Part shown: one piece after another, positions 1 to 42,666 of the stretch
Layout: each line of letters begins with the position of its first letter
How positions within the stretch are numbered: the stretch's first letter is position 1
Assembly (NCBI GenBank): GCA_041652335.1
Contig: JBAZHL010000002.1
Location: forward strand, 1 to 42,666
Direction: 5' to 3'
Length of the DNA stretch: 42,666 bases
From: Patescibacteria group bacterium
GTDB lineage: Bacteria; Patescibacteriota; Kazan-3B-28; UBA10110
Translations under genes and position numbers: made by a program
Notes under the pieces: model-generated
The model's database searches: none
The model's input: the letters and a program-made list of their open reading frames with translations, nothing else
What the model was told of the DNA's origin: nothing

Positions 1-1374
1 TTCGAAGCGGATCTTGTTCCAAATATAGTTGAGGATGATGTACATCCCGATCGGTCGCAGTGATTCTTCCAAGTCGCGAATGTTAAACACCACCAACCCA
101 CGATCGAGATCGAAGTTGGTTGGTTTATTAAATACTCCGGCAAAGGTACCGGTAACATATTTGTCGAGCCGCTGAGCCAAGCTCTCGGCACCAGTCACAT
201 TTTTTAGCACATTATATAGATCCTCCATCGTGGGGGCAGGATTTTTTTGACTATTAATATCGATGGTGATGTCGCGAGAAGCGTAGGTCTCACGGATGGC
301 GCGATCCATCAGTGCGTCTTCTTCGGGAGTGAGCGCGCCTAACATTAAGTTCATCAAGCCCAGGATGGCGATAATAGCCCCTCGGAGATTTTTTTCTCCG
401 TCGGCGTCGGCTCCTAAATCTGGCAGATCAAACGGGTTGATTCGTTTATCGGAGTTAAGGCTGACCGATAGGTAGCTACCGCCAACCGCTTTAGATAGGG
501 TCTCGTATTCGTTTTCTGGGTCGATCACAAAGACATCGGTACCCAACATTAGGCTACGCATGATCTCCAGCTTTACGGCGTAGCTTTTACCACCACCGGA
601 TTTGGAGAATACAACCATGTTGGCGTTTTCGAGCTTAAACCGATCAAACAGGATCAGACTATTATTGTGGCGGTTAATGCCATAAAGGATACCTTCGTTA
701 GTGGTGAGATCGGAGGAAACAAATGGGAAAGTAGTGGCCAAAGAAGAGCTGGTCATATTGCGTAGCACCTGCAGTTGGTCGTAAGCCAATGGCAGGGTAG
801 AGTTAAGCCCCTCTTGCATTTGGAGCAGAGCTTGCTTGGTGTAAACCAATTGACCACCTAAGGCCGTCTCGATCCGATCAGTGGCTAAGTTGAGATCTTC
901 TAAACTCTTACTATATATAGTGAAATACAGGGCGTAGTGGAAGAAGCGCTCTAACCCACGTTGCAGGCGGTCGCGGAGCTCTTCGGCATCTTGATACGCT
1001 ACCTCCAATTCTGGATCACGGATCGCGCCCTTCTCCTCGTTAATGCGAAGAGAGGATTCCATCTCGGTGACTTTGCGACGGAGCAGCTGCATAATGTCCG
1101 AACTTTCCATTGGGTAGATGTGCATCGAGACATCAAAGCCCATATCAAAGTTGATGATCGGACTAAGCCAGTTAGTCTCGACATATTGAGGATAGGTGAG
1201 CACAAATAGTGTCCGGACGTAGTAGCTGTTTAGCTGGAGGTAGTTGGTTTTGAGGGCGATTGAAGTGGGGGCGATCAGATCGCGCACAGAAAATAAGCCT
1301 TGTTCAAAGACCTCCTGCGCTCGGCGTACAGCAGCCTCTTCTGGGTCGACTTTTTTGCGTTTAAATAAAGCCAT
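1..1374 (-). CDS. virB4: VirB4/TrsE-like type IV secretion ATPase, main body (C-terminus runs off the window start)
   Basis: Absent from the ORF track because it has no stop inside the window. My reverse-strand translation from the ATG at 1374..1372 stays open for 458 codons to position 1 (MALFKRKKVDPEEAAVRRAQ...YVRTLFVLTYPQYVETNWLSPIINFD...). Walker A FSKSGGGKSY is encoded near 580-607, followed by VFVIDPENEY. This is the typical pattern of Gram-positive-type VirB4 ATPases. Confidence 0.85.
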   Translation of the reverse strand, partial: MALFKRKKVDPEEAAVRRAQEVFEQGLFSVRDLIAPTSIALKTNYLQLNSYYVRTLFVLTYPQYVETNWLSPIINFDMGFDVSMHIYPMESSDIMQLLRRKVTEMESSLRINEEKGAIRDPELEVAYQDAEELRDRLQRGLERFFHYALYFTIYSKSLEDLNLATDRIETALGGQLVYTKQALLQMQEGLNSTLPLAYDQLQVLRNMTSSSLATTFPFVSSDLTTNEGILYGINRHNNSLILFDRFKLENANMVVFSKSGGGKSYAVKLEIMRSLMLGTDVFVIDPENEYETLSKAVGGSYLSVSLNSDKRINPFDLPDLGADADGEKNLRGAIIAILGLMNLMLGALTPEEDALMDRAIRETYASRDITIDINSQKNPAPTMEDLYNVLKNVTGAESLAQRLDKYVTGTFAGVFNKPTNFDLDRGLVVFNIRDLEESLRPIGMYIILNYIWNKIRFE

Positions 1375-2057
1375 TATGATTCCTTTTCGGCTGCCATCTT
1401 AGTGATAACATCTGCATCTACGGCACTGATATTAAACAGTTTCTGCCGGCGGGCTAAATCTGGGTTGTAGGTAGAGTAGAGTAGATCGATTAGCTCCTCG
1501 GTGTTGAGTAGAGCGCTGCTGAGCCCTAAGGGCGCCAATCCGTTAACTACCAAATTGGCTCGACGGAGCAGCTCGGCTTTGTTCTCCTTAAATTTTCCGC
1601 TGACGGTAACGGCCTGTTTGCTAAATAGGCGAGTAAAAAAGTTACTGGCAGCGGCTAACCCGGGAGAGTAGGGGATCACCACGTAAAAGGTTTTGCTCAT
1701 AATATTAGCTACGCCGATCAACTCTTTGATAAAGTTGGTGTACTCTTGGGTTTGTAGCTGCAACAGTTCGTTGTTTTGCGCACGGCTAATATTGCCTAAA
1801 TGAGTTAGGTAGTTATCTAAATCTAAGATCCGCGATTGGACCACAATTTCGATCGGGAAGCCCAAGGCGTTAAGAAAGCTTTGGTAGTTTTCCAGTAGGG
1901 CGGTCTGTTCATCCTGCGATTTAAGGTTAAAGTTGATCGAGTTAACCATTAAAACGGCCCGTAGGCTGCCGTCCTTCATAACGATCGCCCCTTCTTTAAT
2001 GGACTTGAAGGGGAGATATTTTTGAGTACTGGCGGATGTTTTTTGTTTTTTGGCCAT
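1374..2057 (-). CDS. VirB4 N-terminal-region protein (separate 227-aa ORF)
   Basis: ORF track. LPFKSIKEGAIVMKDGSLRAVLMVNSINFNLKSQDEQTALLENYQSFLNALGFPIEIVVQS resembles the extreme N-terminus of Tn916-ORF16/TrsE-type VirB4 proteins. Its stop TAA overlaps the downstream ATG as TAATG. Confidence 0.6.
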   Translation of the reverse strand: MAKKQKTSASTQKYLPFKSIKEGAIVMKDGSLRAVLMVNSINFNLKSQDEQTALLENYQSFLNALGFPIEIVVQSRILDLDNYLTHLGNISRAQNNELLQLQTQEYTNFIKELIGVANIMSKTFYVVIPYSPGLAAASNFFTRLFSKQAVTVSGKFKENKAELLRRANLVVNGLAPLGLSSALLNTEELIDLLYSTYNPDLARRQKLFNISAVDADVITKMAAEKES

Positions 2058-2062
2058 GGATT

Positions 2063-2602
2063 TTAAACTTCGGTGTCTGATAAGACATCTTCTACCCCCA
2101 AATCGCGTTCGTTGGTGGGTGGAGCGGCGGGTTTGGTTGTGCCTAAATTATTAATTTCGTGGGTGGCGGAGATCTCTGCCACCTCCATTTTACCACCCGT
2201 ATCTAAGATAGTGGCCAATTTTTCGAGTTGGCTTTTGTCGATCGACTTAGCGGCAGTAGGAGTGGTAGCGGTTGGTTTGGCCAATTTAACCGCCATACTA
2301 TCTAAATGATTATTCTTATGCCAGAATCTCTGTTTGGGGGCAGTTAGAAAAGATCCTAAGCTGGCCAGGAAGGTAATAAACGGCCGGCCGTTTATCTGGA
2401 CAAAGGCTAACATCACGGCCAGAGCCATCAGAGCTAAACCGATGACTACGAATTCAGTTATAAACAGATAGCCAATAGCGTAATACTGGTAGGCGATAAA
2501 GGTAAGAGCCGCGCCGCCTAATAGATAGAGGAATTGCTTTAAGGTAAGCGGGCCTACCAGCTTATCTTCTTTATCGATATTTTGAGGGATCTTAGTAGCC
2601 AT
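2063..2602 (-). CDS. PrgI/TcpE-family (VirB3-like) small T4SS membrane protein with Thr/Pro/Ala-rich tail
   Basis: ORF track. N-terminal KIPQNIDKEDKLVGPLTLKQFLYLLGG followed by two hydrophobic helices matches the PrgI/TcpE signature. It lies 5 nt upstream of the virB4 pieces. Confidence 0.6.
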   Translation of the reverse strand: MATKIPQNIDKEDKLVGPLTLKQFLYLLGGAALTFIAYQYYAIGYLFITEFVVIGLALMALAVMLAFVQINGRPFITFLASLGSFLTAPKQRFWHKNNHLDSMAVKLAKPTATTPTAAKSIDKSQLEKLATILDTGGKMEVAEISATHEINNLGTTKPAAPPTNERDLGVEDVLSDTEV

Positions 2603-2607
2603 AATGT

Positions 2608-5280
2608 TTATCTATTTTCTTGTGGCGGTAACTCTGCCTTAGTGTTTTGGCGAATCAGTCTAACTCGCTGCAGGACCTGCGATAAGCGAGTGTTGTTTAA
2701 AGTGGTACCGGTCATGCCAGCGCCCAATCCGCCAGAATCTTGGAAGAACTTATCTAAGTTATTTTTAGTGGTCTGGTCTAACGCACTATCCACGGTCATG
2801 TCGTCAGTTACATCGGCGATATCTCCGACCCGGCTGATCAACTGGTCGTACATGTTATTGGCTCCGGTGTGGATGTTGTCTCTAACAGCTTCCACGGTTA
2901 ACTTAGGATCATCTTCAATCCGCTCTTGGATGAGTAGATCAACGGCTTGTTGATAGCTTTGAGTAGTATCACTTCCTAACTCGGCGCTGACTTGAGCGGA
3001 TAGGTCACCAGCAGTTTGTTGGGCGGAGCGAGTCTCATCTAAGGCAGGTTTGATCCGATCGATCAGTTGTCCAATTGTCATATTCCCGGCTTTAGCCCGA
3101 TCTCGCAGTTGGCGGGATAGTTGGATATCGGCGGGCGACATCTGAGCCTCCTGCGAGATGATGGCCAAGGCGGATATCTCTTCTTCTCTAATAGCAGGGA
3201 TATCCACGCGGAGCTGGGTTTTGCCAATTGCTCTTCCCTCTGAAAGGTCGCTCATAATAGCGGTGCCATCTTCGTGTTGAGCCAAGGCATCGAGAATCTC
3301 AGGGCGAATTTTTTCTAATTCAGCCTGAGCGGCTGGACTTTTAGATAGTTTATCGATCGCGGGGCTCTCGATCATAGTATCGATAGCCTGTTCGTCTAAG
3401 CGGAACGGTTTTAACGCAGCGGTTAGTGTGCCGCGAGCGATCTTTGAACGGGCTTCTGCCTGAGCTAACTGCAGCTCTCGGCTACTGGAAGCGTAATGGG
3501 GAGCGGAGATGCCTCCCGCAGCTTCATCATCCAGATCATCCCGCTGGGTTGGTATGTACTGGTTGCCTCTTTTATCGGCTGGAGGTTCCACGTCGCGACT
3601 ATCCAGATAGTAGGCTTTCATGGTTGGGTCTACTAAGCGATCTCTCTCGAAGGTGGTCAGACGTTTGATGCGGGAAGTTAGCCAGCCCTGGTTATTTTTC
3701 TCATTCTTATCGGCCATAAACTCACCATATAGGTCGGCGTCTGTGATTTTTTGTTGATCGCTTCGGCTATCTTTCATCTTTGGATCTTGCTGATGTATGG
3801 CGTGTTGCATTGAGCGGAGCAACCGGTAGGCGTTATAGCGTTCCTTAGGAACCAGTCTGGTGTTACGAACTACATCATCAGCCACGCGAGCGTTAGTAGC
3901 ATAGTTGATGTAGCTATCTGATGAGTCTAATAGGGTTTTGGCCAATGCGTCATACCCAGCATAGCCGTGCCGTTTAGCAGTTTCTTCGTGAACCTCTCCG
4001 CGAACACCCTTGATTAACCCAGGACGCCACGGATTCCACCCAGCTATATTCAAATCCGCAAGACGGGTGACACCGCGAGCGGCTGCCATGCCAGATTCAC
4101 TTTCTCTGGTTTTTTTCAGTGCTTCCCGGGCTTTTTTGATAGTTGCTGGGATAGCGCCTATTTGGGTTCCAATGTTTCTAAATTTTCCAAATTTTTCACT
4201 ACCGGTAGCTAAGTTCAACAGACCACCGGTGGCACTGCGGGTTAGGCCAATGCCCTTCCCGGCCAGATTTTTGCCGGTGACTGTATCGGCCGCTTGCTTC
4301 CACCCTTTCTGACCCAGGCTGATCATCTTGTTGGGTGATTCCACCAATCCAGTGAGAGAGCCACCTAACTTTAACATCTTAGGCACGGTACCGCCCATAT
4401 AGATCAGAGTCATGCCAATGATGAAGGAAAATAGATCTTTTATGTTATCACCCAGTGAGCCGTTGGGTACATTGATGGAGTTGCTGAGTTCGTAAATAAA
4501 CTCACTGGGTTTACCACTTTCGATCTGTTCAAGCACAAATACTCCCAACGCCAGAATGGCGTAGGTGATTGGCATAGCCAGTAACCACTTGAATACATTC
4601 TCAAACCACTGAGATGCCATTTTTTGAGTTGTAGGTAGCACGCTCAAACCAAACGATAACGGGGCAATGATCAACATCACAAACAGGTTGATAGCTCGCT
4701 CGATCAGCAGTAGGGCTAACTTGATCAATACCCAGGCGGATATGACCATGGCGACTAATACCAAAACAGTGCCATTGCTAAACTGAAAAAAGTGATCCGT
4801 GATCTTGATGCCGGCCAGATCTTTTAGGTAGGTGGTAATATCGGTGAGAGTCACTCCAATTCCGGTAGCGGAAAATAAATAGGACACACTGTTGAGCAGC
4901 GCATTGCCAACCTCAAGTAGGGCATAGAAGATAGGTTGGCTAAGATTGGCTAAAATGGCCATGATGATAAAGCTCCCCAAAAACTTTTTGATGTTGTAGG
5001 TGCCGGTACCAATACGTAGAATAATAGCAATCGAGGCAATTAGTAGCCCCAGGAGCAAAAACCCGTTGGCTAAACTAAGTGCGGCGGCGTGGGCGCCGTC
5101 CAGAGTTTTGGCTAACGCCGAGTCGGAGGAGAAGACCCAGTTGGGTTCGCCTAACAGGATGTCTAATATTTGGTTAACGATCGGCATAATAATGCCGGCG
5201 ATCATCTCAGCGAGCAGACCGATAAATCTGCTTAGTAGCTCTACCAGTCCCATCCCCAATTTAGTGATAAAGTCGCTCAT
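2608..5280 (-). CDS. VirB6/TrbL-like polytopic membrane protein with long hydrophilic C-terminal extension
   Basis: 890-aa ORF. The first ~330 aa carry multiple hydrophobic helices and the remaining ~560 aa are hydrophilic. It is the first gene of the minus-strand T4SS operon, 5 nt upstream of the PrgI-like gene. Confidence 0.55.
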   Translation of the reverse strand: MSDFITKLGMGLVELLSRFIGLLAEMIAGIIMPIVNQILDILLGEPNWVFSSDSALAKTLDGAHAAALSLANGFLLLGLLIASIAIILRIGTGTYNIKKFLGSFIIMAILANLSQPIFYALLEVGNALLNSVSYLFSATGIGVTLTDITTYLKDLAGIKITDHFFQFSNGTVLVLVAMVISAWVLIKLALLLIERAINLFVMLIIAPLSFGLSVLPTTQKMASQWFENVFKWLLAMPITYAILALGVFVLEQIESGKPSEFIYELSNSINVPNGSLGDNIKDLFSFIIGMTLIYMGGTVPKMLKLGGSLTGLVESPNKMISLGQKGWKQAADTVTGKNLAGKGIGLTRSATGGLLNLATGSEKFGKFRNIGTQIGAIPATIKKAREALKKTRESESGMAAARGVTRLADLNIAGWNPWRPGLIKGVRGEVHEETAKRHGYAGYDALAKTLLDSSDSYINYATNARVADDVVRNTRLVPKERYNAYRLLRSMQHAIHQQDPKMKDSRSDQQKITDADLYGEFMADKNEKNNQGWLTSRIKRLTTFERDRLVDPTMKAYYLDSRDVEPPADKRGNQYIPTQRDDLDDEAAGGISAPHYASSSRELQLAQAEARSKIARGTLTAALKPFRLDEQAIDTMIESPAIDKLSKSPAAQAELEKIRPEILDALAQHEDGTAIMSDLSEGRAIGKTQLRVDIPAIREEEISALAIISQEAQMSPADIQLSRQLRDRAKAGNMTIGQLIDRIKPALDETRSAQQTAGDLSAQVSAELGSDTTQSYQQAVDLLIQERIEDDPKLTVEAVRDNIHTGANNMYDQLISRVGDIADVTDDMTVDSALDQTTKNNLDKFFQDSGGLGAGMTGTTLNNTRLSQVLQRVRLIRQNTKAELPPQENR

Positions 5281-5591
5281 AACAATGTTTTAGTTACTGG
5301 GTTAAAACTGATCTGAGATATTAAGCTAATACCCCCTGAGAGGCTCGAAGGGGGATTTAGGGAAGGATTGTATTTGGTATTTGTTTTTTTCATACCTGTT
5401 TGGGTTGGTTTTGACGTTACTTTATTATAGCAGATATTTTTATTTTAGTCAACCCCTTTACCGATAAGCAGAATTAGGGTCGGGGAGTGTGTTTTTGGCC
5501 AGTTGATGGGTGCCTCGTGTTCTTTACAAAATCGGCAATATGTGATGTAATAAAGTAGCTGTAGTATAATGTTTTTAGATAATCAACGCAG

Positions 5592-7070
5592 ATGACTGAT
5601 CCAAAACCCGAGCCTACTCCGCCAAAAATGGACAGCTTGTCGTCGGAGCAGTTGCCAAGCGACCTCCGAGTGGCCGTGTCTGGAGGGGGGATAGACAAGC
5701 CAAATCGTTTGGGTTCTGTGGCGGTACTCCCTGGTGAACCTCGAAAGAAGGGGAACGGATCTAAATGGTTGGCCATTGGCGGTATTGTCCTGTTTGTACT
5801 GTTGCTTTTAACTGGAACGGCCTATTTTCTGTTGGGGAAGGTTAATTTAGGGATCAATCGGGGGACATTAAAACTGACTCTGGATCCGGCGGGGGCGGAC
5901 GTGGTGATCGATGGTAAATTTAAGCGGCAGTCGGTTAGCTCGTTGAACATCAAATTAAAAGCGGGCGAACATACCCTAATAGCCACTAAGGAAGGTTATC
6001 TTGATTGGGAGCAGGAGTTTACTTTATCGGCCAGCGAGACAAAAGAGATCAATTTAAAGTTGGATCCTACCCCAAATATCGAAGTATTGATCGAGGGTAA
6101 CATCGCCTTTCCGGAATTGGTTAGAAACGGGGCGGCGGTGGCCTACCTCACGCCGGGTAGTGGATTTTCGGTAACAGATCTAAGCGTTAAAGAGCAGGCC
6201 GCTTTGTTTGGTGGGGAGATAATCCCACAGACCCAATTGGTCAACTGGGCGCCAGGTGAGCCGATGGCTTTAGTCAAACTCGGTGGTAATCCCAAACTAC
6301 CCAACGTTTACGATAACCGAGGGGTGCGGGGTCGGTTTGTACCGCTGGGCGAGCGACCGGTACAGGGTGCGCCGCGAGATACGGGCATAAGCACGTGGTT
6401 GTTTGATGATGCACGCCAAACCGCTCAGGGATGGCAGCCAGTTTGGTTAAACGAGAGTATTCAAAATCTTGATTTTTCACCGGATGGCAGCCGGATAGTT
6501 TATCTTTATATCACTGCTGACGGCGAGCGATCGTTAGTGGTGGCTCACCCAGACGGAGGGGATTGGGAACGAGTAGCGCTGGAGGTAACCTTGGAAGATC
6601 CGGAGTTGGTTTGGCTGAATAACGACCAATACATTTTGATGATCGATGCCAACGGCAACGACGGCAATGATCAGTTATTTGATTTGGCGAGTAAAAATCT
6701 TAATACGGTGATGCCTGATCGAATAGCAAATACACCGGTGGCCAGCTCACCGGATGGCACTCGGATCTTGTATATATCCGGAGAGAACGGTCGCAAGTTG
6801 GCGGTATGGAACGTGGTCAGCAACTCCCGCGAAAAATTATTTGAGAGCGAGATCGGTGAGAGTACACAGTTTGTGTGGCAGACTGATAATAGGTTTATTG
6901 TTAGTAAGGATGATGGCAGCCTGTGGTATTGGGATCTCAACGGTAAAGAAAAGCCGGTGCAATTTATTAGCGCGGTGGGAGCGCTGGAGCCAGTTCGGTT
7001 ACTTTATTCGATTATTAATCACCAATTGCTGGTAGTTGAGCAGACACGTATTTTAAGTCTGAAGGCTTAA
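5592..7070 (+). CDS. membrane-anchored PEGA-domain / TolB-like beta-propeller protein
   Basis: One TM segment (WLAIGGIVLFVLLLLTGTAYFLL). PEGA-like segment LKLTLDPAGADVVIDGKF...GEHTLIATKEGYLDWEQEF. Repeated SPDGSRIVYLY and SPDGTRILYISGENG propeller-type motifs. The start codon is uncertain because there is no clear SD. Confidence 0.6.
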   Translation: MTDPKPEPTPPKMDSLSSEQLPSDLRVAVSGGGIDKPNRLGSVAVLPGEPRKKGNGSKWLAIGGIVLFVLLLLTGTAYFLLGKVNLGINRGTLKLTLDPAGADVVIDGKFKRQSVSSLNIKLKAGEHTLIATKEGYLDWEQEFTLSASETKEINLKLDPTPNIEVLIEGNIAFPELVRNGAAVAYLTPGSGFSVTDLSVKEQAALFGGEIIPQTQLVNWAPGEPMALVKLGGNPKLPNVYDNRGVRGRFVPLGERPVQGAPRDTGISTWLFDDARQTAQGWQPVWLNESIQNLDFSPDGSRIVYLYITADGERSLVVAHPDGGDWERVALEVTLEDPELVWLNNDQYILMIDANGNDGNDQLFDLASKNLNTVMPDRIANTPVASSPDGTRILYISGENGRKLAVWNVVSNSREKLFESEIGESTQFVWQTDNRFIVSKDDGSLWYWDLNGKEKPVQFISAVGALEPVRLLYSIINHQLLVVEQTRILSLKA

Positions 7071-7074
7071 CGAC

Positions 7075-9231
7075 ATGGCCGACGAAGTAGGAGGGATACA
7101 ACAGTGGTCAACTGGTAGTGGTGATGATGACGATCAGCGCCAACAAAAGGATCGAGATGACTCGAACCAGCCTTCAAATACAAGACGTCAACCCAAAAAA
7201 AAGAGCGAAGACAAACCCAAGAAGTCGGATCAGTCGGGAAAACCTACCGGAAAAGACAAAGACGACGATAAAAAGATCCCTCGAGGCAGCCGGCCCTCTG
7301 GGGCAGATAAAAAGGCAAGCGGTGAACCGCAGCCCAAGCCCGCTCCGACTACTAAGCCAGCGGCTCAACCTTCGGGAGCGGGGAGTGGGGCTGGCCAAGC
7401 CGGAAAGGCGGTAGGTGAAGCTGCCGGTAAAGCGCGAGCAGGGGCAGAAGCGGCCGCCCGGCCTGCGGTTGAGGCGGGGAGACAGGCGGCGGTTCAGGCA
7501 ACAGCCAGGTTGGCAGAGGCAGCGGCCAGGATAGCGGCAGAGGTGGCGGCCAAGGTAGCGAAGGCAACCGAAAAGATAGTCCAAGCGGTAGTTAAATTTT
7601 TGAGTAACCCGTATGTTTTAGCGGCAGTTTTGGTGATCGTAATTGTGATGGTGTTATTCAATATCTTTATGGGATCGGTTAACCAAATTAGTAGTTTGGC
7701 GGGCGGATCGATCTTTGTGCCAGCCGACCATAATAATCCCGCTCATCAGCAGATCGTTAACCGACTAAAAGAAAAGATGAGTGGTTGCGACCCAAAACTG
7801 GTGGTTTATGATGGCGGAATTAGCGATATTGATTGGCAAGTTGATCCGACCAGCGGTGGATACACTCATAAGTTGGACATTAGATTATTGAAGACCTTAG
7901 ATTATTTGACCGACAAACATCGTATTCGGATCGATCTGCTAAAGACTGGCGCTCCAGATCTGGTGCGGGATCTTTTTTTGAAAAAGAAGGCTCAGTATAG
8001 TTCGACTGGCCAGGATGAAGTTGAACAGAAGGAGACTTTGTCGGCTTTTACCACTGGCCAGGCCATGGCGATAGTGGAGATCGACCGAACCAAGATCCCG
8101 GAGCTGCAGTCGGCCGATGTGGCTTGTAACGCGCCGGTGCCGGCGCCGATTGAGGTTGGTTGGCAACGAACGGTGGGGGAAAAAACCATCCGTCCTATCT
8201 GGGAGGAACTGGCTTATGATGTAGGATTTTTGGATAAGAATTATTTTATTTATCAGGGAGTTGCCGGAAGTGATGACCAGATGGCGATCCAACGAGTGGC
8301 GCGCGCATATAAATTAAGCGAACCAGTGGACGGTGCTTATGATCTATACAAGGAGACATTTAACAAGTTGCCTCGCATTGTGGATCTGATTGATCGGGCA
8401 TTAGTCTATGGCCAGAATAATTTTTCGGGCGACCAGGCGTTGGACTCTCGAGCATTAGCGTATCTGCAAAAAGCGAGAGAGAGCTATGCATCGCTGGTGA
8501 CCTTGGTAAGTGGAATAAATAGTGGGATGGCTGAAGAGGAGATCGCGGAGACGATCAAAGAGCTGGGGGCGGATGGCAGTTTGGCCACCATGAGAACGGG
8601 TGCCCGGTTTGTGTATAAAGCCACGCAGGTTAAGAATAGTGTTAACTGGGCCAAGAAGAAAAAAAATGGGGATCTGACTTGGATTAAAGCAGATGAGTCG
8701 CGCAACAAGATCCGCCAGGTATTGGCGGAGCTGTTGGTGATGCCACGGGACACCTCGCTCGAAGGAACCCCAAAGTTGTTTGATAGTAGCTTGGTAGCAA
8801 AACAGATAATTACTTTTTCGCCGGAGGATGATTTAGATAATGGCTTGGAGAACGTGGATGTATTTCCCAGAGGGATTGTATCGGTCAATACGGGTGGAGT
8901 AGCGATGGAGACTCTGTCGGTTGATTCAACTACTGGCAATGCGGTAGGTAATGGGTTAATCGATTATGCCGACAGCCAGTTTAGCCACGCCCCGATCGAT
9001 AACGGTACCTTTAGTAAAAATGGCGCTAACTATATTTACAAACAAGTTCGCCCAGAGGACTCAACCTGGGAAAAGGTGGGCGCCTTTGTTTGGAACTATC
9101 TAACGATGCCAGGGCAGTTATCATCAGCCAATGACAAGCTACACGAGCTAACGGTGGGGGGATGTGTGTCGGGGATGAACGAAAGCTGTCGCAAGGTCAG
9201 CTATAAAGATTTTCTATATGTGGCCTTTTAG
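7075..9231 (+). CDS. 718-aa membrane-anchored protein of unknown function (Lys/Asp-rich then Ala-rich N-terminus, one TM, ~520-aa extracytoplasmic domain)
   Basis: Long ORF starting 4 nt after the preceding stop. Low-complexity residues 1-170, TM segment VLAAVLVIVIVMVLFNIF, then a complex-composition domain. Confidence 0.75.
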   Translation: MADEVGGIQQWSTGSGDDDDQRQQKDRDDSNQPSNTRRQPKKKSEDKPKKSDQSGKPTGKDKDDDKKIPRGSRPSGADKKASGEPQPKPAPTTKPAAQPSGAGSGAGQAGKAVGEAAGKARAGAEAAARPAVEAGRQAAVQATARLAEAAARIAAEVAAKVAKATEKIVQAVVKFLSNPYVLAAVLVIVIVMVLFNIFMGSVNQISSLAGGSIFVPADHNNPAHQQIVNRLKEKMSGCDPKLVVYDGGISDIDWQVDPTSGGYTHKLDIRLLKTLDYLTDKHRIRIDLLKTGAPDLVRDLFLKKKAQYSSTGQDEVEQKETLSAFTTGQAMAIVEIDRTKIPELQSADVACNAPVPAPIEVGWQRTVGEKTIRPIWEELAYDVGFLDKNYFIYQGVAGSDDQMAIQRVARAYKLSEPVDGAYDLYKETFNKLPRIVDLIDRALVYGQNNFSGDQALDSRALAYLQKARESYASLVTLVSGINSGMAEEEIAETIKELGADGSLATMRTGARFVYKATQVKNSVNWAKKKKNGDLTWIKADESRNKIRQVLAELLVMPRDTSLEGTPKLFDSSLVAKQIITFSPEDDLDNGLENVDVFPRGIVSVNTGGVAMETLSVDSTTGNAVGNGLIDYADSQFSHAPIDNGTFSKNGANYIYKQVRPEDSTWEKVGAFVWNYLTMPGQLSSANDKLHELTVGGCVSGMNESCRKVSYKDFLYVAF

Positions 9232-9234
9232 GGC

Positions 9235-9263
9235 TTGGTGAGCCGGGGGTGCCAGTATATAAT
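9235..9263 (+). promoter_or_regulatory. candidate sigma70-type promoter for the tRNA cluster
   Basis: TTGGTG (9235..9240), 17-nt spacer, TATAAT (9258..9263), about 29 nt upstream of tRNA-Ser. Confidence 0.45.
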
Positions 9264-9291
9264 ATGGTAGTCCCACATTGAAAAATCTTAA

Positions 9292-9384
9292 GGTGAGGTA
9301 CCCAAGTGGCTGAAGGGGCTGGTTTGCTAAACCGGTAGAGGGGAGAAATCCCCTGCGAGGGTTCGAATCCCTCCCTCACCGCCA
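9292..9384 (+). tRNA. tRNA-Ser(GCU), CCA encoded
   Basis: Hand-folded. Acceptor GGTGAGG/CCTCACC, anticodon stem CTGGT/ACCGG with loop TTGCTAA, long variable arm, T-arm GAGGG-TTCGAAT-CCCTC, then G and CCA. Confidence 0.9.
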
Positions 9385-9387
9385 CGG

Positions 9388-9509
9388 TTTGGCGATCTTG
9401 CTTTGGCGAGATGGGCAGACCGTTGGTGAAGACGGACAGAGGGATGAGAGGTTTATACCCGACTTATAGAATATATATGGAAGGGTAAATCCCTCCCTCA
9501 CCGCCACGG
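9388..9509 (+). repeat. 100-bp insert followed by a 22-bp exact direct repeat of the tRNA-Ser(GCU) 3' end; carries a conserved core shared with 22397..22484
   Basis: AATCCCTCCCTCACCGCCACGG occurs at 9366..9387 and again at 9488..9509. The core 9439..9495 reads GAGGG-AT-GAGAGGTTTATACCCG-AC-TTATAGAATATATATGGAAGGGTAA-AT-CCCTC. Confidence 0.85.
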
Positions 9510-9597
9510 AGGCGTGGCCGAGTGGTTTATGGCGCTGGTCTTGAAAACCAGTTGGGATGCAAGTCCCTCACAGGTTCGAACCCTGTCGCCTCCGCCA
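9508..9597 (+). tRNA. tRNA-Ser(UGA), CCA encoded
   Basis: Acceptor GGAGGCG/CGCCTCC, anticodon loop CTTGAAA, long variable arm, T-arm ACAGG-TTCGAAC-CCTGT, then G and CCA. Confidence 0.9.
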
Positions 9598-9675
9598 ATT
9601 AATAATGTAGGTTCGATCCGCTGTCTGGCGGACTACTATCACAGATAATAGTTAGAGCATTTAATATCTATAGCC

Positions 9676-10164
9676 ATGGAAGAGGAAGTTAAAAAACCGA
9701 TTGAGATAGAGCCGATCGAATGGGAGGCGGAAAGTTTTGAGATCCATCGGCGAGGTTTGAGCTGGTATTTGATTATGGCAGCTGTGTTGGTGTTGGTGTT
9801 GATTTTTGCTATTTATACTCATCGCTGGTTACTGTCTGGGGTAGTGATAATGGTGGGGGTAGCATTATATTTATCCGGCAGGATGTCACCGGAGAAAGTT
9901 AATTGCCGAATAGATGGCCAGGGGTTAACGATAAGTGACAAGATGTTTACGTACGGTCAGATCAAAAGTTTCTGGATCTCCCAAACGGCGGGGGTCGCCA
10001 AGCTTAATGTAATTTCTACTCAGAGATTTATGCCAGTAACCTCTCTGATGTTACCGCAGGGTCTGGAAGAAAAGGTGCGAAAGGCGCTCAGCTCCAGGTT
10101 GCCTGAGTCGCCCAATCAAAAAGAAGATTGGATTGACAGGATCAATCGCATCCTGCGAATATAG
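9676..10164 (+). CDS. hypothetical two-TM membrane protein
   Basis: 162-aa ORF with two adjacent hydrophobic helices (WYLIMAAVLVLVLIFAIY, LLSGVVIMVGVALYL). tRNA-Arg starts 8 nt after its stop. Confidence 0.6.
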   Translation: MEEEVKKPIEIEPIEWEAESFEIHRRGLSWYLIMAAVLVLVLIFAIYTHRWLLSGVVIMVGVALYLSGRMSPEKVNCRIDGQGLTISDKMFTYGQIKSFWISQTAGVAKLNVISTQRFMPVTSLMLPQGLEEKVRKALSSRLPESPNQKEDWIDRINRILRI

Positions 10165-10171
10165 GTCTTAT

Positions 10172-10248
10172 GCGCCCGTAGCTCAGGGGATCAGAGCGAT
10201 CGGCTACGGACCGATAGGTCGGGGGTTCGAATCCCTCCGGGCGCACCA
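10172..10248 (+). tRNA. tRNA-Arg(ACG), CCA encoded
   Basis: Acceptor GCGCCCG/CGGGCGC, anticodon stem ATCGG/CCGAT with loop CTACGGA, T-arm GGGGG-TTCGAAT-CCCTC, then A and CCA. Confidence 0.9.
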
Positions 10249-10414
10249 AAAACTAACACTTATCTTTTGATGAGTGGTGGTTTTTTATTGAGCCAAGAAG
10301 GGATTCGAACCCAGTGAAAGGGGTCGGGGAAACGGGAGTTTCCCCGTAGTGGAAGAATCGAAACCGCAAGGTGTCGAGGAGGGGTGAGGCAGCCCGAACC
10401 CCGACGGGTTCCAT

Positions 10415-10432
10415 ATCCCTCCGGGCGCACCA
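10415..10432 (+). repeat. 18-bp exact direct repeat of the tRNA-Arg 3' end (second copy)
   Basis: ATCCCTCCGGGCGCACCA occurs at 10231..10248 inside the tRNA and again at 10415..10432, 166 nt downstream. Confidence 0.85.
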
Positions 10433-10581
10433 CGTCAGAACAACTACGCTCCTCGCGAACCGATGGAATCGGTTCGCTTGTGGTCCGCTTAGTTGTTCTT
10501 CCTTTCCAAATCATGAACGCCTCGAGGTTTGCACCTCGGGGCTATTGCATGATTTGGACTAAAAGCACCAACTGACGAAAC

Positions 10582-10607
10582 AAAAATCCCCCGGCTGGGG
10601 GATTTTT
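10582..10607 (-). terminator. bidirectional intrinsic terminator downstream of the pilin gene
   Basis: AAAAATCCCCC-GGCT-GGGGGATTTTT. A 7-bp GC-rich stem with an A-tract on one side and a T-tract on the other, 29 nt past the stop of 10636..10986. Confidence 0.75.
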
Positions 10608-10635
10608 GGATTGAAACTTGAATCTGCGCCGGTAA

Positions 10636-10986
10636 TTAGGAGGTAGTGGCGCCCAAGGTGGTGATAACCAGCTGAGCGATCAACGAGGCCAAAGCGACGA
10701 TGACTAACCCAGTAACTGCGTTAATGATCATCTGCTTAGCTTTCTCAGCACCTTTTTCTCCACCGGTGATGTACATAATGCCACCGTAGATCAGATAGAC
10801 AACAGCCAAGGCGCCAGCCAATCCCAGCAACCAGTTGCCAACCTTAACGATGATGCGAATGATGTCGGTATTGGCGCCGACCTGCCCAACTGCAGGAGCC
10901 TTAACTTGAGCGAAGACGGCTGCAGCCTGTCCAACGGTAGCCACTGTGGTGATAGCTACGCTGACAGCATGTTGAACTTTTCCCAT
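10636..10986 (-). CDS. VirB2/TrbC-like T4SS pilin (CPR-type T4SS pilin family)
   Basis: 116 aa. Signal-like N-terminus, then two hydrophobic helices around LAVVYLIYGGIMYITGGEKGAEKAKQMIINAVTGLVIVALASLI, the characteristic pilin core. Confidence 0.65.
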   Translation of the reverse strand: MGKVQHAVSVAITTVATVGQAAAVFAQVKAPAVGQVGANTDIIRIIVKVGNWLLGLAGALAVVYLIYGGIMYITGGEKGAEKAKQMIINAVTGLVIVALASLIAQLVITTLGATTS

Positions 10987-11058
10987 AAGTTACCCCTTTC
11001 TTAATAAAATAAATTAAAGTAATAACATTGTATCAGGAAAACGGTCTATCGAGTAGTT

Positions 11059-11301
11059 TTAGGTTAATAGAGTATTGTTGACCAGAGCGATCAATAATGA
11101 AGCCACAAACATTATTACTAAGCCAACGATGGCGGCAATAATGATTTTTTTACCACTCTCAGCATTCCCTTGCATATATTGAAAACCTCCCCAGATCAGT
11201 GCCAACACTACTAAAGCTCCACCGGCAGGGAGAAGTAGGGTATTGGCCACCTGTTCGGCCACGACCCTTAAGCGATCTACGAGGTTTAAGATAGTTTCCA
11301 T
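11059..11301 (-). CDS. second VirB2/TrbC-like pilin paralog
   Basis: Start trimmed to the internal ATG (METILNLVDRL...). ALVVLALIWGGFQYMQGNAESGKKIIIAAIVGLVIMFVASLL has the same core as the neighbouring pilin. The ATG overlaps the upstream SBP stop as TAATG. Confidence 0.6.
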   Translation of the reverse strand: METILNLVDRLRVVAEQVANTLLLPAGGALVVLALIWGGFQYMQGNAESGKKIIIAAIVGLVIMFVASLLIALVNNTLLT

Positions 11302-12641
11302 TAGTCCTGGGCAAGTTGGTTGATGTCTCTGGCGGCAGTGTCGATGGCGGTTGAAACTGCCACTCCGTCGTGCAAGACACTGGTAACCATGCGACCGAAG
11401 ATCGCCTCTACCTCTGGGGAATTGTGGCGATACCAAGATGTACTGTTGGCGGCCTGGCTGGCTACTGGGCCGTAGTACTGCCGGTCGACATACGCGTCGT
11501 TACTTTCTTTGGTGGCCGGGACGCGTTTGCTGGCCGACGAGTATTTGCCTTGGTTCTTGATAACAAATTTGATAAAGTCCCAAGCCTCATTTGGATGCGC
11601 GCAATTCTTAGACACTGTTTCACCCCAGTAGTTGGCAACTGTTAATGGTTCGCCCTGTCGCAATTGAGGTAGGGATGTTGTCTCAAATGTCAGGTTGGGG
11701 GCAAACTTTCTAATATTAGCGACTTGGTAGGAGTAGCCAATCATCATGGCCGCTTTGCCTTCCATAAATGCTTGGACATCCATGGGGAATTTAAGTGATC
11801 CGTCGTTATTCTTGGCGTCGGTGTAGGTGTAAACTGACGAACTGGGGTTGGCAAAGTCGGTATAGAATTTTAGCGCCTCTCGCCCAGAGAAATAAGCGGG
11901 ATCCGAATTGGGAGCGGACAGATCGAAGGTGGCCTTAGTGTGATCGGTGGTAGTCATCTCGCCGCCGTACTGCATAATTAGAGCGGCCAAGATCTCGGCA
12001 AAACGAGGAATACTATCGGCGGCGGTGCCCAACGGGATAGCGGATTGTTTAATGGTGTCGCCGCTGCCGTATTTGGTGAGTTTGGGTACCAGATCGACTA
12101 CCTCCTGCCAAGTCTTGGGCGGTTGCTTGATATTTAACTCGTCAAAGATATTGGTGTTGTAAAAAAGCATTAGGTTATCCAAATAGTAGGGAATGGCGTA
12201 GATGCGGTTGGCATCCACAAAATCGTTAACCACTACCGGATAAAATGTCTCCGAGTAGGTTTGGGTGCTCATCATCTCCGCTGGCATCGGGCTGATGTGG
12301 TTTTTGTTGTATGGTAGCCAGTCGTTGTGGATCATAAACATGTCTGGTCCATTTCCGTCCGCAACCTGCTTGATCAGATCTGCCTGATAATCGTAGACGG
12401 TCTCGCCTGGTTTAAGGCTAACCTTGCGAACGACTACGGTAATGTTGGGGTGATCCTCCTGGTAGAGTTTAACGATCTCGTCCAGGGCGGTGCTCTCATC
12501 AAACAGGCGATCGTACTGTAGTACGATCGGGGTAGTTTGATCGATCACCACGTTATTGGCGGTTCGATTAAAACAACCGGCAGCTCCCAAGACTAAGATC
12601 AACATCAAAGATAATGGCAGATACGATCGGATCTTTTTCAT
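11301..12641 (-). CDS. ABC-transporter extracellular solute-binding lipoprotein (sugar-type, family 1)
   Basis: 446 aa. Lipobox LVLGAAGC. Overall length and composition typical of sugar SBPs. No permease or ATPase gene is adjacent. Confidence 0.75.
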   Translation of the reverse strand: MKKIRSYLPLSLMLILVLGAAGCFNRTANNVVIDQTTPIVLQYDRLFDESTALDEIVKLYQEDHPNITVVVRKVSLKPGETVYDYQADLIKQVADGNGPDMFMIHNDWLPYNKNHISPMPAEMMSTQTYSETFYPVVVNDFVDANRIYAIPYYLDNLMLFYNTNIFDELNIKQPPKTWQEVVDLVPKLTKYGSGDTIKQSAIPLGTAADSIPRFAEILAALIMQYGGEMTTTDHTKATFDLSAPNSDPAYFSGREALKFYTDFANPSSSVYTYTDAKNNDGSLKFPMDVQAFMEGKAAMMIGYSYQVANIRKFAPNLTFETTSLPQLRQGEPLTVANYWGETVSKNCAHPNEAWDFIKFVIKNQGKYSSASKRVPATKESNDAYVDRQYYGPVASQAANSTSWYRHNSPEVEAIFGRMVTSVLHDGVAVSTAIDTAARDINQLAQD

Positions 12642-13498
12642 AATTTTTTAGTGAATTCTTTTAATTCTTTTTTTAGATCGGGATGATCGACACTATATGC
12701 CAACAGGGTGCGGAAGTAATTTGTGGGATCACCTGTAGTATACCATCGGCCGCTTTTAATTTGACGTACTCGTCCCGGATATTTCTTTAACATAGCGGCG
12801 ATACCGTCCGCTAACCAAATCTCACCGCCTTTACCAACTGCAGTTTTTTTAAGATAGCCGAAGATCTCTGGAGTAAGTAGGTAACGACCAAAGCTGACTA
12901 AGTTAGATTTAGTCTCCTTGGGGGATGGTTTTTCCATCAGTTTGGTAATCCAGCCTTTTGAATCAAGTTCAACCACGCCGTACTTGTGTACCTCGCTCAT
13001 AGGCATTGGCTGAACGCCTAAAATAGAGCAACCATATTGGTTGTACTCATCAATCATCTGTTGGCTAAAGGATGGTTGGCCAGGCTTGATCTTAACCAAA
13101 TCGTCGCCGAAGGCTAACACAAACGGTTCGTTACCGATGGCGCTTTCGGCGGAGATCACAGCGGCACCGTTACCATACCCGCCCCTCTGTCGAACGTAGA
13201 TAAAATTAGCTAATTTATCTATTTTTCGCAGTTCCTTTAATAAGGCTACCTTGCCCGCAGCTTCTAAATGATCCTCTACCTCATAGGCGCGATCAAAATG
13301 GTCTTCGACTGCTCGCTTTTGAGCGCTCGTGATCAATACAATGTCGGTAATGCCGGCGGCTACCATCTCCTCGACAATATATTGGATGATCGGCTTATCG
13401 ACGACTGGCAGCATCTCTTTGGGGATAGTTTTAGTGACAGGCAAAAACCTGGTTCCAAACCCAGCGATAGCAATAACCCCCTTGGTAATTTTTTTCAT
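12638..13498 (-). CDS. galU: UTP--glucose-1-phosphate uridylyltransferase
   Basis: N-terminal AGFGTRFLPVTKTIPKEMLPVVDKPIIQYIVEE signature. ATGA overlaps with both neighbouring genes. Confidence 0.9.
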   Translation of the reverse strand: MKKITKGVIAIAGFGTRFLPVTKTIPKEMLPVVDKPIIQYIVEEMVAAGITDIVLITSAQKRAVEDHFDRAYEVEDHLEAAGKVALLKELRKIDKLANFIYVRQRGGYGNGAAVISAESAIGNEPFVLAFGDDLVKIKPGQPSFSQQMIDEYNQYGCSILGVQPMPMSEVHKYGVVELDSKGWITKLMEKPSPKETKSNLVSFGRYLLTPEIFGYLKKTAVGKGGEIWLADGIAAMLKKYPGRVRQIKSGRWYTTGDPTNYFRTLLAYSVDHPDLKKELKEFTKKL

Positions 13499-13932
13499 CG
13501 TATTTTAATTACTTTAGTTCGACTGGTTGATCTAATTATAGGTAAGGTAATGGTTAGGATCCCATCTTTGAGTGATGCTTGGATATCATCGGCGTCCACG
13601 GATAGGGGCAGATGAACCTCTCTGGCGATCGGCCCCCAGTGACACTCTTTAGTATAGTAGGTGTCCATTCGGTTGGTGGGCGGGGTGGAGCCTTTGTGAA
13701 TAAATAGGATATCTTGATTGACCGTGATGCTAACGTCTTCTGCCGTGGCTCCCACGATCGGAGCCATAATTATTAAGTTTTGGCCTCGACGCGACAGATC
13801 AATGGGTAGCTCTAATTCTTCACTGATCTCTGGCTCTTCTATTTCGGCTTCCTCTAAACTGGCCGGTAATCGGCGGTTGGTTTGACGGGTAAAGATTTGA
13901 ACAGAATTACCGATCTTCATCTGTACTACCAT
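13495..13932 (-). CDS. Hsp20/alpha-crystallin family small heat-shock protein
   Basis: 145 aa. C-terminal alpha-crystallin-like segment (HLPLSVDADDIQASLKDGILTITLP). Confidence 0.75.
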   Translation of the reverse strand: MVVQMKIGNSVQIFTRQTNRRLPASLEEAEIEEPEISEELELPIDLSRRGQNLIIMAPIVGATAEDVSITVNQDILFIHKGSTPPTNRMDTYYTKECHWGPIAREVHLPLSVDADDIQASLKDGILTITLPIIRSTSRTKVIKIR

Positions 13933-13976
13933 TATATATAAGGGGTAGCATTTTGGTAATTTAAGCGGATTAATCT

Positions 13977-16355
13977 ATGATGGATTACAGAGAGAGAATT
14001 AGATTAGTTAGGATGAGATATTCACAAATTCCGGGGATATTTTTGTTGGCCTTAGCGTTAGGGGTGAGCTTGCCTCAACCGGTAGTGGCTGCCTCTGACT
14101 ATTCTGCCCAATGGGTGGCTCAGGCTGAGAAGGTTAGTCTAAAAACTGGAGAGACCCAGCAAGTTTGGATAGAGATCAAGAACGTGGGTGCCAGCACTTG
14201 GAAGAATTATGGCGACAATGCCGTAAAGGTTGGTACGGTGCGTAAACGGGACCGGCAAAGTAATCTAAGATCCACTACCTGGTTGAGCGGTAATCGAGTA
14301 GCCAGTATGTCCGAGGCCGAAGTGGCTCCGGGTGGAGTGGGTCGATTCGTTTTTGATATCACGTTAGGTACTAATACCTCTGGTAACTACCGAGAATATT
14401 TTGGGTTAGTGGCGGAAGGGTTAGCTTGGTTTGAGGGGTTTGAGTTTTATATTGATGTTAATGCCACCTCAGCGACCATCACTGGCGAACTAACTTCCAC
14501 TCTGACGCCGGTGGTTATGAAGGTGGGTGAGACCCAGTTGGTTAACGTACAGGTTAAGAATACCGGCGATTTAACCTGGTTAAGTAGTGGGGCTACTGCC
14601 GCGAAAGTGGGCACTGCCAAATTGTTTGATAGAAAGAGTTCGTTTAAATCTGGCAGTTGGCTGAGTGATAATCGGGCGGCCACGGTAGCATCTTCGGTGG
14701 CACCGGGCGAGGTGGGTGAGTTTAGCTTTACGATCAGTGCTCCGAACAAGCCCGGTAAATATTTAGAAAATTTTGCCATAGTGGTGGAGGGGTTGGCCTG
14801 GGTTCCAAAAACTAATTTTGTAGTTGATATAACAGTTCAACCAGCGATCTATTCGGTGGGGTTTGTCCGACAATCAGAGCCGGTATCGCTAACACCAGGA
14901 GCTGAAGCGGCGATGTGGGTAGAGTTGGTGAACAAAGGCAATACCACCTGGAGGGCCACCGGCGATAATGCTACTAAATTAGGAACTGCCAGGGTTTTAG
15001 ATCGCGAAAGTTTGTTTTATCACTCCAGCTGGTTAAATAAAAATCGGGTAGTGGCGGTGGAAAAAGATACCGCTCCCGGTGAGGTGGGTAGGTTTAGCTT
15101 CACCATCCGCGCCCCCGAACAGGTTGGTGCTTACAAGGAATATTTTAGACCAGTGGTTGAAAATGTAACTTGGATGGAGGATTTAGGGATCTACTGGGAT
15201 ATTACAGTAAACGAGGAGTTAAAATTGGTGCGACCAATCCGAGTTGGCCTAAGCTCAACCACTAATAATATGACCATCAGCAGCAGTGGGGGGATGGTGA
15301 TCAGGCAGGGCGATAGCCGCGGGTTGGTGGAGAGAATAGCTGGCAATCAGTTGGTGGTGGTCACGGCTATTAGCGGTGGCTATTCGATCAACATTAATGG
15401 GTCAGCTCGTTCGATTGATGATTATCTGCGGTTTATCCCACTCAAGAACTCTATTATCACAGTTAGTAATGATGGAATTAGCAGTAGCTATAATCGATTC
15501 CGAGGGATTATGACCGTTCGTCGATCGAGCTATAGCGGTAACGTTTGGATGGTTAACGAGTTGGAGTTAGAGGATTACCTCAGGGGGTTAGCGGAGGTAC
15601 CAGAGAGTTGGCCGATGGAGGCCAGAAAAGCGCAAGTGATTGCGGCACGCACGTTTGCCGTACGGAGGATAAATGATCCCAAGGCCGATATCTTTGATAT
15701 CTACGATGACACTCGTGATCAAGTTTATTATGGCTTTAATCATGAAACTAATCGTCCCGGCATCTCGCAGGCGGTGGATGCGACCACCAGCTTATTGGTA
15801 CTGTATGGTGGCCAGCCAGCTTTAACTTACTATCATTCCGATAGTGGAGGAGCGACTGAGGGAGTAGAAAATGTCTGGAGTAGCGGCAACGCGGCTAAGG
15901 CTATCCCGTATCTGGTGGGAGTGGCTGATCCGTACTCTAAGCCGGTAACTTGGGAGGCGACCTTATCGCAAGGATATGTTCAAAATCGATTCAGTGATCA
16001 GTTGACTAAGGCGGGAGCCGCTGCCGGCGAGACGATCGCCAGTATGATGATTGATGATCGTTACCCGTCGGGTCGGTTGCGGAACATTAGTTTGATTACC
16101 AGTACGGGCAAGCGGGCGACGATGGATCTTAACACCTTTGATTATCTAACCGATAGCAACTATGTTAAGAGCATGAACTTTACCATCATCGCTACCGGAT
16201 CCAACAACGCACCAGACTTTATCTTAAGTGGTAAAGGCAACGGTCACGGAGTGGGGTTATCCCAATGGAGCTCTTATAATATGGCGTCAGCCGGACAGAC
16301 CGCTGAGCAGATTCTAAAATATTTTTATACGGGTGTAAGTGTGGGAACAGCTTAG
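13977..16355 (+). CDS. secreted SpoIID/LytB-domain protein with three N-terminal Ig-like (NBR1-type) repeats
   Basis: Signal sequence. Three ~120-aa repeats share W..G....KVGT....DR.S......WLS.NR......V.PGEVG.F.F. The C-terminus carries SpoIID motifs YYHSDSGGATE and GHGVGLSQW. Confidence 0.8.
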   Translation: MMDYRERIRLVRMRYSQIPGIFLLALALGVSLPQPVVAASDYSAQWVAQAEKVSLKTGETQQVWIEIKNVGASTWKNYGDNAVKVGTVRKRDRQSNLRSTTWLSGNRVASMSEAEVAPGGVGRFVFDITLGTNTSGNYREYFGLVAEGLAWFEGFEFYIDVNATSATITGELTSTLTPVVMKVGETQLVNVQVKNTGDLTWLSSGATAAKVGTAKLFDRKSSFKSGSWLSDNRAATVASSVAPGEVGEFSFTISAPNKPGKYLENFAIVVEGLAWVPKTNFVVDITVQPAIYSVGFVRQSEPVSLTPGAEAAMWVELVNKGNTTWRATGDNATKLGTARVLDRESLFYHSSWLNKNRVVAVEKDTAPGEVGRFSFTIRAPEQVGAYKEYFRPVVENVTWMEDLGIYWDITVNEELKLVRPIRVGLSSTTNNMTISSSGGMVIRQGDSRGLVERIAGNQLVVVTAISGGYSININGSARSIDDYLRFIPLKNSIITVSNDGISSSYNRFRGIMTVRRSSYSGNVWMVNELELEDYLRGLAEVPESWPMEARKAQVIAARTFAVRRINDPKADIFDIYDDTRDQVYYGFNHETNRPGISQAVDATTSLLVLYGGQPALTYYHSDSGGATEGVENVWSSGNAAKAIPYLVGVADPYSKPVTWEATLSQGYVQNRFSDQLTKAGAAAGETIASMMIDDRYPSGRLRNISLITSTGKRATMDLNTFDYLTDSNYVKSMNFTIIATGSNNAPDFILSGKGNGHGVGLSQWSSYNMASAGQTAEQILKYFYTGVSVGTA

Positions 16356-17028
16356 CCGGAAACTGCTTGATACTATATTTCCGCCGCGCTGTAGTGGCTG
16401 TCAAAAAATAGGTGATTGGTTATGCCAAGATTGTTGGCAGAGTTTGGCGCTGGCTAAAACGCCACTGTGTTATCGCTGTGGTCGGATCTCACCAGGCTTT
16501 AGAATTTGCCCTGGTTGTCGAAAGGCTGGAGGGCTCTCCCGGCTGATCTTTTGCGGCTATTGGCAGGATCCCCTGCGTAGGTTGATATTAAATCTTAAAT
16601 ATCGCCGCCTGCGGATTTTAGCTGATTATTTGATCGAACTGATGGTTAACTCTTGGGGCTTGGTAGCTGAGCCGATTGATTTAGTGGTGCCAGTACCATT
16701 GCATTGGCGGAGGAGTTGGCAACGAGGGTTTAACCAAGCAGAGATCTTGGCTACTGGGGTGGCTAAAAAGTTAGGGGTAAATACAGCCGATCTGTTGGTG
16801 CGTCAGAAATCAACCCAACCTCAATTTAGCTTGGCTAAAACCAATCGACAGAGTAATGTTTTAGGGGTGTTTGCCGTGAAGAAGCGATGGCAGGGATCGG
16901 TTAGCGGTAAGATCGTATTGGTGGTAGATGATGTAGTGGCCACTGGCTCAACCATTGAGGAGTGCGCTAAAATATTAAGGCAGAAAGGAGCTAAACAAGT
17001 ATGGGGATTAGTGATCGCCCGGGCTTAA
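16339..17028 (+). CDS. comF: ComF-family phosphoribosyltransferase-like protein
   Basis: N-terminal Cys clusters (CSGCQK..CQDC, CYRCG..CPGC) and a C-terminal PRTase motif VLVVDDVVATGSTI. The GTG start overlaps the upstream gene end. Confidence 0.8.
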   Translation: MWEQLSRKLLDTIFPPRCSGCQKIGDWLCQDCWQSLALAKTPLCYRCGRISPGFRICPGCRKAGGLSRLIFCGYWQDPLRRLILNLKYRRLRILADYLIELMVNSWGLVAEPIDLVVPVPLHWRRSWQRGFNQAEILATGVAKKLGVNTADLLVRQKSTQPQFSLAKTNRQSNVLGVFAVKKRWQGSVSGKIVLVVDDVVATGSTIEECAKILRQKGAKQVWGLVIARA

Positions 17029-18359
17029 ACTCTTCCATCTTTCGCGCTTACGATATTCGTGGGGTCTATCCGACCGAACTAAATGAGGGCGGTGCCTATA
17101 TGGTGGGCAAAGCCATTCAGCGTTATACCAATTGTCACACGGTCGCAGTCGGCCGCGACGCTCGATTGAGCGCTCCGGCCATACATCGCGCGGTCTGCCA
17201 AGGATTTCGCGACAGTGGATGCGAAGTATTTGATTGTGGAATGGCTGGCACGGATATGATGAACTGGGCTGCTGGCGCTAAGGATTTTGATGTTACTATC
17301 AGTGTCACTGCTTCCCATAATCCCAAGGAATGGATCGGAATGAAGCTTTATAAGCGGGGCGGGATACAGATTGGAGGGGATGGAGAAGTGTTGGCGATCG
17401 GCGAGGTGGTCACGGAAGAGGATTACCGACCAGCTGAATTAGATATGACCAAGATCGATCTGCTGCCCGACTGGATCAAGCATGTTTTATCGTTTATCGA
17501 TCCAGCCAAGATTGAGCCGTTTAAGATAGTAGTCGACGCGGGTAATGGAGTCGCTGGGCCAATTGTGCGGGAGCTCTTTAGGCATCTGCCTGTTAAAATA
17601 GTGGAGATGTACTTTGAGCCGGACGGCAACTTTCCTTACCATCTGCCTAGCCCGATCGAGCCTCAGAATGTAGCTGATCTTCGGCAGCGAGTGGTGATCG
17701 AGAAGGCGGACTTAGGGATAGCCTTTGATGGTGATGCTGATCGAATGTTTTTGATTGATGAACAAGGAGAGATTGTAACGGGCAACGAAACAACAGCTAT
17801 GGTAATGGATCAGTTGTTGAAAGAGGATCCAAGTCGCATCATGTTGTACGGAGCTATCGCTGGCTGGAATATTCGAGATGTAATTAGTAAACATCATGCC
17901 GTTGCTTACCGTACCAAGGTAGGCACTGGCTTTATTAAGAAGGATATGCAAACTCGGGGGGCCTATTTTGCCGGTGAGCACTCTGGTCATTACTATTTCC
18001 AGCGCAACTACAATGGTGATTCGGGACTAATCGCTGTGGTGTTGGTATTGGCCTTAATCTCGCAACAACGTCAGCCTTTAAGTCAGATTTTGAAACCGTA
18101 TCGACAGTATCGACAGATTCCGGAGACTAATTTTAGGGTCGGTGATCCTAAGTTGGTGATGGAAAAATTGGCAGAGCGATACGCGGATGGCCAGGTCGAT
18201 TGGCTGGATGGCCTAACGGTAACTTATCCTGATTGGTGGCTTAACGTACGGCCGAGCTCCAATGAACCGCTGTTGCGGCTCAATGTGGAAGCGGTGTCGC
18301 AGGAACTTTTGAATAGCAAAGCCGCCGAGCTATCCGCGGCAATTAGTGATTTAGCCTAA
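17001..18359 (+). CDS. phosphomannomutase/phosphoglucomutase
   Basis: IFRAYDIRG N-terminus, active-site TASHNP, metal site FDGDADR. Confidence 0.85.
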   Translation: MGISDRPGLNSSIFRAYDIRGVYPTELNEGGAYMVGKAIQRYTNCHTVAVGRDARLSAPAIHRAVCQGFRDSGCEVFDCGMAGTDMMNWAAGAKDFDVTISVTASHNPKEWIGMKLYKRGGIQIGGDGEVLAIGEVVTEEDYRPAELDMTKIDLLPDWIKHVLSFIDPAKIEPFKIVVDAGNGVAGPIVRELFRHLPVKIVEMYFEPDGNFPYHLPSPIEPQNVADLRQRVVIEKADLGIAFDGDADRMFLIDEQGEIVTGNETTAMVMDQLLKEDPSRIMLYGAIAGWNIRDVISKHHAVAYRTKVGTGFIKKDMQTRGAYFAGEHSGHYYFQRNYNGDSGLIAVVLVLALISQQRQPLSQILKPYRQYRQIPETNFRVGDPKLVMEKLAERYADGQVDWLDGLTVTYPDWWLNVRPSSNEPLLRLNVEAVSQELLNSKAAELSAAISDLA

Positions 18360-19345
18360 ATTAAGCCGATCTTACGCTTGGCCTCGGCTAAGGTTTTTTG
18401 GGCGATCTTGTCTGCTCGTTTGGCTCCATCCTTTAGGATGCGATCGAGTAGTTTTTTATTTTTCATGTAATGGACTATCTGCTTTTGAATGGGGGAGAGC
18501 TTGGTGATAACTATCTCGGCCAACTCTCTTTTTAAATCACCATAACCGCTCTTGGCGAAGTGCTTTTCAATTTGAGATTCGGTTTTGCCGGATAGCACTT
18601 TGTAGATAGTTAGTAGATTGTACAGTCCTTTGCGAGCAGGATCGAATTTAATTGTAGTGCCAGAATCGGTGACTGCTCGCATGATCTTTTTGAGAATGAT
18701 CTCGGAAGAATCGGTAAGCAGAATGCAGCCCACATCGTTGTCGCTCTTGCTCATCTTTTTGGTAGGATCCAAGAGATCCATAATCCGGGTACCTTCTTTT
18801 CTAAGCAGCGGTTCTGGCACCACGAAGGTTTTACCAAAACGTTTGTTAAAGCGCTCAGCAATATCGCGGGCTAACTCAACATGCTGTTTTTGATCTTCGC
18901 CGACCGGCACCGCGTTGGCCTGATATAACATAATATCGGCGGCCATCAATAGGGGGTAGTTAAACAGACCGGCACCGATGCTTTGGGTATCTTTAGTTTT
19001 TTGAACCTTGTCTTTATATTGGGTCATTCTGCCCAACTCTCCCATTGTGGCGATGGTGGTGAGTAGCCACATTAGCTCGCTATGAGCGGGAACGTGTGAT
19101 TGAACGAATACGATTGATTTCTTGGGGTCGATACCCGAAGCCAAAATGATGGCAGCTGTGAGGTAGATTTGATGAGCTAATACCTTGGGGTCTTGTGGCA
19201 CCGTGATCGCATGAAGATCAACCACCGGGAAAAGAGCCCGGTCGTATTTATTTTGCAATTCAGCCCAATAGCTAATCGCTCCCACGTAGTTGCCTAACTG
19301 AGGGATACCAGACGGTTTGATACCAGATAGAACGGTCTTGCTCAT
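18356..19345 (-). CDS. trpS: tryptophan--tRNA ligase
   Basis: Class I signature. GNYVG (HIGH-region variant typical of TrpS) and KMSKS. The start is placed at MSKTVLSGIKPSG. The ORF track's upstream ATG at 19363 is also possible. Confidence 0.9.
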   Translation of the reverse strand: MSKTVLSGIKPSGIPQLGNYVGAISYWAELQNKYDRALFPVVDLHAITVPQDPKVLAHQIYLTAAIILASGIDPKKSIVFVQSHVPAHSELMWLLTTIATMGELGRMTQYKDKVQKTKDTQSIGAGLFNYPLLMAADIMLYQANAVPVGEDQKQHVELARDIAERFNKRFGKTFVVPEPLLRKEGTRIMDLLDPTKKMSKSDNDVGCILLTDSSEIILKKIMRAVTDSGTTIKFDPARKGLYNLLTIYKVLSGKTESQIEKHFAKSGYGDLKRELAEIVITKLSPIQKQIVHYMKNKKLLDRILKDGAKRADKIAQKTLAEAKRKIGLI

Positions 19346-19388
19346 ATAAGCTAAAACTATCATAGTTTATCGGTTTAGATAAGGCCGC

Positions 19389-19512
19389 TATACCCCGTTA
19401 GAAGTCCGGAGAAGCCTTGGGAAATAGTTTGAAAATATTAATTGACGGACATCGTTTCACTTACAACGGGCTCACATTTGTCGGTCTCATCGGCGACTTC
19501 TAACGGGGTATA
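19389..19512. repeat. 18-bp perfect inverted repeat flanking 88 nt in the trpS divergent intergenic region
   Basis: TATACCCCGTTAGAAGTC (19389..19406) and GACTTCTAACGGGGTATA (19495..19512). Confidence 0.85.
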
Positions 19513-19538
19513 CTATAATGTAACTGTAAGATCACTCG

Positions 19539-20438
19539 ATGGACGAACTAAAAAAATCAGTTCTGGTACCAATAATTTTCTTTAGCTATTTTCAGTTTCC
19601 CTTAAAACTAAAAGAGCTGCGCCGGTACCTGTGGCGATGTGAGCTGTCTGAAGAGGAGTTAAAAAAGGTGATTAGATTATTGCCGCGAGTGAACTATGAG
19701 CAGGATCTGATCTGGTATGGTTCGGTGGCGGATCGGTCAAGCAAGGCGGAATTAGCTAATAATTTTTGGCGGAAAACTAAGCGCTATCGTTGGGTGTTTG
19801 CTAATGTGCCTTTTTTGCGTGAGGTGTTTGTAACCAACACCCTGGCCTACGATAACGTTAAGCCGGGGAGCGACATTGATCTATTGATCGTAGGTAGGTC
19901 AGGTAGGCTGTGGATCTGCCGAGCGATCCTATTGCTGCTTCTGAGCTGGTTGGGGCTGAGAGTTAGGGGGGTTAATAAGCACGCTCGGTTTTCGCCGGAA
20001 CTCTGGTTGGGGGACAGCGAATTAGATATTCGAAAGATAGCTTTAGATAATGACTATTATTTATCGTTTTGGTTGGCGGATGTAACGCAGATCTGGCCGG
20101 GTGGCGAGCCTAAAAAACTTTGGCAATCCAACTCTTGGCTAAAACAAACTCTACCGATCGCTTGGCGTAGCCCGCGAGTGAGAGAGTGGCCAATAATCAA
20201 TCCGTCGTATGGTTGCCAAATGATCGAACGGTGGTTGGGGGGTCACTACGGGGATTGGCTGGAGCGGAGATCAAAAGACGCTCAGAAAAAAATTATTCAA
20301 CGCAGTCTGGATCGGTTGGGCGTCAATCCGTCGGTGGTGGTAGAGGATAATGTAATTAAGCTACATTTTAACGATCGTAGGGCAATGGTGCGTGACGCGA
20401 TCGAAGGAGCGCTAAGTGAAATTTTGGCAGATGGTTAA
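19539..20438 (+). CDS. hypothetical protein with possible Pol-beta-type nucleotidyltransferase motif
   Basis: 299-aa ORF. GSDIDLLIV resembles the NTase G-S/D-x-D motif. It overlaps the downstream O-antigen-ligase-like gene. Confidence 0.4.
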   Translation: MDELKKSVLVPIIFFSYFQFPLKLKELRRYLWRCELSEEELKKVIRLLPRVNYEQDLIWYGSVADRSSKAELANNFWRKTKRYRWVFANVPFLREVFVTNTLAYDNVKPGSDIDLLIVGRSGRLWICRAILLLLLSWLGLRVRGVNKHARFSPELWLGDSELDIRKIALDNDYYLSFWLADVTQIWPGGEPKKLWQSNSWLKQTLPIAWRSPRVREWPIINPSYGCQMIERWLGGHYGDWLERRSKDAQKKIIQRSLDRLGVNPSVVVEDNVIKLHFNDRRAMVRDAIEGALSEILADG

Positions 20439-21837
20439 TCAATACTGGCTGGGGCTAACTTTATTTGCGATCCCTTTTTCTACCAGGAAGGTGATAAGCC
20501 CGGTTTTTTATCAAGGGACCTTTGTCGATTATGCATCGATCAGTTTATTTGTTAGTGACTTATTGATCGCTGGATTATTGCTTTTGTGGCTGATCGATTT
20601 TAAGCGAACTGGCAGATTTAAATTGGGCCCAAAATTGCTAACTATTCCCTTGTTGCTGTTAGCGGGTTGGATGTGGGTGTCATTATTATGGGTTTCGACG
20701 GATATATTAGTTGGTGTTCAGTCGGCCTTTAGGTTCTCGCTGTACCTGGGGTTATATTTCTACCTGATCAATCGGGTAGCTGAAATAAAAACATTACTAT
20801 ACCCATTGGCAGCGGGGGTGGTGGCTCAGGGGGGTATAGCGATCGGTCAGTATTTTGTTAACCATTCATTGGGATTAAAGTGGCTGGGAGAATCGGTGTT
20901 AGACCCAAGAGAATCGGGCATCCCTGTGGTGCTGATCGATGGGGTGAGACAACTACGAGCTCACGGTACATTACCCCACGCCAATGTATTGGGTGGGTAT
21001 TTAGCTTTAAGCTTAGCGATGATGTGGCCGCTACTATTCGATCGGAACAGGGTGACCAACCGGCTAATGTGGTGGGGGGTTGTTGGTGTTGGATTGGTTG
21101 GATTAGCTTTGTCGCTATCCCGTAGCGCCGGTATCGCTCTAATCGGTGGCGGCGCGTTAGTGGTCATTTGGCTGTTGTTTAAGCACCTCAACAAATTATG
21201 GTCGAGCCTTAAAGTTGGTTGGCCGATCATGGTGGCCGTGATCGTGGTAGTTGCCAGTCAGTGGCAGGCGATCGCCCCGCGCTTAAGTTCTGACCCCAAT
21301 ACTTTAGAGCAGATATCGGTTGATTCTCGGATTAGGCAGTGGGGTGAGTTTAGGCAGGTGTATAGCCCACGGGTTCTGACCGGGGTAGGTATTGGCCAAT
21401 ACTTTCTCAGTATTTGGCGCCCGGAAGGGGAGGTGGCCTCAGCTGATCAGATGCCCAGTTGGCAGTATCGGTCAGAGTTGGGTGGCTGGAGCTATTCGGC
21501 CGCCAGAAGCCTTAACTATTACCAACCTGTTCATGATGTCTACTTGCTCTCTTTGGCAGAACTGGGGCCAATAGGGGCGGGGTTATGGGTATGGATGATC
21601 GTGGTGGGGGTCTATCTATCAATGAAATTGGTCAAAGACCAAACGGTTTGGGGTATGGCTGGTTTGTGGGCTGTCCTCTCGGTGGCCGGCATCTCATTGG
21701 TTGATCACTACTTCTGGACATTGCCTAGCGGCCGATTAATGGTTATATTAGTGCTTGGCTATATAGCTGTTTTATGGGTTAATTCAGGATATAATGGAAA
21801 ACGTGGAAACCGAAAATCAACCTCAGTTAGTGAATAA
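20416..21837 (+). CDS. O-antigen ligase / Wzy-like polytopic membrane protein
   Basis: 473 aa with about 10 or more hydrophobic helices and a central loop (AHGTLPHANVLGGYL) typical of the O-antigen ligase family. An alternative start lies at 20431. Confidence 0.65.
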   Translation: MKFWQMVNQYWLGLTLFAIPFSTRKVISPVFYQGTFVDYASISLFVSDLLIAGLLLLWLIDFKRTGRFKLGPKLLTIPLLLLAGWMWVSLLWVSTDILVGVQSAFRFSLYLGLYFYLINRVAEIKTLLYPLAAGVVAQGGIAIGQYFVNHSLGLKWLGESVLDPRESGIPVVLIDGVRQLRAHGTLPHANVLGGYLALSLAMMWPLLFDRNRVTNRLMWWGVVGVGLVGLALSLSRSAGIALIGGGALVVIWLLFKHLNKLWSSLKVGWPIMVAVIVVVASQWQAIAPRLSSDPNTLEQISVDSRIRQWGEFRQVYSPRVLTGVGIGQYFLSIWRPEGEVASADQMPSWQYRSELGGWSYSAARSLNYYQPVHDVYLLSLAELGPIGAGLWVWMIVVGVYLSMKLVKDQTVWGMAGLWAVLSVAGISLVDHYFWTLPSGRLMVILVLGYIAVLWVNSGYNGKRGNRKSTSVSE

Positions 21838-22180
21838 TTTAGAGATCGACACCAGAGTGTTTGCGGCTTTAAGTTATCTCTCGGTTCTGTTTGTGATCCC
21901 TTGGATCACCAAACGGGACGATAAGTTCGTGATGTTTCATGTTCGTCAGGGGGTGGTTCTATTTTTGGTCGAGGTGGTAGCGTGGTTCGTGCTATGGATG
22001 ATAGAATCTTTTCTGACCACGATCTTTCATTTTGGAGCTTTGACTTTGGTCTCGATCTTGTATAAGCTGGCGTGGTTGTTCTTCGTGGCGGTGAGTGTGG
22101 CTGGTGCCTACTTTGCCGCTCGGGGGGTCGAGAAACAGCTGCCCTGGTTGTGGTTGTTTGCTCGCAATTTAAAACTATAA
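21794..22180 (+). CDS. small membrane protein (DUF4870-like)
   Basis: 128 aa. AALSYLSVLFVIPWITKRDDKFVMFHVRQG pattern followed by hydrophobic helices. Confidence 0.5.
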   Translation: MENVETENQPQLVNNLEIDTRVFAALSYLSVLFVIPWITKRDDKFVMFHVRQGVVLFLVEVVAWFVLWMIESFLTTIFHFGALTLVSILYKLAWLFFVAVSVAGAYFAARGVEKQLPWLWLFARNLKL

Positions 22181-22188
22181 CTATGTAT

Positions 22189-22262
22189 GGGCCGTTGGCT
22201 CAGTTGGTAGAGCGGTCCGATGGACATCGGATAGGTCATCGTTTCGTCAGATGTTAGGTTGA
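22189..22262 (+). pseudogene. decayed tRNA-Ala duplicate (intact 5' half only)
   Basis: The first 26 nt GGGCCGTTGGCTCAGTTGGTAGAGCG are identical to the tRNA-Ala at 22274. The remainder has a 6-nt anticodon-like loop (TGGACA), a poor T-arm and no complementary acceptor 3' strand. Confidence 0.7.
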
Positions 22263-22273
22263 TAAGTTGTTAA

Positions 22274-22349
22274 GGGCCGTTGGCTCAGTTGGTAGAGCGC
22301 CTCCATGGCATGGAGGAGGTCACCGGTTCGAATCCGGTACGGTCCACCA
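22274..22349 (+). tRNA. tRNA-Ala(GGC), CCA encoded
   Basis: Acceptor GGGCCGT/ACGGTCC with the G3:U70 alanine identity pair, anticodon stem CCTCC/GGAGG with loop ATGGCAT, T-arm ACCGG-TTCGAAT-CCGGT. Confidence 0.9.
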
Positions 22350-22357
22350 GAAAATAA

Positions 22358-22385
22358 CACCCGCATCGGCGGGTGGTATTTTTAT
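22358..22385 (+). terminator. intrinsic terminator after tRNA-Ala
   Basis: CACCCGC-ATCG-GCGGGTG followed by GTATTTTTA. Confidence 0.6.
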
Positions 22386-22396
22386 GTGTAGTAAAC

Positions 22397-22484
22397 ACCG
22401 GATGAGAAGTTTATACCCGCCTACCGGCAGGCAGGCTCGACCTATAAAATGTATATAGGAGGGTAAATCCGGTACGGTCCACTA
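22397..22484 (+). repeat. conserved core element plus a direct repeat of the tRNA-Ala 3' end (17 nt exact, 18 of 19)
   Basis: AATCCGGTACGGTCCAC occurs at 22331..22347 and 22466..22482. The core reads ACCGG-AT-GAGAAGTTTATACCCG-[20-nt insert]-AC-CTATAAAATGTATATAGGAGGGTAA-AT-CCGGT and is homologous to 9439..9495. Confidence 0.85.
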
Positions 22485-22556
22485 CGGGTAATTTCGATCC
22501 CGCCCTTGGTGGGGTTTATGTTAAAATTAAGCTACTGGACAGATAAAAAGTGACGC

Positions 22557-24926
22557 ATGAAAGTGGTGATCAAAAAATATAGCCACCAGAAGATAGAGCC
22601 CAAGTGGCAGAAGTTTTGGGCTACTCACCATATCTTTACAGCTGTTACGGATGATGAAAGGCCTAAGTACTATGCTTTGGATATGTTTGCCTACCCCTCG
22701 GGCGATGGTTTGCATACGGGTCATCCTCGGGGTTATACCGCTACTGATATATTGGCGCGGTACTATCGAATGCTGGGTTGTAACGTGATGAGACCGGTTG
22801 GCTGGGATGCCTTTGGCCTGCCAGCCGAGAACTATGCCATTAAGGTTGGCCAGCCGCCGGCCAAGTTGACTAAGGTTAATATTGCGAGATTTAGTAAGCA
22901 GGTTAAATCGTTAGGGTTTGCTTACGATTGGGATAGGGAGGTTAACACCTCTGATCCGGCCTACTATAAATGGACGCAGTGGATCTTCAAGGTTCTTTAC
23001 GATAACGGGTATGCCTATCAGAAAGAAGCCTACGCTAACTGGTGCCCCAAGGACCAAACCGTGTTGGCCAATGAGCAGGTGGAGAATGGGTGTTGTTATC
23101 GGTGCGGGGCTGAGGTGGAGCAAAAGAAATTAAAGCAGTGGTTTTTTAAGATCACTGATTTTGCCGATGAATTAGCCCAACATTCGGATAAGTTAGATTG
23201 GCCGGAATCGACCAAGATCGGACAAAGGAACTGGATCGGCAGGAGCGAGGGGGCTGCTCTACAATTCCAAATTAAAAATGAACCACCACAGATAGAGGTA
23301 TTTACCACCCGAGCCGATACTATCTTTGGGGCAACTTATTTAGTGTTGGCGCCTGAGCATTCGTTAGTCAAAAAAATAACTACTAAGTCCCAACGATCGG
23401 CGATAGAGGAGTACGTGGCTGCCACTAAAAAGAAGAGTTCGTTGGATCGAACGATGGCTAAGGATAAGACGGGCGTGTTTACCGGAAGTTTTGCTATTAA
23501 CCCTGCGACTAAGTCTGAGATCCCAATCTGGATCGCTGATTATGTACTGACCGACTATGGAACGGGCGCGATTATGGCGGTGCCGGCTCACGATGACCGA
23601 GATCATGCGTTTGCGGCCAAATATAAATTGCCGATCGTCGAAGTGATCGAATCTGACCAAAATGAGTTACCGTACCTTGGCCATGGCAAGTTGATTAACT
23701 CTGGCCAGTTTACTGGGCAATCATCAAAATCGGCGGGGGCGGATATGGCTGAAGCATTTGGAGGCAAGACGACCGTACAGTACAAGTTGCACGATTGGCT
23801 GATCTCACGTCAGCGTTATTGGGGAGCGCCGATTCCCATTATTCATTTGGCTGATGGCGGGGTAAGGTGTGTGGATGTTGAGGATCTGCCGGTGAAGTTG
23901 CCTACTGATGTTGATTTTAAGCCAACTGGCGAATCTCCATTAGCCCTCTCCAAAAAGTTTCAGGCGGGTGTGGCCAAAAAGTATGGCAAGGGAGCTCGTA
24001 GAGAGTTGGATACTATGGACACCTTCGTCTGTTCGTCGTGGTACTTTTTACGCTACTGTGATCCCCACAATAGCCGGGAGTTTGCTGGCCCGGAGGCGAT
24101 GAAGTATTGGATGCCGGTTGATCTATATATTGGTGGTGCCGAGCACACTAATGGCCATCTGCTTTATGCTCGATTTATTACCAAGGTGTTACATAAACTG
24201 GGCTACATCAATTTTGATGAACCGTTCTTGAAGCTGCGGCACCAGGGTCTAATTTTAGGGACGGACGGCGAAAAGATGAGTAAGTCCAAAGGTAATGTGG
24301 TCAACCCCGATGAGGTGGTCGAGGCTTTTGGGGCTGATGCTCTTAGGATGTATGAAATGTTTATGGGCCCGTTTGATCAATCGTTGCCGTGGAGTACAGC
24401 CGGGATTGAAGGGGTGCGTAGGTTCCTTAATCGAGTGTGGAGTCTAAAACCAATAGCGGTCGCCCCGGAAACCGATCGAGCGATCCATAAGCTAACCAAA
24501 AAAGTGACGGATGATATTGAGCAGATGAAATTTAATACGGTAGTGAGCTCGTGTATGGAATTTGTAAACTTGGCCATTGATCGGGGGATTACTAAATCAA
24601 CCTTAGAAACGTTGGTGATGCTGACGGCGCCCATGACCCCGCATATTGCCGAAGAGATTTATCACAAGCTGGGTCACGAACAGAGTATCTTTACCGCTGC
24701 TTGGCCCAAGTTTGACCCAGCGCTGTTGGTAGAGGATTTAGTTACTGTAGCTATTCAGGTTGATGGCAAGTTACGCGGGACACTATCGGTTGCCCCGATG
24801 GCCACTGAGGATGAAGTTAGGAATCTGGCGCTAAAATTGCCCGGGTTGGTTAGCTACGTAGAGGGTAAGCAGGTAGTAAAAAGCCACTATGTGCCGGGGC
24901 GGATTATCAATCTGATAGTTAAATAA
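22557..24926 (+). CDS. leuS: leucine--tRNA ligase
   Basis: 789 aa. KWQKFW N-terminus, HTGH (HIGH), KMSKSKGN, typical LeuS layout. Confidence 0.95.
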   Translation: MKVVIKKYSHQKIEPKWQKFWATHHIFTAVTDDERPKYYALDMFAYPSGDGLHTGHPRGYTATDILARYYRMLGCNVMRPVGWDAFGLPAENYAIKVGQPPAKLTKVNIARFSKQVKSLGFAYDWDREVNTSDPAYYKWTQWIFKVLYDNGYAYQKEAYANWCPKDQTVLANEQVENGCCYRCGAEVEQKKLKQWFFKITDFADELAQHSDKLDWPESTKIGQRNWIGRSEGAALQFQIKNEPPQIEVFTTRADTIFGATYLVLAPEHSLVKKITTKSQRSAIEEYVAATKKKSSLDRTMAKDKTGVFTGSFAINPATKSEIPIWIADYVLTDYGTGAIMAVPAHDDRDHAFAAKYKLPIVEVIESDQNELPYLGHGKLINSGQFTGQSSKSAGADMAEAFGGKTTVQYKLHDWLISRQRYWGAPIPIIHLADGGVRCVDVEDLPVKLPTDVDFKPTGESPLALSKKFQAGVAKKYGKGARRELDTMDTFVCSSWYFLRYCDPHNSREFAGPEAMKYWMPVDLYIGGAEHTNGHLLYARFITKVLHKLGYINFDEPFLKLRHQGLILGTDGEKMSKSKGNVVNPDEVVEAFGADALRMYEMFMGPFDQSLPWSTAGIEGVRRFLNRVWSLKPIAVAPETDRAIHKLTKKVTDDIEQMKFNTVVSSCMEFVNLAIDRGITKSTLETLVMLTAPMTPHIAEEIYHKLGHEQSIFTAAWPKFDPALLVEDLVTVAIQVDGKLRGTLSVAPMATEDEVRNLALKLPGLVSYVEGKQVVKSHYVPGRIINLIVK

Positions 24927-24927
24927 T

Positions 24928-25560
24928 ATGGACGAGCAAGAGCCAACTAAGGCGATGGATCAGGAGGAGATCATCATCGAAAAAGAATGGGAGCGAATTG
25001 AGCGCCTATTAGCCATGAAGCATCATTTGGCCTATGCCATGGCGGTGATCGAAGCAGATAAACTATTTAGGGAGGTGCTGGGCATCGTTAGTTTTGGCGA
25101 GACGATGCATGAAGCGATCCAAAACGTATCTGGGCAGCTATCGAACCTTAAAGGGGTGTTAGAGTCGCACAAAGTTTATGAGGATATTGTCGAGGTGCCA
25201 GGATTTGTGATCGATCGGAAAACGGCTGAACAGGCCACAGCTGTTTATTTGCAAGCTATTTTGGATTTGATGGGACGTGACTTTGAGGCGCGCGGTTGGT
25301 GGCAGAAATTTATTAACGAATGGGTATATTTTGGCGAATCACATCCACAGATGTTGCGGGGTTTGCTGGTAGGGATTTTAGTATTTTTGGTGGGAGTCTG
25401 GTTTTTGGCGGATACCGCTCTGGGGCAGTGGTTGGTTGATCTGGCAGTTGGTTTTACTCATTTTGTTTTGAGTTGGGTGTGGTGGTTGATCCTGCTTTTG
25501 GTGATCACATTGGGGGTGGTGGCGGTCAGCTGGTTCTTCTTGGAACGTCGCCGGCGCTAA
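24928..25560 (+). CDS. hypothetical protein with C-terminal TM helices
   Basis: 210-aa ORF starting 2 nt after the leuS stop. Soluble N-terminal half, two to three hydrophobic helices, RRRR tail. Confidence 0.6.
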   Translation: MDEQEPTKAMDQEEIIIEKEWERIERLLAMKHHLAYAMAVIEADKLFREVLGIVSFGETMHEAIQNVSGQLSNLKGVLESHKVYEDIVEVPGFVIDRKTAEQATAVYLQAILDLMGRDFEARGWWQKFINEWVYFGESHPQMLRGLLVGILVFLVGVWFLADTALGQWLVDLAVGFTHFVLSWVWWLILLLVITLGVVAVSWFFLERRRR

Positions 25561-25602
25561 AAAGCATCTGTTACAATAGAGAGTGCTTTTTAGGTTTTCA
25601 AT

Positions 25603-28600
25603 ATGGGTGAAAAAGGGCAATTTGTTCATCTGCACGTTCATAGCCATTACAGCTTGCTGGATGGTTTAAGTAAGGTTCCGGACTTGATCGCCAAGGCCAA
25701 AGAGCAGGGTAGCAGCGCGTTGGCTTTGACCGATCACGGGGTGATGTATGGCACGATTGAATTCTACGAAGGCTGCCTTAAGGCGGGGATAAAACCGATA
25801 ATTGGTTGTGAGGTTTATATCGTACGGGGTAGCCTGACCGACAAGGTACCAACCGCTACCGGTAAAAAAGATTATTTTCACCTGACACTTCTGGCCTACA
25901 ACTACGCCGGTTATCTTAACCTGATGAAGATCAGCACTAAGGCGCACGTTGATGGTTACTACTATCGTCCACGGATCGATTATGATTTTTTGGAGCAACA
26001 TGCCGAAGGTTTGGTGGCTATGTCCGGGTGTCTCAGGGGCGAACTGCCGTCCTCGATCTTGATGGGAGATGAAAAGCGGGTCGAAGAGCTGTTGGCCTGG
26101 CATCAGCGAGTTTTCCCTAATAACTATTACTTAGAGCTACAACATCATCCCCATCTGCCCAATCAGCAGAAGGTGAATGAAAGATTAAAAGAGATCGCTC
26201 GTGAGCGCAGTTTGCCCTTAGTGGCGACCTGCGATTCTCACTATCTCTGTGCTGATGATTCGGAGGCTCAAGATGTTTTGCTGTGCGTGCAGACTGGAGC
26301 TAAGGTTACCGACGAAAAGCGTTTTAGCATGCGAGGGGAGATCTTTGACCTGACCGATCCGAAGGAATTGGCGGATGCCTTTAGCGATGTGCCGGAGGCT
26401 CTTAGTAATACCCAGAAGATTGCCGATCAATGCGAAGTAAAGTTAGAGTTAGGCAAGATCATCTTGCCCTGCTTTGATCTGCCGGAGGGAGAGACGCCCC
26501 AGAGCCGATTATTAGATATGGTGGCTAATGGCACCCGGTGGCGGTTTGGCGACAACCCGTCGGAAGAGGTAAAGCAACGGTTGGAATACGAACTATCGAT
26601 TATCCATCAGATGAAGTACGAGTCGTATTTTTTGGTAGTCTCAGATTTTATTAATTGGTCCAAAGAGCGGGGGATAATGATCGGGCCGGGGCGGGGAAGC
26701 GGGGCGGCCAGCATGGTCTCGTATGTATTAAACATTACCGATCTCAACCCGTTAGAATACGATCTGATCTTCGAGAGATTCTTAAACCCCGAACGGATAT
26801 CGATGCCAGATTTTGATATTGATTTTGCTGATGATCGGAGAGGTGAGGCGATCGAGTATGTAGTTAATAAATACGGCAAGGAGCGGGTGGCTCAGATCGT
26901 TACCTTCGGAACGATGGCGGCCAGGGCGGCTATTCGAGATACGGGTAGAGCCTTAGGTTTTAGTTATTCTGAAGTAGATCGGATCGCCAAGCTGATCCCA
27001 TTTGGGGTGGATTTAGATGAGGCGATGAAGAATGTGGATGAGCTGAGGGGGCTCTACGATGGTGACGCCAAGATTAAAGGCTTAGTTGATTTGGCGCGCA
27101 AGTTAGAGGGGGTGGTGCGGCATACCTCGGTTCACGCAGCTGGGGTAGTGATCGCTGATCAGGATCTGGTTAACTATGCCCCTTTGCAGACAGCCAGTAA
27201 GGGGGATATCTCTTTGGTCACCCAGTATTCAATGTCGCCAATCGAAAAACTGGGCTTACTAAAGATCGACTTTTTGGGGCTTAAGAACCTCACGATTATT
27301 AAAAATACTCTTCGGATCATCAGAAAAACTCGCGAGATCGATATTGATATCTCCAAGTTACCACTGGATGATAAGCCGACGTATCAGCTACTGAGCAAAG
27401 GTCTGACGACGGGAGTGTTCCAGTTGGAAAGCGATGGGATGAAGCGAAATCTCCAGACGTTAAAGCCGACGGTGTTCTCCGACATCATCGCTATGGTGGC
27501 GTTATATCGACCGGGTCCGATCGAACTGATCCCTGATTTTATTGATCGCAAACATGGCAAAAAGAAGATCGAATATCTTCATCCTAAGTTGGAGCCGATC
27601 CTAAAAGAAACTTATGGCATTGCCGTTTATCAAGAACAGGTGTTAAGGATCGCTCGCGATCTCTGTGGCTTTACTATGGGGGAGGCGGATGTTTTGCGGA
27701 AGGCCATTGGTAAAAAGAATGAAGCGCTGCTGTTAGAGCAGAGGCGAAAGTTTGTCGATGGTGGTCTGGCTAACGGAGTGGGACAGAAGGTGGCTGAGCG
27801 CTTATTTGAATTCGTAGAGCCGTTTGCCAGATATGGGTTTAACAAGGCGCACGCCAGTTGCTACGCCATGATCGCGTACCAAACGGCTTATTTAAAAGCG
27901 CACTACCCTAACGAATTTTTAGCAGCGCTAATGACATCCGACCAGGGTGATTTAGATAAGGTGGCTAAAAATATCGCCGAGGCGGAACGGATGGGTATTA
28001 AAGTGTTGCCGCCATCGGTCAATGAGAGCTTTACCGATTTTGCGGTGGTTAAAGAGAGTGGCAATATCCGGTTTGGTTTGAACGTTATCAAAAATGTTGG
28101 GCGTAAGGTCTCGGATCTAATAGTCGAGGAACGCAAAGAACGAGGTGTTTATAGTAGTTTGGGAGATTTCTTAAACCGGGTGCCCAAGGACGCACTGAAT
28201 AAAAAAACATTAGAATCGTTAGCCAAGGCGGGAGCGTTGGAGGAATTTGGCGATCGACGAGAATTATTGGAGAACGTTGAGGGGATGGTAGAGTTTGTAG
28301 CCAGGCTGCATCGCACTGACAACACTAATCAATTAGGGATCTTTGGCGAGAGTGTGATGTCAGCTCCAACGTGGCAATTAAAGCCTGGACAACTATCAAC
28401 CGAAAAAGAACGCTTAGCTTGGGAGAAGGAGTTGTTGGGGACCTTTGTCTCCAAACACCCGTTAAAGGAGATTGGACCACAGCTGGCTGGGTTGGTAACC
28501 CCGATTGATACATTGCACGAAAGTAGCGATGGCAAGAAGGTTAAGTTGGGAGGAATTATTGCCTCGGTGCAGAAGGTTAAGACCAAAACCAACGACGAAA

Positions 28601-29124
28601 TGATGTTTATGCGGCTGGAGGATCTGACTGGTAGTTTAGAGGTAATTATTTTTCCTAAGATACTCCAAGCTTCACGAGATTTACTAACCACCGATCGAGT
28701 GGTGGTGATCGAGGGCAAGGTAAACGTAAAAGATCGAGTAAGTGATGAAGACGGGGAGATCGTGATCCGAAGCGAGGCTAAGATCGTGGCTGAAACTATT
28801 AAGGAGGTCACCGAACTATCCTTGGCCGAATTAAAACGTAACCAGGTGGTTTACCCAACTCACAGCGTGCCGGTTCCCATAGCTTTGCCGGTGTCCGATG
28901 GTGGCTTTAGGTACCAGGCTGGTAATTTGGTGGTGAGATTGCCCAAAGAGTTTGGAGCCGAAAAATTAAAATCGCTAAAGCAATTGCTAGAGCAACATCC
29001 GGGCGAGGTGGGGGTGGAGATAGAGGTGTTTGCCAAAAATATCTGGCAACGGCTAAAGACCACCACTAAGGTCTCTCAGACCAAGGATTTAGAGCGAGAC
29101 CTAATTAGAGCTCTCGCTAACTAA
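25603..29124 (+). CDS. dnaE: DNA polymerase III alpha subunit
   Basis: 1173 aa. PHP-domain start FVHLHVHSHYSLLDG, PDFDIDF catalytic motif, C-terminal OB region. Confidence 0.95.
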   Translation: MGEKGQFVHLHVHSHYSLLDGLSKVPDLIAKAKEQGSSALALTDHGVMYGTIEFYEGCLKAGIKPIIGCEVYIVRGSLTDKVPTATGKKDYFHLTLLAYNYAGYLNLMKISTKAHVDGYYYRPRIDYDFLEQHAEGLVAMSGCLRGELPSSILMGDEKRVEELLAWHQRVFPNNYYLELQHHPHLPNQQKVNERLKEIARERSLPLVATCDSHYLCADDSEAQDVLLCVQTGAKVTDEKRFSMRGEIFDLTDPKELADAFSDVPEALSNTQKIADQCEVKLELGKIILPCFDLPEGETPQSRLLDMVANGTRWRFGDNPSEEVKQRLEYELSIIHQMKYESYFLVVSDFINWSKERGIMIGPGRGSGAASMVSYVLNITDLNPLEYDLIFERFLNPERISMPDFDIDFADDRRGEAIEYVVNKYGKERVAQIVTFGTMAARAAIRDTGRALGFSYSEVDRIAKLIPFGVDLDEAMKNVDELRGLYDGDAKIKGLVDLARKLEGVVRHTSVHAAGVVIADQDLVNYAPLQTASKGDISLVTQYSMSPIEKLGLLKIDFLGLKNLTIIKNTLRIIRKTREIDIDISKLPLDDKPTYQLLSKGLTTGVFQLESDGMKRNLQTLKPTVFSDIIAMVALYRPGPIELIPDFIDRKHGKKKIEYLHPKLEPILKETYGIAVYQEQVLRIARDLCGFTMGEADVLRKAIGKKNEALLLEQRRKFVDGGLANGVGQKVAERLFEFVEPFARYGFNKAHASCYAMIAYQTAYLKAHYPNEFLAALMTSDQGDLDKVAKNIAEAERMGIKVLPPSVNESFTDFAVVKESGNIRFGLNVIKNVGRKVSDLIVEERKERGVYSSLGDFLNRVPKDALNKKTLESLAKAGALEEFGDRRELLENVEGMVEFVARLHRTDNTNQLGIFGESVMSAPTWQLKPGQLSTEKERLAWEKELLGTFVSKHPLKEIGPQLAGLVTPIDTLHESSDGKKVKLGGIIASVQKVKTKTNDEMMFMRLEDLTGSLEVIIFPKILQASRDLLTTDRVVVIEGKVNVKDRVSDEDGEIVIRSEAKIVAETIKEVTELSLAELKRNQVVYPTHSVPVPIALPVSDGGFRYQAGNLVVRLPKEFGAEKLKSLKQLLEQHPGEVGVEIEVFAKNIWQRLKTTTKVSQTKDLERDLIRALAN

Positions 29125-29172
29125 AACTTAGCTCATTGAAATTTAGTGTGAGCGCCAAAGGAGGTGATAAGC

Positions 29173-31131
29173 ATGTGGCGCGTTTTATGGTTGGTATTAA
29201 TGATTGGCTTAACCAGTTGTCCTGGCGGCCAATCAATCGTAACTAACCCAGGCACTGGGCGACTGGTGCGCTGGTCAGATCAGACGGCAGATTCGCCGTA
29301 CAAGCTGGTGTTGCTTCCGGGTTGTGTTAATACCAATGACCCCAATGGGCTGAACCTGCGTGAGATGGAGGACTATTTTGATCAACTGATCAAAAACTTT
29401 GGGCCATTGGGGATAGAGCTGTTAGGTGAACCGATTTTCGATCGGGTAGAGTTGTGGTTTTACGGCTACTACCCAACTCAGCCAATCGATAAGATCGCTC
29501 AGGACGCAGTGGCAGCGATCAAAGATAATCGCAACTTCGACAACAGCTGCATAGCAATAGTTGGGCACAGCGAAGGTGGTGTGGTGGTCTGGTTGATCGA
29601 TCAACGATATCAAGTGATGGCGGGTGGTATCCCATTGGGGGCACCGATCCTGTCCACCCCCGTGGCGGATAAATCAGTTCGGGATGCGGCGGTAAAAAGA
29701 TCGTTTCTGCTGGCCGATGCTAAGTTGATATCGGCGTTTGACCAACTGGCTATAGGCACGGAACAGTTGCGGCAGAGCTATTTAGAGACCGGTCAACCCA
29801 AAACCCGGCTAATGTTTTTTGCTGGTAGGGTTAAGGCTCCGCCAGCCACGTTCTGGCAGCGGAATCTAACCTTACTCAACGCGTTAGCGGCGTCAGGAGA
29901 CAATTTTTTTGGCGGCGCGCGCAGTAATCGTGATTTCTCTAAATTGGGGGCGATGATCATCGCCAATTCCGATTGGGGAAATAGCGAAAAGTTAGATGAC
30001 CTAAGTGATGGGTTAGTGCCAGAGTCGTCATCTACCTTGAGTGGGCAGGAGCCCTATAGTGTTTGGCCGGAGTATGACCATTGGGATCTAATCTCGGGCA
30101 AAGGCGACCTGTCGCTTCATCGTGAGATGCTGAGGTGGCTGATCAAGGTTTGGGGTCTGCGGCGAGTCTGGATCGACGCGGATCTGCCGGAGACGCCGGA
30201 TATCATCGAGCTGCCAACTGATGTGAATGATAGTATGGTTTGGGCGCGGCTGGCTTATATCAACGCGGATGGCCAGTTGACCCTGACCGATGAGAGCTGG
30301 GAGAGGTTGTATACGCTACCGGTGGCGGGGGTCCATGGCCACCCGCAGTTTGATGATACTGGCGGGAGTCTGGTGTTCGACGTTGATGATAATGGCACCA
30401 GCAATATCTATGTTATTTCAGGATCATCAGCGCGGCAGATCAGCTTTGATGGGCGAAGCCGCTGTCCGACCTGGTCGCCGAACGAACAGTGGTTGGCCTA
30501 TCAGAGTGCAGGTAACTTGGTGATCCACCAGTTGAACAAGGGCGAGCGATACGTGGTAGCCAGCCAGATCGATCAGCTGATTGGCGCTCCGGTTTGGACG
30601 GTTAGCAGACTCCAGGGTCGACTCTACTTTGTTAGTGAGACCCGCGAGTTGCGGTGGGTGAGCCCGCGCGAACGAGGAGCATCATCGACCACTTTGATCC
30701 AATCAGATTGTGGACGGCCGTTGATGGGACGAGGACCCGCTAATCTCAGTGGGCTGGTAGTTATCAGCGACAGCGGATCGACCGATGGAGTAACTCATCA
30801 ACGAGTTACGATAGTAACCGGAGCTCTAACTAATTATTTCTCCGCAGACATCAGTTATGTGCCGGATGAGTGGAACGTCGATTACGATTATGCTGCTGGC
30901 CGGATTACATTGTGGCTGGACAGACCGTTCAGTTTTACCGAGGCCGTCTACGATGTTACATATAACCATCTCTACCTGGTGGGCGAGTGGGACGGCGTCT
31001 GTGGTATCTATCTGCTGGATATCCAGGCGTTCTTGGATTGGGATAGGCCGAAGTCGGAGCTGAAGTTGTCTGAGTTTTTCTCGCTAAGGTGCAAGGGTGC
31101 TGCACAGTTAGCGATCAGGCCGTCCCCCTAA
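29173..31131 (+). CDS. lipoprotein with alpha/beta-hydrolase-like N-domain (GHSEGG) and TolB-like beta-propeller C-domain
   Basis: Start moved to the ATG at 29173, which lies 6 nt after the SD AAGGAGGTGA. Lipobox LTSC. GxSxG-type GHSEGG. WSPNEQWLAYQS propeller-type motif. Confidence 0.55.
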   Translation: MWRVLWLVLMIGLTSCPGGQSIVTNPGTGRLVRWSDQTADSPYKLVLLPGCVNTNDPNGLNLREMEDYFDQLIKNFGPLGIELLGEPIFDRVELWFYGYYPTQPIDKIAQDAVAAIKDNRNFDNSCIAIVGHSEGGVVVWLIDQRYQVMAGGIPLGAPILSTPVADKSVRDAAVKRSFLLADAKLISAFDQLAIGTEQLRQSYLETGQPKTRLMFFAGRVKAPPATFWQRNLTLLNALAASGDNFFGGARSNRDFSKLGAMIIANSDWGNSEKLDDLSDGLVPESSSTLSGQEPYSVWPEYDHWDLISGKGDLSLHREMLRWLIKVWGLRRVWIDADLPETPDIIELPTDVNDSMVWARLAYINADGQLTLTDESWERLYTLPVAGVHGHPQFDDTGGSLVFDVDDNGTSNIYVISGSSARQISFDGRSRCPTWSPNEQWLAYQSAGNLVIHQLNKGERYVVASQIDQLIGAPVWTVSRLQGRLYFVSETRELRWVSPRERGASSTTLIQSDCGRPLMGRGPANLSGLVVISDSGSTDGVTHQRVTIVTGALTNYFSADISYVPDEWNVDYDYAAGRITLWLDRPFSFTEAVYDVTYNHLYLVGEWDGVCGIYLLDIQAFLDWDRPKSELKLSEFFSLRCKGAAQLAIRPSP

Positions 31132-31146
31132 GGGACGGTCTTTTTT
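31120..31146 (+). terminator. intrinsic terminator overlapping the stop codon of 29173..31131
   Basis: CCGTCCC-CCTAA-GGGACGG followed by TCTTTTTT. Confidence 0.75.
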
Positions 31147-31198
31147 GCCCCTTGCCACCCAAAACCCTTTCTGTTAACATAGCGGGGTATATAAACCT

Positions 31199-31744
31199 AT
31201 GGCTAAAAGCTTAGTCCAATCTAAATCCAAATTACCCGAGGTTCACCCCGGGGATATCGTTCGGGTTCACCAGAAGATCAAAGAGGGTGACAAAGAGCGG
31301 GTCCAGGTGTTTGAGGGTATTGTAATTAAAACGCATGGGCACGTTGGCCCCAATGCCAGCTTTACGGTTAGAAAGATCGCCTCTGGCGTGGGGGTAGAGC
31401 GGATCTATTTGTTACAGTCGCCCAATATCGTAAAGATCGAATTTAAAAAGGGTTCAGAGGTTCGTCGTTCCAAGTTGTACTACCTTCGCGATCTGTCAGG
31501 GAAGGCTCTTAAAATGAAGGATAAAAAGATCGATCGGGATGTGTGGGAGTTAGTGGCCGCCACCGATGAAGAGCAGGCTCCTACCGAAGAGGAGTTAGCT
31601 GAGGCGGTTGAGGCGGCTAAAGAGCAAGAGGCTGCCGTTACCCCGGCTTCCGAGGAGCCTTCGACCACGCCCGCCGCTGATGATACAGTAGAGGCGGAGG
31701 TGCCGACTGATGAGTCCGATAAGACGGAAGAAAACCCAGCCTAA
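31199..31744 (+). CDS. rplS: 50S ribosomal protein L19 with acidic ~65-aa C-terminal extension
   Basis: GDIVRVHQKIKEGDKERVQVFEGIVI...FTVRKIASGVGVERIY is the L19 core. The tail is E/A/T/P-rich. Confidence 0.95.
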   Translation: MAKSLVQSKSKLPEVHPGDIVRVHQKIKEGDKERVQVFEGIVIKTHGHVGPNASFTVRKIASGVGVERIYLLQSPNIVKIEFKKGSEVRRSKLYYLRDLSGKALKMKDKKIDRDVWELVAATDEEQAPTEEELAEAVEAAKEQEAAVTPASEEPSTTPAADDTVEAEVPTDESDKTEENPA

Positions 31745-32369
31745 CTTTAAGTTTGAACGGGAGCTGAGATCCCAAGGTCATTTGTTGGTAGCGGGGGTAG
31801 ATGAAGCGGGGAGAGGAGCTTGGGCTGGACCAGTAGTTGCAGCAGCAGTAGTGCTGCCTTTTTTAAATCGATCGTACGGCATTAACGATTCAAAACTACT
31901 AACTCCGCTACAACGGGAGAAGGTGCTGTTAAAGGTTTATCAGTTAGCGATCGATATTGGTATTGGGATAGTTGAGAATCACGAATTAGATGAGATGGGC
32001 GTGGGGCAAGCCACCTACTTGGCTATGCGACGAGCGGTAGCCAACCTATCACTTACGCCAGAGTTCATCTTGGTTGATGGTTTCCGAGTTGGTTTTTCGG
32101 GGGCGCCGTCGATGGGAATTATTGATGGAGACCAGAAATCGTTATCGATTGCGGCGGCTTCGATTGTAGCCAAGGTAGCGCGGGATCGAATGATGGATGA
32201 GATCGATCAGATCGTTCCGGGCTATGGCTTGTCTGTGCATAAAGGCTACGGCACCGCTTTTCATCAAATTAAACTGCGAGAGCTGGGCGTATCAGACTGG
32301 CACCGCCGAAGTTTCCGTCCAGTTAAAACGGCAGTTTCGACCACGGCTAATCTGCAGTTATCGCAGTGA
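31710..32369 (+). CDS. rnhB: ribonuclease HII
   Basis: AGVDEAGRGAWAGPVV active-site motif. Overlaps the rplS tail by 35 nt. Confidence 0.9.
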   Translation: MSPIRRKKTQPNFKFERELRSQGHLLVAGVDEAGRGAWAGPVVAAAVVLPFLNRSYGINDSKLLTPLQREKVLLKVYQLAIDIGIGIVENHELDEMGVGQATYLAMRRAVANLSLTPEFILVDGFRVGFSGAPSMGIIDGDQKSLSIAAASIVAKVARDRMMDEIDQIVPGYGLSVHKGYGTAFHQIKLRELGVSDWHRRSFRPVKTAVSTTANLQLSQ

Positions 32370-32719
32370 AGGGATATACCTTAGGCCAGGCCGGCGAGGC
32401 GGTGGCCAGCAAGTTGCTGGTTATCTTGGGATTTGATGTGTTGGAGCGTAACTTTACTTGCCCATTGGGTGAGGTCGACATTATCGCTCAACATCAGAAG
32501 GTCAGATATTTTATTGAGGTTAAGACGCGCTCGGGGGTGGCGTTTGGCCAACCCGGGGAAGCGGTTAACCCCAATAAACAACAGCGTCTGAGACGATTAG
32601 CCAGCTACTATATAGTAGCCAATCGCTACCCGGGTCCGGTGGACTTTGGGGTGGTCGAGGTGATCTATAGCGCTACCAGTCGCCGTTACCAAGCTATCTT
32701 CTTGGATCATGCCTTTTAA
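32366..32719 (+). CDS. yraN: YraN-family (UPF0102) endonuclease-like protein
   Basis: 117 aa. GEVDIIA...FIEVKTR motif. ATGA-type overlap with rnhB, which is the conserved rnhB-yraN pairing. Confidence 0.85.
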   Translation: MKGYTLGQAGEAVASKLLVILGFDVLERNFTCPLGEVDIIAQHQKVRYFIEVKTRSGVAFGQPGEAVNPNKQQRLRRLASYYIVANRYPGPVDFGVVEVIYSATSRRYQAIFLDHAF

Positions 32720-32728
32720 CCTCTGTAT

Positions 32729-32756
32729 TTGACTTTCCCCCGAGATATGATAAATT
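32729..32756 (+). promoter_or_regulatory. candidate promoter in the nusA leader
   Basis: TTGACT (32729..32734), 16-nt spacer, TAAATT (32751..32756). Confidence 0.45.
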
Positions 32757-32770
32757 GACTTTGTTGGATG

Positions 32771-32794
32771 AAGTGGGTGCAGCCCACTTTTTTA
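32771..32794 (+). terminator. intrinsic terminator/attenuator hairpin 18 nt upstream of the nusA ATG
   Basis: AAGTGGG-TGCAG-CCCACTT running into TTTTTT. Located downstream of the candidate promoter and upstream of the SD AAAGGAG. Confidence 0.6.
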
Positions 32795-32811
32795 AGAGCT
32801 AAAGGAGTACC

Positions 32812-33963
32812 ATGGATTCATCCCAATTTATGTCTGCGATCAATCAGATTGCTGAAGAAAAGGGCATCCCCAAAGAGGTGGTGTTAGAGACGGTCGAAGC
32901 TGCCTTAGCGGCTGCTTACCGTAAGGATTTTGGACAGAAAGAACAGACGATCGTGGCCAAGATCGATCCGGAAACCGAAAAGACTCGGATCTTTGTGGTA
33001 CATAAAATCGTCGAGACCGTGGAGGATCCAATGAAGGAGATCTCCCTTAAAGATGCAAAAAAGATCGATAAAAAAGCTGAATTAGAAGGCGAGATTAAGG
33101 AAGAGGTTTTCCCGCCAGCAGAGTATGGCCGAGTGGCCGCTCAAACTGCTAAGCAGGTGATCTTGCAACGGTTGCGAGAAGCTGAGCGCGACATTATCTT
33201 TAACGAATATCAGTCAAAGGTTGGCCAGTTAGTTCAGGGTGTAGTTCAACGGATCGAGGGCGATGTGGTAATGATCGACATCGGTAAAACCTCCGGCATT
33301 CTTTTCCCGTCTGAGCAGTCTCGAGCCGATCGCTACTACGTTGGCCAACGCTTTAAAGTCTATGTGGTTGAAGTTCAATCCGGCGGACGCGACCCGCAGG
33401 TAGTGGTCTCCCGCGCGCACCCGGATATGATCAAGCGGTTGTTCGAAATGGAGGTGCCAGAGATCACTGCTGGTACGGTAGAGATCAAGGGTATCGCCCG
33501 AGAGGCTGGGGTCAGATCTAAGGTAGCGGTGTTATCACACCAAGAGGCGATCGATCCAGTGGGGTCGTTAGTAGGTCGGCGCGGGGTACGGGTTCAGGCA
33601 GTGATGGCTGAGATCGGTGAAGAGAAAATCGATATTGTATTGTGGGACGCCGATGCTAAGCAGTTTATTACTAACGCGCTGGCTCCGGCTAAGATCGATG
33701 AGGTAGAGCTCCACGAATCAGCAAAAACCGCTAAAATTAAAGTGCCCAGTGATCAGCTGTCATTGGCGATCGGTAAGGCTGGCCAGAACGTCAGATTGGC
33801 GAGTAAGTTAACCGGTTGGCAGATCGAGGTTGATAAAGAAGGGATGCCATTGCCGGGGGCAGCCGCAGAAGTGACGGCGGAACCAACCGAGGAAGTGGTA
33901 ACGGAAGAAGATGGGGAAGCCGCTCCTCCGCCAGAAACGAGTGAAGAACCAACTCAATCTTAA
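32812..33963 (+). CDS. nusA: transcription termination/antitermination factor NusA
   Basis: S1 and KH region motifs (VQGVVQRIEGDVVMIDIG, GRRGVRVQAVMAEIGEEKIDIV, AIGKAGQNVRLASKLTGW). Confidence 0.95.
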   Translation: MDSSQFMSAINQIAEEKGIPKEVVLETVEAALAAAYRKDFGQKEQTIVAKIDPETEKTRIFVVHKIVETVEDPMKEISLKDAKKIDKKAELEGEIKEEVFPPAEYGRVAAQTAKQVILQRLREAERDIIFNEYQSKVGQLVQGVVQRIEGDVVMIDIGKTSGILFPSEQSRADRYYVGQRFKVYVVEVQSGGRDPQVVVSRAHPDMIKRLFEMEVPEITAGTVEIKGIAREAGVRSKVAVLSHQEAIDPVGSLVGRRGVRVQAVMAEIGEEKIDIVLWDADAKQFITNALAPAKIDEVELHESAKTAKIKVPSDQLSLAIGKAGQNVRLASKLTGWQIEVDKEGMPLPGAAAEVTAEPTEEVVTEEDGEAAPPPETSEEPTQS

Positions 33964-33968
33964 GCTCG

Positions 33969-36449
33969 ATGGACGGATACAACTATTTAGACAAGTTCAC
34001 CACTAACGCAAAAAAGGTACTCACCAATGCCCAAAAAGTGGCGCGAGATTTAAGCGCGGCTCATTTAGGTACTGAGCACCTATTGTTAGCGATGTTAAAT
34101 GTTCGGGGCGGTTCTGCCTACGAGATTTTGCATAGTTTTGGAGTAAGTGCAGAACGAGCCAATATGATCATCGGCTTAGCTCAGCAGAGCTCTGGCAATA
34201 AGATCGGCTTGACTCCCGGTGCGCGAAGATTGGTGGAGACAGCAGTGCTAATGGCAGCCCAACACGGCAGCTACTACATCGGTACGGAGCATCTGTTGAT
34301 GGCGATGGTGCAAGACAAAAACAGTGAGGCCTATCGTTTGCTCAGAGAGCTGGGGGCGGATCTCACTGAAATCTCCAAACTATCCTTAGAAACTATTCGG
34401 GCCTCTGCTTCCGAAATGGCTGGGGCGGGGGTAGCTAAAGCGGGCGGTAAGGCCAAGTCGGGCAAGCAATCTGATACCCCGATCTTAGATACCTATAGTA
34501 TCGATCTGACCATTATGGCTAAAGAGGGGAAGATCGATCCGATCGTCGGGCGGGATAATGAGATCAAGCGAGTGATCCAAATTCTTAATCGGCGGACTAA
34601 AAATAATCCGGTATTGATCGGCGACCCCGGCATTGGTAAGACGGCGATAGTGGAGGGTCTGGCTATCAAGGTGGTTAACCACGAAGTGCCGGAGAATCTG
34701 GCCAACAAAAGATTAATGGTGTTAAATCCTTCGGCGATGGTAGCGGGCACTAAGTACCGCGGAGAGTTTGAGGAACGAATTAATCAGATCGTCGACGAAG
34801 TGCGTAAGACCAAAGACGTAATTTTGTTTGTTGATGAATTGCATACTTTAGTAGGGGCGGGTAGTGCCGAGGGCAGCTTGGACGCCGCCAATATTTTAAA
34901 GCCGGCGTTGGCGCGGGGTGAGCTTCAGTTGATCGGTGCCACTACCACCGATGAATATAGAAAGCATATTGAGAAAGACCCGGCCTTAGAGCGACGTTTC
35001 CAGCCGATCTTAGTTAAAGAGCCGACGCCTCAAGAGACGGTTGGTATCTTGATGGGGATCAAAGAAAAATACGAGGAGCACCACAAAGTAACTATCCCGG
35101 CCGAAGCCATTGACGCGGCGGTGGGGCTATCGGTTCGCTACATTAATGATCGTTATCTACCAGACAAAGCGATCGATCTGATCGATGAGGCAGCTTCGGC
35201 AGTTCGGATCGCGGCTGGGTTAGCCCATCCCAAAACGGCGGGGGAACGAGCCGAGTTAGAACAGATAGTTAAAGATAAAGAAACGGCGGTTGAGCAACAA
35301 GACTACGAGAAGGCAGCAAAACTTCGGGCATCCGAGCTACGATTGCAAAAGAAGATCGATGCCGCCCAAAAAGAGAAGGCAGATGATAACAAAGATACCT
35401 GGCCTAAGGTAACCGGAGAGGAGATCGCCAAAGTAGTTTCACTCTGGACTAATATCCCGGTGGGAGAGTTGGCGAGCGAGGAGATTAAAAACCTGAGCGA
35501 TTTAGAAAGCGCCTTAAAGGGTCGGATTATTGGCCAAGATGAAGCGGTGACAGCGGTTGCCTCGGCTATTCGTAGGTCACGGGTCCAGATCGGTAATCCT
35601 AATCGGCCGATGGGATCGTTTATGTTTTTGGGTCCGACGGGAGTAGGTAAAACTGAGCTGGCCAAGGTCTTAGCCGAAGAGGTGTTCCAGGATAAAGAAG
35701 CGCTGATTCGGATCGATATGAGCGAATTTATGGAGAAACATAATGTAGCCAGATTGGTTGGGGCGCCGGCCGGTTATGTTGGCTACGAGGAGGGCGGGAA
35801 ACTGACTGAGGCGATTCGGCGTAAGCCCTACTCGGTGGTTTTGTTGGATGAGATCGAAAAGGCTCACCCCGATGTAATGAATATTTTGTTGCAGATATTA
35901 GAAGATGGATTTTTGACTGATGCCAAGGGGCGCCGAGTTAGTTTCCGTAATACGGCTATTATCTTAACCTCTAATGTCGGTACTGGCCTGTTAAATCGTC
36001 AGGCTGCCATTGGCTTTAGGGAAGAGAACGCGGCAGCCAGCCAGAGCGATTATGAAAGGTTGCAAGGCCAGGTAATGGACGAGTTAAAAAAGACCTTCCG
36101 GCCGGAACTCCTGAACCGCATTGATAAGATCGTGGTATTTCATCCTTTGAATCAAAAGGATATCCGAAGGATAGTTGACCTGCAGATCCAGCAATTAGCT
36201 GAGCGATTAGAAAAACAAAGAATTGGGTTAGAGGTCAGCGGCCCGGCCAGAGATCTAATCGCCGCGCAAGGTTTTGACCCAGAGAGCGGGGCGCGGCCGG
36301 TTCGGCGAGTAATTCAAAATTTGATTGAGGATCAGTTAGCTGAGGCGATTCTCAGGGGTGAATTTAGCAAGGGTGCCAAGGTTCAGGTGGATAAGCGGGG
36401 TAGCAAATTGGTGTTATCCGGGGGTAAAATTAAGGTTGCCCACAGGTAG
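33969..36449 (+). CDS. clpC: ClpC-type AAA+ chaperone/Clp protease ATP-binding subunit
   Basis: Clp_N repeats, two Walker A sites ([16 protein letters not shown]), UVR-like linker. Confidence 0.9.
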
Positions 36450-36460
36450 TTCTTCGACAA

Positions 36461-37462
36461 TTGGGGCGTAGGGATTTATCTAATTATTTTTATCTAATGT
36501 TGTTTTCTCAAGTATTCGGTATTATTGTTTTGCTATTGGTGGTGACCTATTTCTTGTTTGCGAGAAAGTCGCTCGAGATCAAGGCCGCCGATTTTGTGAT
36601 CGCTACTTTAGGGGTGGTGGTGGGGCTGTCGATCGGCGCATTGATCTCGGTTCCGCTCAGTCGGATCGAAGGGCCGTTTGGCCAATGGCTGCCTATATTG
36701 GTCAATGTGTTTAGCGTAGCGATCATTACCACCTATGCCTATAACCAGAGGGTAACCATTACCAAATCGGTTGGCCGGTTTTTTGACACCTTAGTTAATG
36801 CCACTGTCAGGCGTGAACTAACCCCTGCCCACGACGGAACAGATGTGATCTTAGATACCTCGGTGATCATCGATGGAAGAATCTTAGAGGTGGTGCGCAC
36901 TGGGTTTTTGAGCGCTCGTCTGATTTTACCAAAGTTTGTTTTAGAAGAATTGCAGGGTATTGCCGATTCGGCGGACGATCTCAGGCGGAGTCGTGGTCGG
37001 CGCGGATTGGATATACTAAGCGAGCTTAAAAAAGATAAGAATATTGTTATCAAGGTGATTGATGAAGACTTTCCTTCTGAGGTAGAGGTGGACGCCAAGA
37101 TCCTTAAGTTAGCCCGGAAGCTAAAGGCTCGATTGATGACGGTAGACTATAATCTCAATCGGGTTGCTCAAATCCAAAATGTCACGGTGCTTAATATCAA
37201 CGAGCTAAATAACGCTCTGCGGCCAGTGGTGTTGCCAGGTGAAAAATTGCATATCAAGTTAGTCCAAGAGGGTAAGGACAGAACTCAGGGCGTGGGATAT
37301 TTAGACGATGGCACAATGGTGGTGGTTGAAGGGGGGAGCCGTCTGATCGGCAAAGAGGTGGATGTCACGGTTACCAGAGTGTTTCAGACGATCGCTGGCA
37401 AGATGATCTTTGCGGTGCCAGAGGGGGAGAGGGAGCGCTACGCTGTAGGCAGCCGTCGTTAA
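36461..37462 (+). CDS. yacL: PIN/TRAM-domain membrane protein (YacL-like)
   Basis: N-terminal TM helices, PIN-like VILDTSVIIDGRI, C-terminal TRAM-like GKEVDVTVTRVFQTIAGKMIFA. The TTG start comes from the ORF track and an ATG at 36497 is an alternative. The position after clpC matches Firmicutes synteny. Confidence 0.8.
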   Translation: MGRRDLSNYFYLMLFSQVFGIIVLLLVVTYFLFARKSLEIKAADFVIATLGVVVGLSIGALISVPLSRIEGPFGQWLPILVNVFSVAIITTYAYNQRVTITKSVGRFFDTLVNATVRRELTPAHDGTDVILDTSVIIDGRILEVVRTGFLSARLILPKFVLEELQGIADSADDLRRSRGRRGLDILSELKKDKNIVIKVIDEDFPSEVEVDAKILKLARKLKARLMTVDYNLNRVAQIQNVTVLNINELNNALRPVVLPGEKLHIKLVQEGKDRTQGVGYLDDGTMVVVEGGSRLIGKEVDVTVTRVFQTIAGKMIFAVPEGERERYAVGSRR

Positions 37463-37482
37463 TATTGGCTGATATGTACATC

Positions 37483-37511
37483 TTGACTTCGGGGTGATTT
37501 TATGGTATAAT
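37483..37511 (+). promoter_or_regulatory. near-consensus sigma70 promoter
   Basis: TTGACT (37483..37488), 17-nt spacer, TATAAT (37506..37511), 36 nt upstream of the ATG at 37548. Confidence 0.65.
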
Positions 37512-37547
37512 TAAAAAACATCAAAATCGGTTAACTGTATCCGGTAG

Positions 37548-38885
37548 ATGGGAAAACAAATACAAAAATTTATCTGGAAGTTACTTGAGCGTGAGCTAAT
37601 GACGGTGTTGGCTGTCTCTTTTATTGGCTTGACGGTCTTATTTACTCAGGCGGCCACTACCAATCTTTCTTTTACTATTACCCCTGCCGGTGGTAACACC
37701 GTTACAGTCACTGCTCCTAATGGCGGAGAGAGCTGGACGATCGGGGAAACCAAAACCATCACTTGGACCAGCACGGGATCGGTTTCGGACGTTAGAATTG
37801 AGTTACAGCGATCAACTGGCGGTAGTTGGGAAGAGTTGATTGCCTCCACTACCGATGACGGTAGCTACCCGTGGGTAGTAACCGGATCGGCTACCACTGA
37901 AGCGATCGTTAGAATTAGCGAGGTTGGTGCTCCTACGGTTACTGATAGCAGCAACGCGGTCTTCTCGATAGTGGCTGCGGCGGTTAGTGGCGGTGGCGGT
38001 GGTTTTCAAGTAGAACCGGCACCCTATCAACCAGTTATCGATTCAGTTACCCCTCGTTCGTTCGGCAACTATGTGGCTACAGAGATAGTTCTGCGGGGTG
38101 TTAATTTTAGCGATGGAGCAACGGTGAGGTTGGGCGATCACCCGCTATCCACTCGATATATCTCCAGCACTGAGGTAAGGGTAACGGTACCGATCAACTT
38201 CCCGACTGGATCCTACACGATATATCTGACCAATCTTAGTGGGTATCAGAGCATGTATGGATTACCAGTAGCGGTGTATAAATTAACCGTGGCGCCACCC
38301 AGCACTGGCGGAGTTAATGAGATCTATTTAGCCAAATGGGTACGACAGTCTACTACCAGATTAACTCTCCAGCCGAGTGAAGAGGCGACGGTATGGGTGG
38401 AGTTCAAAAACATCGGGAATATGCCCTGGATGGCCACCGGTGATCACCCGGTTAGACTGGGTGTGACTAACCCCCAGGATCACATCAGCGTGCTTCGGGG
38501 GAGCAACTGGGTAGTGGATAATCGTCCGGCTGTGATGCAGGGAATGAACAACGCCGATCCGCAGGTAGTTAATCCTGGTGAAACGGCGAGGTTTACTTTT
38601 ACGCTCAAAGCGCCCACCAGAGCTGGTCGATACAAAGAATCATTCTTGACGGTAGTGGAATACAAAACCTGGATGAAAAGCAAGGTGGCGGTGTTTAACC
38701 TAAATGTAGTAGTCAAAAAAATAACCACCCGACCAACACTACCCAGCACTGGTGGGGAAGTTGGTGAGACACCGAGCCAGTCGGTTCTGTTTCTCGATGG
38801 TACTGAAAAATTATTTAGCCAAATTGCCCGCGGAGCCAGCGATCTGTGGGGAGTTATTACCAAATTGTTTGGCTGTTGGCGTTAA
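37548..38885 (+). CDS. secreted mosaic surface protein (Kre9/KNH-like Ser/Thr-rich module, IPT/TIG-like module, NBR1-type Ig-like module)
   Basis: TM/signal segment. VTAPNGGESWTIGETKTITW. VIDSVTPRS...VLRGVNFSDGATVRLG. A C-terminal module (VRLGVTNPQD...NWVVDNRPA...NPGETARFTF) homologous to the repeats in 13977..16355. Confidence 0.55.
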   Translation: MGKQIQKFIWKLLERELMTVLAVSFIGLTVLFTQAATTNLSFTITPAGGNTVTVTAPNGGESWTIGETKTITWTSTGSVSDVRIELQRSTGGSWEELIASTTDDGSYPWVVTGSATTEAIVRISEVGAPTVTDSSNAVFSIVAAAVSGGGGGFQVEPAPYQPVIDSVTPRSFGNYVATEIVLRGVNFSDGATVRLGDHPLSTRYISSTEVRVTVPINFPTGSYTIYLTNLSGYQSMYGLPVAVYKLTVAPPSTGGVNEIYLAKWVRQSTTRLTLQPSEEATVWVEFKNIGNMPWMATGDHPVRLGVTNPQDHISVLRGSNWVVDNRPAVMQGMNNADPQVVNPGETARFTFTLKAPTRAGRYKESFLTVVEYKTWMKSKVAVFNLNVVVKKITTRPTLPSTGGEVGETPSQSVLFLDGTEKLFSQIARGASDLWGVITKLFGCWR

Positions 38886-39973
38886 ACGTTGAACTTAAAG
38901 TAAGTAACGTCGCCATCCTGCATCACGTATTCTTTGCCCTCTTGTCTAACCAAGCCTAATTCGGAGGCGTGCTTCATAGAGCCAGCCGAAATCAGATCAT
39001 GATAGCCAACGATCTCGGCACGGATGAATCCGCGTTCAAAGTCTGTGTGAATTACTCCGGCAGCCTGGGGGGCTTTGGTCCCGGTTTTAATAGTCCAGGC
39101 CCTCGTCTCGTCCGGTCCGGTGGTGAGGAAGGTGATCAGATCTAATAATTTATAGCCCGCTTTGATCACTTTGTTTAGACCCGGTTCGTCTAACCCCAGC
39201 TCGGTTAGATATTCGGCTTGCTCAGTAGGAGATAGCTCTGCCACCTCGGCCTCGATCTTAGCGTCGATAGCCACCAGGTTGGCTCCTTCGGCGTTGGCCA
39301 GTTCGCGAAGGGGGACCAGAGCCGATTCGTCCTTTAGCTGGGTAGCTTCCACATTGGCAACATAGAGGATGGGTTTGGCCGACATCAGCTGGAGTTCTTT
39401 TAGCCAAATTTTTTCCTCGTCGGTCGTAACGATATTGCGGGCCCCCACACCCTGCTCCAAATGTTGTTTAACCCGCGCGCAGAAGGCAGCTACGGGTTTT
39501 AGTTTAGGATTAGTCTTGGATTCTTTCTCCATTTTTGGCACATGCTTTTCCATTGTCTGGAGATCGGCTAACATCAGCTCGGTGTTGATGGTCTCCACGT
39601 CATCTTTGGGTGAGATGGTTCCGCTAACGTGGATGACATTGGGGTCGGGGAATAATCGTACTACCTCGATGATGGCGTCTACCTCACGGATGTGCGAAAG
39701 AAATTTATTACCCAGCCCTTGGCCTTCGTTGGCGCCCTTAACTAATCCAGCAATGTCGACAAACTGGATGGCGGTCGGCACAGTTTTGGCTGAACTCTCC
39801 ATCTTGGTCAAAACGTCCAACCGTTCGTCTGGTACGGGAACGACACCCACATTGGGTTCGATAGTACAGAACGGAAAATTGCTGGCGGCGGCCTGTGCTT
39901 TACCCAGTAGGGCGTTAAATAGGGTAGATTTTCCAACGTTGGGTAGGCCAACGATGCCGATAGATAGGGCCAT
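38882..39973 (-). CDS. ychF: redox-regulated ATPase YchF
   Basis: GIVGLPNVGKSTLFNAL P-loop, a full-length YchF pattern, and a TGS-like C-terminus ending YFKFNV. Confidence 0.95.
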   Translation of the reverse strand: MALSIGIVGLPNVGKSTLFNALLGKAQAAASNFPFCTIEPNVGVVPVPDERLDVLTKMESSAKTVPTAIQFVDIAGLVKGANEGQGLGNKFLSHIREVDAIIEVVRLFPDPNVIHVSGTISPKDDVETINTELMLADLQTMEKHVPKMEKESKTNPKLKPVAAFCARVKQHLEQGVGARNIVTTDEEKIWLKELQLMSAKPILYVANVEATQLKDESALVPLRELANAEGANLVAIDAKIEAEVAELSPTEQAEYLTELGLDEPGLNKVIKAGYKLLDLITFLTTGPDETRAWTIKTGTKAPQAAGVIHTDFERGFIRAEIVGYHDLISAGSMKHASELGLVRQEGKEYVMQDGDVTYFKFNV

Positions 39974-39981
39974 ATGCTTAG

Positions 39982-40054
39982 GTCATTCCCGCGAAGGCGG
40001 GAATCTATAAAATAAAAATATTTCTGTCTGGATTCCCGCCTTCGCGGGAATGAC
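39982..40054. repeat. pair of 24-bp palindrome-containing repeats in perfect inverted orientation (ATTCCC-N8-GGGAAT type)
   Basis: GTCATTCCCGCGAAGGCGGGAATC (39982..40005) and its exact reverse complement (40031..40054), separated by a 25-nt AT-rich spacer. Confidence 0.9.
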
Positions 40055-40089
40055 GGAGAGGATTGAGGATGACCCCGATGGGATCGGGG

Positions 40090-40650
40090 TCAATTAGCTC
40101 TTTCAATATATGAGCCGCCCCGGGTATCGATTAACAATGTATCGCCGACCTTGATGAACATGGGGACCTTGAGGGTGAGGCCGGTCTCCAGAGTGGCGTT
40201 TTTAGATGGGTTGGTGACTGTGTCGCCTTTAACGGCTGGGTCGGCTTCGGTAACCTTAAACTTCATTTTGGCAGGTAGCGAGATGCTGATCGGTCGCCCT
40301 TGGTAGTAACGAATCTCGATGTCTTGCCCCTCTATAAGATAATAAATATCTTGGCCCAGAGTTCCGCGAGAGATGGGGAACTGCTCGAAGGTGGCTGTAT
40401 CCATAAAGGTGTAGTCATTACCATCTTGATAGAGGAATTGAGCTTTGCCTTTAGTAATATCGGCAGCCTCAAATTTTTCTTCACCGTGGAAGGTGCGTTC
40501 GATGTTGCTACCGGTTAGTAAGTTTTTAAGGGTAGTCCGCAAAACCGCTCCGCCTCGTCCCATTTTGGAGTGCTGATATTTTACGACTTCGTACGGGGCG
40601 CCCTCTAATTCGATGACGACCCCGGTTTTAAGATCGGTGATGCTGAACAT
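40090..40650 (-). CDS. efp: elongation factor P
   Basis: 186 aa and alignable along its full length to EF-P. The loop reads KMGRGGA in place of KPGKGQA. Confidence 0.95.
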   Translation of the reverse strand: MFSITDLKTGVVIELEGAPYEVVKYQHSKMGRGGAVLRTTLKNLLTGSNIERTFHGEEKFEAADITKGKAQFLYQDGNDYTFMDTATFEQFPISRGTLGQDIYYLIEGQDIEIRYYQGRPISISLPAKMKFKVTEADPAVKGDTVTNPSKNATLETGLTLKVPMFIKVGDTLLIDTRGGSYIERAN

Positions 40651-40652
40651 AT

Positions 40653-40913
40653 TTAATAAGGGATGAACGGCATCAGAGCCATAAACCGACTCTTTTTGAT
40701 AGCAGCCGAGATCATGCGTTGATGCTTGGCGCAGGCGCCACTCCGTCGCCGTGGTTCGATCTTGGCGTAGCGGGAGATATATTTAGACAACATCTTGGCA
40801 TTCTTAAAATCGATGTAGTCGATCTCTTCTTTGCAGAAGTAGCAATACTTCTTAGTGGGTAAGTTGTATCGTGGGAAGGTAGCTGGTTTACGAGGTTTTT
40901 TGTGTAGTGCCAT
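40653..40913 (-). CDS. rpsR: 30S ribosomal protein S18
   Basis: CYFCKEEIDYIDFKN...ISRYAKIEPRRRSGACAKHQR, the S18 signature. Confidence 0.95.
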   Translation of the reverse strand: MALHKKPRKPATFPRYNLPTKKYCYFCKEEIDYIDFKNAKMLSKYISRYAKIEPRRRSGACAKHQRMISAAIKKSRFMALMPFIPY

Positions 40914-40916
40914 AGT

Positions 40917-41387
40917 TTAAAATGGTATATCTTCTATATCTATTTCGTCTGACTTGGGGGCGCTGACAGCGCCGACTGGCTCGCCGACTGCTGGGGCGGA
41001 TTGGGTCACTGGCGCGGTTTCGGTACTGCTCTGATCGTTGTTCCAACCCATGGATTGAGGGCGATCCAGCACGATCACATCGGAGGCGATCACCTCGGTC
41101 TTATAGCGCTTAACGCCGTCTTGGCCTTCCCAGTTGCGGGTTTGTAGGCGACCTTCGACATAAACGCGCCGACCTTTTTTCATGATCTGGCTAACCACTT
41201 CGGCTAATTTACCCCAAGCCACGATGTCGGTGTACTCTACTGCCTTCTGTAGTTGGCCGGCGGCATCATTCCAGGCTCTATTGGTGGCGATGGCAAAGGA
41301 GGCCACACTTTGACCATTGGGAGTGGAACGGAGCTCCGGGTCACGGGTCAGATTTCCGATCAGCATCACTTTGTTGAGATCACGCAT
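40917..41387 (-). CDS. ssb: single-stranded DNA-binding protein
   Basis: LNKVMLIGNLTRDPELR OB-fold start and an acidic tail ending DIPF. Confidence 0.95.
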   Translation of the reverse strand: MRDLNKVMLIGNLTRDPELRSTPNGQSVASFAIATNRAWNDAAGQLQKAVEYTDIVAWGKLAEVVSQIMKKGRRVYVEGRLQTRNWEGQDGVKRYKTEVIASDVIVLDRPQSMGWNNDQSSTETAPVTQSAPAVGEPVGAVSAPKSDEIDIEDIPF

Positions 41388-41427
41388 AGCTTTTTAGTTA
41401 AAAACAATAAAGCTTTTATTTAACGGT

Positions 41428-41961
41428 TTACTCTAAGTCGGCCTTTAAGGCCTCCTCGATCTTTTGGTCTAATTCTTCTTTGCTGATAGGTTCGGTCGGC
41501 TCGGCAGCTACAGTGGGCTCGATTACAGCTGGTGCTGGTTTAACTGTCGGCCGGGCTTCCATCACTGGGGCCATCTTCTCTTTAACTCCAGCTGCGATCA
41601 TCTGTTCTTCTTTTTCGGGAGTGAACAACTGATCGGGGGTGATACCTTCTTTTTCCAACGAGATCACTATGTGGCGCAGTACATCCGGTGCCAGTTCCAG
41701 CTCGTGAGTTAACACGGCGATGGCCTCTGGCCCGATGTTAAAGACAAAGGTGCGGTAAAAACCAAACTCGTTACCCTTGATGATATAGGCTAACTTCTTC
41801 TTGCCCCAATCGCTGGTATCGATCAGCTCACCACCTTTGGCGGTGATGGAGGCTTTAATCCTCTCGGCTGCCTTTTCCGCATCAAACTCCGACAGATCGG
41901 AGGAAATGATTACGGTCAGCTCGTAGGTCTTCTTAACGATTTCGATATCTGCCATAAGCAA
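41428..41961 (-). CDS. rpsF: 30S ribosomal protein S6 with ~75-aa C-terminal extension
   Basis: YELTVIIS...GFYRTFVF S6 core. Conserved rpsF-ssb-rpsR order. Confidence 0.9.
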   Translation of the reverse strand: MLMADIEIVKKTYELTVIISSDLSEFDAEKAAERIKASITAKGGELIDTSDWGKKKLAYIIKGNEFGFYRTFVFNIGPEAIAVLTHELELAPDVLRHIVISLEKEGITPDQLFTPEKEEQMIAAGVKEKMAPVMEARPTVKPAPAVIEPTVAAEPTEPISKEELDQKIEEALKADLE

Positions 41962-42030
41962 AAGGTTCCTTTCCCATGGGGATCCCCGGGCGAAAGCCGG
42001 GGGAAAAGGTTAACAATATAAGGTAAGATG

Positions 42031-42060
42031 AGTATAAGGTGAAGCCCGGCTTTTAGTCAA
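42031..42060 (-). promoter_or_regulatory. candidate promoter of the rpsF-ssb-rpsR operon
   Basis: Minus strand: TTGACT (42060..42055), 18-nt spacer, TATACT (42036..42031). This leaves a leader of about 60-70 nt before the rpsF ATG. Confidence 0.5.
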
Positions 42061-42123
42061 CCCCCTTTCGGGGTAGAATAGCAGGTGCTTGATAAGAGGT
42101 GATTTTAACCTTAAATAGGGTCT

Positions 42124-42213
42124 GGAGAGGTCGCATAGTGGCCTAGTGCGCTCGCTTGGAAAGCGGGTATACTCGCAAGGGTATCGAGGGTTCGAATCCC
42201 TCCCTCTCCGCCA
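42124..42213 (+). tRNA. tRNA-Ser(GGA), CCA encoded
   Basis: Acceptor GGAGAGG/CCTCTCC, anticodon stem CTCGC/GCGGG with loop TTGGAAA, long variable arm, T-arm GAGGG-TTCGAAT-CCCTC. Confidence 0.9.
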
Positions 42214-42240
42214 TAATTTATAGTAGCTAATCTAAAAAAT

Positions 42241-42666
42241 ATGGATGACCAAACTCAGAGTGATAAGGTATGTTGCCCCAAGTTCGATTCTGCGAGATGG
42301 GACGAGAAGGTGTTCAACTGGGAGAATAAGCCATTTATCAAAGAGACCATACCGACATTTTTCCATATGCCCCTTCCGTCGATGATTGGTAGTGCTATTA
42401 CCAAGATGTGGAAGATGGTAGAGGATACCAAAATGGTGCCGGCCGATAAGGAAAGCGTCTTGATATTGTTCTCTGACCCAACGGCTTTTCGGTCGGAGAT
42501 TCATCTTTCAACGACCGGGGCAGTCCCGGGGGCTAACAATGTGACTATGTCCGGAACTTTTGTCGCTAAGGTTTTTGACGGCGGATACAATGCCATTCCG
42601 AAGTTTATAAAGCAGATGGATGAGTATCTGACCGGCAAAGGACAAAAGGCAAAAGGATATTACATC
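42241..42666 (+). CDS. conserved hypothetical protein, N-terminal part (runs off the window end)
   Basis: Not in the ORF track because it has no stop. The frame is open for 142 codons from the ATG at 42241 (MDDQTQSDKVCCPKFDSARWDEKVFNWENKPFIKE...). The composition looks like a real protein. From memory, the CCPKFD..W...W.nK.F start recurs in uncharacterised proteins of anaerobes and methanogens. Confidence 0.55.
   Translation, partial: MDDQTQSDKVCCPKFDSARWDEKVFNWENKPFIKETIPTFFHMPLPSMIGSAITKMWKMVEDTKMVPADKESVLILFSDPTAFRSEIHLSTTGAVPGANNVTMSGTFVAKVFDGGYNAIPKFIKQMDEYLTGKGQKAKGYYI

Follow-up and report, generated by a model that had tools for sequence, protein, structure and literature searches.

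It is very probable that the locus described here is a chromosomal T4SS of the Patescibacteria type, an MPF-FATA derivative in a Kazan-3B-28 genome that acts as a non-conjugative machine for host contact or transfer. T4SS/pilus clusters without a relaxase are a kind already published for ultrasmall Patescibacteria; here, one is found in the Kazan lineage. The window, i.e., the whole stretch of DNA analysed (42,666 nucleotides), comes from candidate division Kazan-3B-28 (Patescibacteria), as do its nearest VirB4 relatives, an assignment that fits the guess of the first-pass annotation that the organism is a reduced-genome episymbiont. The 120 best VirB4 homologs listed are proteins of ~590 to 680 aa whose source names are only candidate division Kazan, Patescibacteria group, and "bacterium" or "uncultured bacterium"; among these 120, the closest named one belongs to Kazan (91% identity). 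The features of the locus are as follows.

1..1374, minus strand: VirB4 ATPase body, open at the window edge (NF045971 match and Walker A)
1374..2057, minus strand: TrsD-like protein, 227 aa (N terminus of VirB4 profiles, NF041427 TrsD, PF26593)
2063..2602, minus strand: PrgI/VirB3-like membrane protein, 179 aa (Pfam PF12666)
2608..5280, minus strand: extended VirB6-like polytopic membrane protein, 890 aa (family-level homology and position)
5281..5591, no strand: divergent control region, 311 bp (promoter scan and conservation)
5592..7070, plus strand: N-terminally anchored PEGA protein, probable beta-propeller, 492 aa (PEGA HMM)
7075..9231, plus strand: 718-aa single-pass membrane protein (TM segment and conserved ectodomain)
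10636..10986, minus strand: VirB2-like T4SS pilin A (PF18895 T4SS_pilin)
11059..11301, minus strand: VirB2/TrbC-like pilin B, 80 aa from the ATG at 11301 (TrbC HMM)

The minus-strand string virB6-prgI-trsD-virB4 has gaps of 5 and 5 nt and then a 1-nt overlap between the trsD-like stop and the virB4 start; these distances, the ORF positions and the 311-bp divergent spacer are just as first annotated. Of the roughly 598 aa of VirB4, the window encodes the N-terminal 458 (458 codons); the remaining ~140 aa, with Walker B among them, fall outside it, past position 1. This VirB4 body matched NCBIfam NF045971 (CD1110-family VirB4; E = 8.5e-95, profile positions 179 to 618) and contains the Walker A motif GGGKS, and a full-length VirB4 (P0002), whose sequence does not differ from the 458 aa in the window, scored 394 bits against conjugative VirB4 (cut-off, 325 bits). 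The 227-aa protein aligns to positions ~1 to 150 of VirB4 profiles and to NF041427 (TrsD), and its precomputed Pfam assignment is PF26593 (TraC-like). It had been read as the N-terminal piece of VirB4; the homology holds, and of the 54 related loci with a TrsD homolog, 53 have it as a gene of its own. The exception (L032) is an 873-aa ORF in which TrsD is fused to VirB4 and the whole VirB4 profile is matched in one stretch. Judged from these alignments, the product of 1374..2057 is the VirB4 N-terminal domain made as a separate polypeptide, which is the normal layout in Patescibacteria and no local oddity.

The PrgI-like protein scored 38.2 bits against PF12666 (cut-off, 27) and has a single strong hydrophobic segment, and in most of the 54 TrsD-bearing related loci prgI is the gene immediately before trsD-virB4. 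The assignment of 2608..5280 to VirB6 is supported by sequence at the family level and by position. Its 890-aa product has about six to seven hydrophobic segments within residues ~1 to 340, followed by a ~550-aa hydrophilic tail; the Pfam scan gave no match, and the direct matches found were weak (TrbL_3, weak; NF046089, 1e-3; TraJ, 0.025). The membrane domain groups with 31 syntenic ORFs located upstream of PrgI elsewhere (E values of 1e-41 to 1e-95), seven of which match Pfam TrbL/VirB6 (best, 2.8e-7), and the VirB6 homolog of a relative at 95% identity (L086) carries a weak TrbL match. In the HMM searches, VirB4, the TrsD-like protein, PrgI, the pilins, and the PEGA protein were thus matched, whereas VirB6 was reached via its family only.

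Two VirB2-like pilin genes sit 1.4 kb past the divergently transcribed genes, and HMM matches bear out their earlier description as separate pilins. Pilin A, with a signal-peptide-like N terminus and two hydrophobic helices, scored 45.2 bits against PF18895 (cut-off, 26.6; 1e-11). Pilin B, scored as a longer TTG-start ORF, reached 28.7 bits against TrbC (cut-off, 27.9; 1.6e-6) and 25.8 bits against T4SS_pilin (E = 1.2e-5), under the 26.6-bit cut-off. The start of pilin B is most likely the ATG at 11301, which shares 1 nt with the stop of the solute-binding-protein gene before it and fits the end first annotated; the first 45 codons of the TTG-start ORF are not pilin-like, and the 95% relative encodes a pilin of 78 aa at this position. 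The 718-aa gene and the pilins are separated by three tRNA genes and a gene for a 162-aa membrane protein; in other lineages, the latter is found beside RecG-like genes, in what looks like a plain chromosomal neighborhood. The other sizeable ORFs of the window, all of them scanned, are mostly housekeeping genes, as had been said of the remaining ~33 kb, although a few have no family match and the tRNA and 162-aa genes must be added.

The divergent spacer contains, on the minus strand, a predicted sigma-70-type promoter for the virB6 operon (TTGACT-17-TATAAT, 5452..5424), a near-consensus sequence prediction with 11 of 12 matches in the promoter scan and a TG before the second hexamer. Both hexamers, together with a plus-strand TTTACA...TATAAT block, are kept in the intergenic regions of two relatives (L004 and L008). 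The two proteins on the other side of the spacer had been called giant surface proteins, a term that does not suit 492 and 718 aa. The former has a PEGA domain (35.6 bits against 20.8) and one TM segment (residues 62 to 80), while its PD40-, TolB-, and propeller-type matches are weak. The latter, from a small family (19 clusters at 90% identity, 50 at 50% identity), has a charged low-complexity N-terminal tail, a TM segment at about 181 to 199, and a conserved ~500-aa ectodomain. Its residues ~255 to 375 are common to proteins of 1,075 to 1,939 aa encoded at 13 other loci, downstream of virB4 and a PEGA gene, a domain sharing that seems unreported. These larger proteins carry a LAS-peptidase-like motif, SAHxxGQAxDI, that is degenerate in the 718-aa protein (SAFTTGQAMAI); the LAS-clan hints for the shared domain are weak, and fold searches with the 718-aa protein matched neither LAS nor another fold.

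The locus resembles the T4SS of Candidatus Southlakia epibionticum ML1 (SEML1_0006-0019) and those surveyed in PMC12102498, which are also chromosomal and monoderm; in them too, VirB4 has about 600 aa, and the genes ahead of it encode an extended VirB6, PrgI, and a TrsD-like protein that is not fused to VirB4. In Southlakia, the T4SS cluster and the pilins are essential for epibiotic growth, and neither coupling protein nor relaxase is present (Wang 2023, PMC10633639); this essentiality evidence comes from the class Saccharimonadia, another class than the Kazan lineage. The phylum-wide set consists of TrsD, VirB3, VirB6, and VirB2 arrays with no relaxase (Quiñonero-Coronel 2025, PMC12102498), in a survey from whose text Kazan-3B-28 is absent. 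Further features shared with Southlakia are the nearby VirB2-like pilins, a cluster free of relaxase and T4CP, a PEGA-domain exported protein beside it, and Hsp20 and comFC adjoining the pilins. The two differ in the number of pilins (two here, six there), in the genes for lysozyme and peptidase that follow virB4 in Southlakia, none of which were detected here, and in its NTF2-like (VirB8-fold) protein, which has no detected counterpart in the window. Conversely, the PEGA protein here has a probable propeller in addition, its gene and that of the 718-aa protein are divergent from virB6, and the virB4 gene string of the window's relatives includes a GspE/PilB-type ATPase.

With Gram-positive MPF-FATA systems (PrgH-PrgI-PrgJ of pCF10, CD1110 of Clostridioides difficile CTn2, TrsD of pGO1), the locus shares CD1110 as the best VirB4 family, the PrgI and TrsD homologs, the order VirB6-like, VirB3-like, VirB4, and the lack of outer-membrane core components. 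In contrast to them, it has no relaxase, T4CP, oriT-associated gene, or surface adhesin, it has VirB2-type pilins, which the Gram-positive systems are without, and it is found in a conserved chromosomal housekeeping context, not on a plasmid or ICE. Bordetella Ptl, Brucella VirB, Helicobacter ComB, and archaeal Ced also work without coupling protein and relaxase (PMC12102498, PMC12857230), but they are diderm or archaeal and have other component sets; neither a Ptl-like toxin nor any gene specific to ComB was seen here.

One might accept the T4SS core and still regard the PEGA/propeller and 718-aa proteins as unrelated envelope neighbors, which we consider rather unlikely. Neither protein matched a described T4SS component family except for a hint of CD1108 (E = 1.4e-3, TM region only), and the empty fold searches with the 718-aa protein point the same way. 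The PEGA/propeller family comprises 32 ORFs in 27 of the 54 TrsD-bearing loci, each at most about 8.3 kb from virB4, as counted inside ±10-kb windows around virB4 only and with no genome-wide background control; about half of the loci have no member within the sequence available. On the other hand, the loci with a member span several differently named lineages, and the linkage to virB4, which seems unreported, is kept although the gene has changed place, from a site downstream of virB4 to a divergent one. In 13 of 13 loci that have both, the gene with the domain shared with the 718-aa protein comes after the PEGA gene and has the same orientation, and the PEGA gene is the first of the pair in both arrangements. 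Moreover, the PEGA-domain exported protein SEML1_0005, which adjoins the Southlakia T4SS and resembles the 492-aa protein by its PEGA domain and position, is marked essential in the Tn-seq table (PMC10633639), so the partner proteins are not as wholly uncharacterized as first annotated.

Far less credible is a reading of the cluster as the transfer part of a conjugative or integrative element whose relaxase, coupling protein, and integrase lie outside the window, or as a decaying remnant of one. The MPF-FATA descent, with a VirB4 best matched by the CD1110 ICE type, would agree with it, as would the relaxases carried by a minority of Patescibacteria (PMC12102498) and tRNA genes with duplicated, att-scar-like 3' ends at 9292-10432, adjoining the T4SS block. 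However, these repeats are spaced by only 122 and 184 bp and all fall on one side, and therefore do not bracket the cluster. No relaxase, T4CP, integrase, replication, or partition gene was found among the sizeable ORFs scanned in the 42.7-kb window. The window ends inside virB4, and the flank past position 1 was read from relatives at no more than 91% identity; in the 91% Kazan relative (L003-L005), the three genes after virB4 encode a 295-aa membrane protein, an ATPase of the GspE/PilB type, and a protein of ~204 to 228 aa, and next come the housekeeping genes for a class-I tRNA synthetase, TsaD, FemAB, and a Mur ligase, with no relaxase, T4CP, or integrase. Gene order through the synthetase is the same at about 70 to 76% VirB4 identity (L007-L009, of which L008 and L009 reach that far), relatives at 70 to 95% have the full layout, with the PEGA, 718-aa, and pilin genes included, and the order virB6-prgI-trsD-virB4 is kept in most of the 54 TrsD-bearing loci. 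Because of this conserved synteny, the intact ORFs of the locus, and a GC content that is even across 1 to 14 kb (0.46 to 0.52) and matches the surroundings, we regard the machine as a chromosomal resident, which supports the domesticated, non-conjugative system proposed in the first-pass annotation. The predicted promoter kept in the spacers of relatives also speaks against a mobile element. A VirD4-like T4CP could still be encoded elsewhere in the genome, as is common in Patescibacteria (PMC12102498), and so could a relaxase.

A DNA-uptake machine like Helicobacter ComB or archaeal Ced, importing host or environmental DNA or nucleotides, would need neither of the missing relaxase and coupling protein, but we hold this role to be improbable. 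ComFC is encoded 5 kb from the pilins (16339-17028), the pilin-Hsp20-comFC neighborhood recurs in Southlakia, and the T4SS of class ABY1 co-localizes with comF, recG, and radA; the RecG-like neighbors of the 162-aa gene elsewhere, however, look merely chromosomal. The similarity of the P0002-type VirB4 to the DNA-import ATPase CedB is marginal (44.7 bits, against the 394 bits for conjugative VirB4). In Southlakia, competence needs ComEC and type IV pili, and deletion of comEC ends transformation but spares viability, whereas the T4SS is essential (PMC12857230); therefore, the essential role of that T4SS is not ComEC-dependent DNA uptake.

For the preferred host-contact or transfer machine, T4SS biology and the Southlakia Tn-seq data suggest that VirB6, VirB3, TrsD, and VirB4 would form a translocon in the cytoplasmic membrane, in which ATP hydrolysis by VirB4 would pull the VirB2-like pilins from the membrane. 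The same hydrolysis may then drive their polymerization, giving a short pilus or a conduit that crosses the cell wall. The PEGA/propeller and 718-aa single-pass proteins would place large domains outside the membrane; since neither a VirB8-like nor a VirB1-like protein was detected in the window, we conjecture that the pair might be wall-spanning or wall-remodeling accessories in VirB8/VirB1 roles. The Ptl, VirB, ComB, and Ced precedents show that a VirB4-driven machine can perform protein export or DNA import (PMC12102498, PMC12857230), and the machine of this Kazan bacterium would probably serve contact with the host cell, or transfer to or from it, rather than conjugation.

The locus combines a T4SS component set with tight gene packing, a chromosomal context and no DNA-processing genes. 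The reading frames of its core, and of the two genes transcribed divergently from it, were all found where the first-pass annotation had placed them:

2608-5280, minus strand: VirB6-like protein, 890 aa (ORF map)
2063-2602, minus strand: PrgI, 179 aa (ORF map and PF12666)
1374-2057, minus strand: TrsD-like protein, 227 aa (ORF map and VirB4/TrsD profiles)
1-1374, minus strand: VirB4 body, 458 codons, frame open to the window edge (ORF map and NF045971)
5592-7070, plus strand: PEGA/propeller protein, 492 aa (PEGA above threshold)
7075-9231, plus strand: 718-aa protein (ORF map)

Along virB6-prgI-trsD-virB4 the spacing is 5 nt, 5 nt and then a 1-nt overlap, and the genes for TrsD, VirB3/PrgI and VirB6 all adjoin virB4, as is typical of Patescibacteria-type chromosomal T4SS. 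Profile searches bore out the first-pass identities of VirB4 and PrgI (PF12666, 38.2 bits against a gathering threshold of 27), but that of VirB6 only through family homologues, its direct matches being weak. The window VirB4 ORF matches NF045971 (CD1110 family) at E=8.5e-95 over profile positions 179-618, and its 318.6 bits fall below the cut-off of 325 because it is truncated by the window edge; P0002, a full-length protein of 598 aa that matches the 458 aa of the window without a difference, scores 394.4 bits against the same curated cut-off. About 140 C-terminal residues lie outside the window, with Walker A (KSGGGKSY) inside the portion present and Walker B (LLVIDEAW) past the edge, where it is seen in the consensus of alignment A1, which has P0002 as its first member. 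The 120 best homologues listed share 60-100% identity with the window VirB4 and carry only the organism names Kazan, Patescibacteria group and plain "bacterium" or "uncultured bacterium"; the nearest organism-named proteins belong to candidate division Kazan-3B-28 bins (73-91% identity).

The N-terminal membrane-associated domain of VirB4 is supplied by the separate TrsD-like gene, whose 227-aa product aligns to positions ~1-150 of the VirB4 models and to the TrsD model, its precomputed Pfam family being the TraC-like PF26593. In another locus (L032, 9113-11734), TrsD and VirB4 form a single 873-aa ORF that spans positions 108-893 of an 894-position VirB4 profile in one stretch; therefore, the piece upstream of the VirB4 body is the VirB4 N-terminal domain, and both fused and split versions of the pair occur within the phylum. 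Of the 54 related loci with a TrsD homologue, 53 encode it separately, so the split is no local frameshift. Among T4SS components, TrsD is also the most abundant one in the phylum according to Quiñonero-Coronel et al. 2025 (PMC12102498).

The weakest identity call of the core is that of VirB6. Our own scan at E<=0.1 found no Pfam match in this protein, direct matches to TrbL/VirB6 (PF04610) included; its other direct matches are a precomputed "TrbL_3 weak" and two NCBIfam matches at 1e-3 and 0.025. The polytopic N-terminal domain, with about 6-7 hydrophobic segments, groups with 31 ORFs located upstream of PrgI in other loci, according to a local iterative HMM search over 80 virB4 loci (also used for the PEGA family below). 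Seven of these 31 syntenic ORFs match the TrbL/VirB6 Pfam (best 2.8e-7), and the orthologue in L086, a 95% relative, carries TrbL (weak).

Two VirB2-like pilin genes are found within ~20 genes of virB4, a further trait of Patescibacteria-type T4SS:

10636-10986, minus strand: pilin A, above the T4SS_pilin cut-off
11059-11301, minus strand: pilin B from its most likely ATG start (longer ORF 11059-11436), above the TrbC cut-off

Against T4SS_pilin, pilin B scores 25.8 bits, slightly under the family cut-off. The ATG at 11301 is preferred as its start because the preceding 45 codons are not pilin-like, and it shares 1 base with the stop codon of the solute-binding-protein gene upstream. Both pilins come last in a minus-strand string with overlapping stops and starts (10636-13932), which runs from Hsp20 (13495-13932) through a nucleotidyl transferase (12638-13498) and the solute-binding protein (11301-12641) to pilin B and pilin A, and is followed by a terminator-like, bidirectional hairpin (10587-10602). 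Hsp20 and comFC flank the pilins here as in Candidatus Southlakia epibionticum ML1, which suggests that the synteny is old.

The virB6 operon and the PEGA gene diverge from a 311-bp spacer (5281-5591), as the first-pass annotation had reported. Upstream of virB6, this spacer holds a promoter-like site close to consensus, which is conserved in relatives. The would-be 5' leader of the operon, from the promoter-like site to the virB6 start, contains a G+C-rich inverted repeat (5333-5355, CCCCCTGAGAGGCTCGAAGGGGG). An Rfam scan of positions 1-14000 at E<=0.1 returned only three tRNAs and, below threshold, one antisense match that overlaps a tRNA. It was blank in the spacer, the 5333-5355 repeat included, and a regulatory RNA was therefore rejected there.

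Most of the other sizeable ORFs in the window, all of which were scanned, are housekeeping genes, in keeping with the first-pass description of the remaining ~33 kb, and a few have no family match. The housekeeping set codes for TrpRS/TyrRS-type and LeuRS synthetases, DnaE, L19, RNase HII, NusA, a Clp/Hsp100 ATPase, phosphoglucomutase, YchF, EF-P, SSB, S6, and ComFC-like and SpoIID-domain proteins. Three large products are possible envelope proteins: a 792-aa protein with a SpoIID domain and Ig-like domains (13977-16355), a 655-aa protein whose sole match is a weak PD40 (29164-31131) and a 445-aa TIG/Ig-domain protein (37548-38885). A 162-aa membrane protein encoded between tRNAs (9676-10164) was rejected as a T4SS part, its homologues in four distant loci adjoining genes that are RecG-like as judged from N-terminal sequence only; it is probably unrelated to the T4SS.

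Past position 1, the flank was read in the 91% and 95% relatives rather than in the genome of the window, and two contigs with genes identical to those of the window likewise end inside virB4. In the 91% Kazan relative, virB4 is followed at 5-10 nt gaps by three genes:

gene 1 after virB4: 295 aa, one hydrophobic N-terminal segment, no family match
gene 2 after virB4: 569-aa GspE/PilB-type ATPase (TIGR02533 7.9e-137, TIGR02538 2.2e-126, VirB11 only 3.7e-12)
gene 3 after virB4: ~204-228 aa, depending on the start (204 aa as annotated on the contig, 228 aa in our ORF map, which begins further upstream)

Next come genes for a class-I tRNA synthetase, TsaD, FemAB and a Mur ligase. The order from virB4 through the class-I synthetase is the same in relatives at 70-75% VirB4 identity, and the 95% relative agrees with the window in its left-to-right arrangement between the solute-binding-protein gene and virB4, the pilins included. 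A suspected clash between the "LeuRS" after virB4 in the relative and the LeuRS of the window was dismissed, as their 23% identity marks them as different class-I synthetases. The GspE/PilB-type ATPase, not of the VirB11 type, stands two genes after virB4 in L004 (10630-12339) and also in the 70-75% relatives L007, L008 and L009. The gene directly after virB4 varies, being in L008 (11796-13097) and L009 (11728-12999) a protein of 423-433 aa with bacterial TSP3 repeats. In L008 this protein additionally contains a DUF11/isopeptide-forming fimbrial-type domain and, judging by these domains, may be a surface adhesin.

A conjugative element whose missing parts lie elsewhere is one rival to a resident, non-conjugative machine, and two duplicated tRNA 3' ends (9292-10432) do look like att-site scars of past integrations: the 3' end of tRNA-Ser(GCT) (9366-9387) has a 22-nt exact copy at 9488-9509, abutting tRNA-Ser(TGA), and that of tRNA-Arg (10222-10248) has an 85% copy at 10406-10432. 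The copies lie 122 and 184 bp apart, all to one side of the T4SS, which they do not bracket, and no integrase accompanies them. Neither a relaxase (MOB) nor a coupling protein (VirD4 or TcpA type) was found among the scanned window ORFs or in the flank of the relatives (up to 10 kb past virB4 in L003-L005, the 91% relative, for the relaxase), and integrase, replication and partition proteins were absent among the scanned window ORFs, so that the absences listed in the first-pass annotation were upheld. Nor did the closest readable genomes have, just past position 1, the relaxase, T4CP and integrase with att repeats that the annotation had named as contrary to its reading. GC content is even across the region. 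A DNA import machine is another rival. The only source of functional data is Southlakia, in which the cluster and the pilins are essential for epibiotic growth (Wang et al. 2023, PMC10633639), and this essentiality is independent of ComEC-mediated DNA uptake (PMC12857230).

The two divergent genes, in turn, might be chance neighbours of the T4SS. The PEGA/propeller protein has a short cytoplasmic N-terminus, one transmembrane segment, a PEGA domain and, towards the C-terminus, several weak matches of propeller type. Its family comprises 32 members in the 80 loci, all no more than about 8.3 kb from virB4, and is present in half of the TrsD-bearing loci (27/54). Members from other lineages are almost always encoded downstream of virB4 and on its strand; those from the Kazan lineage take the divergent position. 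The Southlakia T4SS cluster has a lysozyme-like gene at its edge, and next to that gene is the one for an exported PEGA-domain protein (SEML1_0005), which the Tn-seq table lists as essential (PMC10633639). The profile of the ectodomain of the 718-aa protein finds a ~120-residue domain (the p718 domain) in proteins of 1,075-1,939 aa whose genes lie downstream of virB4 in another 13 loci, and in 10 of these 13 the large gene also follows a PEGA-family gene.

The 718-aa protein itself consists of a charged low-complexity tail, one transmembrane segment and a conserved ectodomain of ~500 aa. It belongs to a small family, which among 1.84 billion representatives makes up 19 clusters (90% identity) or 50 clusters (50% identity). 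LAS (M15/VanY/Hedgehog-type) peptidases have the Zn-binding motif SxHxxGxAxD. Most of the 1,075-1,939-aa relatives keep SAHxxGQAxDIxEID, which by our own reading resembles it. The motif is absent from the window protein and from all 17 aligned family members, which read SAF/L/Y..GQA.[A/S]I with His and Asp replaced (SAFTTGQAMAI in the window protein). Several members give sub-threshold matches to Peptidase_M15_2 (0.012), VanY (0.039) and Extensin-like_C (0.035), and a sub-threshold profile match to Indian hedgehog (E=1.5) falls exactly at the motif; these signals are weak but convergent, landing on related families. Three Foldseek searches with two AF2 models of the ectodomain (mean pLDDT 66 and 74) yielded nothing below E = 0.07 in PDB or BFVD, a PDB profile search with the whole 718-aa family gave low-complexity noise only, and Pfam matched none of three large relatives (1,161-1,429 aa). 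A degenerate LAS-like domain in the 718-aa protein is thus a lead rather than a finding.

In a resident machine of this kind, VirB6, VirB3, TrsD and VirB4 would form the membrane translocon, and VirB4 could drive the extraction and polymerisation of the VirB2-like pilins, by analogy with VirB4 of Gram-negative systems, for which this role is established. The PEGA/propeller and 718-aa proteins would work outside the membrane, in the wall, and the whole machine may mediate host-cell interaction. A bolder scheme, which we offer tentatively and hold to be less likely than not, is that the PEGA/propeller and p718-domain proteins make up a conserved, unrecognised extracytoplasmic T4SS module, a wall-spanning or wall-remodelling stand-in for VirB8/VirB1, that the p718 domain looks LAS-like in the proteins of 1,075-1,939 aa and in Kazan no longer has its apparent metal ligands, and that the Kazan virB4 string has gained a GspE/PilB-type ATPase, giving a T4SS/type IV pilus hybrid.

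The domesticated, non-conjugative machine of the first-pass annotation is real and was correctly read, and it re-derives published work: the locus matches the Patescibacteria T4SS of Wang et al. 2023 (PMC10633639) and Quiñonero-Coronel et al. 2025 (PMC12102498), which a 2025 review also covers. The core set of this Kazan-lineage locus and the genes around it (pilins, Hsp20, comFC) are similar to what has been described in Saccharimonadia. What may be new is modest, namely the Kazan-lineage arrangement, the breadth of the linkage between virB4 and PEGA/propeller genes, the domain common to the 718-aa protein and the large downstream proteins, and the PilB-type ATPase in the Kazan-lineage virB4 gene string. 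The text of the 2025 survey mentions neither PEGA nor propeller nor Kazan (PMC12102498).

No T4SS other than that of Patescibacteria has been reported as essential to the survival of its own carrier (PMC10633639, PMC12857230), and this locus adds an example from the Kazan lineage, in an uncultivated organism. The PEGA/propeller and p718-type families accompany virB4, are not discussed in the published survey (PMC12102498) and are reasonable candidates for the missing cell-wall-spanning parts of the system.

Follow-up and report, generated by a model that had tools for sequence, protein, structure and literature searches.

The window analysed here is the whole stretch of 42,666 nt of contig JBAZHL010000002.1 from a Patescibacteria group bacterium (assembly GCA_041652335.1). 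Behind two of its five tRNAs lies a small folded unit, designated type I, and a third, tRNA-Arg, has a unit of a larger type, designated type II. The first type I unit occupies positions 9385-9506, between two tRNA-Ser genes. The features of this site, all on the forward strand, are the following:

9292-9384, tRNA-Ser(GCU), the host gene (ARAGORN; Rfam tRNA, 56.7 bits)
9366-9384, left repeat copy, A58 to CCA of tRNA-Ser(GCU)
9385-9422, spacer hairpin H0 (CGGTTTGGCGATCTTGC-TTTG-GCGAGATGGGCAGACCG), a predicted fold and the first part of the type I unit
9423-9438, linker TTGGTGAAGACGGACA, paired with the tail in the MFE fold
9439-9445, 5' strand of helix P1, GAGGGAT, which is tRNA nt 59-65 (the T-stem 5' strand and AU) in reverse complement
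9446-9455, J1/2, GAGAGGTTTA, unpaired and conserved in the alignment
9456-9487, helix P2, TACCC (9456-9460) with GGGTA (9483-9487), enclosing P3
9463-9480, subtype-A tip hairpin P3, within P2
9488-9506, tail AAT-CCCTC-CCTCACC-G-CCA, equal to tRNA-Ser(GCU) nt 58-76, with an unpaired A (9488) and the P1 3' strand ATCCCTC (9489-9495)
9508-9597, tRNA-Ser(UGA), the right-hand neighbour of the insertion (ARAGORN, Rfam)

The 22-nt exact repeat that had been noticed in a preliminary description, AATCCCTCCCTCACCGCCACGG, was found at two places in the window only, 9366-9387 and 9488-9509, while none is expected by chance (100 shuffles, up to two mismatches permitted). The left copy runs from A58 of the T-loop to the CCA and continues with CGG. 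As described, the second copy does reach into tRNA-Ser(UGA), its final two bases being the start of that gene. However, the closing CGG is probably a coincidence, since CGR is the usual first spacer triplet and the C plus GG corresponds to a single nucleotide and the opening bases of tRNA-Ser(UGA); the tRNA-derived repeat would thus comprise 19 nt, from A58 to CCA. Hairpin H0 shows compensatory changes in relatives (CTCGCC/GGCGAG, CTTGCC/GGCAAG and CTTGC/GCGAG). In the linker of the Ser unit, GGTGAAG matches the 5' acceptor strand of tRNA-Ser(GCU) at six of seven positions.

The second type I unit lies behind tRNA-Ala(GGC), at a site where the forward strand carries the following features:

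22189-22245, pseudo 5' part (nt 1-57) of a tRNA-Ala, ending exactly at the T-loop TTCG
22274-22349, functional tRNA-Ala(GGC), with the pseudo 5' part before it and the type I unit after it (ARAGORN, Rfam)
22350-22396, trailer containing an intrinsic terminator (stem 22358-22375, T-run), and after it a short linker
22397-22482, second type I unit (covariance-model match, 61.8 bits)
22397-22403, P1 5' strand ACCGGAT
22404-22413, J1/2
22414-22418 with 22461-22465, P2
22420-22439, extra hairpin
22441-22459, P3
22466-22482, tail AATCCGGTACGGTCCAC

The recurrence of the core behind tRNA-Ala, claimed previously, was located at 22400-22468, flanked by the T-stem of that tRNA. The core sequence GATGAGARGTTTATACCCG was found in the window only at 9443-9461 and 22401-22419 (0.02 expected). 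The Ser and Ala copies are 91% identical in the 5' block (9442-9464 versus 22400-22422) and 85% identical in the 3' block (9460-9492 versus 22438-22470). Their flanks represent the T-stem of the adjacent tRNA, namely GAGGG/CCCTC for tRNA-Ser and ACCGG/CCGGT for tRNA-Ala. These 5-nt flanks match the local tRNA as had been described, but they are better defined as part of a 7-nt strand complementary to nt 59-65. The stem TTTATA/TATARA proposed for the core found no support in the family: many copies keep UUUAUA without a TATARA partner, and it is UACCC(N)/(N)GGGUA that covaries instead. The 20-nt addition in the Ala copy (22420-22439) branches off just inside this latter helix.

At the Ala site the tRNA 3' end is repeated over 17 nt (22331-22347 and 22466-22482). 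In the pseudo-tRNA-Ala the anticodon arm is swapped for the hairpin GTCCGATGGACATCGGA, which is also present in a pseudo-tRNA-Asp and a pseudo-tRNA-Pro of a Kazan genome, and the same pseudo-tRNA-Ala fragment was found in the relative L020. Both in the window and in L020 the pseudo-tRNA-Ala stops at G57, the tail begins at A58 and the insert lies between them. An older tRNA-Ala at this locus is split exactly at the T-loop 57/58 junction by the insert.

The type II unit shows the same architecture with a larger core. Its features, also on the forward strand, are:

10172-10248, tRNA-Arg(ACG), the host gene (ARAGORN, Rfam)
10295-10431, type II unit
10300-10312, inverted T-arm copy GGGATTCGAACCC
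thereafter, a core of about 100 nt whose hairpins have GNRA caps, followed by the T-arm-like GGGTTCCATATCCC
10414-10431, tail ATCCCTCCGGGCGCACCA, which repeats 10231-10248

Type II is a second, larger family of type I-like architecture. In type II tails, identity to the tRNA begins at nt 57-59 and tracks local T-loop variants. The same genomes contain GIY-YIG ORF cassettes of about 80-100 aa directly 3' of tRNAs, flanked by pseudo-tRNA pieces. In CPR bacteria the type I units share tRNA flanks with the type II family, the small GIY-YIG cassettes and pseudo-tRNA pieces that preserve the architecture.

Searches for further copies, as proposed earlier, gave 48 pattern matches in 43 sources and 51 covariance-model matches, i.e. 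about 50 type I copies in Patescibacteria MAGs and metagenomes. L004 and L009 belong to MAGs labelled 'Gammaproteobacteria', a putative label, and a minimal version occurs at two Firmicute-like or prophage-flank loci. Wherever upstream sequence is available, a same-strand tRNA is located 13-265 nt upstream, with three or four exceptions. Eleven tRNA species serve as hosts (Ser GCU/GGA/CGA/UGA, Leu UAA, Gln CUG/UUG, Asn GUU, Lys CUU, Ala GGC and Val GAC), and across all of them the flanks follow the local tRNA, which bears out the earlier claim. The tail is identical to the adjacent tRNA from A58 to the end in 25 of 35 units, and the identity ends within 1-2 nt of the tRNA end. The conservation of GAGAAGUUUAUAC and GGUAAAU was in part imposed by the search words, and the words used in searching are likewise partly reflected in the invariance of J1/2.

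The order of the parts in a type I unit is spacer, complementary strand, core and tRNA copy. The spacer is variable and sometimes has its own hairpin or terminator. It is followed by a strand of 5-7 nt complementary to nt 59-65 of the neighbouring tRNA and by the conserved core, composed of the unpaired J1/2 (family consensus GAGAAGUUUA), the helix UACCC/GGGUA and a variable tip. The unit closes with a copy of the neighbouring tRNA from A58 to the 3' end. Because of this layout, the unit mimics a T-arm plus the 3' acceptor strand, with the core in the place of the T-loop.

The helices were found to covary on the tRNA-sense strand. P1 and P2 together were 92% paired with 35 double-change cells; none of 500 shuffles was as good, and slid controls reached 24-52%. 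P1 was 92.6% paired, with double changes at four of its seven pairs, and in other copies P2 contained U.G and G.U variants as well as one A-U swap. The closing helix compensates independently of the tRNA in L013, L023, L032 and L040. In the inner helices the ratio of G.U to A.C was 5 to 1. Tetraloops of the GNRA type occur in type II and in some type I tips, CUUG-type loops are also present, and subtype B copies have no TATA-rich tip. An extension of at least 5 bp with the acceptor strand was detected in only nine of 44 copies; a full minihelix including the acceptor 5' strand is not general among CPR copies and was rejected as a universal feature. A full acceptor/T-like helix of 12-18 bp, ending in NCCA, was observed in L066/L069 and L073, which represent the Oscillospiraceae-like and prophage-flank copies.

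Type I units are dispensable and their copy number varies between close relatives. The empty sites that the preliminary description had proposed to look for do exist, since the orthologous Ser(GCU)-Ser(UGA) locus holds zero, one or two units. No unit is present in L049/L050 and L055; at such empty sites of relatives the tRNAs are 27-35 nt apart, compared with the putative ancestral spacing of 1 nt suggested earlier. The locus contains one unit in the window, L046, L047 and L052, and two units in L051, whose flanking protein is identical to that of L052. In L054 a GIY-YIG ORF is found in the unit's stead. The difference between L018 and L010/L041 is exactly one additional, non-identical unit. 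Tandem arrays were observed in L007, L018, L031 and L051, and decayed or orphan copies in L006, L017, L021 and L038. L046, where the 5' half of the unit is 57% identical within 100%-identical flanks, was rejected as proof of element replacement; the pattern is explained by a recombination breakpoint inside the unit, because the tRNA upstream region is only about 72% identical.

In most units the distal repeat is compatible with the tRNA 5' strand, the exceptions being L004, L008 and L013. The tail of L008 has a SNP of another tRNA-Ser, that of L004 differs from the tRNA at three acceptor positions (TCTCGTG versus TCTCCCA), and L013 differs too. Such mismatched tails are awkward for a simple T-loop crossover, which suggests that whole units, including the tail, also move or convert between loci. 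In L033 a Ser-type closing strand lies next to tRNA-Leu and the tail is Leu-type. The tails copy the gene: they usually have no CCA where the gene has none, and L037 copies the non-CCA bases. An origin of the tail from mature tRNA was rejected on these grounds. The Ala and Arg units are not contiguous with the tRNA end, because a terminator of the relatives' native tRNA-trailer family is located between tRNA and unit.

No integrase or transposase was found in the window, in agreement with the earlier description, and no reverse transcriptase either; no integrase lies between the repeats in any locus examined. In the Rfam search only tRNAs passed the gathering score and nothing credible appeared over the units at E up to 10, tmRNA, riboswitches and known self-cleaving ribozymes included. 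The statement that the element matches no known ribozyme or repeat class thus stands as far as Rfam is concerned. A resemblance of GAUGAG to the hammerhead was checked by eye and discarded, the CUGA core being missing. A phage or plasmid origin was rejected as well. In four scans of IMG/VR (viral_contigs) the core was never inside a phage genome; the true matches were three loci (L066, L069 and L073) that read as host flank, and the rest were due to chance. The type II pattern had no match in IMG/VR, and the units had none in INPHARED and PLSDB.

Several other candidates were discarded. A 14-aa peptide (ATG...TAA in the core) was dismissed because its reading frame is not conserved across copies, ATG-to-TAA lengths of 38, 46, 59, 62 and 65 nt occurring beside 39, 45 and 60 nt; what looks like an SD is a strand of the T-stem and differs from tRNA to tRNA. 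Against a portable promoter, subtype B is devoid of the TATA-rich tip and the Ala copy of any sigma-70-like match; one weak match of this kind (ATGAGA/TAGAAT) is present within the Ser copy. A MITE was rejected since the inverted parts are T-stem/T-arm copies varying with the host tRNA, with no fixed TIRs. The duplication at the units measures 17-22 nt and is always the tRNA end, not a short (2-10 bp) arbitrary target duplication of the MITE type. An integron attC was rejected because the fold has the local T-stem at its base (e.g. GAGGGAT/ATCCCTC, ACCGGAT/ATCCGGT) and there are no R''/R' core sites. In the literature on tRNA-targeted integration, CPR and GIY-YIG no description of the element was found, and the family of folded, protein-less cassettes behind tRNA genes of the ultra-small CPR bacteria is apparently undescribed.

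The units are most likely miniature mobile elements, because they are present or absent between close relatives. A probability of roughly one half is assigned to the reading that they are non-autonomous mobile cassettes which insert at the tRNA T-loop and replace the displaced part. The cassette would enter the tRNA gene between T-loop nucleotides 57 and 58, and the tRNA would stay intact because the incoming DNA would bring a substitute for the displaced part, either nt 58-76 or a whole tRNA gene. The displaced nt 58-76 would become the tail, which would pair with the guide-like strand and close the core. In its folded state, as RNA or single-stranded DNA, the core may be the cis-acting part for a trans-acting machinery, the small GIY-YIG nuclease cassettes at the same sites being the only candidate seen. 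As a counterpoint to mobility, no enzyme, intermediate or fresh insertion event was seen in this analysis, and an old unit combined with unequal or direct-repeat recombination could also suffice to produce the pattern of zero, one or two units. It appears rather doubtful that the core is itself an active nucleic acid guiding the insertion at T-loop 57/58, or else that the units form an RNA class mimicking the top half of a tRNA. In the former case it could be a new ribozyme, or an RNA or single-stranded DNA handle for a host enzyme, with the 5-7-nt guide reading nt 59-65; in the latter a dedicated domain would replace the T-loop/D-loop elbow.

A possible, though on balance unlikely, alternative is a structured RNA of use to the host, which would mimic a tRNA and be produced together with the cognate tRNA or directly after it. 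It would consist of a T-stem-like helix and the 3' acceptor strand, with a full acceptor/T minihelix in some lineages, and could signal processing or stability to RNase P, RNase Z or exonucleases (like a 't-element') or act as an sRNA or decoy for a tRNA-recognising factor, having spread among tRNAs via duplication and gene conversion. The GNRA and CUUG-type loops and the G.U bias on the tRNA strand fit an RNA with its own function. Also in its favour, the units are always on the tRNA strand, their helices covary, the sequence is strongly conserved over distant lineages, the Oscillospiraceae-like and prophage-flank copies possess the complete acceptor/T-like helix, and nearby pseudo-tRNA pieces retain hairpins where the anticodon and T arms would be. 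Nevertheless, the orthologous site is empty in close relatives and units are elsewhere doubled, decayed or orphaned. Moreover, an intrinsic terminator precedes many units, the 5' acceptor strand is missing in most CPR copies, the Ser and Ala copies have no evident promoter, and only some tRNAs per genome are accompanied by a unit, as in the window. Both readings of the preliminary description, a miniature element targeting T-loops and a structured RNA in a T-arm-like helix, are supported, and none of the refuting outcomes listed there occurred; they are mutually compatible and have been only partly separated.

A direct repeat of the tRNA 3' end from the T-loop is the classic signature of integrase-mediated insertion, and the units could accordingly be read as scars or CIME-like remnants of tyrosine-integrase elements, the repeat being attL/attR and the core an attP remnant. 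Units often carry their own terminator, like integrative elements, and in L073 a tyrosine integrase gene adjoins a tRNA 3' fragment followed by two units. This origin is nonetheless quite improbable. Among about 50 units none encloses or adjoins an integrase except in L073, where the units are placed beyond the int-att junction, as expected of host flank. Complete units of only about 70-130 nt are too small for arm-type sites, and the core lies inside the would-be crossover loop with covarying helices that att sites do not need. The core is also exact across phylum-level lineages and 11 tRNA targets, was never met inside a phage in IMG/VR, and the SNPs of L008 and L004 contradict a tail that is the original chromosomal end. 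An RNA-mediated self-propagating element is slightly less probable still; its core would be a ribozyme or a reverse-transcriptase handle, its guide strand would pair with a tRNA or pre-tRNA at nt 59-65, and copying back into DNA would follow. The guide-like strand is indeed complementary to the sequence just 3' of the junction, and RNA-like loops are present. A retroviral primer-binding site covers the 3'-terminal 18 nt of a tRNA, and the stretch from the 57/58 junction to the tRNA 3' end is essentially that part. On the other hand, the tails copy the gene and not the mature tRNA (CCA, L037), the units contain terminators, the window encodes no reverse transcriptase and known ribozymes gave no match. 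That the segment is ordinary inherited spacer with a chance repeat is already refuted for practical purposes: apart from its small size nothing favours it, the chance expectation is about zero for both repeat and core, and about 50 copies exist elsewhere, with presence and absence between relatives.

Returning to the mobile-cassette reading, tRNA genes are classic landing pads of mobile DNA, whose known users are large and bring an integrase. With tRNA-integrating elements and CIMEs the units share the presumed insertion at a tRNA gene, the direct repeat of the tRNA 3' part from the T-loop, a tRNA presumably kept whole by the insert-borne copy and tandem arrays at one tRNA. They differ in being gene-less units (type I and II) of 70-190 nt without arm-type sites or a linked integrase, and in having a conserved covarying fold in the pseudo T-loop and one core for at least 11 tRNA targets. 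Integron attC sites with their gene cassettes and Xer-exploiting elements (IMEX) are similarly protein-less and form arrays at one site, with the recombinase encoded elsewhere. An attC site folds back imperfectly, has a variable tip and is recognised in the form of folded single-stranded DNA. In contrast, the R''/R' consensus (RYYYAAC/GTTRRRY) is absent from the units and no integron integrase was seen; their repeat is a 17-22-nt tRNA end instead of 6-7 nt, and the tip region is conserved instead of the hairpin base.

Like plant mitochondrial t-elements, mascRNA and acceptor/T minihelices, the units combine a T-stem-like helix with a subsequent 3' acceptor strand, which may or may not end in CCA, and the Firmicute-like copies make a full minihelix. 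Unlike these, the units have a conserved domain of 25-70 nt in place of the T-loop, mostly lack the 5' acceptor strand in CPR and are copy-number polymorphic. Dada elements are DNA transposons mobilised by a transposase; they carry a copy of part of the target gene, which is not lost. The insertion of these eukaryotic transposons is described as targeted to tRNA or small-RNA genes (PMC8869645). The present units differ from Dada by having no ORF, by their bacterial hosts and by a small folded core as the conserved part. A free-standing GIY-YIG homing endonuclease can reside in a tRNA cluster, e.g. T4 SegB (PMC2330249). The GIY-YIG ORF cassettes resemble this arrangement and hold the same sites as the units, whereas type I and II units encode nothing.

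A small gene-less unit would do the job of integrase elements at tRNA genes; its folded core is conserved between CPR lineages of candidate-phylum level, while its arms are rewritten to suit each tRNA. If mobile, the units would imply an unrecognised insertion mechanism, possibly guided by base pairing and therefore retargetable, and would constitute a hidden layer of CPR genome dynamics. Should the core itself be active, they would represent a protein-less, base-pair-guided and retargetable mobile element, new for bacteria. As a functional RNA, they would be a new widespread tRNA-mimic. The units are unannotated at present, and gene callers put spurious ORFs over them.

The copies behind tRNA-Ser(GCU) and tRNA-Ala(GGC) in the window are type I units, composed of a spacer, a closing strand (the 5' strand of closing helix P1), a core and a tail that copies the tRNA 3' end. 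A cassette with a larger core (type II) follows tRNA-Arg(ACG). The positions in the window are:
9292-9384, tRNA-Ser(GCU)
9385-9506, type I unit, Ser site
9508-9597, tRNA-Ser(UGA)
10172-10248, tRNA-Arg(ACG)
10295-10431, type II unit
22274-22349, tRNA-Ala(GGC)
22397-22482, type I unit, Ala site

The exact 22-nt repeat of the preliminary description, AATCCCTCCCTCACCGCCACGG, was recovered at 9366-9387 and 9488-9509 with no third site in the window, and none is expected by chance. Its tRNA-derived part is only 19 nt, since the identity stops at the tRNA end and the extra CGG is on one side the usual spacer start and on the other a C followed by GG, the first bases of the next tRNA. The shared core also held: the word GATGAGARGTTTATACCCG occurs only at 9443 and 22401 (0.02 expected), and the two copies are 91% identical in the 5' block and 85% in the 3' block. 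At the Ala site, the core is bracketed by ACCGG and CCGGT as claimed, followed by 17 nt copied from the end of tRNA-Ala(GGC). The end of tRNA-Arg(ACG) is repeated as well (10231-10248 and 10414-10431), with an interior that differs from the Ser and Ala copies. Immediately 3' of tRNA-Ser(UGA) lies a palindromic hairpin, GTAGGTTCGATCCGCTGTCTGGCGGACTAC (9613-9640), akin to the TCCGTCAGCTGACGGA repeat found at the same position in L055 and also in L008, L010 and L022 (L-numbers denote comparison loci from other MAGs, metagenomes or viral contigs).

Species-representative genomes were scanned with the pattern ATGAGARGTTTATACCC-N16-46-GGGTAAAT, which gave 9 loci in MAGs labelled Kazan, Peribacteria, Falkowbacteria, Patescibacteria and two putative Gammaproteobacteria. 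A metagenome scan added 33 loci, for a total of 48 copies (39 distinct). Where upstream sequence was available, a same-strand tRNA was nearly always located 13-265 nt upstream of the copy: Ser (GCU, GGA, CGA, UGA), Leu UAA, Gln (CUG, UUG), Asn GUU, Lys CUU, Ala GGC or Val GAC. Across these hosts the core is bracketed by the local T-stem and then followed by the 3' acceptor strand, in agreement with the earlier claim that the flanks track the host tRNA. Three or four orphan copies lie beside decayed tRNA ends. In L014 (~3700-4060), the tRNA upstream of the unit was not called by ARAGORN; the region contains the end of an HNH-like ORF and sequence resembling a group I intron (GGTTCAGAGACTA), which suggests an intron-containing tRNA gene.

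An alignment of 33 distinct copies revealed a P1 helix made of the T-stem pair plus AU/AU, ten unpaired bases (GAGAAGUUUA) 3' of its 5' strand, a second helix P2 (UACCC(N)/(N)GGGUA) and a single unpaired A on the 3' side. Pairing was 92%, with 35 cells altered on both sides; 0 of 500 shuffles matched the observed value and slid controls were 24-52% paired. The covariation of P1 is in part inherited from the tRNAs. In L013, L023, L032 and L040 the helix of the unit is compensated differently from the T-stem of its own tRNA, which argues that pairing is maintained within the unit itself. The P1 5' strand terminates in AU instead of UU, which identifies it as the reverse complement of nt 59-65 rather than a repeat of nt 49-55. 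The tip occurs as subtype A (GAC-YUAUARAAUAUAUAYGG-AA, both window copies) or subtype B (RRAGC-(GNA or a hairpin)-AGCG-NA), while minimal copies carry only a small hairpin. In the inner helices G.U exceeds A.C by 5:1, identifying the tRNA-sense strand as the folding one. The invariance of GAGAAGUUUAUAC and GGUAAAU was partly imposed by the search words; diverged covariance-model hits still retain AAGUUUAU and GGGUAAAU. A weak sigma-70-like match (ATGAGA, 17 nt, TAGAAT) directed to tRNA-Ser(UGA) is present within the subtype-A core at 9444-9472 and missing in subtype-B copies.

The tail corresponds to the neighbouring tRNA from A58 to its end in 25 of 35 units, and the identity ends no more than 1-2 nt from the tRNA end. 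Genes without an encoded CCA usually have a tail without CCA, and the L037 tail reproduces the non-CCA bases of its gene; the tail therefore mirrors the gene and not the mature tRNA. The preliminary description had proposed a search for empty sites in relatives. The orthologous Ser locus was retrieved via homologues of the 162-aa ORF adjoining the site, and its tRNA-Ser(GCU)-tRNA-Ser(UGA) gap holds 0, 1 or 2 units:
L049/L050, 27 nt, no unit
L055, 35 nt, no unit
window, L046, L047, L052 and L029, one unit
L051, two units
L054, an 84-aa GIY-YIG ORF

L051 and L052 are identical in both the ORF product and the flanks. The additional unit of L051 bears the acceptor SNP of tRNA-Ser(GGA), and at the Ser(GGA) locus of a Kazan genome the last tail bears the Ser(GCU/CGA) SNP. 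L018 matches L010/L041 at the Ser(CGA) locus except for exactly one additional, non-identical unit. Taken together, the variable gaps, the swapped SNPs and the extra L018 unit indicate that type I units are dispensable, population-variable and exchanged between tRNA loci.

A pseudo-tRNA-Ala precedes the working tRNA-Ala in the window (22189-22245) and in L020 (~3153-3275). In both, it comprises nt 1-57 and terminates exactly at the T-loop TTCG, and the tail behind the Ala-site core starts at A58; from these ends, an older tRNA-Ala appears to have been split at 57/58 by an insert. The order of the insert is short leader, whole tRNA-Ala(GGC), terminator, closing strand and core. Recombination between resident and incoming tRNA would collapse this layout to the usual order of tRNA, spacer, core and tail. 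The Ser-type strand (GAGGG) found in L033 at a tRNA-Leu with a Leu-type tail fits an insertion carrying a travelling closing strand. Against a simple insertion picture count the tail-tRNA mismatches in L004, L008 and L013, as well as the terminator of the relatives' native-trailer family that lies between tRNA and unit at the window Ala site; in L020 the homologous terminator is placed after the tail. Complete units with their tails probably also move, or undergo conversion, between tRNA ends of similar sequence. In both pseudo-tRNAs hairpin GTCCGATGGACATCGGA substitutes for the anticodon arm, and in L020 the D-arm region is also broken by a ~63-nt palindromic insert.

When viral contigs were scanned under looser criteria, true relatives came up at only three loci. 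The L066 and L069 units follow tRNA-Tyr, and the FabG encoded next to them shares 83% identity with an Oscillospiraceae protein. At L073, a tRNA 3' fragment abuts a tyrosine integrase gene and is followed by two units, which reads as host sequence on the downstream side of a prophage att site. At all three loci the helix closing the minimal core is 12-18 bp long and incorporates a copied 5' acceptor strand, giving a mimic of the acceptor/T minihelix. This 5' acceptor extension is rare in copies from CPR (ultra-small Patescibacteria-type bacteria), being present in 9 of 44.

Type I units are spread over various tRNAs and lineages, they occur in arrays and in decayed form, they are polymorphic between strains, and an older tRNA-Ala appears split around one of them. 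Together these observations are best accommodated if type I is a non-autonomous mobile cassette that uses the T-loop as junction and spares the tRNA (probability about 0.5). The main rival, itself rather unlikely, is a tRNA-mimic RNA useful to the host as processing signal or decoy. Such an RNA is favoured by the fold on the sense strand, by loops of RNA type and by the minihelix copies, but the units are dispensable, terminators precede many of them and the 5' acceptor strand is missing from most CPR copies.

A plain integrase scar is very unlikely, and an RNA-mediated self-inserting element, which the gene-like tails argue against, is less credible still. Regarding the mobile cassette, elements that enter a tRNA gene and restore it are already known; a gene-less miniature version that has a structured core and is retargeted to many tRNAs is not. 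No match to the type I element was obtained in Rfam release 15 or in annotated phage and plasmid collections, and no description was found in the literature. That it represents something categorically new seems decidedly improbable.

Type II is a second, larger family. Seven full copies turned up incidentally in unrelated loci, following tRNAs for Asn, Leu (CAG and AAG), Gly, Pro and Arg, six species in all; truncated remnants lie behind tRNA-Arg in L028 and L054. The unit starts with an inverted copy of the local T-arm that tracks T-loop variants (e.g. TTCGAGT, TTCAAGT), continues with a core of ~100 nt containing covarying GNRA-capped hairpins (GGGA/GGAA and GCAA), and ends in a T-arm-like hairpin with a loop altered at nt 57-58, followed by the acceptor 3' strand. 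Type I and type II have the same architecture, and the intermediate variants GAUUCGAAGUUUAU and AGUCGAAGUUUAU connect them. An 84-aa minus-strand ORF spanning the type II unit (10260-10514), annotated publicly as a gene (L046 3011-3265), has no family match and is probably spurious.

Small GIY-YIG ORF cassettes occupy type I/II positions in L054, L036, L010/L041, L011 and relatives, and L055, and these co-resident cassettes are a candidate lead to the machinery. The ORFs (~80-100 aa) lie directly beside tRNA genes of these CPR genomes:
L054, 2496-2750
L036, 484-882
L011, 152-448
L055, 2408-2728
L010, 5228-5545

Each ORF has a conserved structured leader beginning right after CCA (e.g. CCA followed by TTCGACTCGTCTCGG or TGAAGCAGTGCAAAGC), and leader-only remnants also occur 3' of type I and type II tails. 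The tRNA-Pro cassettes lie between pseudo 5' and 3' tRNA pieces, with at least two tandem 5' pieces upstream of tRNA-Pro and the ORF plus a 3' piece downstream. In the pseudo-tRNA pieces, the recurrent hairpins GTCCGA...TCGGAC and TCCGTCAGCTGACGGA stand in place of the anticodon or T arm; Asp and Pro pieces retain a cloverleaf-like layout (L010 7121-7180; L018 3167-3230; L010 5150-5700).

The trailer/terminators after tRNA-Arg (10249-10290) and tRNA-Ala (22350-22385) form one sequence family (AAAAYTAACACCC...GGGTGGTGGTTTTT). Because this family turns up behind different tRNAs from one genome to another (L049, L051, L054), the terminator itself looks like a portable module. The stretch separating the type II unit from the terminator of the pilin gene contains a non-coding block (CCGCTTAG..TTCTTCCYTTCCAAAT..CTCGAGG...CCTCGGG, ~10455-10560) that is conserved in the distant relative L055 (~4190-4300).

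The window genes scanned are mostly housekeeping (LeuRS, DnaE, NusA, a class-I aaRS of Trp/Tyr type, L19, RNase HII, EF-P, Clp ATPase and YchF), together with T4SS-type pilins; as previously stated, neither integrase nor transposase is among them, nor is a reverse transcriptase. A 718-aa ORF with no family match contains, at 7510-7560, three overlapping 27-nt copies of a GCGGCAGAGGTGGCGGCCAAGGTAGCG-like sequence at 12-nt spacing.

Follow-up and report, generated by a model that had tools for sequence, protein, structure and literature searches.

The window (the whole stretch of DNA that was analysed, 42,666 nucleotides of a Patescibacteria contig) carries on its forward strand an intact tRNA-Ala(GGC) gene at 22274..22349, called by ARAGORN and by the Rfam tRNA model (66.5 bits), upstream of leuS, which starts at 22557. 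The final 19 nt of this tRNA (22331-22349, A58 to CCA) include the first copy of a 17-nt direct repeat, AATCCGGTACGGTCCAC, found exactly at 22331-22347 and again at 22466-22482; CA follows the first copy and completes the CCA of tRNA-Ala, and TA follows the second, which hence ends in CTA. The interval between the tRNA gene and the repeat copy measures 116 bp and holds a terminator-like hairpin (22358-22375) that, together with its T run, spans 22358..22385 (+) and is also present in a relative (locus L059), followed by the structured element described here, hereafter E.

From 5' to 3' on the forward strand, E at this locus begins with a strand named P1, ACCGG (22397..22401), the complement of the T-stem 3' strand in the repeat copy (CCGGT, 22469-22473), a helix that covaries family-wide. 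It continues with a loop, AUGAGAAGUUUAU (22402..22414), which stands in place of T-loop residues U54-C56/G57, and with a second covarying hairpin, P2 (22415..22464), whose base is ACCC(G)...GGGU (ACCC 22415-22418 paired with GGGT 22461-22464) and whose distal part is variable. An AAAU junction then leads into the second tRNA-Ala 3' end, from A58 to the discriminator, with CTA rather than CCA (22465..22484, +). The distal part of P2 consists here of an AT-rich hairpin plus a 20-nt palindromic insertion (~22419-22438), a palindrome that was also found at other positions in other CPR genomes. Upstream of the intact tRNA gene, a decayed 5' part of a second tRNA-Ala(GGC)-like gene could be read by eye at 22190..22247 (+), running from the acceptor strand through TTCG of the T loop before stopping abruptly; neither ARAGORN nor Rfam called this piece, and a direct repeat of 81% identity links 22177-22223 to 22262-22308.

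A sister E lies on the same strand behind tRNA-Ser(GCT) (9439..9509, covariance model, 46.5 bits), with GAGGG as P1, the core, and a 22-nt copy of the tRNA-Ser 3' end, a sequence that thereby occurs twice (9366-9387 and 9488-9509); this E adjoins tRNA-Ser(UGA) at 9508. The two loci can be aligned over 22397-22484 and 9439-9509, the Ala copy carrying the 20-nt insertion relative to the Ser copy, and each of two core boxes has exactly two sites in the window, at 9442 and 22400 for GGATGAGARGTTTATACCCG and at 9474 and 22452 for TATATRGRAGGGTAAATCC (0.01-0.03 matches expected by chance, two reached in 0 of 100 shuffles). Wider similarity 3' of the two loci was not significant (28 vs. 22.8 ± 4.4). 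Both copies belong to what we term the Kazan-type subfamily, recognized by an AT-rich tip of P2 and by homology in the spacer upstream; at the Ser locus this spacer (9385..9438, +) is homologous to spacers at other tRNAs in other genomes. The preliminary description had proposed a second copy of a conserved element at tRNA-Ala(GGC), with the same core and with flanks switched from Ser to Ala, and this is borne out by the exact 17-nt repeat, the two core boxes and the homology to the Ser locus, the T-stem strands of the respective upstream tRNA bracketing each copy; the CTA-for-CCA ending and the terminator hairpin between the repeat copies likewise stand in the sequence. Between the two copies, P1 differs at four of five positions (GAGGG vs. 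ACCGG) and the adjacent 20-nt box at one of 20, and the P1 strand is therefore matched to its target independently of the tRNA.

Family-wide, the layout of E from 5' to 3' is a P1 strand, G53, AUGAGAAGUUUAU, the P2 hairpin, (U)(A/G)AAU, and then, from C61 onwards, the tRNA copy, the 3' part of E duplicating exactly the stretch of the upstream tRNA that extends from A58 to the 3' end. The P1 strand, of 2-6 nt, is the complement of the 3' strand of the T stem, with which it usually forms 4-6 bp. P2 has a conserved base, N-CCC...GGG-N (CCCC/GGGG-based), whereas its tip varies freely from 3 to more than 60 nt and may be a GCA or GAAG loop, a GNA mini-hairpin, or a hairpin of 20-60 nt that is either GC-rich or AT-rich. 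Minimal E is ~30 nt long, and whole units measure 50-130 bp. The loop AUGAGAAGUUUAU is invariant in the 45-sequence alignment, and two positions that the scan pattern (see below) had left free were AA in 65 of the 66 matches. In effect, E corresponds to a T arm plus the acceptor 3' strand of a tRNA, in which U54-C56/G57 are replaced by a conserved loop and P2.

This structure was evaluated on two alignments. Across the 45 sequences, 93.7% of cells were paired, compared to 83.1% after shuffling (0 of 500 shuffles reached the observed value), with double changes at seven pairs and a drop to 29-56% paired in slid controls. An independent alignment of 99 metagenome sequences gave 91.8% vs. 79.7% (0 of 500), a figure biased towards the structure by the model-fitting of that alignment. 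The basal pair of P2 is G-U in 59, A-U in 16 and C-G in 12 of these 99 sequences, and because of the G-U pairs the structure reads best on the tRNA-sense strand. As for the insertion that the preliminary description had placed at the tip of a TTTATA/TATAAA helix, its 20 nt are indeed there, within the variable distal part of P2, but the helix itself is unsupported, since GUUUAU never varies and shows no covarying partner and most members lack TATAAA. The AT-rich half is in fact limited to the Kazan-type subfamily, most members having GGAGCGAAGCGUA or a bare GAAG/GCA loop instead.

The P1 5' strand is identical to the T-stem 5' strand of the tRNA itself in just 20 of 81 cases, and 27 of 29 positions that form a wobble pair (G-U or U-G) in the tRNA are Watson-Crick in E. 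Judging from these sequences, the P1 5' strand did not arise as a copy of the tRNA. The repeat matches the tRNA of its own genome even where tRNA sequences vary between genomes; since it tracks the resident tRNA in this way, in-genome duplication, gene conversion or selection is needed. It always starts at A58 and measures anywhere between 15 and more than 30 nt; the most frequent lengths, 17 and 19-20 nt, are those of a stretch that ends with the discriminator or with CCA. In 45 of 66 elements, at least 17 nt of the 3' flank recur without mismatch 27-83 nt upstream.

To evaluate the distribution of E, one genome per species was scanned with the pattern GATGAGNNGTTTATNCCC-gap-GGGTAAATC, yielding 66 matches at 56 loci, nearly all in named CPR lineages (Paceibacterota, Falkow-, Komeili-, Magasanik-, Morani-, Peri- and Gracilibacteria, Kazan and Parcubacteria). 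Some E-bearing MAGs bear the record label “uncultured Gammaproteobacteria”, and one “Bacteroidetes”; some of the MAGs so labelled share a long-P2 variant with a named Falkowbacteria MAG (L004 and L031 vs. L022). The window itself falls within Patescibacteria by its LeuRS, whose named relatives include candidate division Kazan. Metagenomes scanned with the 5' box alone contributed at least 120 loci, and a covariance model built from 45 copies picked up more divergent ones, including ~12 extra copies detected by this model only. Overall, the family comprises at least ~180 copies at no fewer than ~170 loci in CPR/Patescibacteria genomes and metagenomes, and E often occurs several times per genome in many CPR lineages. 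Among the matches listed, a tRNA gene lies within 400 nt upstream of ~130 of 183 elements, the nearest being most often Ser (69), Gln (26), Asn (10) or Val (7) in these matches, and otherwise Ala, Tyr, His, Lys, Pro, Arg, Leu, Met or Gly. The resemblance between the two window loci is thus not isolated, as a genome-wide search might have found it to be, and the element earns the word “portable” that had been applied to it, with related units at 13 tRNA types.

Searches for known relatives and partners of E returned little. At gathering score, Rfam 15 recognized only tRNAs in the window, and E matched no family, ribozymes included; the best sub-threshold hit, which the terminator accounts for, was to the unrelated Leu_leader on the reverse strand, at 26.5 bits where 50 are required, and a canonical E copy reached at best E = 0.14. 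Viral contigs, phage records and plasmid records contained no match to E. Near E loci, we detected no conserved neighbour gene or partner protein, the downstream genes being unrelated between loci, and the window genes scanned included no recombinase, consisting of housekeeping genes, type-IV-secretion-like genes and genes for proteins without a Pfam match. A literature search by sequence string and by topic found no description of E, so that a family with a 13-nt invariant loop and two covarying helices, spread in CPR, is apparently undescribed.

Comparison of orthologous loci revealed E to be a polymorphic presence. The tRNA-Ala(GGC)-leuS locus lacks E in three relatives (L057, L059 and L061, LeuRS identity 83, 70 and 68%, respectively), and the tRNA-Ser(GCT)-tRNA-Ser(UGA) locus lacks it, as judged by the covariance model, in four (L182-L185), where the two tRNA genes are 17, 27, 102 and 387 nt apart and in one case flank a GIY-YIG gene. 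The closest relative, GCA_016936175.1, has its Kazan-type E copies elsewhere, behind Ser(GGA) and Ser(CGA) (L020, L053), and the Kazan-type spacer and core are homologous at Ser(GCT), Ser(GGA), Ser(CGA) and Leu(UAA), with the repeat of the local tRNA at each. Two near-identical genomes with identical flanks (L104 and L048) have two vs. one units, non-identical, at the same tRNA. As far as such locus comparisons go, E units are gained and lost at the genus level. Tandem arrays were observed at six loci (L043, with a 70-nt period, L054, L012, L056, L034 and L042), with non-identical units in the array at L056 as well as at L104. Decayed E copies were also found (L030, L017, L046 and L022), and decay of the repeat flank or core is visible in the CTA of the window and at L003, L025, L040, L030 and L017. 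Occasionally, the tRNA-E interval holds cargo, which at L002 spans 4.4 kb and includes a gene for a large serine recombinase and at L166 is a methyltransferase-like gene of 1 kb; at L177, the interval contains a secondary IS200 insertion. Comparison with L056 suggests that the L002 island may just have inserted into the spacer.

The reading that we favour, and to which we give about even credence, is that E represents a CPR-wide family of miniature, gene-less and non-autonomous insertion units whose anchor point is the T-loop region of tRNA genes. Each unit consists of an optional spacer or terminator, the T-stem-complementary strand, the hairpin core, and a duplicate running from A58 to the tRNA 3' end; the upstream tRNA stays intact, and the duplicate would be equivalent to the “displaced tDNA fragment” found at the distal end of tRNA-integrated elements. 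The core and the target-matched P1 would then act as a cis-acting, structure-forming module for machinery encoded elsewhere, with the join at about T-loop position 57/58. This reading is the most economical because it accounts for the tRNA-integration layout together with gain and loss and copy-number polymorphism. Against it, no recombinase or other gene for mobility is consistently linked to E loci, with none in the window, and a unit of 50-130 bp is, to our knowledge, below the size that known integrases can excise as a double-stranded circle. In the window and in L059, a shared terminator and linker precede different inserts, which counts against each unit bringing its own terminator. Further serious points against it are the match of the repeat to the resident tRNA, with the in-genome duplication, conversion or selection that this needs, the possible origin of the L002 island by insertion into the spacer, and the lack of any match in viral contigs and in phage and plasmid records. 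G-U pairs at the P2 base (59 of 99 sequences) and the extreme conservation of the 13-nt loop across deep CPR lineages would suit an RNA no less than a DNA site.

Several known systems offer a frame for such units. Integration into a tRNA gene that regenerates the gene and leaves a displaced fragment, crossovers in the T-stem region, and tandem arrays are well known (PMC4383910), and the Islander work (Williams, 2002, as cited in PMC4383910) describes islands and prophages at tRNA genes with crossover in the T-stem region. Displaced tRNA fragments behind tRNA genes are, in other words, nothing new; what is new with respect to the literature searched is the structured core that replaces the T loop, the target-matched stem, and the spread across CPR as gene-less units. 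Like Islander-type islands, E loci present an intact tRNA followed by a cognate fragment in direct orientation, from the T-arm region to about the tRNA 3' end, units may stand in tandem at one tRNA, and cargo is occasionally found (L002, L166). Unlike these islands, E units have no integrase or any other gene within their 50-130 bp (the sole integrase-type gene inside an interval being the L002 serine recombinase), they share a phylum-wide invariant hairpin core that replaces the 5' half of the T loop, the strand ahead of this core is re-matched to each target, and our searches found no phage or plasmid carrier. CIMEs, which are gene-less att-flanked remnants that accrete in tandem (PMC5704250), provide a second parallel, as E is also gene-less, bears attL/attR-like repeats at the tRNA 3' end, and accretes in tandem with other units (arrays L056 and L104). 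Yet CIMEs are kilobase-sized and derive from identifiable ICEs or IMEs, whereas E measures tens of bases around one structured core that is common to many tRNA targets and lineages, and neighbour genes, viral contigs, and phage and plasmid records yielded no parent ICE or IME.

A third parallel is the attC site of integrons. E is likewise imperfectly palindromic, with some bases unpaired, the base of its stem is conserved, its tip is dispensable and varies greatly in length, its arrays are anchored at one primary site, and the flank beyond the presumed join is part of the stem. It differs in lacking the RYYYAAC/GTTRRRY consensus, intI and attI, in that most “cassettes” are empty, and in that its outer stem is dictated by the tRNA (ACCGG/CCGGT, GAGGG/CCCTC), GTTTATR being a misfit to GTTRRRY. 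With these boxes absent and no recombinase nearby, an integron attC site was rejected.

A different possibility, which we entertain tentatively, is that E is a structured small RNA, produced by co-transcription or read-through from the upstream tRNA and set free by the enzymes of tRNA processing. The single-stranded tail of this RNA would have the sequence of the tRNA 3' end, and the RNA might serve as a decoy or competitor for partners that bind this end by pairing or otherwise recognize it, as a source of spare tRNA 3' portions, as a small ribozyme or as a guide. Such an RNA-level role is compatible with mobility. Covariation on the tRNA-sense strand, including the distribution of pairs at the P2 base, argues for it, as do the invariance of the 13-nt loop next to a freely variable tip and the fact that the repeat follows the tRNA sequence of each genome. 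Spacers between tRNA and E are bimodal, and those shorter than 30 nt, without a terminator (34 of 85), must be co-transcribed with the tRNA. At the Ser locus of the window, moreover, E sits between two tRNAs that presumably form one transcript, the distance between them being 17-27 nt in the relatives L185 and L183, and an E RNA is therefore almost certainly made and cut out there. The remaining spacers, however, are 40-69 nt long (51 of 85), and at least 29 of these, the Ala copy included, have a terminator-like hairpin and T run ahead of E. Also against an RNA role are the decay of repeat flanks and cores in many copies, the dispensability of E at both window loci in all relatives examined, the lack of any similarity to Rfam families, and the absence of an acceptor 5' partner upstream (on average 4.57 pairs vs. 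4.36 in shuffles).

Known tRNA-linked RNAs resemble E in part. As in the tRNA-like domain of tmRNA, mascRNA and plant tRNA-snoRNA dicistrons, a T-arm-like stem is combined with an acceptor 3' strand, sometimes with CCA, and the location of E would suit release by tRNA-processing enzymes; E differs from these RNAs in having neither acceptor 5' strand nor T loop, and no tRNA, tmRNA or mascRNA model matched it. In type V-K CRISPR-associated transposons, a short homing guide matches a tRNA gene, and E similarly combines a structured RNA-like module with ~17-20 nt identical to a tRNA 3' end. Near E, though, there is no cas12k, Tn7-like gene, transposon end or CRISPR array, and what would be the guide has its first 5 nt base-paired in P1.

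A more specific version, which we consider unlikely, is that E is an RNA device that recognizes tRNAs by base pairing and acts at the T-loop 57/58 junction. Here, P1 would pair with the T-stem 3' strand, and the 13-nt loop and P2 would form a catalytic or protein-recruiting core. The device might be a minimal RNA-guided mobile element aimed at T loops, or else a host “spare-part” system that releases tRNA 3' portions from A58 to CCA; such portions would have a 5'-OH end and could be joined by an RtcB-type ligase, repairing tRNAs cut in the T loop. The patterns that suggest a device of this kind are the Watson-Crick re-matching of P1, the fixed A58 junction, the sense-strand covariation and the invariant loop.

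It is quite unlikely that E is instead an inert scar, left when ordinary islands or phages that target tRNA genes lost their interior, multiplied by slippage between the direct repeats, and without a function of its own. Unrelated inserts do occur in the same layout of tRNA, insert and displaced 3' fragment at the same kinds of site (L059, L001, L046), decayed tRNA pieces lie near E loci (22190-22247 in the window, and L027), and slippage makes tandem arrays easily. But random deletion would not spare an identical 30-nt core in at least ~180 cases across deep CPR lineages, the two helices covary with P1 re-matched to each target, and the units of an array are sometimes non-identical (L056, L104).

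Finally, the preliminary description had suggested that E could be a portable cassette, promoter or leader, for the transcription of leuS behind the Ala copy and of tRNA-Ser(UGA) behind the Ser copy, which now appears very improbable: the one candidate, ATGAGA-17 nt-TAGAAT, present in the Ser copy as in other insertion-free copies of the Kazan type, matches 9 of 12 positions and is within chance (0.5 expected per region), the Ala copy has its hexamers set 37 nt apart by the 20-nt insertion, with no sigma-70-like site found in 22000-22800, the AT-rich, -10-like segment is absent from most family members, and the genes 3' of E are unrelated between loci. Family-conserved -35/-10 hexamers at the 16-18 nt spacing of a sigma-70-type promoter are thus not present in E. 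For its part, leuS has its own extended -10-like box, TGTTAAAAT (22519..22527, +), which lies 3' of and outside E in the conserved leuS upstream region, and which is kept, or replaced by a close variant, in the three E-less relatives (L057, L059 and L061); E is not the leuS promoter. At the other locus, tRNA-Ser(UGA) follows tRNA-Ser(GCT) so closely in the E-less L185 and L183 that it needs no promoter of its own there.

Other identities were set aside more directly. A tRNA with a T-loop insertion or intron was rejected, since a tRNA spanning the site was called in 0 of 183 cases among the matches listed once TTC had been put in place of the core, ARAGORN and Rfam calling the upstream tRNA only. 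GGTGAAG upstream of the Ser copy had suggested an aminoacylatable minihelix, which E is not, given that there is no general acceptor 5' partner. Hammerhead, hairpin, pistol, twister and hatchet ribozymes, K-turns and box C/D motifs gave no Rfam signal, and inspection by hand found their CUGA and GAAA elements and tandem G-A pairs missing. A MITE is contradicted by the target dependence of the sole inverted repeat, P1, and by a repeat of 15 to more than 30 nt rather than a fixed-length duplication. For a TIGR-Tas or CRISPR-like array, all would-be spacers are the local tRNA 3' end and there is no Tas or Cas gene; the TIGR architecture of 36-nt units, dual spacers and CCA/UG boxes is itself a misfit with E. 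A retrocopy of mature tRNA stopped at m1A58, to which the A58 start of the repeat had pointed, was rejected as well: gene and repeat agree in CCA status in 74 of 86 pairs, the 12 discordant pairs fall in both directions (7 vs. 5), and the repeat sometimes runs into the tRNA trailer, observations on CCA status and trailer that argue for duplication at the DNA or precursor level. E is also not the right end of the L177 IS200, which has its own hairpins and lies between the terminator and the E linker, and is therefore a secondary insertion. Nor could the L059 insert, whose core-only score was 40.5 against a shuffled mean of 40.1, be taken for a decayed E, a reading under which the Ala copy would be ancient.

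CPR/Patescibacteria have tiny, streamlined genomes, and their mobile DNA and non-coding RNAs are scarcely known. On a practical level, the partial tRNA copies made by E can confuse tRNA annotation and island-finding in CPR genomes. If E is mobile, it would be an unusually small unit that is joined at the same T-loop nucleotide of many tRNAs and keeps the tRNA intact, with a stem rewritten for each target, and identifying the machinery behind its movement might uncover a new mode of targeting. If E is instead active as an RNA, it would represent a new class of tRNA-linked RNA.

Directly upstream of the intact tRNA-Ala(GGC) gene (window 22274-22349) lies another tRNA-Ala(GGC)-like gene, of which a decayed 5' portion remains (22190-22247). 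Its nucleotides 1-26 are the same as those of the intact gene, whereas its anticodon stem differs from the intact one by compensating changes and its anticodon loop contains one additional A. This decayed gene stops just past the T-loop TTCG, i.e., at the same point where the downstream tRNA-Ala repeat copy starts, behind the small hairpin-forming element E. A motif made up of TTCGAY with a short GC hairpin behind it is found after the Ala repeat copy (22494-22515) and after tRNA-Ser(UGA) (9611-9640). It also opens the spacers of the Kazan-type elements (the E subfamily with an AT-rich tip on the main hairpin, P2) at three loci of other genomes (L020, L053 and L104; CGATTCGACAATCTCGCC...GGCGAG). 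The spacer version resembles the T loop and CTCGCC/GGCGAG T stem known in Paceibacteria tRNA-Ser, a short similarity, and may be the fossil of an earlier target.

In a second type of unit end (L001, about 5640-5680 on the minus strand; L041; L055), a GC hairpin such as GGGCCTTGGCCC precedes TTCG and the tRNA-end repeat, so that the T loop is retained and the 5' strand of the T stem is replaced. In L034, the last unit of the array behind tRNA-Tyr (6505-6571) ends with the P2 3' strand (GGGT); the sequence beyond it is unrelated and contains no copy of the tRNA end.

Within the Kazan-type copies, a sigma-70-like match (ATGAGA-17 nt-TAGAAT, 9/12 positions) occurs at window 9444-9472, in the Ser copy, and in L020, L045, L048, L053 and L104. 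This match arises from the invariant loop and AT-rich P2 tip of the subfamily, is within chance level, and is broken by an insertion in the Ala copy. The Ala copy has a ~20-nt palindrome, GCCTRCCGGCAGGCAGG(C), inserted in its P2 tip (22419-22438), with further sites in L006 (103-122 and 1924-1940), L013 (6509-6528), L018 (1335-1354), L027 (299-315) and L049 (1596-1615 and 3749-3768). The palindrome splits the tRNA-end repeat of other E elements and is also present at unrelated sites in other CPR genomes; it resembles a very small insertion sequence in its own right.

In L002, a 4.4-kb segment (1955-6359) separates tRNA-Ser(UGA) from its E unit, and comparison with L056 places it exactly within the TTT(T) spacer. 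The segment encodes a large serine recombinase with Resolvase, Recombinase and zinc-ribbon domains, along with five small ORFs. In L010, a group I intron (2963-3220; Rfam, 79.6 bits) lies inside the tRNA upstream of the E unit, and because of this interruption ARAGORN missed the tRNA; the 3' end of this split tRNA looks like the Gln type.

Finally, the tRNA-Ala and tRNA-Ser spots of relatives hold other inserts. The closest relative (GCA_016936175.1) has a small GIY-YIG gene instead of E at both its tRNA-Ala(GGC)-leuS locus (L057, 2119-3990) and its tRNA-Ser(GCT)-tRNA-Ser(UGA) locus (L182, 5258-5644). These genes encode 79 and 84 aa with 28% mutual identity, each preceded by a long inverted repeat beginning directly after the tRNA CCA, and no tRNA-end repeat was found at either locus. 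A GTCTTCGC...GCGAAGAC structure is common to L057 and L061, another relative's E-less tRNA-Ala(GGC)-leuS locus. The sites directly 3' of these tRNAs appear to attract inserts of several kinds. In L059, a third such tRNA-Ala locus, the same terminator and linker lead into another structured insert, ~140 nt long (3763-3900), at the position of E. This insert has no significant similarity to E and no Rfam family match, and is followed by a 26-nt tRNA-Ala end copy including the complete T loop. The tRNA-Ser cluster is flanked, here (window 1374-7070 and 10253-11436) as in relatives, by type-IV-secretion-like genes (PrgI-like in the window; TrbL-like and T4SS pilin/TrbC-like in syntenic relatives).
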